A DNA stretch of 32,000 bases, taken from positions 13,292 to 45,291 of the forward strand of contig JAZOOX010000022.1 of assembly GCA_045655245.1 (NCBI GenBank). The letters are read 5' to 3'. A program made the position numbers and the translations under genes. Of the stretch, positions 1 to 32,000 are shown piece by piece. The stretch comes from Clostridia bacterium. GTDB taxonomy: Bacteria > Bacillota > Clostridia > RGIG8785. The stretch's first letter is position 1. The number at the start of each line of letters is the position of its first letter. Under the pieces are notes generated by a model, which searched no databases, had not been told where the DNA came from, and saw only the letters and a list, made by a program, of their open reading frames with translations.

Positions 1-500
1 TCGAGCCTGATAAGTCTGCCCGTCCCTTAGCGACGATGCTGACCGCCAGCATGGACACCAACGATTTCTTTACCGAAGCACATCCCAAGCTTCGTCCTGT
101 AGAAAGCCCGACGGCGGGTGTCTTCTTATCGGGTACCTGCCAGGGTCCCAAGGATATTCCGGAAACGGTTTCCCAGGCGTCTGCCGCCGCTGCAAAGGTC
201 ATCGGCCTTTTGGTGAAAGACAAACTGACAGGAAACCCCTGTATTGCAAGTTCCAATGAGCAAATGTGTAACGGATGCTCCTCCTGCGAACGGGTTTGCC
301 CCTACGGTGCTATCACCTACGCAGACAAAGAGTTCCGTATGCCTGATCGTACCACTTTGGTACGCCGCGTAGCCCAAGTCAATCCTGCGGTCTGCCAGGG
401 TTGCGGTGCTTGTACCGTAGCCTGCCCCTCGGGTGCGATGGATTTGCGTGGCTTTGCAAGTAATCAGATTATGGCGGAGGTGGATGCAATATGCAAGTAA
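1..500 (+). CDS. HdrA-like FAD/Fe-S oxidoreductase, C-terminal part (5' end is upstream of the window)
   Basis: The frame is open from nt 3 to the stop at 498-500. HPKLRPVESPTAGVFLSGTCQGPKDIPETVSQASAAAAK matches the conserved HdrA C-terminal FAD-domain motif. Two 4Fe-4S motifs follow: CNGCSSCERVCP and CQGCGACTVACP. Confidence 0.75.
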   Translation, partial: EPDKSARPLATMLTASMDTNDFFTEAHPKLRPVESPTAGVFLSGTCQGPKDIPETVSQASAAAAKVIGLLVKDKLTGNPCIASSNEQMCNGCSSCERVCPYGAITYADKEFRMPDRTTLVRRVAQVNPAVCQGCGACTVACPSGAMDLRGFASNQIMAEVDAICK

Positions 501-925
501 ACGGATACAAACCTTTGATCGTTGCCTTTTGTTGCAACTGGTGTTCCTATGCAGGTGCCGATCTGGCGGGAAACAACCGTCTGAACTATCCTGCAGATGT
601 TAAAATCATCCGCGTTCCCTGTTCCTGCCGTGTCAACCCCATGTTCATCCTCCGTGCGTTCCAGCGCGGTGCCGACGGGGTTATCAACTGTGGTTGCCAC
701 CCCGGTGACTGCCACTACACCTCGGGGAACTACTACACCCGCCGTCGTATGGCTCTGCTCTTCTCGATGCTGGATTATCTGGGCATCGAACGGGAGCGCA
801 CCCGTGTTGAATGGGTCTCTGCGGCAGAAGGTGCTAAGTTCGCCGCTACGATGAACGATTTTGCCGAGAAAGTAGCCGCTCTGGGCGAGAATAAACGATT
901 GGAGGATTTACGATGCAAAAAGTAA
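491..925 (+). CDS. mvhD: MvhD/FlpD (FlxD)-like [2Fe-2S] electron-transfer subunit
   Basis: FCCNWCSYAGADLAG, IRVPCSCRVNP and GADGVINCGCHPGDCHY are the FlpD/MvhD signature. GGAGG at 477-481 precedes ATG 491. The start overlaps the upstream stop by 10 nt. Confidence 0.85.
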   Translation: MQVNGYKPLIVAFCCNWCSYAGADLAGNNRLNYPADVKIIRVPCSCRVNPMFILRAFQRGADGVINCGCHPGDCHYTSGNYYTRRRMALLFSMLDYLGIERERTRVEWVSAAEGAKFAATMNDFAEKVAALGENKRLEDLRCKK

Positions 926-1902
926 GCCGTGACGCGCTGGTTGAAAAAGCGGTCGCAATGCTTCGTGACGACAAGGTTTGCGCAGTCCTCGGTTGGCGGA
1001 AAGGTGCTTTTGACTACGACGTCACTCCTTCCCTCTTCACCGATGCCGATGATTTGGAAAACAACTTTGTTTGGAACGATTTTTGCGGCGCAAACCTCTC
1101 AAAGTATCTTGTAGCAAAAACCCGCAAGGCAGAAGGAAAGATTCTGGTTTTCTTAAAGCCCTGCGACACCTACAGTTTTAACCAACTGTTAACCGAACAT
1201 CGCTTTGACCGGGAAAAGGTCTATGCCGTCGGCGTTCCCTGCAACGGCATGGCAGACATCCGCAAGATCAAAGACCTTTGCGGCGAAGGCATTGCCTCCA
1301 TCACCTGTGACGGTGACGGTCTTTCGGTCGAAACCTTATACGACGGTAATAAGACCCTGGCCCTTGCCGATGTACTGGCAGAACGTTGCATCTCCTGCAA
1401 GAGCAAGAAGCACGTTGCCTTTGACGAGTTGTTGGGCGAAACGGGTGAAGTTACCGAATCCAACCGTTTTGACGAAGTAGCACGTTTGGAAAAGATGTCC
1501 GCAGACGAGCGGTTTGACTTCTGGCAAAACGAGCTCTCTCGTTGCATCCGTTGCAACGCCTGCCGTGACGTCTGCCCCGCCTGTACCTGTGAAAAGTGCG
1601 TCTTTGACAATCCCGCATCGGGAGTCGAAAACAAGGCGGCGGCAAACAGTTTTGAAGAAAAGCTTTTCCACGTCATTCGTGCATTCCATGTTGCAGGTCG
1701 CTGTACCGACTGCGGCGAATGCTCCCGCGTTTGCCCTCAACAGATCCCCCTGCACCTGTTAAATCGCAAGTTCATCCGTGATATTGACTCCTTCTATGGG
1801 GAATATCAGGCGGGTGCTGAAGTAGGCTCCCGTGCGCCGCTGGTGAACTACACCGAGGACGATTTAGAGCCGTCCGAAGTATTTGAAGGGAGGGGCGAAT
1901 GA
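913..1902 (+). CDS. Fe-S protein of the HydB/AsrA type (FlxC/FlxB-like), 2x[4Fe-4S]
   Basis: Contains ILVFLKPCD plus CIRCNACRDVCPACTCEKC and CTDCGECSRVCP. GGAGG at 901-905 precedes the ATG. The start overlaps the mvhD stop by 13 nt. It is paralogous to the next ORF. Confidence 0.6.
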   Translation: MQKVSRDALVEKAVAMLRDDKVCAVLGWRKGAFDYDVTPSLFTDADDLENNFVWNDFCGANLSKYLVAKTRKAEGKILVFLKPCDTYSFNQLLTEHRFDREKVYAVGVPCNGMADIRKIKDLCGEGIASITCDGDGLSVETLYDGNKTLALADVLAERCISCKSKKHVAFDELLGETGEVTESNRFDEVARLEKMSADERFDFWQNELSRCIRCNACRDVCPACTCEKCVFDNPASGVENKAAANSFEEKLFHVIRAFHVAGRCTDCGECSRVCPQQIPLHLLNRKFIRDIDSFYGEYQAGAEVGSRAPLVNYTEDDLEPSEVFEGRGE

Positions 1903-2930
1903 TGCGTAAGTGTGAATTATCAGCAATGGATGCCCTGTTTGCCAAGATTGCAGCAGACGCTACCCTTTATCTCCCTGTAGACAATGAAACGGGCAAGGCT
2001 TCCTTCCAGAAGTGGGAAGCAGGCAAGGTGTGGAGCGATGCGCTGACCACCGTAAAAAGCCCCAAAGAGTTCTTCTTCCCCCAGATGGAGGACCTGATGG
2101 CATTTAAAACTGCAGGGAAAGCCATCGAACTGATTGATACCCGCTCCGAATCGGAAGATTTTGTAGTCTTTGGTGTCCGTGCTTGCGACGCCAAGAGTCT
2201 GGACGTTTTGGATCTGGTCTTTTTGACCGAGCCAAGAGACAGTTACTACGCCAACCGTCGGGAACATGGTACGGTCGTCACCTTGGCTTGTACCCGCCCT
2301 GCCGAGACCTGCTTCTGTCAGACCTTCGGGATTGACGCAGCAGACCCCCAAGGCGACCTGTCCCTCTGGAAAACCGAAACCGAAGTTTATTTCAAAGCCA
2401 ACACCCCCAAAGGTGAAGCACTGTTGAAGAAATTAGAAGGGCTGACCATTGAAGCGGATGACTCTGCTGTTTTGGAACAGAAAGAACAGATTCGTCAAGT
2501 ACTGAGCAAACTGCCCTTAAAGGACCTGACCACCGACGGGTTTGGTGGCGGAAAGACCGAAGCGCTCTTTGACCGTCCCGAATGGAAGGCCTTGTCCGAA
2601 TCCTGCCTGGGTTGCGGCACCTGTACTTTTGTCTGCCCCACCTGCCAGTGCTACGACATCAAGGACTTTAACACGGGTAACGGGGTTGTACGGTTCCGTT
2701 GCTGGGATTCTTGCATGTACTCCGACTTTACCAAGATGGCACACGGTAACAACCGCCTGACCCAGACCGAACGGTTCCGTCAGCGGTTTATGCACAAACT
2801 GGTCTACTTCCCCGAAAACAACGACGGAATGTTCAGTTGCGTCGGTTGCGGTCGCTGTCTGGCATCCTGTCCGATCTCGATGAATATTGCCAAAGTAATG
2901 AAGACGCTGGGAGGAAACGAAAATGAATAA
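1899..2930 (+). CDS. Fe-S protein, sulfhydrogenase beta / anaerobic sulfite reductase A-like (FlxB/FlxC-like)
   Basis: Contains FVVFGVRACDAKSLDVLDLVF plus CLGCGTCTFVCPTCQCYD and CVGCGRCLASCP, the typical AsrA/HydB layout. An ATGA start/stop overlap links it to the upstream gene. Confidence 0.65.
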   Translation: MMRKCELSAMDALFAKIAADATLYLPVDNETGKASFQKWEAGKVWSDALTTVKSPKEFFFPQMEDLMAFKTAGKAIELIDTRSESEDFVVFGVRACDAKSLDVLDLVFLTEPRDSYYANRREHGTVVTLACTRPAETCFCQTFGIDAADPQGDLSLWKTETEVYFKANTPKGEALLKKLEGLTIEADDSAVLEQKEQIRQVLSKLPLKDLTTDGFGGGKTEALFDRPEWKALSESCLGCGTCTFVCPTCQCYDIKDFNTGNGVVRFRCWDSCMYSDFTKMAHGNNRLTQTERFRQRFMHKLVYFPENNDGMFSCVGCGRCLASCPISMNIAKVMKTLGGNENE

Positions 2931-3756
2931 CATCCAAGACCCGTTGATGCCCCATATCGGCGTGATTACCGATGTCCGCATTGACACCCCCGATATCAAG
3001 ACCTTCCGCGTGGTTACCCCCGACGGAAAAAAGGCCTTTGACCATCGCCCCGGTCAGTGCGCCATGCTCTCCATCCCCGGCGTGGGCGAGGCGATGTTCT
3101 CCATCACCTCCTCCCCCACCAACGAGGAGTTTATGGAGTTCTCGATTAAAAAGTGCGGTTGCGTCACCGACTGGCTCCACCAAGCGGAAGTCGGTCAACA
3201 GTTGACCATCCGCGGACCTTACGGCAACCCCTTCCCCGTAGACACCGAGTTTGCGGGAAAGAATATGCTCTTTATCGCCGGCGGTGTCGGTCTTGCACCC
3301 CTCCGCTCGGTCATCAACTACTGCCGTCACTACCGCGACCGTTATGGTTCCATTGACATTGTATACGGTTCCCGCAGCAAGGACGATTTGCTGGACTATC
3401 AGGAAATCATCGACGAGTGGGCAACCGACAGCGGTGTGAACGTTCACCTGACCATCGACAACCCCCAGGAGGGCTGGGACGGTCATGTAGGGTTTGTTCC
3501 CAGTTATGTCAAAGAACTGGGCTTTTCCACTGACAAGACCGCCGTTCTTTGCGGTCCGCCCATTATGATTAAGTTCACTTTAGAAGGGTTGCTGGAGCTG
3601 GGCTTTGACAAGACCCAGGTTTACACCACCCTGGAACTGAAGATGAAATGCGGCATCGGCAAGTGCGGTCGTTGCAATGTCGGTTCCAAGTACGTCTGCA
3701 AAGACGGTCCTGTTTTCCGTTTTGACGAGCTGGACGAGTTGCCCGACGAGTATTGA
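2923..3756 (+). CDS. FAD/NAD(P)H-binding oxidoreductase with C-terminal [2Fe-2S] (HydG/AsrB/PyrK-like, FlxA-like)
   Basis: Shows the ferredoxin-reductase fold (RPGQCAMLSIPGVGEAMFSI, MLFIAGGVGLAPLRS) and a C-terminal CGIGKCGRCNVG...CKDGPVF cluster motif. The start overlaps the upstream gene by 8 nt. Confidence 0.75.
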   Translation: MNNIQDPLMPHIGVITDVRIDTPDIKTFRVVTPDGKKAFDHRPGQCAMLSIPGVGEAMFSITSSPTNEEFMEFSIKKCGCVTDWLHQAEVGQQLTIRGPYGNPFPVDTEFAGKNMLFIAGGVGLAPLRSVINYCRHYRDRYGSIDIVYGSRSKDDLLDYQEIIDEWATDSGVNVHLTIDNPQEGWDGHVGFVPSYVKELGFSTDKTAVLCGPPIMIKFTLEGLLELGFDKTQVYTTLELKMKCGIGKCGRCNVGSKYVCKDGPVFRFDELDELPDEY

Positions 3757-3774
3757 TGAAAAGGAGATAAGACT

Positions 3775-4449
3775 ATGGAAAATATGGTAAACATTTTTCT
3801 GTTCGGAAAGAAATACCAAGTGCCCGAAAATTTGACCATTATGCGGGCAATGGAGTATGCGGGATACCAGTTGGTTCGCGGTTGCGGTTGCCGTAACGGC
3901 TTCTGCGGCGCCTGTGCCACCATCTACCGCATCCACGGTCAGCAGGAGTTAAAGTCCTGCCTGGCTTGTCAGACCAAGGTTGAAGAGGGGATGTACATTG
4001 CGACCTTGCCCTTCTTCCCGTTGGTCAAACAGGTGTACGATGTCAACACGGTCCGTCCCACCGACGCGATCATGATGCAGTTGTACCCCGAAATTTATGC
4101 TTGTATCGGTTGCAATGCTTGCACCAAGAGCTGTACCCAGGAACTGAACGTTATGCAGTACATTGCATACGCTCAGCGAGGGGATTTTGAGAAATGCGCC
4201 GAAGAGTCTTTTGACTGTGTTATGTGTGGCGTTTGCTCCTCTCGTTGCCCTGCAGGGATTTCCCATCCTCAGGTTGCCATGCTGGCTCGCCGCTTAAACG
4301 GCAAGTACCTGGCACCCAAGTCTGCTCACGTCAGCGACCGTGTACAGGAAATCAAGGACGGTACCTTTACCGACCTGATTGAAGCACTGATGCAAAAACC
4401 CATCGAGGAAATCAAAGAACTCTACAACAACCGAGATATCGAGAAATAA
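3775..4449 (+). CDS. succinate dehydrogenase/fumarate reductase iron-sulfur subunit-like protein
   Basis: The N-terminal 2Fe-2S motif is CRNGFCGACA...C. It is followed by CIGCNACTKSC and CVMCGVCSSRCP, arranged as in SdhB/FrdB. AAGGAG sits 8 nt upstream of the ATG. Confidence 0.7.
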   Translation: MENMVNIFLFGKKYQVPENLTIMRAMEYAGYQLVRGCGCRNGFCGACATIYRIHGQQELKSCLACQTKVEEGMYIATLPFFPLVKQVYDVNTVRPTDAIMMQLYPEIYACIGCNACTKSCTQELNVMQYIAYAQRGDFEKCAEESFDCVMCGVCSSRCPAGISHPQVAMLARRLNGKYLAPKSAHVSDRVQEIKDGTFTDLIEALMQKPIEEIKELYNNRDIEK

Positions 4450-4462
4450 GGAGGGAAATGCC

Positions 4463-6058
4463 ATGTATTCTGAACAGTTTCAAGAATCCTTAAAGAAGGT
4501 TGAAGCCGCTCGCGAGGCAAACATCGCATTAGAGCCCGCACGTATGACGGCACAACAGAAAGAAGACTTATTGGCGGAGTACCATCCCGACTATAAGCAA
4601 GGCGAGTTTGACACCTTAAAAATCGGCCCCAACGCAGGCGAAAAAGTCCCCGTTGAACTGGCTAAAATGTTACAGGCACACAGCCGCATCAAGGCATCGG
4701 ATGTAGACCTGACCACCCCCGACTATGACGTTGATGTACTGATCATCGGCGGTGGCGGTGCAGGCGCTTCGGCGGCAATCGAAGCTCACGAAGCAGGCGC
4801 CAACGTTATGATTGTTACCAAGCTCCGTATCGGTGATGCCAACACCATGATGGCAGAAGGCGGTATTCAGGCGGCCGATAAACCCAACGACTCCCCCGCC
4901 ACCCACTTTGTAGATGCTTTCGGCGGCGGTCACTATGCCGCAAAGCGGGAACTCTTGTCCAAACTGGTTTGCGACGCTCCCGAAGCCATTCTGTGGCTGA
5001 ACGAACTGGGTGTCGAGTTTGACAAAGACGCTGACGGTACGATGGTTACCACCCATGGCGGCGGTACTTCCCGCAAGCGGATGCATGCGGCGAAGGACTA
5101 CTCGGGCGCAGAGATTATGCGTACCCTCCGTGACGAAGTATTGAACCGCAGGATTCCTGTTGTTGACTTTACCGCAGCAATTGAGCTGATTTTGGACGAC
5201 CAAGGCAAGGCCGCAGGTGCCGTCCTGATGAATATGGAGACCCACGAGCTGTTGGTTGCTCGTGCCAAGACCGTTATCATCGCTACCGGCGGTGCAGGTC
5301 GTATGCACTATCAAGGCTTCCCCACCTCCAACCACTACGGCGCAACTGCCGACGGTCTGGTACTGGGTTACCGTGTGGGTGCAAAGTTACTGTACGCCGA
5401 AACTTTACAGTATCATCCCACCGGTGCCGCATTCCCCGAGCAGATTTTCGGTGCACTGGTAACCGAAAAGGTCCGTTCTTTGGGCGCTAAACTGATCAAC
5501 GTCAACGGCGAAGTCTTCATGCACCCCTTAGAGACCCGTGACGTTTCCGCCGCATCCATCATCCGCGAGTGCTCCACCCGCGAAAACGGTGTCAACACCG
5601 GCAGTGGCTACGGTGTATGGTTAGACACCCCCATGATTGAAAAAATCGGCGGTGAAGGCACCATCGAGCGCCGCATCCCCGCAATGATGCGTATGTTTGA
5701 AAAGTACGGCATCGACATCCGCAAAGAACCCATCCTGGTCTACCCCACCCTGCACTACCAAAACGGCGGCTTAGACATCACTGCCGACTGTATGACCACC
5801 AACGTTGAAAACCTCTTTGTTGCAGGCGAAGCCGTTGGCGGTATCCACGGCAGAAACCGTCTGATGGGTAACTCTTTGTTAGACATCATCGTATTCGGTC
5901 GCAGTGCAGGTCAGAACGCCGCCGCAAAGGCAAAGGAAACCACCGTTGGAACTCTGACCTTAGACCATATTGAAAAGTTTGAAAACGAAATCGCCGCAGC
6001 CAAGATTGACACCGATTTGGTCTCTCCCAAACTGTTGCCCGATTATCGCAACAAATAA
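4463..6058 (+). CDS. soluble fumarate reductase/succinate dehydrogenase flavoprotein-like FAD protein (FAD_binding_2 family)
   Basis: Carries the dinucleotide fold DVLIIGGGGAGASAAIEA and the motifs ATGGAGRMH, LQYHPTG, TEKVRS, YPTLHYQNGG and GRNRLMGNSLLDIIVFGR. These align to E. coli FrdA motifs. AAGGAGG precedes the ATG. Confidence 0.75.
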   Translation: MYSEQFQESLKKVEAAREANIALEPARMTAQQKEDLLAEYHPDYKQGEFDTLKIGPNAGEKVPVELAKMLQAHSRIKASDVDLTTPDYDVDVLIIGGGGAGASAAIEAHEAGANVMIVTKLRIGDANTMMAEGGIQAADKPNDSPATHFVDAFGGGHYAAKRELLSKLVCDAPEAILWLNELGVEFDKDADGTMVTTHGGGTSRKRMHAAKDYSGAEIMRTLRDEVLNRRIPVVDFTAAIELILDDQGKAAGAVLMNMETHELLVARAKTVIIATGGAGRMHYQGFPTSNHYGATADGLVLGYRVGAKLLYAETLQYHPTGAAFPEQIFGALVTEKVRSLGAKLINVNGEVFMHPLETRDVSAASIIRECSTRENGVNTGSGYGVWLDTPMIEKIGGEGTIERRIPAMMRMFEKYGIDIRKEPILVYPTLHYQNGGLDITADCMTTNVENLFVAGEAVGGIHGRNRLMGNSLLDIIVFGRSAGQNAAAKAKETTVGTLTLDHIEKFENEIAAAKIDTDLVSPKLLPDYRNK

Positions 6059-6071
6059 GGAGGCAATTATA

Positions 6072-7325
6072 ATGAATTTATTCGGCGGTGTCATTCCCGT
6101 AACGGGAATCTCATTCCTGATTCTTTTTGTATTTACCGTTTTGTTCGTCGGCTATGCCTTGGGACGGATCACCATCAAAGGTGTTTGCCTGGGCGATGCA
6201 GGTGTGTTCGTAATTGCCCTGCTGTTTGGCGCACTGTTTTACGAGCCCCTTGCCGCACAAATGACCTTCGACGGTGTGGACTTTACCGAAAAAGCTCTGA
6301 CCATCATCGAGAACTTGGGTTTGATTCTCTTCGTTACCTCGGTTGGATTTATCGCAGGACCTAAGTTCTTTGGGAATATGAAAAAGAACTTTAAGTCCTA
6401 TGTCCTGTTAGGGTTCATCATCATTTTGGCAGGCGGTCTGTCTGCCGTTGCCTGCATTTTCGCAGGGGAAGTCTTTGGCTACGGCTCTTCCATTACCGAG
6501 CAAGACGGGTTTGTGGCAATGATCGTCGGGTTACTGTCGGGGTCTTTGACCTCTACTCCCGCCTTCTCCGCCGCAAAAGCCACCGTTGCCGAGCAGTATA
6601 CCAGCCTGGTTTCGGTCGGTCACGGTATTGCCTACATTTTTGGCGTAATCGGCGTTGTCCTTTTTGTTCAGGTGATTCCCAAGCTGACCCGCGCCGACAT
6701 GGATGCCGAACGTGCTAAAATTGCCGGTCCTGCCGAAACAGAAGAAAAGAAGAGCACTGTTGGCAAACTCCTTTCGCTGGACGGACACGGCTTTGCCGCA
6801 TTTGCCCTTGCCGCAGTCTTAGGTACGATCGTCGGAAAAATTAAGATTCCGTTGTCTGCGGCGGGTCTGGACGGCACCTGTTTCTCGTTGACCACTACCG
6901 GCGGATGCCTTTTGGTATCCCTGCTCTTCGGCCACTTTGGCCGCATCGGCAAGGTAAACATAATGCCCGAAGGTCACCTTCTGAAAATCCTGCGGGAGCT
7001 GGGTCTGGTTTTCTTCCTGGTCGGCGCTGGTATCCCCGGCGGTGCAGAGTTCGTTGCCAACTTTGACATTATGTACTTTGTCTACGGAATCGTAATGACC
7101 GTCTGCCCCATGATCATCGGTTACCTTTTCGCAAAGTATGTTTTAAAACTTTCCTTGTTGAACAACCTGGGCTCTTTGACCGGCGGAATGACCTCCACCC
7201 CCGCGCTGGGCACCTTAATTGGTGTTTCCAAGACCGAGGATGTAGCTGCCGCTTACGCCGCTACCTATCCCATCGCTTTGATTGCGGTGGTACTGGTTTC
7301 CCAGTTCTTGATCATTCTGTTTTAA
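6072..7325 (+). CDS. AAE-family (AspT/YidE/YbjL/SucE-type) transporter made of two Asp-Al_Ex repeats
   Basis: The protein is polytopic and hydrophobic. The repeat signature GRITIKGVCLGDAGVFVIALLFG appears in the N-terminal half, and GGCLLVSLLFGHFGRIG in the C-terminal half. I chose ATG 6072 because AAGGAGG lies at 6056-6062. The track start at 5970 overlaps the upstream gene. Confidence 0.7.
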   Translation: MNLFGGVIPVTGISFLILFVFTVLFVGYALGRITIKGVCLGDAGVFVIALLFGALFYEPLAAQMTFDGVDFTEKALTIIENLGLILFVTSVGFIAGPKFFGNMKKNFKSYVLLGFIIILAGGLSAVACIFAGEVFGYGSSITEQDGFVAMIVGLLSGSLTSTPAFSAAKATVAEQYTSLVSVGHGIAYIFGVIGVVLFVQVIPKLTRADMDAERAKIAGPAETEEKKSTVGKLLSLDGHGFAAFALAAVLGTIVGKIKIPLSAAGLDGTCFSLTTTGGCLLVSLLFGHFGRIGKVNIMPEGHLLKILRELGLVFFLVGAGIPGGAEFVANFDIMYFVYGIVMTVCPMIIGYLFAKYVLKLSLLNNLGSLTGGMTSTPALGTLIGVSKTEDVAAAYAATYPIALIAVVLVSQFLIILF

Positions 7326-7329
7326 CAAT

Positions 7330-7361
7330 AAAAAAACGCCCCGATTTGGGGCGTTTTTTTA
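7330..7361 (+). terminator. rho-independent terminator closing the hdr/flx/frd-like operon
   Basis: The stem is ACGCCCC-gattt-GGGGCGT, followed by a T7 run. An A-run precedes the stem. Confidence 0.85.
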
Positions 7362-7390
7362 TTGCAGTTTTAGCCAAAGGATGATACAAT
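7362..7390 (+). promoter_or_regulatory. putative sigma-70 promoter for the nitroreductase gene
   Basis: TTGCAG-N17-TACAAT lies about 22 nt upstream of the AGGAGGG RBS and ATG 7413. Confidence 0.4.
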
Positions 7391-7412
7391 GGTTTAAAAA
7401 GGAGGGATCAAC

Positions 7413-7934
7413 ATGGGATTCTTTACACTGGCAAAAGACCGTTACTCGGTACGGAAATTCAAACCCGAACATCTATCCAAGGAAGAGCTTGACACGATCA
7501 TAAAAGCAGGGATGGTGGCGCCTACGGGTTGCAACTTCCAGGCCTTTCGGATTTTGGTCATCAATGATGATGTGTCTGCGCCCAAGTTGGCTAAATGCAC
7601 CGACAGCCACTTTAACGCCCCTGCGGCGATGGTCGTCTGCTATCACAAAAACGAGTGTTGGTATCGCAAAAAATACGACGGCGAACCTTGCGGTGTTTTG
7701 GATGCCGCGATCGTGGGCACTCATTTAATGCTCCAAGCCCACGAAATCGGAGTGGGCAGTACCTGGGTGATGAGTTTTGACCCCGCCGCCTTACGCCGTG
7801 CCTACAACATCCCCGATGAATTAGAACCTGTAGTACTTTTGGTCATGGGACATCCTGCCGAGGATGCCGCTCCTGCACCTCAGCACGATGTATTTCGTCC
7901 CGTGGAGGATTTGGTTTATTACGACACCTTTTGA
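7413..7934 (+). CDS. nitroreductase family protein
   Basis: RYSVRKFKPEHLSKEELDTIIKAGMVAPTGCNFQAFRILV is a typical N-terminus of the FMN nitroreductase family. The length of 173 aa fits. Confidence 0.8.
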   Translation: MGFFTLAKDRYSVRKFKPEHLSKEELDTIIKAGMVAPTGCNFQAFRILVINDDVSAPKLAKCTDSHFNAPAAMVVCYHKNECWYRKKYDGEPCGVLDAAIVGTHLMLQAHEIGVGSTWVMSFDPAALRRAYNIPDELEPVVLLVMGHPAEDAAPAPQHDVFRPVEDLVYYDTF

Positions 7935-7949
7935 TTTCAATAAGTAATG

Positions 7950-7979
7950 GAAAAAGCACCCAAAACGGGTGCTTTTTTA
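7950..7979. terminator. bidirectional rho-independent terminator between the nitroreductase gene and glmS
   Basis: A5-GCACCC-aaaac-GGGTGC-T6. The hairpin is flanked by an A-run on one side and a T-run on the other, between convergent genes. Confidence 0.8.
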
Positions 7980-8013
7980 CATCTGAATTCAGTTTTAACA
8001 GATCCTATAGGGA

Positions 8014-9762
8014 TTATTCTACAGTAACTGACTTTGCCAGGTTGCGGGGTTTGTCGATGTCGCAACCCTTCTCTTTCGCCACATAATAGGCAAACAACTG
8101 AAGCAGGGTTACAGCAGGCAACGACGCAAATTCGTCGGGTGTGGTCGGAATTGTCCAGACCCAATCTGCTACATCAGACAGGTCGCATCCTTCCTGGGTA
8201 ACGGCCAGTACCTTTGCCCCGCGGGACTTCACTTCACGGATGTTAGCAACCATCTTGGGCAGGAGTTCCTTTTGGGTACAGAGCGCAACCACGGGCGTCC
8301 CGTCTTCAATCAAGGAGATGGTGCCGTGCTTTAACTCCCCTGCGCCATAGGCTTCGGAATGGATGTACGAGATTTCTTTAAGCTTTAACGAGCCTTCCAT
8401 CGCCAAGGCATAGTCGCAGCCACGACCGATATAAAAGATGCTGGCAGCGTGAGCAAAGGCTTTGGAAAGGGATTTTACCTCGTCCCCTTTTTCAAGCACC
8501 TTTGCAACTGTTTCGGGAAGGGGAGACAGTACATCGGTCTCCACCTTTGCCAACGCCAATGCCATACGATAAATGGCCATTAACTGAGCGGAATAGGCTT
8601 TGGTGGTAGCAACGGCAATTTCAGGTCCTGCCGAGATATAAAATACATCGTCCGATTCCCGTGCAATGGTAGAACCCACCACGTTGACAATACCTAAGAC
8701 CCGTGCGCCCAAGCGCTTTGCCTCCCGCAGGGCGGCAAGGGTATCGGCTGTTTCACCGGACTGGCTGATAACAACTACCAGCGTGTTTTCGTCCAGCACG
8801 GGGTTGCGGTAACGGTACTCGGATGCGATATCCACAAAAACGGGAATCCGAGCCAGTTTTTCGATGACGTACTTGCCCACCATTCCAACGTGGTAAGCAG
8901 AGCCACAAGCTACGATATGCACCGCAGAGGGCAATTTGTCAAAATGAAAACTGCCATTGTGCAGAGTACGCTTTAAAACACCAGGTTCCTCGTGCATTTC
9001 CTTTTCCATAAAGTGGGCGTACCCACCCATTTCCGCCGCATCGGTGTCCCAATCGACGTTTTGTTGCGGTTTTGCAATCGGCTGACCATCGGCGTTGAAA
9101 AATTGTGCCGCAGTTTCGGTCAAGACTGCCAGTTCCCCGTCTTCCATCAAATAGACTTTACGGGTGTAAGGAAGCAATGCAGGGATGTCGGAGGCGAGGT
9201 AGAAACCATTCTCTCCCGCACCGACTACCAGAGGACTGTCCTGACGGACGGCAATGACACGATCGGGATAATTGCGGTCCAAAACGCCCAAAGCGTACGA
9301 GCCGGAAAGGCGCGCTACCGTTTTGCGTACAGAAACCATCGGGTCGGCATCGGCATAGCGGTCTAAGAGCTGAGCAATAACCTCGGTATCCGTTTCGGAA
9401 GCAAAGACTGCGCCCGATTCTGTCAGTTCACGACGCAATTCGGCATCGTTTTCGATAATTCCGTTATGCACTACCGCAAAACGGCCCGAAGGACTTAAAT
9501 GAGGATGGGCATTGGCATCAGAAGGAGCGCCGTGGGTTGCCCATCGGGTATGCCCGATACCAACCGTCCCTGAAAGGGGAGTTTCTTCCAGCCGTTCTTT
9601 TAACACACTTAAGCGGCCTTTGGCTTTAACCGCCAAAAGTCCTTCTTTGGACAGGGTGGCAACCCCTGCCGAATCGTAACCGCGATACTCCAAACGAGAA
9701 AGTCCGTCCAGTAAGAAAGGGAGCGCAAGCTCCTGTCCGATATATCCTACAATTCCACACAT
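8014..9762 (-). CDS. glmS: glutamine--fructose-6-phosphate aminotransferase
   Basis: Starts with the MCGIVGYIG Ntn nucleophile and has two SIS domains (VVISQSGETADT). It ends with the canonical NLAKSVTVE C-terminus. Confidence 0.95.
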   Translation of the reverse strand: MCGIVGYIGQELALPFLLDGLSRLEYRGYDSAGVATLSKEGLLAVKAKGRLSVLKERLEETPLSGTVGIGHTRWATHGAPSDANAHPHLSPSGRFAVVHNGIIENDAELRRELTESGAVFASETDTEVIAQLLDRYADADPMVSVRKTVARLSGSYALGVLDRNYPDRVIAVRQDSPLVVGAGENGFYLASDIPALLPYTRKVYLMEDGELAVLTETAAQFFNADGQPIAKPQQNVDWDTDAAEMGGYAHFMEKEMHEEPGVLKRTLHNGSFHFDKLPSAVHIVACGSAYHVGMVGKYVIEKLARIPVFVDIASEYRYRNPVLDENTLVVVISQSGETADTLAALREAKRLGARVLGIVNVVGSTIARESDDVFYISAGPEIAVATTKAYSAQLMAIYRMALALAKVETDVLSPLPETVAKVLEKGDEVKSLSKAFAHAASIFYIGRGCDYALAMEGSLKLKEISYIHSEAYGAGELKHGTISLIEDGTPVVALCTQKELLPKMVANIREVKSRGAKVLAVTQEGCDLSDVADWVWTIPTTPDEFASLPAVTLLQLFAYYVAKEKGCDIDKPRNLAKSVTVE

Positions 9763-9763
9763 A

Positions 9764-11449
9764 TTAATTCAACCTCGCTTCAATCATTTTAGTTAGGTAA
9801 TCTGCTTTTTTAGTAATCAGGGCATGATTCTCTCCTTCAATCATTACCCGCACACAAGGCTCGGTACCCGAGGGGCGCACCAGCACACGACCGCGGTCGG
9901 CCAGTTCCTCTTCTACACGAGCGATTTCTTCTTGGATAACGGGGTCGGAGAGACACTCCTTTTTCTTGGTGTTTGCCACCTTGGCGTTTATAATCACCTG
10001 GGGCATAGGAGTAAACCCGTCTGCCAGCTCGGAGAGCTTTTTACCGCTGCGTCGGAGTACGGTCAACAACTGCAACGCAGTGCAAAGTCCGTCCCCCGTA
10101 GTATTACTATCTAAGAAAATGATATGTCCCGACTGTTCCCCGCCGATACAATAGCCCGAACGGACCATTTCCTCTAACACATAGCGGTCGCCCACATCGG
10201 TACGGACAATGTTGATGCCCCGCTCCTTTGCGGCGAGAATCAGACCCAGATTGGTCATGACCGTGGTTACCAGAGTGTCTTTTTTCAACAAGCCACGGGA
10301 TTTTAAGTCGTCGGCACAGATGAACATAATCTTATCACCATCCACCAGACGACCGGTTTCGTCTACTGCCAGTACACGGTCAGCATCGCCGTCAAAGGTC
10401 AACCCCAAGTCAACGTCAATTTTACGGACATATTCGCAAAATTCCCGAGGATGGGTGGAACCGCAGTTGGCGTGGATGTTGGTACCGTTGGGGTGATTAT
10501 GTACCGCATAGACATCGGCACCCAGGTCGACCAGCACCCGCACGGTGGTTTCATACGATGCACCGTTGGCACAGTCCACGGCGATACGCATTCCGCGAAG
10601 GTCGCCTGTAATCGTGCTTTTAGCGTGGTCAATATACTCCTGCGCTGCAGTCTTTAAGACTTCGGTATGGCCGACGGCATCCCCTGTAGGCAGTACCGGG
10701 TCTTCCGATTCATCCAGTACGATCCGTTCGATACGATGTTCCAATCGGTCAGACAGTTTATAGCCGTTGGCATTAAAAATCTTGATACCGTTAAACTCGG
10801 CGCTGTTGTGGGAAGCAGAAATCACAACGCCTGCATCGGCACCGTGCTTACGGGTCAAATATGCTACGGCAGGAGTGGGTATAACACCCAACTGCACTAC
10901 CTTTGCCCCGGCAGAGCAAAGTCCCGCAATCAACGCACCTTCCAGCATATCCCCCGAAAGACGGGAGTCCTTGCCAATAAACACTGTAGGTTTGTGAGAC
11001 AGTTCGCGGGTCAGGACATACGCACAGGCACGACCGATTGCCAGCGCCATTTCGCAAGTGAGTTCGGAATTGGCAACGCCCCGCACTCCATCGGTGCCAA
11101 AGAGGCGTCCCACTTTGGAGGAGTCCCCGGCAAAAAGAGCGTCTAAGCGCTTGGCATGAAACCCTGCGCGGTTCTTTTGCTCGGATTGCAAAAACTTGCG
11201 GTGGTCCCCGTCATAGTTATTGCGGATTTCCTCGGCACAGTCGTCGTAACGAACGCGAATGTCAGTCAGTCCCAAAAGAAAATCAGCTGAAACGCGAAAG
11301 AGCAACGACATCTGACGGATGGAATCGTGGTCAGGCTGACTGGATCCCGACTCCCACATGGCAACGGTGGAGCGGGAAACACCCAGTTTTTCGGCCAATC
11401 GTTGTTGGCTTAAGTTGGCTTCTTTACGAAGCAGTTTCATTGGATTCAT
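9764..11449 (-). CDS. glmM: phosphoglucosamine mutase with an in-frame N-terminal XRE-family HTH domain (561 aa)
   Basis: ATG 11449 is preceded by AGAGGTG. Residues 1-63 (LRKEANLSQQRLAEKLGVSRSTVAMWESGSSQPDHDSIRQMSLLFRVSADFLLGLTD) form a Cro/C1-type HTH. From residue 113 the sequence is canonical GlmM: GRLFGTDGVRGVAN and the active site SASHNSAEFNGIK. An internal GTG at 11113 would give a standard 449-aa GlmM. There is no stop codon between the two parts. Confidence 0.8.
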   Translation of the reverse strand: MNPMKLLRKEANLSQQRLAEKLGVSRSTVAMWESGSSQPDHDSIRQMSLLFRVSADFLLGLTDIRVRYDDCAEEIRNNYDGDHRKFLQSEQKNRAGFHAKRLDALFAGDSSKVGRLFGTDGVRGVANSELTCEMALAIGRACAYVLTRELSHKPTVFIGKDSRLSGDMLEGALIAGLCSAGAKVVQLGVIPTPAVAYLTRKHGADAGVVISASHNSAEFNGIKIFNANGYKLSDRLEHRIERIVLDESEDPVLPTGDAVGHTEVLKTAAQEYIDHAKSTITGDLRGMRIAVDCANGASYETTVRVLVDLGADVYAVHNHPNGTNIHANCGSTHPREFCEYVRKIDVDLGLTFDGDADRVLAVDETGRLVDGDKIMFICADDLKSRGLLKKDTLVTTVMTNLGLILAAKERGINIVRTDVGDRYVLEEMVRSGYCIGGEQSGHIIFLDSNTTGDGLCTALQLLTVLRRSGKKLSELADGFTPMPQVIINAKVANTKKKECLSDPVIQEEIARVEEELADRGRVLVRPSGTEPCVRVMIEGENHALITKKADYLTKMIEARLN

Positions 11450-11467
11450 TTTGTCACCTCTTCTTTC

Positions 11468-11497
11468 ATTATAGGTTTTGTTGCCCAAAAGAGTCAA
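11468..11497 (-). promoter_or_regulatory. sigma-70 promoter of the HTH-glmM-glmS operon
   Basis: On the minus strand, TTGACT (11497-11492) is followed by N18 and TATAAT (11473-11468). This leaves only about 15 nt of leader before the RBS and ATG. Confidence 0.65.
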
Positions 11498-11531
11498 CGG
11501 ATTCTTGACATTTTCGGTCAAGTTTGTTGAC
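11493..11531 (-). promoter_or_regulatory. two operator-like inverted repeats, GTCAA-N5-TTGAC and GTCAA-N7-TTGAC
   Basis: Perfect 5-bp half-sites lie at 11517-11531 (N5 spacer) and 11493-11509 (N7 spacer). Each is preceded by the direct repeat AATGTCAA. The promoter-proximal half-site is the -35 hexamer itself. Confidence 0.5.
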
Positions 11532-11544
11532 ATTATTATTTCCC

Positions 11545-11573
11545 AAAAAAAGAAAGGGTCGGAATCGACCCTT
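11545..11573 (-). terminator. rho-independent terminator after the LCP gene
   Basis: On the minus strand, GGGTCG-attc-CGACCC is followed by TTTCTTTTTTT. Confidence 0.75.
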
Positions 11574-12509
11574 TTATTCGTTTTCGGGAATTTGTACGGG
11601 ATCATCCGAGAAGTAAATTGCACGGATGTCTGCCATTTCCTGAATATGTTTTTCGCCGCGGACAACATAGGAAACACCGCCGATGTCCTGTGCCGTTGAG
11701 GGCAACATAAACATATACACACGGTCGGTGGAGATTTTGGGTGCCAGCATAGCGTACTTGGTGATCTGCGCCATAGAAAGGCTGGTGTCCACTGCTTCGG
11801 TCAGCACTTTTGCAATATTGTCCACCTTCCCCAGGTAGCGCAGGTTGACCTTTTGGTCGATGAAGCATTTGATGAAGTATTGTTGTGCCGAAACGCGGCC
11901 CAGGTCACCGTTGACATAACCGCTTCTGAACCGGACAAACTGTTCAGACTTTTCGCCGTTTAAAACCTGGCGGCCTGCGTCAATATGGATATGCAAGTTT
12001 TGAATGGGATCGTCATAGTGCATCCCCGGTTGGGGTACGTCTACTTCAACCCCCCCTAAAATGTCAATAACCTCGCGGAAGCTGGAAGTATCCAGCTTCA
12101 CGAAATGGTGAATGGGCAAGCCCGTAATTTCACGGACGGCACGGATTAATATTTCTTCTTCCGAGTCCACCTTTCCCTGTTTGAACAGCGAAACGCCGAC
12201 CCCGTAAGCTTCGTTGATTTTACGATAGCGACCCTCGATTAACAAGCGGGTATCCCGAGGGATGGAGATGGTGGAAAGGTCCCCGTTATCGGTATTTAAA
12301 CTGGCTAAAATAATGGTGTCAGTCAAGGAAGCAACCCTGTCCTTCCCAAAGACCAGGACGTTGACGCGGTTGGACTCGATGGGGTCGCCGCCGATCATCA
12401 CATTGCCGACCTGCGGGGTCAAATGCAACCCCAAAAGGATACCGCCGCCAATGGCCAGAAACACGCACATTGCCATTGCTATTGTCTTGAAAAATACACG
12501 CATATTCAT
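11574..12509 (-). CDS. LCP (LytR-CpsA-Psr) family cell-envelope polymer transferase
   Basis: Has an N-terminal TM helix followed by NVLVFGKDRVASLTDTIILASLNTDNGDLSTISIPRDT, the LCP core motif. Confidence 0.85.
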   Translation of the reverse strand: MNMRVFFKTIAMAMCVFLAIGGGILLGLHLTPQVGNVMIGGDPIESNRVNVLVFGKDRVASLTDTIILASLNTDNGDLSTISIPRDTRLLIEGRYRKINEAYGVGVSLFKQGKVDSEEEILIRAVREITGLPIHHFVKLDTSSFREVIDILGGVEVDVPQPGMHYDDPIQNLHIHIDAGRQVLNGEKSEQFVRFRSGYVNGDLGRVSAQQYFIKCFIDQKVNLRYLGKVDNIAKVLTEAVDTSLSMAQITKYAMLAPKISTDRVYMFMLPSTAQDIGGVSYVVRGEKHIQEMADIRAIYFSDDPVQIPENE

Positions 12510-12538
12510 AGAAACAACCTCGATGTTCTTTCGTTTAT

Positions 12539-12587
12539 AAAAAAATCCTCCGCAGATGGTACAAGTCTATCATACCACCAACGGAGG
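12539..12587 (-). terminator. probable terminator after the CarD-family gene
   Basis: On the minus strand, CCTCCG...CGGAGG encloses an inner TGGTA/TACCA helix and is followed by a T7 run. The loop is long, so confidence is moderate. Confidence 0.5.
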
Positions 12588-12601
12588 AAAATTACAAGTA
12601 C

Positions 12602-13102
12602 TTAATTCGAAGATATCTTTTTCAGGATATAAGGGGCAACTTCGTCCTGGGCGATCTTTAGGGTATAAGACAGTTCCTGGTGGAGTTGATGCTCCCCTTC
12701 TTTAAGGATCCCCTCTTCCACCGCCCAAAGGCGTTTGCCCGCCTGCTCTTTTTCTTCCCGCTTGCGGTGCAGGGCAATGATCAGCCGTAAAAGTTCTAAT
12801 TGGTCGCCTTTTTTTAAGATTTGTCTAAAGTACTGCTGCCGTTCCCGGTCGTTTTCGATCCAGGAAAGGGGTGCACTGTCCGCCTCTTCCAACAGACGGT
12901 CCACCCGTGAGGAGTCCAAAAGGGGTCGGAGTTTCTTTTCCGCAGTGTCTACGGGCAGGAAAAGCAGAGTGCGGTCGGTTTCGTCTACCGAGCGGAGACG
13001 GTAGTAGTCCCGGGTGTTACCCACCACTGTCTTTGATTCGATTTCTTCAATAATACACACCCCTACGCCCAGATAAAACACGCGTTCATTCTTCCGAAAC
13101 AT
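12602..13102 (-). CDS. CarD/CdnL family transcriptional regulator
   Basis: MFRKNERVFYLGVGVCIIEEIESKTVVGNTRDYYRL forms a CarD_CdnL_TRCF N-terminal domain, followed by a helical C-terminal domain. I chose ATG 13102 because GGGAG lies 8 nt upstream. The track start at 13120 is a TTG. Confidence 0.8.
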   Translation of the reverse strand: MFRKNERVFYLGVGVCIIEEIESKTVVGNTRDYYRLRSVDETDRTLLFLPVDTAEKKLRPLLDSSRVDRLLEEADSAPLSWIENDRERQQYFRQILKKGDQLELLRLIIALHRKREEKEQAGKRLWAVEEGILKEGEHQLHQELSYTLKIAQDEVAPYILKKISSN

Positions 13103-13124
13103 CCGATTCACTCCCTTCAAACTA

Positions 13125-13154
13125 ATTATACCACTTTTCAGGAAACAATTTCAA
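13125..13154 (-). promoter_or_regulatory. putative promoter of the CarD-family gene
   Basis: On the minus strand, TTGAAA-N18-TATAAT with a TGg extended -10 element. Confidence 0.4.
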
Positions 13155-13180
13155 ATGGGCATTTTTCACAAAAATTTCGT

Positions 13181-13636
13181 TCAATTCAGATAGGCAATCA
13201 TTGCATTTAAATAAGCCGCAAACGCCAACCAGATCAGGTACGGGATAAACAGATACCCCGCCAAAGGACGGCATTGATACAACGAGATTGCCGTCCAGAG
13301 TGCCGCCCCAAACAAAAGCAGTAACAGCACAAAGGATGCCCACAGGGCTTGTGCGTTAAAGAAGAGCAAGGGCCACAAGAAATTTAACAGCAACTGGACA
13401 CAAAAGAGCAACAAACTCTTGACACATCCCCGATTATAGGCAATGACGGCGGAGATGCCCATCAGCGTGTACAAGATCGACCACACAATGGGGAACAGAA
13501 TGGGTGGCGGCGCCAGAGGCGGTTGCACCACAGTCTCGTAAAAATCAGTGCCGCCCCGGGTCAATAGTGCGGCAAGCCCTCCTGCCACCAAGGGCAGAAT
13601 AAACCAAAAAATGCGAAGATAGGTTTGTTTTTTCAT
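13181..13636 (-). CDS. tspO: TspO/MBR tryptophan-rich sensory protein
   Basis: Five TM helices with PPLAPPPILFPIVWSILYTLMGISA and NFLWPLLFF motifs. ATG 13636 has AAGGAG 8 nt upstream. Confidence 0.85.
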   Translation of the reverse strand: MKKQTYLRIFWFILPLVAGGLAALLTRGGTDFYETVVQPPLAPPPILFPIVWSILYTLMGISAVIAYNRGCVKSLLLFCVQLLLNFLWPLLFFNAQALWASFVLLLLLFGAALWTAISLYQCRPLAGYLFIPYLIWLAFAAYLNAMIAYLN

Positions 13637-13692
13637 ACTTTTGTCTCCTTTCCCTTTATTGTATGAATTTTCCTGAAATTTATACAGAGGAA

Positions 13693-13721
13693 TTGACAAG
13701 CGCACCATGGCATAGTATAAT
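13693..13721 (+). promoter_or_regulatory. consensus sigma-70 promoter for the FMN riboswitch and ribU
   Basis: TTGACA (13693-13698)-N17-TATAAT (13716-13721). Confidence 0.8.
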
Positions 13722-13723
13722 TA

Positions 13724-13845
13724 AAGATGTCTTTGGGGCGGGGTGCAATTCCCCACCGGCAGTAACAGCCTGCGAGCCGCTTTTGCGGTTGACTCGGTGT
13801 GATTCCGAGGCCGACGGTACAGTCCGGATGAGAAAAGACGGCAGG
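13724..13845 (+). promoter_or_regulatory. FMN riboswitch (RFN element)
   Basis: The conserved RFN core is present: GGGGCGGGGTGCAATTCCCCACCGGC.GTA...AGCC.GCGAGC...GGTTGACTCGGTGTGATTCCGAGGCCGACGGTACAGTCCGGATGAGA. P1 pairs GTCTTT with AAAGAC. Confidence 0.92.
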
Positions 13846-13854
13846 AGTGTTTGT

Positions 13855-13882
13855 GTCCGTCCCCCGTGGACGGACTTTTTTA
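13855..13882 (+). terminator. FMN-riboswitch expression-platform terminator
   Basis: GTCCGTCC-cccgt-GGACGGAC is followed by T6, immediately upstream of the ribU RBS (GGAGG at 13885-13889). Confidence 0.85.
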
Positions 13883-13895
13883 TTGGAGGCTTATA

Positions 13896-14486
13896 ATGAA
13901 AAACAAATCCCTGAACTTACTGGTCAAACTGGCAATGCTCTCGGCGGTGGCAATGGCACTGATGCTCTTTGAATTCCCTCTGCCATTTATCGCGCCGCCC
14001 TTTTACGAAATCGACCTCAGCGAGGTCCCTGTTCTGATTGGGGCGTTTGCATTCGGTCCTTGGGCGGGTGCCATCGTTGAAGGCGTAAAAATTCTTTTGA
14101 ACCTGCTGATTAACGGCACCGTTACCGCAGGGATTGGGGAGCTTTCCAACTTTGTTCTGGGTGTGGTCTTCGTCCTGCCTGCCGCCTGGGTCTATCAGAA
14201 AAACAAAACGAAAAAAGGTGCCCTGTACGGATTGCTTACGGGGACGGTCCTGCTGTTGGTACTGGGTTGCTTCATTAACGCCTTTGTTATGCTCCCTGCT
14301 TACGGCAACGCCTTTGGAATGCCTATTTCCGCCTTTGTGGATATGGCAGCGCAGATTCATCCCTCCATTGACACGGTATTGGAATTCGTCCTCTTTTGCG
14401 TTTTGCCTTTTAATCTGATCAAGGCAGTGCTGGTCTCGGTCATTACCCTTTTGATTTACAAAAAACTTTCCCCCGTTCTCCATTGA
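13896..14486 (+). CDS. ribU: ECF-transporter S component for riboflavin (RibU-like)
   Basis: A 196-aa six-TM protein (FEFPLPFIAPPFYEIDLSEVPVLIGAFAFGPWAG) sitting directly behind an FMN riboswitch. ATG 13896 is 6 nt after GGAGG. Confidence 0.8.
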   Translation: MKNKSLNLLVKLAMLSAVAMALMLFEFPLPFIAPPFYEIDLSEVPVLIGAFAFGPWAGAIVEGVKILLNLLINGTVTAGIGELSNFVLGVVFVLPAAWVYQKNKTKKGALYGLLTGTVLLLVLGCFINAFVMLPAYGNAFGMPISAFVDMAAQIHPSIDTVLEFVLFCVLPFNLIKAVLVSVITLLIYKKLSPVLH

Positions 14487-14510
14487 CAGCTGTCGAATTT
14501 TGTGTATAAT
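14483..14510 (+). promoter_or_regulatory. putative mscL promoter
   Basis: TTGACA (overlapping the ribU stop)-N16-TATAAT. Confidence 0.55.
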
Positions 14511-14532
14511 AATGGTATAAGGAGTGATACAA

Positions 14533-14949
14533 ATGTGGAAAGAATTTAAGGAATTTGCATTCAAAGGAAATGTCATTGACCTGGCTGTCGGTATGGTTGT
14601 CGGTGCCGCTTTCACCTCCATCGTCAAATCACTGGTCGCCGATATCATCACCCCCTTGATCGGTGTATTAACCAAAGGCGTGGACTTTAAAAATCTGCAG
14701 TTCGTTCTCGCCACCGACCCCGCTACGGGAGAGGTTACCTCTGCCCTGACTTACGGCGCGTTTATCCAGAATGTAATTGACTTTTTCATCGTTGCCTTCT
14801 CCATCTTTGCGGTGGTTAAGGTCATCAACACCGCCAAGAAAAAGTTTGAAAAAAAGGAAGCGGTTGTGGAAGAAGTGGTCGAAGAGCCCAAACCCACCTC
14901 CGAAGAACTGCTGGCTGAGATTCGCGACCTGTTAAAAGAAAAGCAATAA
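14533..14949 (+). CDS. mscL: large-conductance mechanosensitive channel
   Basis: [44 protein letters not shown] is the canonical MscL N-terminus. AAGGAG lies 8 nt upstream of ATG 14533. Confidence 0.9.
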
Positions 14950-14978
14950 AAAAGGGAGCGTTTACGCTCTTTTTTTGT
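14950..14978 (+). terminator. rho-independent terminator after mscL
   Basis: GAGCG-ttta-CGCTC is followed by a T8 run. The stem is short. Confidence 0.6.
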
Positions 14979-14989
14979 ATGGGAAACAG

Positions 14990-15018
14990 TTGAAATCGAT
15001 GTTTTTCTATGCTAGAAT
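14990..15018 (+). promoter_or_regulatory. putative promoter upstream of rubredoxin
   Basis: TTGAAA-N17-TAGAAT with a TGc extended -10. It lies about 200 nt upstream of the rubredoxin ATG. Confidence 0.5.
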
Positions 15019-15226
15019 ACTCTTAAGGTCATAAGTGTACTACTCTCAAGATTACCGAAAGCACGCTTCGTCTTTCCATCGGCGAGGGTATTGGAATATG
15101 CCGTCCGAGAACCGTACATACTGATTGAAAATGACCGGAACTCTGTTTGTGTCCTGAAGAAAACCGTTTAAAAACCTGCCTGAAGAGCATTTCTTCCTGC
15201 AGGGTGAATCATAAGGAGGAATAATA

Positions 15227-15385
15227 ATGAAGAAGTATGTTTGTGACGCTTGCGGTTGGGAGTATGACGAGGAAGTAGGTGCTCCCGATTTGGGTATTGC
15301 CCCCGGCACCAAGTTCGAGGATCTGCCCGACGATTTTGAATGCCCCCTCTGCGGTGTGGGCAAGGACATGTTCTCCGAAGCATAA
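15227..15385 (+). CDS. rubredoxin (52 aa; too short for the supplied ORF track)
   Basis: I translated it by hand: [52 protein letters not shown]. It has both CxxCG knuckles and the conserved W/Y/F core. AAGGAGG lies 7 nt upstream. Confidence 0.9.
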
Positions 15386-15393
15386 GCAAACAG

Positions 15394-15428
15394 AAAAAAA
15401 AGCGAAGCCAAACGGCTTCGCTTTTTTG
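15394..15428. terminator. bidirectional terminator between rubredoxin and thrS
   Basis: A7-AGCGAAGCC-aaac-GGCTTCGCT-T6, located between convergent genes. Confidence 0.85.
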
Positions 15429-17207
15429 TTATTTCTTAAGTTTATTCCCGACGACATCGAGCAGTTCTTTCTCGAAGTCTTCCAGAGAGATGGCACCCAA
15501 GTCCTCACCCGAGCGGTGACGGACCGAGACGGTGCCGTTTTCGATATCCTTGTCGCCCAGGATGACCATATAAGGTACTTTTTCCATCTGAGCGTTACGG
15601 ATTTTATACCGCAGGGTGTTGGAACTGTCGTCTACGGTGACGCGGTACTTCTGTGCCGACAGGCGGTTTTTGATGTCCTCGGCGTACTCTAAAGCACGAT
15701 CGGTAATCGTCAGGATGCGTACCTGTTCGGGGGACATCCAAGTGGGCAGAGCACCTGCATACTTTTCGATGAGGTATGCCAGGGTGCGCTCGTAGCAACC
15801 GAGGCTGGTACGATGGATGATATAGGGCAGTTTCTTCTGACCGTCGGTATCAATATAGTACATCCCGAACTTCTCTGCCAGCAACATATCGATCTGGATG
15901 GTAACGATGGTGTCTTCCTTACCGAATACGTTTTTATACTGAACGTCCAGCTTGGGACCGTAGAATGCCGCTTCGTCGATGCCGATCTCGTACTCGACGC
16001 CCAGATTTTCCAAGATCTTAGCCATGGTTGCCTGTGCTTCTTCCCACTGTTCGGCAGTACCTTCGTACTTGGCGGTATTGGCGGGATCCCATTGAGAGAA
16101 GCGGAAGGTACAGTCTTCCAGCAAACCGATGGTGCCTAAGAAATACTTACAAAGATTCAAGCAGTCCTCGAACTCGGCTTCCAACTGGTCGGGACGGAGT
16201 ACCAGGTGACCTTCGGAGATCGTGAACTGGCGGACACGGATGAGACCGTGCATTTCGCCCGAATCTTCGTTACGGAAGAGGGTCGATGTCTCGCCCAAGC
16301 GCATGGGCAGGTCGCGGTAGCTTCTTGCCTGATTTAAATAGACCTGATACTGGAAGGGGCAGGTCATAGGACGGAGGGCAAAACATTCTTTGGTCTCGTC
16401 GTCAGCGTCACCCAAGACAAACATTTCGTCACGGTAGTGGTCCCAGTGCCCGGAAATGCGGTAGAGGTCACGTTTTGCCAGCAAGGGAGTCTTGGTCAAA
16501 AGGTAGCCGTGCTCCTGCTCGACATCCTCGACCCAACGCTGTAAGAGCTGGATGACACGACTGCCCTTGGGCAGCAAGATGGGCAGGCCCTGACCGATGG
16601 AGTCCACGGTGGTGAAGAATTCCAGTTCACGGCCCAGCTTGTTGTGGTCACGGCGGCGGGCTTCTTCACGGGCGGTAATGAACACGTCCAGTTCGTCCTT
16701 GCTCTGGAAGGCGATGCCGTAGATGCGCTGGAGCATCTTGTTCTTTTCGTCCCCCCGCCAGTAAGCGCCTGCGCAGGAAAGGAGTTTTAATGCATTGCCC
16801 TTAACCCGGCCGGTAGAGTCTAAGTGCGGGCCTGCGCAAAGGTCCACGAACTCACCCTGCTGATAGAAGGAGATTTCTTCGCCGTCGGGCAGGTCGTTGA
16901 TCAGTTCGATTTTATAGGGTTCGTCCGCCATTTTTGCCAGTGCCTCGGCTTTGGGGAGAACAAACCGCTCGATCTTCAGCTTTTCTTTGCAGATTTTTTT
17001 CATTTCAGCTTCGATGGTTTCCATTACCTCGGGGGTAAAGGGGATATCGATGTCTACGTCATAGTACCACCCTTCGGCGATAGCAGGACCGATCGCCAGT
17101 TTCGCCTGAGGGTACAGGCGTTTGATTGCCTGCGCCATAATATGGGAGCAGGTGTGCCAATAAGTCTTTTTGAATTCAGGATTTTCAAAGGTATACTCGT
17201 TGCTCAT
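15429..17207 (-). CDS. thrS: threonine--tRNA ligase (begins at the editing/SAD domain, no TGS domain)
   Basis: Contains WHTCSHIMAQAIKRLYP (the HxxxH SAD motif), class II catalytic motifs and a C-terminal anticodon-binding domain. AGGAGG is at 17219-17214. The start is ATG 17207, or alternatively 17210. Confidence 0.93.
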   Translation of the reverse strand: MSNEYTFENPEFKKTYWHTCSHIMAQAIKRLYPQAKLAIGPAIAEGWYYDVDIDIPFTPEVMETIEAEMKKICKEKLKIERFVLPKAEALAKMADEPYKIELINDLPDGEEISFYQQGEFVDLCAGPHLDSTGRVKGNALKLLSCAGAYWRGDEKNKMLQRIYGIAFQSKDELDVFITAREEARRRDHNKLGRELEFFTTVDSIGQGLPILLPKGSRVIQLLQRWVEDVEQEHGYLLTKTPLLAKRDLYRISGHWDHYRDEMFVLGDADDETKECFALRPMTCPFQYQVYLNQARSYRDLPMRLGETSTLFRNEDSGEMHGLIRVRQFTISEGHLVLRPDQLEAEFEDCLNLCKYFLGTIGLLEDCTFRFSQWDPANTAKYEGTAEQWEEAQATMAKILENLGVEYEIGIDEAAFYGPKLDVQYKNVFGKEDTIVTIQIDMLLAEKFGMYYIDTDGQKKLPYIIHRTSLGCYERTLAYLIEKYAGALPTWMSPEQVRILTITDRALEYAEDIKNRLSAQKYRVTVDDSSNTLRYKIRNAQMEKVPYMVILGDKDIENGTVSVRHRSGEDLGAISLEDFEKELLDVVGNKLKK

Positions 17208-17223
17208 CATAAACCTCCTAAAA

Positions 17224-17470
17224 TAAAAAATCCCCACCCCTGACGATGGTCAGGGGTGGGATAAACAGTTATCTCACGGTTCCACCCTGATTACAGGAAA
17301 ACCTGTCACTTTTTCAGGCGATGACGGGCCCAACCGTCCGACTTATGCATCCGCTTTCTCGTCGGCGACTCCGAGGCGGTAACAGCAGGTGACCGGACGA
17401 CCCCGCTCTCAGCGTATCGCGGCGCCTCTCTGATTCCGTCTTTCCTGATGCCATATCCTCATCATTGTCT
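17224..17470 (-). promoter_or_regulatory. T-box leader (threonine) with terminator/antiterminator
   Basis: On the minus strand there is AGAGAG early in stem I and the T-box sequence AATCAGGGTGGAACCGTGAG (17292-17273). A 12-bp terminator follows, CCCACCCCTGAC/GTCAGGGGTGGG plus T6 (17261-17224). ACC triplets occur in the stem I region. Confidence 0.88.
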
Positions 17471-17476
17471 CTTATC

Positions 17477-17505
17477 ATTTTAGCACATCGAAAAGATGAT
17501 GTCAA
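17477..17505 (-). promoter_or_regulatory. thrS T-box promoter
   Basis: On the minus strand, TTGACA-N17-TAAAAT with a TGc extended -10. Confidence 0.75.
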
Positions 17506-17535
17506 GCAAAAACGGAGCCTTATGGCTCCGCTTTT
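17506..17535 (-). terminator. rho-independent terminator ending the pur-fhs operon
   Basis: On the minus strand, CGGAGCC-ataa-GGCTCCG plus T5, immediately after the fhs stop. Confidence 0.85.
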
Positions 17536-19203
17536 TTAGAATAGTCCGGTAATCACACCGTTATCATCCACGTCGATTTTCTCGGCGGCGGGGACAGGCG
17601 GCAGACCGGGCATGGTCATAATATCGCCGGTCAAAACAACCACAAAACCTGCGCCTGCAGAAACACGGACGTTTTTAATGGTGACGGTAAAGCCTTCGGG
17701 CGCACCCAGCTTGGTGGCGTCGTCCGAAAAACTGTACTGGGTTTTTGCCATACAAACAGGCAGGTTGCCGTAACCCAGTTCGGTGAGCCGTACCAGTTGC
17801 TTTTTGGCAGCAGGGAGGATGGAGATGCCGTCTCCGCCGTAAATCTTTTGAACGACAGCGGTAATCTTTTCCTCTAAAGACAGGTCGGTATCGTAACTGT
17901 AGGCAAAGTGATTTTCCTGTTCACAAAGGCGAACCACCTCTTCTGCCATAGCGATGCCGCCGTTGCCGCCTTCAGCCCATACATTGGACAAAACGACGTT
18001 AACGCCCAGCGCTTTACACTGTTCAATGATGCATTCGATTTCGCGGTCGGTGTCGGTGGGGAAGCGGTTGACCGCTACAACCGATGGGAGACCGTAAACA
18101 TCTTTAATATTGGACACGTGACGGAGCAGATTGGGGATGCCCTTTTCCAACGCTTCGACATTCTCGGTGCCCAGTTCGGTCTTGGCAAGACCACCGTGCA
18201 TTTTAAGGGCGCGGACCGTAGCCACCACCACGACTGCCGATGGGGTCAGACCTGCGGCGCGGCATTTGATATCCAAAAATTTCTCAGCGCCCAAGTCAGC
18301 ACCAAAACCAGCCTCGGTAATAACATAATCGCCCAGTTTCATTGCCATGGTAGTAGCGATAACCGAGTTACAGCCGTGAGCAATGTTGGCAAAAGGACCG
18401 CCGTGAACAAAGGCGGGAGTGCCTTCCAGGGTTTGTACCAGGTTGGGTTTTAAGGCGTCTTTTAAAAGTGCGGTCATGGCACCTTGTGCATTTAACTGCC
18501 CTGCGGTCACCGGCTCGTCCTGATAGGTGTAGCCGACGATGATGCGGGAAAGACGTTCTTTTAAGTCACGAATGGAGGTTGCCAGACAGAGCACTGCCAT
18601 AATCTCGGAGGCAACGGTGATGTCGTACCCGTCCTCCCGGGGGACGCCATTGACCCGACCGCCCAGGCCGTCGGTTACATGGCGAAGCTGGCGGTCGTTC
18701 ATGTCCACACAGCGTTTCCAGGTAATGCGACGGGGATCAATGTTGAGTTTGTTGCCCTGGTAGATATGGTTGTCCAGCATAGCGGCAAGAAGGTTGTTCG
18801 CTGCGCCGATGGCGTGGAAGTCACCCGTAAAGTGGAGGTTGATCTCCTCCATGGGGACGACCTGTGCGTAACCGCCACCTGCCGCACCGCCCTTAACACC
18901 GAAAACAGGGCCTAGGGACGGCTCACGCAGGGCGACCATTACGTTTTTGCCGATTTTACGGAGACCGTCTGCCAAGCCAATGGTGGTTGTGGTCTTGCCC
19001 TCCCCTGCAGGGGTGGGGGTAATGGCGGTCACCAAAATCAGTTTGCTGTCCCGCTCCGGCAGATCGCGGAGCAGGGACAGGTCTACTTTTGCCTTGTTAG
19101 AGCCATAGGGTTCCAGGTATTTGGGGTCAATGTTTGCCGTTGCGGCAATCTCGGTAATGGGTTTTAATGTCACAGACTGAGCAATTTCAATATCCGTTTT
19201 CAT
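17536..19203 (-). CDS. fhs: formate--tetrahydrofolate ligase
   Basis: MKTDIEIAQ... and [16 protein letters not shown] are FTHFS signatures. The length of 555 aa fits. Confidence 0.95.
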
Positions 19204-19217
19204 AACAGACTCCCCTT

Positions 19218-22200
19218 TTACTTAAAATACTTTACTGCAGAGCGGAAGATACCCATATCATAATTGCCCTCTACGTTCTTGTAGAGGTTGGGGCCAATGC
19301 GTTCGCTGTGGCCCATCTTGCCCAGGACACGGCCGTCGGGAGAAGTAATGCCCTCGATGGCGAAAGCAGAACCGTTGGGGTTATGGAGAATATCCATAGA
19401 CGGGTTGCCGTCGAAGTCGGCGTACTGGGTTGCGATCTGACCGTTTTCAGCCAATTGGGCAATCACCGCATCAGATGCGAAGAAACGTCCTTCACCGTGG
19501 GAAATCGGAACGGTAAATACGTCGCCTACGTTGGTTTCCATCAACCAGGGAGACCGGTTGGAAGCAACACGGGTACGAACGATGCGGGACTGGTGACGGG
19601 CGATGGTGTTGAATGTCAGTGTGGGGCTTTCGGCTGTTGCGGTACGGATTTCGCCGTAGGGTACCAGACCCAGTTTGATCAGTGCCTGGAAGCCGTTGCA
19701 GATACCGCACATCAGACCGTCACGGTTGTTTAAGTGTTCTGCCACCTGCTCGGCAATCTTGGGATTGCGGAAGAAGGCGGTAATAAACTTACCCGAACCG
19801 TCGGGTTCGTCACCGCCGGAGAAGCCGCCGGGGAGCACGATCATCTGTGCCTGTTTCATTGCCTCGGCAAAGGCATCAACCGAACGGTTAATCCCCTCTT
19901 CGGTGAGGGTGTTCAGTACAAAAATCTGAGTCTTACCGCCTGCCGCCTCGATGGCGCGGGCAGTGTCATACTCGCAGTTGGTGCCGGGGAATACGGGCAG
20001 TAATGCCAAAGGCTTTGCAACACCGGTCTTGGGTTTTGCCCAAGCGGTTGCGGGGGCAGAGAAGGTCTTTAATGCAGAGTTTGCCTTGGCATCCTTGGTA
20101 TAAACGGGTTCCAACTTACCCTCGTAAACGGTCAGCAGGTCAGACAGGTTTAAGGTTTTGTCGCCGAAGGTCAGGGTGGGCGCTTCGGTGGTATAGCCCA
20201 GCAGAGTGCCGCAATCACAAGGCTCGGTCAGTTCCAAAATAAAGGAGCCGTAAGCGTAACCGAAGATTTCTTTCAGGCTGATCTTTTGGTCATAAGCAAA
20301 GCCGATGTTGTTACCGATGGCCTGTTTGAAGATGGCTTCAGCCACACCGCCATAGGTGGGGGTGTAAGCGGCAACACAACGACCGCTCTTAACGACCTCA
20401 TGGACTTTTGCTGCCAGTTTTAAGAAGGAATCGGTTTTGGGCAAGCCGTTTGTATCCGTTTCGGGACGGAGCCAAATGACGGGGTGCCCTGCTTTTTTAA
20501 ATTCGGGGGTACAGACTTCGGAAACGTGCCCGGTAGTAACGGCGAAAGAAACCAAAGTCGGGGGAACATCCAGATCCTCAAAGCTACCGCTCATCGAGTC
20601 TTTACCGCCGATGGAGCCCATGCCCAAATCCAGTTGGGCAGAGAATGCGCCCAAGAGTGCAGACAGAGGTTTGCCGAAACGGCGAGGGTCGTTTTTCGGT
20701 TTTTCGAAGTATTCCTGGAAGGTCAGGTAGGTGTCCTCCATAGAAGCACCTGCGGCGGCAAGTTTTGCCACCGATTCAATGACGGCGAGGTAAGCACCGT
20801 GATAGGGGCTCTTCTCGGTAATCATCGGGTTGTAACCCCAAGCCATGTACGAGCAGGTGGGGGTATATCCGTAGCGGACAGGGATGGTATGAACCATTGC
20901 CTGAGACGGGGTACGCTGTTCGCGACCGCCGAAGGGCATAATAACCGTTCCTGCGCCGATGGTGGAGTCAAAGCGTTCGGACAGACCCTGCTTGGAGCAG
21001 ACGTTCAAGTCCCCGACCAACGATTCCATTCCGCAGGCGAAGCATGCAGGGGTCTCTTTTTCGTAGGATTCGGGCTTTAACAGATGCATATCGGTATGCT
21101 TTTCCGCACCATTGGAGTTTAAGAACTCGCGGGAGAGGTCAACGATCATAGTGTCCCGCCAGGTCATCTGCAGACGGGGATCTGCCTGGACAGTTGCCAC
21201 AACGGTGGCTTCCAGGTTTTCGGTGTCCGCCAGTTTTAAGAAAGTATCCAGGTCCTTGGGGTCCAGTACAACTGCCATACGCTCCTGAGATTCGCTGATG
21301 GCGAGTTCTGTACCGTCCAGACCTTCATACTTCTTGGGAACGCGATCTAAGTTAATCAACAGACCGTCTGCCAGTTCGCCTACTGCCACCGAAACGCCGC
21401 CTGCGCCGAAGTCGTTACACCGCTTGATGATGCGGGTTGCTTCAGGGTTGCGGAAGAGACGCTGGAGTTTGCGTTCTTCGGGAGCGTTCCCCTTCTGTAC
21501 CTCGGCACCGCAGGATTCCAGCGATTCCAGGGTATGAGATTTAGACGATCCGGTTGCACCGCCGCAACCGTCTCGGCCCGTTCTGCCGCCTAAAAGGACG
21601 ATGACATCCCCCGGGGCGGGCTGGAGACGAACGACGTTTTCTTGAGGAGCGGCGCCCAAAACGGCACCGATTTCCAAACGTTTTGCGGCATAACCTTCGT
21701 GGTAAAGTTCGTCTACCTGGGAGGTTGCCAAGCCGATTTGGTTACCATAAGAACTGTAACCTGCAGCGGCAGTGGTTACCAGTTTACGCTGAGGCAGTTT
21801 TCCTTCCATCGTTTCGGAGATGGGGCGCAAGGGGTTGGCGGCACCCGTTACACGCATTGCGGCGTAAACATAGGAACGGCCGGATAAGGGGTCACGGATG
21901 GCACCGCCGATACAGGTGGCGGCACCGCCGAAGGGTTCGATTTCAGTGGGATGGTTGTGGGTCTCGTTTTTAAAGAGGAGCAACCAGGGCTCGGGACCGT
22001 TTTCGGTCTCCACCGTCATTTTGACGGTACAGGCGTTGATTTCTTCCGATTCGTCCAGCTTGGGGAGTTTGCCGTCAGCCTTTAACTGACGGGCGGCAAG
22101 GGTAGCAACGTCCATCAGGGTCATGGGCTTTTCTTCACGGCCCAACGCCTTGCGGGATGCTTTGTACCGTTCAAATGCCTGTTCCAGCATCGGGTCTTCG

Positions 22201-22904
22201 AAAGAAACGCTGTCGATGTGGGTTAAGAAGGTGGTATGACGGCAGTGGTCCGACCAATAAGTATCGATCATACGGATCTCGGTCAGGGTGGGATCACGGT
22301 GCTCGGTCTTGAAGTAGTCCTGGCAGAACTTTAAGTCGTCCAGGTCCATTGCCAGACCCCAGGTTTTGGAGCATTCGGCAAGGGCGTCCATATCCATGTC
22401 CAAGAAGCCTTCAACCGTTTTGACCATTTCGGGAACATCGTATTCCACTTTTAAGGTCTCCACCGGTGCTAAGGATGCAATACGGGCTTCTACGGGGTTG
22501 ACCACATAGTGGCGGATGCGTTCTTCATCCGCGTCAGTGAGGTTGCCGTAGAGCGCATAGACACGGGCGGTACGAATAATCGGCTCGGAAGACGGGTCGA
22601 TTAAGCGAAGGCACTGACAGGCAGAGTCGGCACGCTGGTCAAATTGACCGGGCAGGTACTCCACTGCAAAGATGCGGTCGGCTTTGGGCAGGTCGTAGGA
22701 GATCGTATCGACCTGCGGCTCGGAAAATACAGTGTCCAGACTCTGTTCCCAAAGGGATGCGGAAATATCCTCCACATCATAGCGCTGGAACAGACGCAGA
22801 CCTGTGAGGTTTTTCATTTCCAGCAGAGTGGTCAGGTCACGGAAAAGCGCAGTGGCTTCGTGGGTCTGACCTTCGATTTTTTCAACATATACGCGGTATA
22901 CCAT
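19218..22904 (-). CDS. purL: phosphoribosylformylglycinamidine synthase (single-chain large form)
   Basis: A 1228-aa protein with AIR-synthase-like repeats and a C-terminal GATase domain ([15 protein letters not shown]). Confidence 0.95.
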
Positions 22905-24181
22905 TATTCCTTCCCCTCCAGTATTCGCAGTGCGCGGGCGCCGATATCCGAGCGGCAGAATCCGTTTTTGAAATCTACCTTTTCACACTCGGCATAAGCG
23001 CGGCTGATGGCTTGTTGTAATGTGGGAGCGGTAGCACAAACGCCTAAGACCCGTCCCCCTGCGGAAACGAGACCGTCTTCGGTCTGTTTCGCGCCTGCCA
23101 CAACGATCATGGTGTCGGCAGACGGTTCGGGCAGGCGGATGGGACAACCGCTTTCGTAAGCTTGGGGATAACCTTTCGATGCTAAGATGACACAACAAGC
23201 GGCGCCATCCAAGAACTGCAGGTCAACCTCGTGCAACCGTTTTTCGGCAACGGCTTGCATAACGGTCAGCAGGTCGGTCTTGAGCAGGGGCAGAACCACC
23301 TGGGTTTCGGGGTCGCCGAAACGACAGTTATACTCGATGACCTTGGGACCGTCGGGGGTAATCATCAGACCGAAGTACAGGCAACCCGAAAAGGGTCTGC
23401 CTTCGGCTTTCATGGCACGGATGGTGGGCAGGAAGATGGTTTCCATGCACTCCTCTGCCAGTTCTTTGGTATAGCAGGGGTTGGGAGCGATAGTGCCCAT
23501 CCCGCCGGTATTCAAACCGGTGTCGTTGTCACCTGCACGTTTGTGGTCCATGGACGATACCATCGGTTTTAAGGTCTCTCCGTCGGTAAATGCCAGTACC
23601 GAGACCTCGGGACCGGTTAAAAATTCTTCGATGACGACGCGGCTTCCGCTTTCACCAAAAACACGGTCCTCCATCATGGAACGGACAGCGGCTTCGGCTT
23701 CTTCACGGGTTTGGGCGATAATAACGCCTTTGCCCAGCGCCAGACCGTCAGCCTTGATCACGGTGGGGATGGGAGCGGTCTTTAAGTAATCCAGTGCCGC
23801 GGTAACGTCGGTAAAGACTTCGTAAGCGGCGGTGGGAATGTTATATTTTTTCATCAGATTTTTAGAAAAGACCTTGCTTCCCTCGATCTGTGCCGCGGCG
23901 GCGTTGGGGCCAAAGCAGGGAATGCCCAGTTTGGAGAGTTCATCCACACAACCCAAAACCAGCGGGTCGTCAGGTGCGACGACGGCGAAGTCAATGGTGT
24001 TGGACTTGGCAAACTCAACAATAGCGGGGATGTCCTTGGCGCCGATGGCAACGCAGGTGGCATCCTGAGCGATGCCGCCGTTGCCCGGCAAAGCGTAAAT
24101 CGTTTCAACCGTAGGGTTTTCTTTCAGTTTTTTGATGATGGCGTGCTCACGCCCGCCACCACCGACAACCAGTATCTTCAT
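22904..24181 (-). CDS. purD: phosphoribosylamine--glycine ligase
   Basis: Starts MKILVVGGGGREHAI with an ATP-grasp core. AGGAGA lies 7 nt upstream of ATG 24181. A TAATG overlap links it to the purL start. Confidence 0.95.
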   Translation of the reverse strand: MKILVVGGGGREHAIIKKLKENPTVETIYALPGNGGIAQDATCVAIGAKDIPAIVEFAKSNTIDFAVVAPDDPLVLGCVDELSKLGIPCFGPNAAAAQIEGSKVFSKNLMKKYNIPTAAYEVFTDVTAALDYLKTAPIPTVIKADGLALGKGVIIAQTREEAEAAVRSMMEDRVFGESGSRVVIEEFLTGPEVSVLAFTDGETLKPMVSSMDHKRAGDNDTGLNTGGMGTIAPNPCYTKELAEECMETIFLPTIRAMKAEGRPFSGCLYFGLMITPDGPKVIEYNCRFGDPETQVVLPLLKTDLLTVMQAVAEKRLHEVDLQFLDGAACCVILASKGYPQAYESGCPIRLPEPSADTMIVVAGAKQTEDGLVSAGGRVLGVCATAPTLQQAISRAYAECEKVDFKNGFCRSDIGARALRILEGKE

Positions 24182-24195
24182 CAGATGTTCTCCTA

Positions 24196-25386
24196 TCAAT
24201 GGTGGAATAAGCGCATTCCGGTGAATGCCATAGTGATGCCGTTTTCGTTACAACAATTGATAACAACATCGTCACGGATGGAGCCGCCCGGCTCGGCAAT
24301 GTAGGAAACGCCGCTGCGGAGGGCGCGTTTGATGTTGTCATCAAAGGGGAAGAATGCATCCGAGCCTACTGAAACGCCGGTGATTCCGTCCAGGTAAGCG
24401 CGTTTTTCTTCACGGGTTAAAGGCGCGGGTTTGACCGAGAAGTAGTTTTCCCATACACCGTCTGCCAGTACTTCATCACAGTCGTCGGACAGATAAACGT
24501 CGATCACATTGTCACGGTCGGGACGACCCATGGTTTCCAAGAAGGGCAGAGCCAGTACCTGGGGATGCTGACGGAGATGCCACAAGTCGGCTTTGTTGCC
24601 TGCCAGGCGGGTACAATGGATACGGGACTGCTGTCCTGCACCTACACCGATTGCCTGACCGTCAACAGCGTAGCAGACCGAGTTGGATTGGGTATACTTT
24701 AAGGTGATCAGCGCAATAATCAGGTCACGGATTGCCGATTCGGGCAGGTCCTTCTTCTCGGTGACGATGTTCGTCAGCAGGTCACGGTCGATCTTAAACT
24801 CGTTACGACCTTGTTCGAAGGTGATGCCGTAAACCTGTTTCCGTTCGATAGGAGCGGGTTTGTAGTTTTCGTCAATCTGAACGATGTTATAGTTGCCCTT
24901 GCGCTTAGACTTCAAGATTTCCAGGGCTTCGGGCTGGTAACCGGGAGCGATAACGCCGTCGGATACTTCGCGTTTGATCAGCAATGCGGTAGTAACGTCG
25001 CAAACGTGGGGCAGGGCGATCCAGTCACCGAAGGAGGACATTCTGTCAGTACCCCGGGCACGGGCGTAGGCACAAGCCAGGGGGGATTCGTCTAAGCCTT
25101 CGATGTCGTCTACAAAACAAGCTTTTTTCAACGCATCGGACAGGGGCAGACCAACCGCTGCAGAAGTGGGACTGACGTGCTTGAAAGAGGTGGCGCAGGG
25201 CAACCCCAGCGCTTCTTTGATCTCTTTCACCAGCTGCCAGCTGTTAAAAGCGTCCAAGAAGTTGATGAATCCGGGTTTACCGGAGAGGATGGTGATGGGC
25301 AGTTCCCCCTCCTCCATAAAGATGCGGGAGGGTTTTTGGTTGGGGTTACAACCGTATTTCAGTTCCAGTTCGTTCATTTTGGTCAC
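24196..25386 (-). CDS. purH: AICAR formyltransferase (stand-alone AICARFT domain of PurH)
   Basis: Contains LKYGCNPNQ, SFKHVSPTSAA, GVGAGQQSRIHC and EPGGSIRDD, and ends in MRLFHH. At 396 aa it has no MGS-like IMP cyclohydrolase domain. Confidence 0.9.
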   Translation of the reverse strand: MTKMNELELKYGCNPNQKPSRIFMEEGELPITILSGKPGFINFLDAFNSWQLVKEIKEALGLPCATSFKHVSPTSAAVGLPLSDALKKACFVDDIEGLDESPLACAYARARGTDRMSSFGDWIALPHVCDVTTALLIKREVSDGVIAPGYQPEALEILKSKRKGNYNIVQIDENYKPAPIERKQVYGITFEQGRNEFKIDRDLLTNIVTEKKDLPESAIRDLIIALITLKYTQSNSVCYAVDGQAIGVGAGQQSRIHCTRLAGNKADLWHLRQHPQVLALPFLETMGRPDRDNVIDVYLSDDCDEVLADGVWENYFSVKPAPLTREEKRAYLDGITGVSVGSDAFFPFDDNIKRALRSGVSYIAEPGGSIRDDVVINCCNENGITMAFTGMRLFHH

Positions 25387-25389
25387 CTC

Positions 25390-26109
25390 TTATTTGTTTT
25401 GGTTGATCATGCGATTTTCAATGGCGCCCGTCTCCAAATCAATATAACGGACATAAAGAGAGATGCGGTTGTTTTCATCGAGGGCGTTCCAAATGTCGGA
25501 GGTAAAGCCGTCGATGTCGTTGGGAATGGAAACCCGCTCCGGTTCACCGCAGAAGGTGGGGATGGGGTTGCCGTCGCAAACGTAAGTGTGGATCAAGTGA
25601 CCAACGCCGGGAATGGCTGCATAGTCGTAAGTAAAGCGATTGCAGGCAGAGCCTTCGGCATCGGCACTCTTTAAAATGCTCATCTGATACGAAACGTCGC
25701 CCTTGTCAAAGGTCAGCATACCGCTGATGCGAGGGGTGAAGTTGGGGGCATCAGGCTCGAACTCGCGGGACTTTAAGGCCTCGGAGAAGGAAAGACCTGC
25801 ATTGATGCCGTCAACCACCGTGTCGGTCTGGTCCCCGTTGGTGACGACCAGGTGGTTTTTCACCTTGCGGATGGGCGAGTAGATAATCAGGGACGGGTCC
25901 TCGACCTTTGAAGCATCAAAGGGGTGGATGATAACTTCTTCCCCGTTTTCCACAAAGATGCGGTTACGGCTGTTGGCGCTTCTGCCCATGATGAAATAGG
26001 CAGTTACGGCGTGCTTGCCGTCAGCGCTTTTGCCCAGCAGGACACCGCGACCGGGGTAGGAGTTGCCGCCGATAACTTCGGCAATGGAATCGATTGCGTA
26101 TACGTTCAT
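25390..26109 (-). CDS. purO: IMP cyclohydrolase, archaeal PurO-like
   Basis: A 239-aa protein sitting exactly between purN and the AICARFT gene. The YPGRGVLLGKS...AYFIMGRSANSRNR pattern fits the PurO family. This call rests on memory of the family plus operon position. Confidence 0.7.
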   Translation of the reverse strand: MNVYAIDSIAEVIGGNSYPGRGVLLGKSADGKHAVTAYFIMGRSANSRNRIFVENGEEVIIHPFDASKVEDPSLIIYSPIRKVKNHLVVTNGDQTDTVVDGINAGLSFSEALKSREFEPDAPNFTPRISGMLTFDKGDVSYQMSILKSADAEGSACNRFTYDYAAIPGVGHLIHTYVCDGNPIPTFCGEPERVSIPNDIDGFTSDIWNALDENNRISLYVRYIDLETGAIENRMINQNK

Positions 26110-26110
26110 A

Positions 26111-26713
26111 TCAGTTACCTTCCTTTCGGATTTGTTGGGACATAAACTCTGCAGCTCGGGGAAGCAAAATCCACTCGGCCTGTTCCATGACCCGTTTCTG
26201 TAAAATTTCGGGGGTGTCCCCTGCTTCGATGTCGACAGCTTTTTGGAACAGGATGCGGCCGCCGTCAGGAATCTCGTTAACCAGGTGAACGGTTGCGCCC
26301 GTCACCTTAACCCCTTTGTCCAAGGCGGCTTGGTGGACTTTCAGTCCGTAAAAACCTTTGCCGCAGAACGAAGGAATCAGCGAGGGGTGGACGTTGATGA
26401 TGCGGTCCTCGTAGGCCTTGATGAAGTTTTGGCCCAAGATTTGCAAAAACCCTGCCAAAACCACCAGTTCAATGCCTTCCTGCTTCAATACTGCAAGGAG
26501 CTCGGTTTCGAAGGCTTCCCCCCGTTTTGCGATGGTGACCGCTTTCACCCCGTGATTGGCGGCGCGGGTCAGTGCAAAGGCATCGGCGTGGTCGGAAACG
26601 ACCAGACTGATACGGCCCGACCGGAGTTCATCGCGGGACTGGGCATCCAAAAGAGCCTGGAGGTTGGTACCGCCCCCCGATACCAAAACGGCAATGCGGA
26701 CAGGGGTTAGCAT
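26111..26713 (-). CDS. purN: phosphoribosylglycinamide formyltransferase
   Basis: Contains [24 protein letters not shown] and D...G motifs. Confidence 0.92.
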
Positions 26714-27747
26714 AAGATAACCCCTTCCTCACTCTCGACGGTCTTGCCCAGGATATAAGCATCTTCGCCGTGAGCGCGGAGGATCTCGAGGGCTTTATCG
26801 GCATCCTCGGGAGCAACGGTGACCACCATACCGACACCCATATTGAAGGTGTTGTACATATCCCGCTCGGGGATGTCACCGCATTTTGCCAGGTAATCAA
26901 AAATCGGCAGAACGCGAACGTCAGATTTTTTGATTTCAGCGGCAATGCCCTTGGGCAGTGCGCGCGGGATGTTCTCGTAAAAACCGCCGCCGGTGATATG
27001 GGAAACGGCTTTGACGGAAACAGCATCGAAGAGCGCCAACATCGGCTTAACATAAATCTTGGTGGGGGTCAGTAAAGTCTCGCCCAAAGACTTGCCGCCC
27101 AGTTCTGCAACGGGGGCTTTTAAGTCGGCGTTTTCCACATCAAAGACCTTACGCACCAGCGAGAAGCCGTTAGAGTGTACACCCGACGAAGGCAGGGCAA
27201 TCAGCACATCCCCTGCTTTGATGGTGTTGCGGTCGGGGACTTTATTGCCGTCTGCCATACCCACGGCAAAACCTGCCAGATCGTACTCGTCTACGGGATA
27301 AAAGCCGGGCATTTCAGCCGTTTCACCGCCGATTAATGCGGCGCCCGACTGCAGACAACCCTCTGCTACGCCCGAAACGATGTCGGCGATTTTTTCGGGA
27401 ATGTTCTTGCCGCAGGCAATGTAGTCCAGGAAGAACAAGGGCTTTGCGCCGCAGCAGATGATATCATTGACACACATGGCAACACAGTCGATGCCCACGG
27501 TGTCGTGCTTGTCCATTAAGAATGCCATTTTCAGTTTGGTGCCTACGCCGTCAGTACCGCTGACCAGTACGGGACGGGTAATGCCGGAAAGGTCGGGCTC
27601 GAACACGCCGCCGAAGCCGCCGATGTCGGTAATCGCGCCCGGGGTCATGGTCTTTTGTACCGATGCCTTCATCAGTTCAACGGCACGGTAACCCGCGGTA
27701 ATGTCTACGCCTGCTTTTGCATAGCTTTCAGATTTCGAATGGTTCAT
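26707..27747 (-). CDS. purM: phosphoribosylformylglycinamidine cyclo-ligase (AIR synthase)
   Basis: Contains [18 protein letters not shown] and GGETAEMPG. Confidence 0.95.
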
Positions 27748-27750
27748 TTT

Positions 27751-29172
27751 TTACTCCTTTCCGCTCCAGCAATAGGTACAAATCTTGCAGGAGTCCAGGC
27801 CGATGGCCTTAATTAAGTTGGGTAATGATTGGTATTCTAACGAGGTCAGATGCAATTGCTTGGCAATGGTCTCACGCAGGCAACGACCCCGTTCGCACTT
27901 GGGGTCTGCATACTCGGCAATGTGCTTTTCGCCTTCGGGACCTTCCAGATCCAGGATGGTACGGCGGGCGATCAGGTCGTTATCCGAGGTGTTGCGAGAG
28001 AAATTCAAATATTTACAGCCGTACATAATGGGCGGACAAGCAGAACGCATATGCAGTTCCTTTGCACCATACTCCCGTAAGAGGTCGGCCGTTTCACCAA
28101 GTTGGGTACCGCGAACGATACTGTCGTCCACGAAAAGAAGTTTTTGGTCGTGAATGAGTTCGCGGACTAGAATTTGTTTCATCCGTGCCACCTGGTTGCG
28201 CACCGATTGTTGGGTGGGCATGAAACTGCGGGGCCAGGTGGGGGTGTATTTGATAAAGGCACGGGCGAAAGGCAGGTGGCTTTCGTTGGCGTAGCCGTTG
28301 GCGTTGGGTACGCCCGAATCGGGAACACCGCAAACATAATCCAGATTTTGTGCCAGGCCCAGTTCACGGTCCTGTTGTGCCAAAAGCGCACCGTCGCGGT
28401 AGCGCATCTGCTCCACATTGACGCCTTCGTAAGTGGCGTTGGGATAGCCGTAGTAGGTCCACAAAAAACCACAGATCTTCATCTGTTCTCGGGCGGGCAT
28501 CAGCACATCGAACCCGTCCGGGGTCAGCTTCACGATTTCGCCGGGGCCCAGTTCCTTCACCATTTCATAGTCCAGTTTTTGGTAAGCAAAGGGCTCGAAG
28601 GACACGCACATGGAACCTTCCTTTTTCCCCAGACTGATGGGGAGTCTGCCCATCAAGTCACGGGCGGCGATGATTTCACCCTGTTCGGTCAAAATCAGAA
28701 GGGACATCGAACCTTCGATCTGCTCTTGCACCCGGCGAATGCCTTCGGCAAAACTGTCGTATTGGTTGATCATTGCCGCTACCAGTTCGCTGGTATTAAT
28801 GCGGCCGTTATCCAACATCGAGAAGTGTCCGCCGTTTTTATTGATGCAGGCACGGGTCAGTTCTTCCAGGTTACTGACGCGACCGACTGTGGTAATGGCG
28901 TAGGTCCCCCAGTGAGAACGGATCAGAACGGGCTGGGGATCGGTATCGCTGATACAACCGATACCCGCAGTGCCTTCCAATTCAGGCAAATCAGGCTCGA
29001 ACTTGGTCCGAAAGGGGGTGTTTTGAATGTTATGGATACTGCGAGAGAATTGTCCCTTTCCGAACGTTGCCATACCACCGCAAATGGTGCCCAAATGCGA
29101 GTGATAGTCAACGCCAAAAAAGACGTCTAAAGAGCAGTCTTTTTTAGAAACTGCACCGAAAAATCCACCCAT
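27751..29172 (-). CDS. purF: amidophosphoribosyltransferase-like protein with a degenerate Ntn-glutaminase site
   Basis: The PRTase core LLFVDDSIVRGTQ and Cys residues at positions of the B. subtilis-type Fe-S ligands are present. The N-terminus is MGGFFGAV rather than MCG(I/V)xG. GGAGG lies 6 nt upstream of the ATG. Confidence 0.85.
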   Translation of the reverse strand: MGGFFGAVSKKDCSLDVFFGVDYHSHLGTICGGMATFGKGQFSRSIHNIQNTPFRTKFEPDLPELEGTAGIGCISDTDPQPVLIRSHWGTYAITTVGRVSNLEELTRACINKNGGHFSMLDNGRINTSELVAAMINQYDSFAEGIRRVQEQIEGSMSLLILTEQGEIIAARDLMGRLPISLGKKEGSMCVSFEPFAYQKLDYEMVKELGPGEIVKLTPDGFDVLMPAREQMKICGFLWTYYGYPNATYEGVNVEQMRYRDGALLAQQDRELGLAQNLDYVCGVPDSGVPNANGYANESHLPFARAFIKYTPTWPRSFMPTQQSVRNQVARMKQILVRELIHDQKLLFVDDSIVRGTQLGETADLLREYGAKELHMRSACPPIMYGCKYLNFSRNTSDNDLIARRTILDLEGPEGEKHIAEYADPKCERGRCLRETIAKQLHLTSLEYQSLPNLIKAIGLDSCKICTYCWSGKE

Positions 29173-29244
29173 ATTATGCCTCCGATAGTATAGTAAGAAA
29201 TGACGGTAGCAGAGCGGGGTGCTCTGCTACCAAAAAGTATTGAA

Positions 29245-29925
29245 TTAGGCAAAAAACAGTTCGGACAGCGCCATCGGTTCGATATACTCGCCGTCTTTGT
29301 ACACACGCATATTGCCCGATGCGATTTCGTCAATCAAAATGACCTCGCCCTTATCGTCATAACCAAACTCGAATTTAATGTCATACAGTTCCAGGCCGCG
29401 GGTCTGCAAATCCTCGGCAATGATGTCGGTAATCTTGCGGGTCATATCAGCAATGTCGTCATATTGTTTGTCGGTCATAACGCCTAATACGACCAGACCT
29501 TCTTTGGTTACCAGGGGGTCGCCCTTTTCGTCATTTTTAAAGGTCATTTCAACGTAGTTGGGCAGAACGTCATGCTCTTTGCAGTAGTCGGAATAGCGGC
29601 GCAAAAAGCTGCCCACCGCACGACGGCGACAGATGACTTCCAGGCCCTTGCCAAAAGGACGGGCAGGTAAAACGTCCATGGTGCAATCGTCCAGGTCTGC
29701 GGAAACGTAGTGGGTCTTGATGCCTGCAGCCTTTAATTTTTCGAAATAGTAGATGGACATCTTCAGGTTGACACGGCCAACGCCTTCGATGCTCAGACCA
29801 ACCGAGTTGGCACCGGGGTCGAATACGCCGTTTTCACCGGTCACATCGTCTTTAAACTTTAAACGGAAGGTTCCGTTCTCCAGATCATACACGTTTTTGG
29901 TTTTACCTACATAGACTTCTTTCAT
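29245..29925 (-). CDS. purC: phosphoribosylaminoimidazole-succinocarboxamide synthase
   Basis: YVGKTKNVY... and [13 protein letters not shown] are SAICAR synthase motifs. Length is 226 aa. Confidence 0.93.
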
Positions 29926-29939
29926 GGGACAACACTCCT

Positions 29940-30425
29940 TTAATATTTTTCCGAAAGGTTCCGATCTTTTTCCAGGACGGCTTCGGCATCAGCTTTACGC
30001 AGTGCCGACAGCTTGTCCGCAAGTGCGGAATCTTCAACTGCCAAAATCTGTGCGGCAAGTAAAGCCGCATTCTTTGCACCATCGATGCCAACAGTGGCAA
30101 CAGGGATGCCGGGAGGCATCATCACGGTAGACAACAGTGCGTCCATCCCCTCCAGCTTAGAAGCAATGGGAATCCCGATGACGGGCAGGGTGGTATTGGC
30201 GGCAATGGCGCCTGCCAGGTGAGCTGCCATGCCTGCAGCAGCGATAATTACCCCAAAGCCACGCTCCCGTGCGTTGGCAGAAAAGTCATGGGCTTGTAAG
30301 GGGGTACGGTGTGCAGAGTAGATATGCACCTCATACGGGATTGCTAAATCTTTCAAGGTCAGGATGGCTTTTTCAACAACTTTTAAGTCGCTGTCGCTAC
30401 CCATTACGATACCAACTTTTTTCAT
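29940..30425 (-). CDS. purE: PurE (N5-CAIR mutase / AIR carboxylase family)
   Basis: [18 protein letters not shown] and [26 protein letters not shown]. Confidence 0.95.
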
Positions 30426-30444
30426 GATTACACCTCAGTTTTTT

Positions 30445-30556
30445 AAAAAAGATAAGGGCAGTCCTATCCACAAAGGATAAGACTGCCCAGACGGTCGGCA
30501 TATAGGCTCTCTTTGCTCCCTTGTGGGTACTTCCACTCTTTCCGTCAGTCACAAAA
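30445..30556 (-). promoter_or_regulatory. ZTP (pfl-motif) riboswitch with overlapping intrinsic terminator
   Basis: The minus strand reads GUGACUGACGGAAAGAGUGGAAGUACCCACAAGGGAGC...GCCGACCGUCUGGGCAGUC. It contains the conserved UGACUGACGG and CCGACCGUCUGGGC elements of ZTP riboswitches. A terminator follows: GGGCAGTCCTATCC-acaaa-GGATAAGACTGCCC plus a T-run (30488-30445). The terminator's 5' arm reuses the GGGCAGUC of the aptamer. Confidence 0.88.
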
Positions 30557-30566
30557 AGACATTCAT

Positions 30567-30595
30567 ATTATAGCAAAAAAAGCGACCTTTGTCAA
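30567..30595 (-). promoter_or_regulatory. consensus sigma-70 promoter of the pur-fhs operon
   Basis: On the minus strand, TTGACA (30595-30590)-N17-TATAAT (30572-30567). The -35 overlaps the uppP stop codon. Confidence 0.8.
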
Positions 30596-31398
30596 CGAAA
30601 AACAAAATAAAGTAACACAAAAATTCCCAAAACGATGCGATACCATCCAAAAGCCTTAAAATCGTGTTTGCGGACGTAGCTGACCAGGAACTTGACAGCC
30701 GCCATGGAAACGGCGTAAGCGGTCACCATAGCGGTCAGAAGCAAACCCCATTCGGTGGCGGTCATTACATAGTCGTTGGTGATGATCTTCAAGAAGCTGA
30801 CCCCCACCATGACGGGGATCGCCAGGAAGAAGGAGAACTCGGCGGCAACCCCGCGGGAGCAGCCTACCAGCATGGCACCCAGAATGGTCGCGCCGGAACG
30901 GGAGGTGCCGGGGATGATAGACAGCACCTGAAACAGGCCGATCAGCAGGGCGGTCTTGTAGGTCATGCCGTTCATATCAGTGACCAGGGCGTTTTTGCCC
31001 TTTCGTTCCACGAACAGAAATGCCACGCCATAGACAATCAGCATGGCGCTGACCACCGTTGCAGTGGAAATGGCATCCATGGCATCGTTAAACAGCAACC
31101 CCAACACGGCGGCAGGGATGCAGGCAACGATGACCTTAAACCACATCTGCCAGGTGTCGGTTTTCTCTGATTTCGACTTTTTTAAGTCAAAGGGGTTGAG
31201 TTTTCTGAAATAAAGAGTGGCGATGGCTAAAATCGCACCCAGTTGGATCACATACAAAAAGATTTGGGAATTGAAAAAACTGTCAGCTCCGATGCCCATG
31301 AATTCGTTAACCAGAATCATGTGTCCCGTGGAGCTGATAGGCAACCACTCGGTGATGCCTTCAACAACCCCTAAAAAAATCGCCTTTATGTAGTCCAT
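30592..31398 (-). CDS. uppP: undecaprenyl-diphosphate phosphatase
   Basis: MDYIKAIFLGVVEGITEWLPISSTGHM and PGTSRSGATI are BacA/UppP signatures. Confidence 0.95.
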   Translation of the reverse strand: MDYIKAIFLGVVEGITEWLPISSTGHMILVNEFMGIGADSFFNSQIFLYVIQLGAILAIATLYFRKLNPFDLKKSKSEKTDTWQMWFKVIVACIPAAVLGLLFNDAMDAISTATVVSAMLIVYGVAFLFVERKGKNALVTDMNGMTYKTALLIGLFQVLSIIPGTSRSGATILGAMLVGCSRGVAAEFSFFLAIPVMVGVSFLKIITNDYVMTATEWGLLLTAMVTAYAVSMAAVKFLVSYVRKHDFKAFGWYRIVLGIFVLLYFVFR

Positions 31399-31400
31399 TT

Positions 31401-32000
31401 TTACCTCCCTTGAGCACGCAGATGCTCGGCATACGTTTCGGAAAAGATATGGGTTCCGTCGGCTTGGGCAAAGAAGAAATAGTCCTTGTCATCGCTGGGA
31501 TAGAGCGCGGCACGAATGGCACCCTCTCCCGGAACGGCAATGGGTCCGACAGGCAAGCCGGGGTTTTGGTAGGTGTTATAGGGCGAATCGATTTCGGTGT
31601 CTGCAAAGGACAGCACGGGTTTCCGCTCCTTTAGGATATACTGTACCGTGGCACAGGACTCCAAAAAAGGATACTGACTGCTCTTTAAACGATTGTGAAA
31701 GACCGAGGAAACATGCGCCTGTTCCGAAGCTTTGGCGGCTTCCCGCTCGATGATGGATGCCAAGGTAACCACCTGATAAGGAGTCATATCCAAGGCTTTT
31801 GCCCGGGCATCAAAATCGGCAGTCCAGACCTGGGCAAAACGGTCTACCATTCGGCGGAGCACCGAGTCGGCAGACTCCCCTACAAAGACTTCGTAAGTAT
31901 CGGGGAACAAAAAGCCTTCCAAACGATTCGTCCCCTCACCGATCCCCTTTAAAAAAGGATATGCCCTGTGGTCGAAGTCCAGTACCCCACGATCGAACTC
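31401..32000 (-). CDS. mltG: endolytic murein transglycosylase MltG (YceG-like), C-terminal part; the start is beyond the window end
   Basis: The frame is open to nt 32000. LEGFLFPDTYEV, ASIIEREA and YNTYQNPGLPVGPIAVPG are YceG/MltG motifs. The M at 31922 in the track is an internal TTG. Confidence 0.88.
   Translation of the reverse strand, partial: EFDRGVLDFDHRAYPFLKGIGEGTNRLEGFLFPDTYEVFVGESADSVLRRMVDRFAQVWTADFDARAKALDMTPYQVVTLASIIEREAAKASEQAHVSSVFHNRLKSSQYPFLESCATVQYILKERKPVLSFADTEIDSPYNTYQNPGLPVGPIAVPGEGAIRAALYPSDDKDYFFFAQADGTHIFSETYAEHLRAQGR

Follow-up and report, generated by a model that had tools for sequence, protein, structure and literature searches.

A conserved Hdr–Flx–Frd operon of Clostridia proposed to couple NADH-dependent fumarate reduction to ferredoxin reduction

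We analysed a 32,000-nucleotide stretch of clostridial DNA (the window). ORF analysis places eight co-directional plus-strand genes in nucleotides 1–7361 (Table 1), with a GGAGG-like Shine–Dalgarno sequence 6–10 nt 5′ of every start. Their successive junctions measure −10, −13, −4, −8, +18, +13 and +13 nt, exactly the overlaps and short gaps given in a first-pass annotation of this DNA. That annotation had also placed a single strong terminator 3′ of the last gene and noted that membrane-anchor genes are absent; both points are borne out. The terminal hairpin was missing from a consensus terminator scan, which gave only stems of 5–7 bp within genes and whose total of 25 is not clearly higher than that of shuffled sequences (15.6 ± 4.3). 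For the permease gene we took the ATG with a Shine–Dalgarno sequence as the start, the longest ORF beginning with a TTG at 5970. Antisense ORFs gave no family match.

Table 1. Genes and terminator at the left end of the window
Feature	Position	Strand	Remarks
hdrA 3′ end	1..500	+	frame from nt 3; last 165 codons; ORF 3–500 cut by left window edge
mvhD/flxD	491..925	+	[2Fe-2S] adaptor; 10-nt overlap with hdrA
flxC-like Fe-S protein, 329 aa	913..1902	+	two CxxCxxCxxxC motifs; 13-nt overlap with mvhD
flxB, HydB/AsrA-like 2x[4Fe-4S], 343 aa	1899..2930	+	4-nt overlap with flxC
flxA, NAD(P)H/FAD-binding + [2Fe-2S], 277 aa	2923..3756	+	8-nt overlap with flxB
frdB-like iron-sulfur subunit, 224 aa	3775..4449	+	[2Fe-2S] + two full CxxCxxCxxxC motifs
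frdA-like flavoprotein, 531 aa	4463..6058	+	FAD_binding_2
AAE-family permease (short), 417 aa	6072..7325	+	two Asp-Al_Ex halves
intrinsic terminator closing operon	7326..7364	+	17-bp stem, −24.9 kcal/mol, then T run

These eight genes are the distal part, the downstream two-thirds, of one 12-gene transcription unit. In relatives the full order is mdh-fumC-hdrB-hdrC-hdrA-mvhD-flxC-flxB-flxA-frdB-frdA, followed by a transporter. Synteny was sampled in 80 species-level genomes, each gene being counted only in loci with enough flank, and the order asked about in the first-pass annotation is conserved in all 80 wherever flank suffices: frdB in 75/75, flxA in 70/70, flxB in 68/68, flxC in 65/65, mvhD in 63/63, hdrA in 55/55, hdrC in 54/54 and hdrB in 53/53, with fumC in 49/51 and mdh in 44/51. 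Because it is kept across so many species, the arrangement is more than chance. Yeguia hominis NSJ-40 and Ruminococcus champanellensis are among the species that carry the operon. One relative, L088, is colinear with the window at 84.6% nucleotide identity; its unit is flanked by strong terminators (137–163 and 12841–12876) and has a promoter-like site at 382–409, the hairpin at 12841–12876 being the counterpart of the window's own terminator. Redox subunits of the two are 91–100% identical in amino-acid sequence at 85–92% nucleotide identity, and so are under extreme purifying selection, whereas the permeases share only 69.7%. Judging from the relatives, mdh, fumC, hdrB, hdrC and most of hdrA are probably present in the window's genome as well.

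Profile matches for HdrA, MvhD, FlxC, FlxB and FlxA bear out the parts list of an Flx/Hdr module. The hdrA end, which spans the ferredoxin domain (2x[4Fe-4S]) at the C terminus, matches HdrA2 model positions 492–641 (143 bits, 8e-42), and all 165 of its residues are identical to the end of the 664-residue HdrA of L088. Full-length HdrA of a further relative, L001, aligns over residues 3–661 with the bifurcating HdrA 5ODC_A (687 bits), an end-to-end alignment with a structurally defined enzyme, and has all its ferredoxin domains. HdrB of the relatives has both Cx31-39CCx34CxxC (CCG) motifs intact and HdrC keeps two four-cysteine motifs. MvhD/FlxD is recognized by PF02662 FlpD (183 bits) and VhuD (3.6e-38). 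FlxA combines FAD_binding_6, NAD_binding_1 and DHODB_Fe-S_bind domains and resembles AsrB (7e-59), HydG (2e-58) and PDB 9nez_C (9e-57); FlxB matches Fer4_22 (104 bits), the sulfhydrogenase beta subunit ShyB (1.6e-52), AsrA (1.6e-43) and PDB 9nez_B (3.7e-47). The domain calls of the first-pass annotation were all upheld, with one correction. It had described FlxC and FlxB as two paralogous HydB/AsrA-like proteins; this is right for FlxB, but close paralogy does not hold, since the two share 23% identity over 97 residues only and FlxC (Fer4_8/Fer4_9/Fer4_17 domains) has as its best solved relative FdhB of Fdh–Hdr complexes (8rvu_E, 7e-23).

The iron-sulfur subunit FrdB contains Fer2_4 and a Fer4 dicluster (2x[4Fe-4S]) by profile search. 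Its fourth cysteine, C151, aligns with the [3Fe-4S] position of E. coli SdhB/FrdB, so that a [4Fe-4S] motif stands where quinone-linked enzymes carry [3Fe-4S]. Residues 12–87 match the N terminus of TfrB of archaeal thiol:fumarate reductase, a natural fusion in which FrdB corresponds to residues 19–94, HdrC to 133–219 and HdrB to 262–487; profile search and alignment both find the CCG domain absent from FrdB. Lacking both this domain and one for NAD(P)H, FrdAB must receive its electrons from a donor module. In one protein, P0122, FrdB and FrdA are fused. FrdA itself (FAD_binding_2, 229 bits) is 82–88% identical across the 80 genomes and carries a conserved N-terminal extension of 88 residues; Succ_DH_flav_C, the C-terminal helical domain, is absent by profile search, and the AlphaFold model is poor (pLDDT 61). 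Asn127 replaces the covalent-FAD histidine, which suggests that the FAD is bound non-covalently. Work on the E. coli FrdA H44 mutant reportedly found that non-covalent FAD allows fumarate reduction, not succinate oxidation.

That fumarate is the likely acceptor, as originally suggested, is supported by the retention in FrdA of H318, T334, E335, R338, H431 and R466, which correspond to E. coli FrdA H232, T244, E245, R287, H355 and R390, and by TfrA as the best model (343 bits, below its cutoff of 718). The malate dehydrogenase and class II fumarase encoded upstream in relatives also point to this substrate. The fumC product passes the class II fumarase equivalog (713 bits, cutoff 665), the aspA model failing for the same gene, and the LDH-family product is of malate dehydrogenase type, its Q102 specificity position being occupied by Arg (GVARKPG) in 26/26 loci where the motif was found. 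The unit makes up the reductive C4 branch, leading from oxaloacetate via malate and fumarate to succinate, in fermentative gut and rumen Clostridia. A different substrate, with the pair acting as an L-aspartate oxidase-like enzyme or another enoate or dicarboxylate reductase and aspartate or a related compound passing through the permease, is very improbable. NadB models score well (266 bits), the AAE family includes an aspartate:alanine antiporter, and reductases of urocanate and other enoates belong to the FAD_binding_2 enzymes; yet all NadB models stay under their cutoffs, NadB-specific E121 is Gly here, the four dicarboxylate-binding His/Arg residues are all kept, and fumarase and malate dehydrogenase lie in the same operon. 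The permease, moreover, scores 112 bits against an AspT equivalog cutoff of 547, and is dispensable. It does match PF06826 Asp-Al_Ex (183 bits, two stretches) and passes TIGR01625 (130 bits, cutoff 72), with no TrkA_C domain, making it a putative succinate exporter or dicarboxylate exchanger. Co-encoding of an AAE transporter stands, but as a variable accessory rather than a constant partner: the permease occupies the slot 3′ of frdA in 54/80 loci, and in 22/80 a small membrane protein is found there instead.

The first-pass annotation read the Frd pair as following in place of HdrBC. This is overturned by the relatives, L088 among them: hdrB and hdrC lie just 5′ of hdrA, the Frd pair is therefore no substitute for HdrBC, and it most likely sits behind HdrBC in the electron path. 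As evidence against its own hypothesis, the annotation had named hdrBC upstream together with a separate promoter and terminator for the frd genes; the former is found in relatives, the latter is not, and because only the hdrBC half applies, the hypothesis survives. To our knowledge a disulfide is the substrate of every characterised HdrB, and direct HdrB-to-FrdB transfer is without precedent. Two co-regulated enzymes might instead operate: Flx–Hdr would reduce a diffusible disulfide, with bifurcation to ferredoxin, and the thiol so formed would go on to reduce fumarate, as with archaeal thiol:fumarate reductase and heterodisulfide reductase. We regard this as decidedly unlikely. In its favour, both CCG motifs of the site that reduces disulfides are retained in HdrB, TfrA is the flavoprotein's best model, and Rubin-Blum et al. 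used the name tfrAB for the equivalent genes (PMC6315080); but FrdB has no CCG domain, the thiol-oxidising site of TfrB, because of which FrdAB alone is unable to use a thiol, and a thiol-cofactor or DsrC-like gene occurs in the operon at 0/80 loci. Nor do we know of bacteria that make CoM-SH or CoB-SH for such a purpose.

The reading we favour, and consider reasonably probable, runs from NADH through Flx to HdrA, where electrons bifurcate, and on through HdrCB and FrdBA to fumarate, with ferredoxin as second acceptor. It builds on gene content and order, co-transcription signals, cofactor motifs, active-site residues and conservation, all directly observed; synteny suggests that the eleven soluble proteins, Hdr–Flx and FrdAB included, may form one complex. 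NADH would be oxidized at FlxA (FAD, [2Fe-2S]), the predicted electron entry point, and clusters of FlxB and FlxC, then the [2Fe-2S] of MvhD/FlxD, would relay electrons to the HdrA flavin. There each pair would be split, one electron going uphill via the HdrA ferredoxin domains to ferredoxin, the other downhill via HdrC, the two non-cubane clusters of HdrB and, with no thiol intermediate, the all-[4Fe-4S]/[2Fe-2S] FrdB to the non-covalent FAD of FrdA. Irreversible reduction of fumarate would give the net reaction 2 NADH + fumarate + 2 Fd(ox) -> 2 NAD+ + succinate + 2 Fd(red), and succinate would leave by the AAE permease, or by the small membrane protein in those lineages that have it in this slot. 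Since NADH + fumarate yields −58.1 kJ/mol (PMC13147460), ferredoxin reduction is affordable, and the thermodynamic logic of the first-pass annotation is sound.

The idea of a bifurcating Flx–Hdr–Frd system is already published. It was proposed for the same operon of Pseudoclostridium thermosuccinogenes in a 2019 preprint, as cited in a 2020 paper (PMC7282089), and for tfrAB-flx-hdr clusters of tubeworm symbionts (Rubin-Blum et al. 2019). Ferredoxin reduction by FlxABCD-HdrABC is itself a proposal (Ramos et al. 2015, as cited in PMC7282089), and our literature search found no biochemical or structural evidence for any member of the operon family. Added here are relatives of the frdA-like flavoprotein in at least 597 species genomes, the extreme purifying selection, the variable export slot and a sister clade of environmental genomes. 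In that clade FrdBA is coupled to a single NuoF-like NADH subunit in 42/53 loci, beside TCA genes. NADH as electron donor is therefore the ancestral logic, and a simple wire would call for far less than the seven-gene Hdr–Flx module of Clostridia.

The same proteins could nonetheless form one complex in which Hdr–Flx only wires NADH to FrdAB, reducing no ferredoxin and losing the energy as heat, which we think rather unlikely. Soluble NADH-dependent fumarate reductases exist, for example the five-subunit Hydrogenobacter thermophilus enzyme (PMC13147460), the sister clade manages with its NuoF-like module, and no assay is known to show ferredoxin reduction by a Flx–Hdr complex. A mere wire would leave unexplained such strong selection on seven extra genes, among them one for an HdrA that is full-length and retains every ferredoxin domain, though one NuoF-like subunit suffices elsewhere, and it would waste −58 kJ/mol in energy-limited fermenters. 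Further, H2 addition abolished succinate formation in P. thermosuccinogenes, which its authors read as ferredoxin coupling (PMC7282089).

Bifurcating enzymes of the flavin-based type are reversible in principle, and Hdr-like proteins are discussed for Syntrophobacter succinate oxidation (PMC5947623). Operation in the oxidative direction, with succinate and reduced ferredoxin jointly reducing NAD+ (confurcation), as syntrophic oxidisers of propionate or succinate would require, is nevertheless scarcely credible here. Non-covalent FAD (Asn for His) disfavours succinate oxidation, the carriers of the operon are saccharolytic gut and rumen Clostridia, and mdh, fumC and an exporter-type permease are encoded alongside. 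P. thermosuccinogenes, whose homologous operon matches in gene sizes, makes succinate while the operon is highly expressed, all genes reaching FPKM values in the thousands and changing jointly by ~4-fold (PMC7282089).

The observation made in the first-pass annotation is confirmed. Eight open reading frames are joined by overlaps of 10, 13, 4 and 8 nt followed by gaps of 18, 13 and 13 nt, in exact agreement with the junctions it had read, and the products it assigned to them are borne out by Pfam and NCBIfam models. A GGAGG-type ribosome-binding site lies 6–10 nt 5' of every start codon. Within the genes, a consensus terminator scan found just 5–7 bp stems, and its total of 25 is not clearly higher than the 15.6±4.3 of shuffled sequences. 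Internal terminators or promoters splitting frdBA from the flx genes were also considered, and no credible one was seen. The antisense ORFs of positions 1–7361 are without a family match.

Features of the Flx-Hdr-Frd operon in the window and of a related triad in metagenome loci
Feature	Position	Strand	Description
hdrA 3' end	3-500, open at left edge	+	last 165 aa, C-terminal ferredoxin domain
mvhD/FlpD (flxD)	491-925	+	FlpD, 183 bits
flxC	913-1902	+	Fe-S protein, 329 aa; Fer4_8/9
flxB	1899-2930	+	HydB/AsrA-type, Fer4_22
flxA	2923-3756	+	FAD_binding_6 + NAD_binding_1 + DHODB_Fe-S_bind
frdB-like	3775-4449	+	224 aa; [2Fe-2S] + 2x[4Fe-4S]
frdA-like	4463-6058	+	531 aa; FAD_binding_2 flavoprotein
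AAE permease	6072-7325	+	417 aa; two Asp-Al_Ex halves
intrinsic terminator	7326-7364	+	17-bp hairpin, -24.9 kcal/mol, then T run
frdB-frdA-nuoF-like triad	L094:9366-12891; L103:5893-15191		metagenome relatives

Genes upstream of nt 1 were read from relatives and not from the window contig. P0002, a database FrdA 96% identical to the window protein, lies on a contig (L088) that is colinear with window positions 1–7934 at 84.6% nucleotide identity and has downstream genes in common with it. There the unit comprises mdh-like, fumC, hdrB (CCG), hdrC, hdrA (664 aa), mvhD, flxC, flxB, flxA, frdB, frdA and the AAE permease gene, bracketed by strong terminators at 137–163 and 12841–12876, with a promoter-like site at 382–409. 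Four relatives at 87% identity (L001–L004) have the same layout. Past the operon terminator of the window, by 87 nt, sits a nitroreductase-family gene (173 aa, 7413–7934, + strand) with its own SD; the gene is found likewise in L088, and L001–L004 have a divergent LysR-family regulator at that position.

When one genome was scanned for each species, a relative of the window FrdA turned up in at least 597 genomes. The best 80 of these are 82–88% identical in FrdA. All belong to Clostridia; most are MAGs of Oscillospiraceae, Acutalibacteraceae and Ruminococcus recovered from the gut of humans, ruminants and chickens, and the isolate Yeguia hominis NSJ-40 is also among them. We compared the twelve proteins with these 80 loci by tblastn, counting only loci with sufficient flank. 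The upstream genes hdrB (53/53), hdrC (54/54) and hdrA (55/55) were present throughout, as were mvhD (63/63), flxC (65/65), flxB (68/68), flxA (70/70) and frdB (75/75), with fumC in 49/51 and mdh in 44/51. Hence, hdrBC is taken to lie immediately upstream of hdrA, and the earlier picture of a Frd pair standing in for HdrBC is wrong. The first-pass annotation had paired hdrBC at this place with a separate promoter and terminator for the frd genes as counting against its reading; the relatives have the former, no separate frd signals were seen, and so the two do not occur together.

The identities of the first two genes of the unit were resolved from the relatives. The second would fit the AAE permease family if it encoded an aspartase, but aspartase models fail and fumC, at 713 bits, clears the 665-bit cutoff of the class II fumarase equivalog. 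The first belongs to the LDH/MDH family and carries arginine at the LDH Gln102 specificity position (GVARKPG/GLARKPG) in all 26 loci in which the motif was found. Arginine at this position is the classic signature of malate dehydrogenase, and it rules out lactate dehydrogenase even though the L-LDH model, too, scores above its cutoff.

Selection on the redox subunits is evident from a comparison of window positions 1–7325 with L088:5539–12843, in which they retain 91–100% protein identity at 85–92% nucleotide identity. The HdrA C terminus is unchanged (165/165 residues at 89.8% nucleotide identity) and FlxA is 99.3% identical at 92.3%, whereas the AAE permease is 69.7% identical.

Substrate and direction of the FrdBA pair were assessed by aligning the flavoprotein with E. 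coli FrdA, SdhA and NadB (alignment A1). His318, Thr334, Glu335, Arg338, His431 and Arg466 are invariant in this alignment and make up the full set for fumarate/succinate binding and proton transfer. Asn127 aligns with the covalent-FAD histidine (E. coli SdhA His45, FrdA His44), and the histidine for an 8-alpha-FAD link is therefore absent. In E. coli FrdA His44 mutants, the non-covalently bound FAD permits fumarate reduction but not succinate oxidation. The protein also lacks the PF02910 C-terminal helical domain, the chain stopping about 45 residues past the FAD domain, and has a conserved 88-residue N-terminal extension. Among family models, TfrA (NF004900) scores highest at 343 bits, against a cutoff of 718, followed by generic SdhA/FrdA (278) and NadB (266). 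L-aspartate oxidase is a related flavoprotein to be weighed here; its model, TIGR00551, returns those 266 bits against a cutoff of 453, and a glycine aligns with E. coli NadB Glu121, the glutamate that reportedly binds the amino group of aspartate in NadB structures, so this identity was rejected.

The partner subunit, FrdB, carries the cysteines for [2Fe-2S] together with two CxxCxxCxxxC motifs, both complete, and no CCG domain, which resides in the separate HdrB. Its fourth cysteine sits where SdhB/FrdB bind the [3Fe-4S] cluster near the quinone site. Membrane-anchor genes were found neither in the window nor in the best 80 of the at least 597 loci. Together, these features characterize FrdBA as the core of a soluble fumarate reductase that works in one direction, independently of quinone, and has no electron-input domain of its own. 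An AlphaFold2 model of FrdA, computed from a 31-sequence alignment whose members are 85–96% identical to the window protein, had a pLDDT of 61, a quality that allows neither a fold search nor a reading of the N-terminal extension. In the database protein P0122 (727 aa), an FrdB-like N terminus (Fer2_4 + 2x[4Fe-4S]) is joined to an FrdA-like part that includes the N-terminal extension and is 56% identical to the window FrdA; the fusion is putative and possibly a gene-call artefact.

The remaining redox genes supply the input module. FlxA is of the HydG/AsrB type (family models AsrB 7e-59, HydG 2e-58) and carries the NAD(P)H, FAD and [2Fe-2S] domains expected of the entry subunit of FlxABCD-HdrABC. 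FlxB and FlxA match the sulfhydrogenase I beta and gamma subunits, respectively. The two Fe-S proteins FlxB and FlxC had been described as paralogous HydB/AsrA-like proteins; this holds for FlxB, whereas FlxC is nearer to FdhB from the Fdh-Hdr complexes of methanogens (7e-23) than to sulfhydrogenase beta, and its likeness to FlxB is distant (23% identity over 97 residues). The window holds only the last 165 residues of HdrA; full-length HdrA, HdrB and HdrC are present in relatives with enough flank. Residues 3–661 of the relatives' HdrA align with 5ODC_A (687 bits), the bifurcating HdrA of Methanothermococcus known from its structure, inserted and C-terminal ferredoxin domains included. Their HdrB has both CCG motifs with ten cysteines (Cx31CCx34CxxC and Cx39CCx34CxxC), and their HdrC two four-cysteine motifs. 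FrdB, HdrC and HdrB each match a separate stretch of TfrB (residues 19–94, 133–219 and 262–487, respectively) and hence correspond to parts that a known fumarate reductase combines in a single subunit.

Outside the tight Clostridia clade, the nearest full-length relatives are 44–56% identical to the window FrdA. A metagenome search with one of them, P0129, recovered a sister clade whose FrdA is about 45% identical to the window protein. In 55 of 60 of its loci frdB lies directly upstream of frdA, and in 42 of 53 a 418-aa NuoF-like gene (FMN site, SLBB, NADH_4Fe-4S) lies directly downstream; no Hdr/Flx genes were detected at these metagenome loci. The neighbours of the triad in one of them (L103) are citrate synthase, two LDH/MDH-family genes and 2-oxoacid:ferredoxin oxidoreductase. 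The triad has the look of a soluble NADH:fumarate reductase of simple build, with three subunits, which supports the view that the FrdBA core generally works with fumarate and NADH. A plain NADH-to-fumarate wire can thus be made with a single NuoF-like subunit, which makes it unlikely that the seven-gene Hdr-Flx module of Clostridia serves only as a wire.

The gene that follows frdA varies. The window's AAE permease matches PF06826 in two stretches (183 bits) and passes TIGR01625 (130 bits, cutoff 72); it falls short of the AspT equivalog TIGR03802 (112 against 547) and has no central TrkA_C domain. Across the best 80 of the at least 597 loci, the slot holds an AAE permease in 53, a membrane protein of about 105 aa in 22, both in 1 and neither in 4. 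The smaller ORF, absent from the window, lies directly 3' of frdA and is conserved in relatives (L051:11628–11954, L065:11618–11941), without a Pfam match even at E = 10. That the two are almost mutually exclusive fits analogous roles, and since slot content varies among 80 species, the transporter is regarded as an accessory and not a fixed part of the system. The corresponding slot of Pseudoclostridium thermosuccinogenes is taken by a hypothetical gene (about 83 aa) that was guessed to be a succinate transporter (PMC7282089).

We conclude with high confidence that the window carries a conserved Flx-Hdr-Frd succinate operon. In the mechanism proposed for it, NADH would be oxidized at FlxA and its electrons would pass by way of FlxB/FlxC and MvhD to the FAD of HdrA, where the pair would be split. 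One electron would go to ferredoxin, and the other would reach FrdB and the FAD of FrdA via HdrC and HdrB, reducing fumarate. The analysis shows the genes with their motifs, key residues, synteny and selection; we infer from these that the proteins form a complex, that HdrB hands electrons directly to FrdB, that ferredoxin is reduced and that succinate is exported. Moving two electrons from NADH to ferredoxin costs about 20–35 kJ, as estimated from standard potentials. The reaction of NADH with fumarate yields more, at -58.1 kJ/mol (PMC13147460), and the overall reaction would therefore stay exergonic. On balance we lean towards true ferredoxin-coupled bifurcation as the probable mode of action.

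A wider reading is held more tentatively, at a little under an even chance. It has the eleven soluble proteins acting as one bifurcating NADH:fumarate/ferredoxin oxidoreductase, in which the HdrB non-cubane clusters would pass electrons to FrdB without a thiol/disulfide; this would be the main energy-conserving succinate route in hundreds of Clostridia species of gut and rumen that are independent of quinone, with the AAE permease and the ~105-aa protein as interchangeable exporters. If true, this would be the first demonstration that an Hdr module can serve a carbon–carbon double bond instead of a disulfide, adding a new acceptor class to HdrABC-type bifurcation, and two unrelated membrane proteins would fill one role. 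Should the mechanism be right, fermenters would recover part of the ~58 kJ/mol as reduced ferredoxin, usable for H2 production or Rnf-driven ion pumping, and this would account for the benefit that bacteria lacking quinone-linked fumarate respiration can draw from making succinate. In gut and rumen, succinate is one of the major metabolites of cross-feeding and host signalling, and bioproduction also targets it as a chemical.

The idea of Flx-Hdr-Frd bifurcation has been in print since 2019, so the question is not opened by the window, whose operon belongs to a kind already proposed and biochemically putative. The P. thermosuccinogenes 'succinate operon' consists of a gene for fumarate hydratase, seven for a Flx-Hdr complex, two for a fumarate reductase and a small hypothetical one for a putative succinate transporter, with the same proposed function of NADH-driven fumarate reduction coupled to ferredoxin reduction (Koendjbiharie et al. 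2020; PMC7282089, which cites a 2019 preprint by Koendjbiharie and van Kranenburg as the earlier source). Its single-strand series is that seen here, with fumC read from relatives. The likeness is known from gene order and sizes: the published expression table lists lengths of 784, 325, 5348, 676 and 1603 nt and, for the last gene, 250 nt (PMC7282089), of which RS03360 (784 nt) agrees with HdrB (262 aa), RS03325 (676 nt) with FrdB (224 aa) and RS03320 (1603 nt) with FrdA (531–534 aa). Expression there runs to thousands of FPKM with a shared change of about fourfold (PMC7282089). The two systems differ in the exporter slot (about 83 aa against the 417-aa AAE permease of the window), in mdh, which is part of the unit here and not among the succinate-operon genes assigned in PMC7282089, and in their hosts, a thermophile as opposed to gut and rumen Oscillospirales.

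A second precedent comes from tubeworm symbionts and Thioflavicoccus mobilis, in which tfrAB and korABCD are interspersed with flxABCD-hdrABC and an electron-shuttling complex was proposed (Rubin-Blum et al. 2019; PMC6315080). By gene content this cluster likewise places an AB-type soluble fumarate reductase among Flx-Hdr genes, with electrons suggested to flow from NADH to fumarate and ferredoxin (PMC6315080), which a 2026 survey restates as bifurcation to these acceptors (PMC13147460). It belongs, however, to Gammaproteobacteria with an autotrophic reverse-TCA cycle and a 2-oxoglutarate:ferredoxin oxidoreductase, whereas the setting here is fermentative, with mdh, fumC and an exporter. A 2024 preprint associates HdrA with Sdh/Frd in Ruminococcus champanellensis. 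A soluble, NADH-dependent fumarate reductase is also known from Hydrogenobacter thermophilus (Miura et al. 2008; PMC13147460). Like the metagenome triad, it resembles the present system in being soluble, NADH-linked and irreversible with an AB core; both differ from it in having a simple NADH input without HdrA or MvhD, and hence no bifurcation site.

Further complexes share parts of the machinery. FlxABCD-HdrABC of Desulfovibrio vulgaris has the same seven protein types (FlxA, FlxB, FlxC, FlxD, HdrA, HdrB and HdrC) in the order flxABCD-hdrABC, as opposed to hdrBCA-flxDCBA here, where FrdBA has moreover joined the unit. Ramos et al. (2015) reportedly proposed the DsrC disulfide as the high-potential acceptor of the D. 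vulgaris flxABCD-hdrABC system, in ethanol metabolism. Methanothermobacter TfrAB is likewise cytoplasmic and anchorless, and TfrA is the best family model of the flavoprotein, even though its equivalog cutoff is not reached (343 against 718 bits). TfrB merges the [2Fe-2S] FrdB-like, HdrC-like 2x[4Fe-4S] and HdrB-like CCG parts that are separate polypeptides here. The donor of this thiol:fumarate reductase is said to be CoM-SH plus CoB-SH (Heim et al., 1998), thiols that the Clostridia carriers are not known to synthesize. In methanogens an FdhB subunit docks on the Hdr complexes. The MvhAGD-HdrABC and Fdh-Hdr complexes (PDB 5ODC, 7BKB, 8RVU) share with the present system an HdrA that aligns end to end, the MvhD adaptor and the FdhB-like FlxC; their donor is H2 or formate and their acceptor CoM-S-S-CoB, in place of NADH via FlxA and, as proposed, fumarate via FrdBA. 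With E. coli FrdABCD/SdhCDAB, the pair has in common the flavoprotein fold, the active-site residues and an Fe-S subunit made of [2Fe-2S] and dicluster ferredoxin parts, but it lacks the covalent-FAD histidine, the C-terminal domain and the anchors, has [4Fe-4S] for [3Fe-4S] and carries the extra 88-aa N terminus.

The overall interpretation of the first-pass annotation was thus largely right, although incomplete, with hdrBC, fumC and mdh lying upstream in relatives, and not new. To the published proposals we add how widely the operon occurs in Clostridia of gut and rumen, how little its redox subunits vary, residue-level arguments for a fumarate reductase that works one way and independently of quinone, two putative exporters that alternate and a sister clade with a NuoF link. 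A full-text literature search returned proposals only, and no enzymatic or structural demonstration of the complex. With at least 597 species-level genomes to draw on, redox subunits that hardly vary and one or more carriers in culture (Y. hominis NSJ-40), a biochemical test becomes practical.

The rest of the window holds chromosomal housekeeping genes (glmS, glmM, lytR, carD, thrS, fhs, a pur operon) and two riboswitches. A ZMP/ZTP riboswitch (30478–30562, - strand; 64.6 bits) precedes the purine-biosynthesis operon (19218–30425, - strand), which comprises purE, purC, purF, purM, purN, IMP cyclohydrolase-like, purH-like, purD and purL genes; formate-tetrahydrofolate ligase (17536–19203) lies just downstream on the same strand. 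An FMN riboswitch (13725–13843, + strand; 115 bits) is directly upstream of an ECF-transporter S component (13851–14486, + strand), presumably a RibU-like riboflavin uptake protein, and a divergent TspO/MBR-family gene occupies 13181–13708 (- strand). Fusion of a helix-turn-helix to GlmM is unusual; the ORF at 9764–11722 (- strand) has an HTH_3 domain (residues 95–148) followed by four phosphoglucosamine/phosphoglucomutase domains, and the same HTH_3 + GlmM combination is called as a single 561-aa gene in L088.

Follow-up and report, generated by a model that had tools for sequence, protein, structure and literature searches.

The window, that is, the whole 32-kb stretch of DNA of a Clostridia bacterium that was analysed here, carries on its minus strand a single long reading frame in which a Cro/C1 (XRE) HTH domain and a linker precede phosphoglucosamine mutase (GlmM). 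The frame runs from an ATG at positions 11449-11447 to a stop codon at 9766-9764, and the gene that it represents is followed by glmS and preceded by a ribosome-binding site (RBS), a promoter and a nested palindrome, with the terminator of a LytR-CpsA-Psr gene further upstream (Table 1). The GC and GC3 values are equal in both parts of the fusion gene. The earlier note, which was made from this sequence alone, described the same single open frame with its RBS, and both the reading of the ORF and the invariance of the RBS among the relatives agree with that description. Incidentally, this frame stays open further upstream, as far as position 11722, and spans the terminator as well as the end of the adjacent gene.

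Table 1. Features of the glmM-glmS locus (window coordinates)
Feature	Position	Strand	Evidence and remarks
HTH-linker-GlmM fusion ORF	9764..11449 (stop codon included)	-	561 aa; open frame, Pfam HTH_3 + PGM_PMM_I-IV
RBS GAGGTGA	11454..11460	-	4 nt before ATG; invariant in 6/6 aligned upstream regions
Cro/C1 (XRE) HTH domain, residues 1-63	11261..11449	-	HTH_3 E 1.2e-13, predicted fold, dN/dS 0.03-0.10
Conserved 49-residue linker, residues 64-112	11114..11260	-	three predicted helices: 68-79, 83-92, 97-106
Phosphoglucosamine mutase GlmM, complete, residues 113-561	9764..11113	-	TIGR01455, intact motifs, end-to-end alignment with 7OJR
Codon 113, GTG in window	11111..11113	-	site of the former GlmM start; translated as Val in the fusion
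Sigma-A type promoter	11468..11497	-	TTGACT 11497-11492, 18 nt spacer, TATAAT 11473-11468
Candidate operator array, 39-nt nested palindrome	11493..11531	-	inverted repeats, conservation across relatives
glmS (GlcN-6-P synthase)	8014..9762	-	582-aa ORF, starts MCGIVGY; 1 nt after glmM stop, co-transcribed
Intrinsic terminator of upstream LytR-CpsA-Psr gene	11553..11574	-	9-bp stem + T-tract; insulates operon

The fusion gene and its relatives

The same uninterrupted fusion was identified in six other independent assemblies (P0001-P0005 and L008; 78-92% identical), which makes seven with the window; the extension contains no indels across these seven assemblies, and the synteny around the fusion gene is conserved among the relatives. 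For the HTH domain and the linker, dN/dS is about 0.03-0.1, the same as for GlmM, with synonymous sites saturated, and the other two frames contain stops. Thus, the concern voiced in the earlier note that the fusion might stem from an assembly error is answered by the six other assemblies and by purifying selection, and the search for the same architecture in related genomes that it advised yields P0001-P0005 and L008. Judging from the identical architecture of these relatives, the HTH-linker-GlmM protein is, as the note had proposed, a real in-frame fusion; it is conserved, evolves under purifying selection and appears to be translated as one unit. The scan of genome contigs detected the fusion in only one species representative (L008), and in the scan of metagenome contigs with junction alignment 80 of 80 loci were HTH-only, none of them with a GlmM motif. 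All carriers are uncultured metagenomic bins; they belong to a small group of gut Clostridia, and the fusion is confined to this narrow lineage.

Could the fusion nevertheless be an artefact, with a small XRE gene joined to glmM through a mistake in sequencing or assembly or through the recent loss of a stop codon, such that the extension is untranslated or functionless? On one short contig, L066, the HTH is indeed encoded by a separate 88-aa ORF, but this contig has lost 40 nt, a deletion after which no start codon remains for GlmM, and is for that reason best regarded as a broken copy. In seven independent assemblies from different samples, the frame is open and free of indels, synonymous divergence having reached saturation while dN/dS is about 0.05, and no separate XRE gene was found upstream of the unfused glmM in the relatives L006 and L007, so that we consider an artefact exceedingly improbable. 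The notion that two products are made, with translation beginning at ATG 11449 as well as at codon 113, the internal GTG, to yield the fusion along with free GlmM, fares somewhat better and is still quite improbable. The internal GTG falls exactly on the ancestral GlmM start: in alignments, V113 corresponds to Met1 of B. subtilis GlmM (7OJR) and to the initiating Met or Leu of the 449-aa GlmMs that lack the fusion. In the window and L001, the GTG is preceded at a distance of 10 nt by a word rich in purines, GGGGA or AGGTGA. The earlier note is right about the presence in the window of the GTG and of the GGGGA 10 nt before it; as a conserved start for a free 449-aa GlmM, however, this codon does not hold up. 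It is GTG in only two of the eight copies (the window and L001) and GTT (L002), GTA (L003) or GTC (L004, L005, L008 and L066) in the other six, which amounts to synonymous drift of a Val codon rather than a maintained start; furthermore, the need to encode the conserved Gly-Asp dictates the GGGGA, and in the frameshifted contig L066 GlmM has no possible start at all. L004 and L008 offer no canonical start in frame anywhere from codon 65 to codon 121, hence none that would retain GRLFGTDGVRG. The promoter scan of 9600-11700 predicted no internal promoter in the fusion gene. Given the lack of a conserved internal start, the enzyme appears to be made with the HTH attached.

The HTH domain, the linker and the enzyme

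Residues 1-63, which the earlier note took for a Cro/C1 HTH, are predicted to be just that by both a profile match and a modelled fold. Pfam HTH_3 (PF01381) matches residues 5-58 with 51.3 bits against a cutoff of 23, covering profile positions 2-55 of 55, and the AF2 model of the N-terminal part only shows five helices in the HTH at pLDDT 81-93. In Foldseek, this model superimposes at an rmsd of about 1 A on the DNA-binding domains of P22 C2, SinR, ImmR and an arbitrium-phage repressor (range 0.9-1.4 A over 55-66 columns for P22 C2, SinR, ImmR and 9IAQ). The nearest sequence relatives of residues 1-60 are the N-terminal domains of XRE-Peptidase_S24 repressors (55-62% identity); Peptidase_S24 (PF00717) is present in the nearest of these, L009, L014 and L015, and a Pfam search of the 561-aa protein gave no match to PF00717, so that the fusion is not itself an XRE-Peptidase_S24 repressor. 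Because the HTH folds like the domains of dimeric repressors and its closest relatives are S24 repressors, we read it as a repressor-type DNA-binding domain.

The segment between the HTH and the enzyme had been described as a polar linker; its extent is as stated, whereas the picture of a loose tether is contradicted by the absence of indels, the many invariant residues and the three predicted helices. Residues 1-130 show no indels and a mean column identity of 91% in six sequences, the invariant stretches of the linker including RYDDCAEEI, FLQ.EQK and GFHAKRLDALF; dN in the linker is 0.035-0.20 with dS saturated, that is, dN/dS is about 0.1 or less. The helices appear in both AF2 models (whole protein and N-terminal only), with pLDDT of 58-68. 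Homologues of the linker beyond the clade were not found among genome contigs, metagenome contigs or in protein searches, and Foldseek with the N-terminal model gave no match for it. In the HMMER search with residues 1-112 against 1.84 billion representatives, the best 150 matches were multi-HTH repeat proteins, with almost nothing that matched the linker; the summed scores of such repeats dominate this list, and the fusion family has no separate 50% representative. A homologue search with the same residues produced 18 candidates of only 65-190 aa, with P0001-P0005 absent, so that long fusions are outside its reach. The whole-protein AF2 model assigns pLDDT of 35-62 to the N-terminal 128 residues and around 90 to the GlmM body, and at pLDDT of 35-68 for the placement of the HTH and the linker, the models give no confident picture of how the HTH docks on GlmM.

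The remainder of the protein matches the NCBIfam glmM equivalog TIGR01455 with 571.6 bits against a cutoff of 447.55 (residues 117-557 on profile positions 1-441 of 442), contains PGM_PMM_I, II, III and IV, all above their Pfam gathering scores, within residues 115-550, and is 73% identical to unfused 449-aa GlmMs. The phosphoserine loop with S213, the Mg-binding DGDADR (353-358), the sugar loop GEQSGH (437-442) and the phosphate loop RPSGTEP (525-531) are all in place; S211-A-S213-H-N215, D353-R358, G437-H442 and R525-E530 are invariant or nearly so across 53 fused and unfused GlmMs and align with 7OJR. Given the equivalog score and the presence of all catalytic loops, the enzyme is predicted, in line with what the note had claimed, to be full-length and catalytically complete, and it would interconvert GlcN-6-P and GlcN-1-P. 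Canonical GlmMs of Firmicutes (B. subtilis 7OJR, S. aureus 6GYZ, B. anthracis 3PDK) can be aligned with it over the full length and possess the same catalytic loops, but they are of about 450 aa, have no extra domain, and their known moonlighting consists in binding CdaA, not DNA (PMC8573169).

Promoter, palindrome and operon context

The promoter matches the consensus in 11 of 12 positions and is the sole promoter-like site in 9600-11700; the -10 element is invariant among the relatives and the spacer is not conserved. The nested palindrome has the form GTCAAC-AAA-CTTGAC-CGAAAAT-GTCAAG-AATCC-GTTGAC, with four TTGAC half-sites that constitute two sites, O1 (11531-11517, centred at about -63) and O2 (11509-11493, centred at about -40), the last arm of which is the -35 box itself. 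Of its columns, 24 of 40 are invariant, compared to 10.7% at neutral sites (P = 6e-14), and the mean pairwise identity is 0.82 in the palindrome against 0.39 in the spacer and 0.47 at four-fold sites. In L001-L005, the fusion promoters are the only places with the strict pattern; it is absent from 60 other loci, and the palindrome was not found upstream of unfused glmM in the loci examined. The search covered 32 kb of the window's genome together with the relatives' short contigs; in this DNA the palindrome accompanies the fusion, and its conservation greatly exceeds the neutral rate. Matches to relaxed operator patterns in the rest of the 32-kb window are as frequent as chance predicts, and no regulon can be defined from them. 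The suggestion of the earlier note that the HTH acts on glmM-glmS transcription would thus seem to gain independent support from a conserved palindrome that is found only with the fusion; the pairing of the two is suggested by their co-occurrence in one narrow clade, in seven close sequences, and another regulator could own the site.

The genes around the promoter are similarly arranged in the relatives: GATase and SIS domains are encoded at the orthologous position in L001-L003, an equivalent terminator hairpin precedes the operon, and glmM is paired with glmS as in the unfused relative L007. No glmS ribozyme (RF00234) was detected at the gathering score in the window or in L001-L007, nor at E<=5 in 7900-11750, and the implied glmM leader, at about 12 nt, is too short for any RNA switch. 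The firm claim that the fusion replaced the glmS ribozyme was considered and rejected, since L007, the closest relative in which an unfused glmM forms an operon with glmS, lacks the ribozyme as well.

A candidate trigger enzyme and its parallels

Several enzymes fused to DNA-binding domains, namely BirA, NadR, PutA and RbkR, are known to regulate their own pathways (PMC5397151). In the case of GlmM, a DNA-binding domain is, at the level of sequence, covalently joined to a predicted competent metabolic enzyme, and with regard to transcription of the enzyme's own pathway, a candidate operator overlaps the -35 element of the glmM-glmS promoter. The reading toward which we lean, with modest confidence, is that the whole 561-aa chain is the functional product and represents a bifunctional trigger enzyme, a GlmM that, by means of its HTH, autoregulates glmM-glmS, probably as a repressor dimerised through the GlmM part. 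A housekeeping GlmM would have gained at its N-terminus a Cro/C1 HTH of the phage-repressor type together with a structured 49-residue linker. GlmM dimerises via domain 1 (PMC8573169), and it is to this domain that the extension is joined, so that each enzyme dimer would present two HTH domains; the paired domains could bind the four TTGAC half-sites of O1 and O2, upstream of and overlapping the -35 box, and the bound fusion would then compete with RNA polymerase. Through such auto-repression of glmM-glmS, the protein would govern how much GlcN-6-P and GlcN-1-P is available for building the cell wall in a lineage without the glmS ribozyme. We infer from the sequences the binding of the HTH to the palindrome, repression rather than activation, and dimerisation through GlmM; that substrate, product or phosphorylation state might modulate DNA binding is the weakest step of this chain.

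Taken further, the fused GlmM might be a protein feedback sensor whose catalytic state, or else sequestration by the membrane-bound c-di-AMP cyclase CdaA, gates the binding of the HTH to O1 and O2, a proposal that we regard as tentative and rather doubtful. Phosphorylation of Ser213, occupancy by GlcN-6-P, GlcN-1,6-bisP or GlcN-1-P, and closure of domain 4 would be the states that gate DNA binding, domain 4 being expected to close next to the N-terminal GRLFGTDGVRG strand that directly follows the linker. Were this the case, transcription of glmM-glmS would track amino-sugar phosphate flux without an RNA switch, and the fusion, which would stand in functionally for the glmS ribozyme, would be the first case of a phosphohexomutase turned into a transcription factor.

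Two other interpretations of the HTH have to be weighed against autoregulation. The domain might bind DNA while the palindrome belongs to another regulator, or the fusion might control other genes, such as a cell-envelope regulon, or act as an activator; collectively, we consider these options unlikely, although not negligibly so. The centres of the sites at about -40 and -63 match the geometry of class II and class I activators, the search was confined to 32 kb of this genome plus short contigs from relatives, and for RbkR comparable evidence on site positions led to the inference of an activator (PMC5397151). On the other hand, a promoter that matches the consensus in 11 of 12 positions does not need an activator, the last half-site is the -35 element itself, the strict pattern is confined to the fusion promoters in all DNA searched, and matches to the relaxed patterns within the window are no more frequent than by chance. 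More remote still appears a role of the HTH as a protein-protein docking module that tethers GlmM to the cell-wall machinery or to CdaA, after the fashion of RodZ, the XRE-like HTH of which binds MreB. The strong purifying selection fits any function, this one included, and GlmM is known to bind and inhibit the c-di-AMP cyclase CdaA (PMC8573169, PMC6368335); however, the closest relatives of the HTH by sequence and by structure are all bona fide DNA-binding repressor domains, and docking leaves unexplained the clade-specific palindrome at the gene's own promoter.

Autoregulation by the fused enzyme, our preferred reading, has one of its nearest parallels in NadR, the HTH of which is likewise of the Cro/C1 type. 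In Enterobacteria, NadR carries an N-terminal DNA-binding domain on active enzymes of the pathway that it represses (PMC5397151). Its enzymatic parts are NMN adenylyltransferase and ribosylnicotinamide kinase, whereas only PGM_PMM domains follow the HTH here, so that the fusion is an analogue of NadR and not a member of its family; moreover, the corepressor logic of NadR is established, whereas we can only infer a counterpart in the fusion. BirA (biotin ligase) and PutA (proline dehydrogenase) are enzyme-repressors that act at the promoters of their own pathways (PMC5397151), as proposed for the fusion. BirA also resembles the proposed scheme in that its enzyme body has to dimerise for DNA to be bound. 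Their folds, a winged helix in BirA and a ribbon-helix-helix in PutA, and their enzymes differ from those of the fusion, and both are experimentally proven. The archaeal RbkR, a wHTH joined to riboflavin kinase, resembles the fusion in that a DNA-binding domain is attached to an essential enzyme in lineages without the riboswitch of the pathway, in its palindromic and often tandem sites, in having its own operon among the targets and in having been first predicted by comparative genomics (PMC5397151); in contrast to the single narrow bacterial clade of the fusion, it is a broad and ancient family, and its HTH type and enzyme are different. Nearest to the HTH itself, by sequence or fold, are the XRE-Peptidase_S24 (cI/LexA-like) proteins, ImmR, P22 C2 and SinR, all dimeric repressors of palindromic operators that require a separate dimerisation domain; compared with the S24 repressors, the C-terminal dimerisation/cleavage domain has been replaced in the fusion by a unique linker and a whole metabolic enzyme. 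A phage-type repressor head would thus have been re-used through the exchange of its dimerisation domain for a dimeric enzyme. A literature search for a fusion of an HTH with phosphoglucosamine mutase found nothing relevant, and a GlmM with a front-end DNA-binding domain behind a matching promoter palindrome is an arrangement not previously described for this enzyme.

In other bacteria, feedback control of glmS and of the amino-sugar phosphate supply is exerted by the glmS ribozyme, GlmR and GlmY/GlmZ-RapZ (PMC6171935). These systems are based on RNA or act on the GlmS protein or mRNA, and none of them is present here, whereas the fusion would place transcription under the control of the enzyme that acts next in the pathway. 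Enzymes that regulate their own pathway through a DNA-binding domain of their own are few, and each is instructive with regard to the wiring between metabolism and transcription. GlmM, an essential enzyme, stands at the entry to UDP-GlcNAc and peptidoglycan synthesis, and the control of this step is unusually varied (glmS ribozyme, GlmY/GlmZ, GlmR, GlmM-CdaA); GlmM as a transcription factor, if this reading is correct, would add a new, purely protein-based solution, and with a single protein and a single 39-bp site it would be a small system that lends itself to testing.

The fused gene and its relatives

The earlier note had read this region as an in-frame fusion of an XRE-type HTH domain to phosphoglucosamine mutase (GlmM), and Pfam, NCBIfam and the open frame itself place the ORF, the HTH, GlmM, the GTG at codon 113 and the ribosome-binding site (GAGGTGA, 4 nt 5' of the ATG) where it had put them. 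In the alignment, codon 113 also pairs with Met1 of the GlmM from B. subtilis (7OJR). Beyond the ATG, the frame stays open for 91 more codons on the 5' side, running across promoter and terminator into the last part of the LCP-family gene; the 652-aa ORF that an ORF listing reports is rejected as a longer protein, being an incidental open frame across promoter and terminator.

Features of the window discussed in the text (window positions unless stated otherwise)
Feature	Position	Strand	Details
Terminator of upstream LCP gene	11574-11553		
Nested palindrome	11531-11493		39 nt; GTCAAC-AAA-CTTGAC-CGAAAAT-GTCAAG-AATCC-GTTGAC
O1, candidate operator	centre ~-63		GTCAA-N5-TTGAC
O2, candidate operator	centre ~-40		GTCAA-N7-TTGAC; downstream arm is the -35 hexamer
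Near-consensus promoter	TTGACT 11497-11492; TATAAT 11473-11468		18-nt spacer; 11/12 match
Open upstream extension of frame	11450-11722	-	91 codons
Fusion ORF	ATG 11449-11447 to TAA 9766-9764	-	561 codons
HTH_3	residues 5-58		Pfam, E 1.2e-13
Four phosphohexomutase domains (PGM_PMM)	residues 115-550		Pfam
glmM equivalog	residues 117-557		NCBIfam, 571.6 bits vs cutoff 447.55
Codon 113, GTG	11113-11111	-	level with initiator of unfused 449-aa GlmMs in alignment
FMN riboswitch	13725-13843	+	115 bits
ECF-transporter S component	13851-14486	+	
ZMP/ZTP riboswitch	30478-30562	-	64.6 bits
AICAR-transformylase and IMP_cyclohyd proteins	24199-26109	-	396 aa and 239 aa
Iron-sulfur and flavin oxidoreductase cluster	36-6058	+	MvhD/FlpD-type subunit at 491-925

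So could the fusion be an assembly error? The same architecture, which the note had proposed to look for in related genomes, was indeed found: among 5.8 billion proteins, with relatives grouped as 90%-identity clusters, five more clusters (P0001-P0005) carry HTH_3 + PGM_PMM in 561-566 aa at 78-92% identity to the window protein, and the next matches are ordinary 449-aa GlmMs (73% identity over the GlmM part only). The DNA was examined for all five clusters (loci L001-L005), and searching one representative genome of each GTDB species added a seventh copy, L008, from the MAG 'Clostridia bacterium RGIG8785' (water deer colon). The relatives share with the window the LCP-family gene upstream and glmS, a nitroreductase, an Asp-Al_Ex permease and an FAD oxidoreductase downstream. 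The first 112 codons contain no indel and no in-frame stop, the other two frames having 1-6 stops; pairwise Nei-Gojobori comparison of six genes gives dN/dS of 0.03-0.10 for the HTH and 0.04-0.09 for the GlmM part, and for the linker (residues 64-112) dN of 0.035-0.20 with synonymous sites saturated; GC and GC3 are equal in extension and enzyme part. Because the frame is free of indels and stops, dN/dS is low and GC and GC3 are the same, we infer that extension and GlmM are translated in one frame and that selection has kept the extension over a long divergence. Frame conservation, purifying selection and uniform composition across independent copies exclude an assembly error, and the fusion is almost certainly real and made as one chain. 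Seven intact copies occur across the collections searched, none of them in the metagenome contig collection; on this sampling of sequences, only one narrow lineage of uncultured gut bacteria has the fusion. In L001 (3159-4469) and L005 (1566-2846), a 426-436-aa gene without a Pfam match separates the LCP gene from the fusion gene. The window has no such gene, and its LCP gene directly adjoins the fusion promoter.

One additional locus, L066 (970-1695; ena:ERZ28594118 scaffold_46724), a singleton contig of 1.7 kb whose copy is ~97% identical to L002 and L008, could be taken for the ancestral, split state, its HTH being a separate ORF that ends at 88 aa. Compared with its near-identical relatives, it has lost 40 nt of the linker, with GAAC microhomology flanking the deletion, and its GlmM frame lacks a start codon upstream of GRLFGTDG. 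The deletion thus leaves GlmM startless, so the ancestral reading is rejected in favor of a broken copy, which is a dead allele or else an artefact of assembly.

Domains and translation products

A structure model from a slightly deeper alignment confidently renders the HTH as a five-helix Cro/C1 fold (pLDDT 81-93) that fits the DNA-binding domains of P22 C2, SinR, ImmR and an arbitrium-phage repressor at ~1 A. In sequence it is closest, at 55-62% identity over residues 1-60, to the N-terminal domains of XRE-Peptidase_S24 repressors of roughly 200 aa and to small XRE proteins (105-125 aa); all of these dimerise through a separate C-terminal part. The linker is well conserved despite having no detectable relative outside the clade in homology searches; a structure search yielded no match to it, and both structure models predict three helices there, at moderate confidence only. 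The GlmM part retains the phosphoserine loop (S213), DGDADR, GEQSGH and RPSGTEP in an alignment that includes 7OJR. Solved GlmM structures are M-shaped dimers in contact through domain 1 (PMC8573169), and it is to this dimer-forming domain that the extension is attached.

The suggestion that free GlmM is also made from the internal GTG is not borne out. Among the eight copies compared, codon 113 is GTG in the window and L001, GTT in L002, GTA in L003 and GTC in L004, L005, L008 and L066, a pattern indicative of a former GTG start that is now plain valine with a drifting third base. L004 and L008 have no in-frame ATG, GTG or TTG at codons 65-121, and therefore GlmM with the GRLFGTDGVRG strand is obtainable there only as the fusion. 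The purine-rich word 5' of codon 113 is dictated by conserved Gly-Asp codons, and no internal promoter is predicted. By these comparisons, separate initiation of a free GlmM has not been conserved, although the strain from which the window comes may still start some translation internally at a low level.

A candidate operator and putative autoregulation

The ribosome-binding site starts only 7 nt downstream of the -10 (window 11461-11473), hence an implied leader of ~12 nt; the Shine-Dalgarno would lie at the extreme 5' end of an mRNA whose leader is unusually short for a glmS-encoding operon. glmS begins 1 nt downstream of the glmM stop. No glmS ribozyme was detected at Rfam gathering scores in the window and related loci, or at E<=5 in window 7900-11750.

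Alignment of six upstream regions reveals a clear conserved footprint at the 39-nt palindrome, with a mean pairwise identity of 0.82 and 24/40 invariant columns, compared to 0.39 and 1/19 for the -35/-10 spacer and 0.47 and 20/187 (10.7%) for four-fold degenerate sites; with the latter as the neutral rate, the binomial P of at least 24 invariant columns is 6e-14. The centres of the two candidate operators within it, O1 and O2, are 23 bp, or about two helical turns, apart. In L001-L005, the strict pattern occurs solely at the fusion-gene promoter; it is missing in 60 other loci, including the unfused glmM promoters of L006 and L007, and in the remainder of the window relaxed versions appear at chance frequency only.

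The idea that the HTH acts on glmM-glmS gains from this co-conserved candidate operator. A single protein would be both the cell's GlmM and the DNA-binding regulator of its own operon: the GlmM dimer would replace the S24 or helical C-terminal dimerisation parts of the related repressors and offer a pair of HTH heads to TTGAC half-sites with a spacing of about one helical turn, and occupancy of O2 would block the -35. We consider autoregulation via the palindrome somewhat probable, with repression distinctly favored over activation. That amino-sugar phosphates or the catalytic state would control binding is less likely than not; coupling is sterically conceivable because the GRLFGTDGVRG strand follows the linker and, in the PMM/PGM superfamily, is part of the active-site cleft.

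The fused GlmM may work in the manner of trigger enzymes with a DNA-binding domain of their own, such as BirA, NadR, PutA and the archaeal RbkR (PMC5397151). NadR is nearest in form, with an N-terminal HTH on active enzymes, whereas RbkR is nearest in logic, an essential enzyme turned regulator where a riboswitch is absent; RbkR likewise has tandem palindromes and was first predicted through comparative genomics (PMC5397151). In membership tests, the fusion protein belongs to the GlmM and HTH_3 families and falls outside the NadR and XRE-S24 families. The literature searched contains no description of an HTH-GlmM fusion, and no source was found that names these proteins. The fusion of this enzyme to a putative regulatory domain is genuine and conserved, is accompanied by a candidate operator conserved along with it, and appears not to have been described before.

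Other features of the window

The FMN riboswitch lies directly upstream of the S component, presumably a RibU-type riboflavin importer, and the pair recurs in L001. The ZMP/ZTP riboswitch heads a long purine-biosynthesis cluster on the minus strand, with genes for FGAM synthase, GARS, an AICARFT-domain protein and formate-tetrahydrofolate ligase among its members. The 396-aa protein matches the PurH profile only in the AICAR-transformylase region (positions 76-311), and its neighbor is a separate protein of 239 aa with the IMP_cyclohyd domain (PF07826), the archaeal PurO type; the last steps of purine synthesis thus appear to be split between two proteins. The oxidoreductase cluster, with several 4Fe-4S proteins and a 531-aa FAD_binding_2 protein beside the MvhD/FlpD-type subunit, resembles heterodisulfide-reductase or electron-bifurcating modules.
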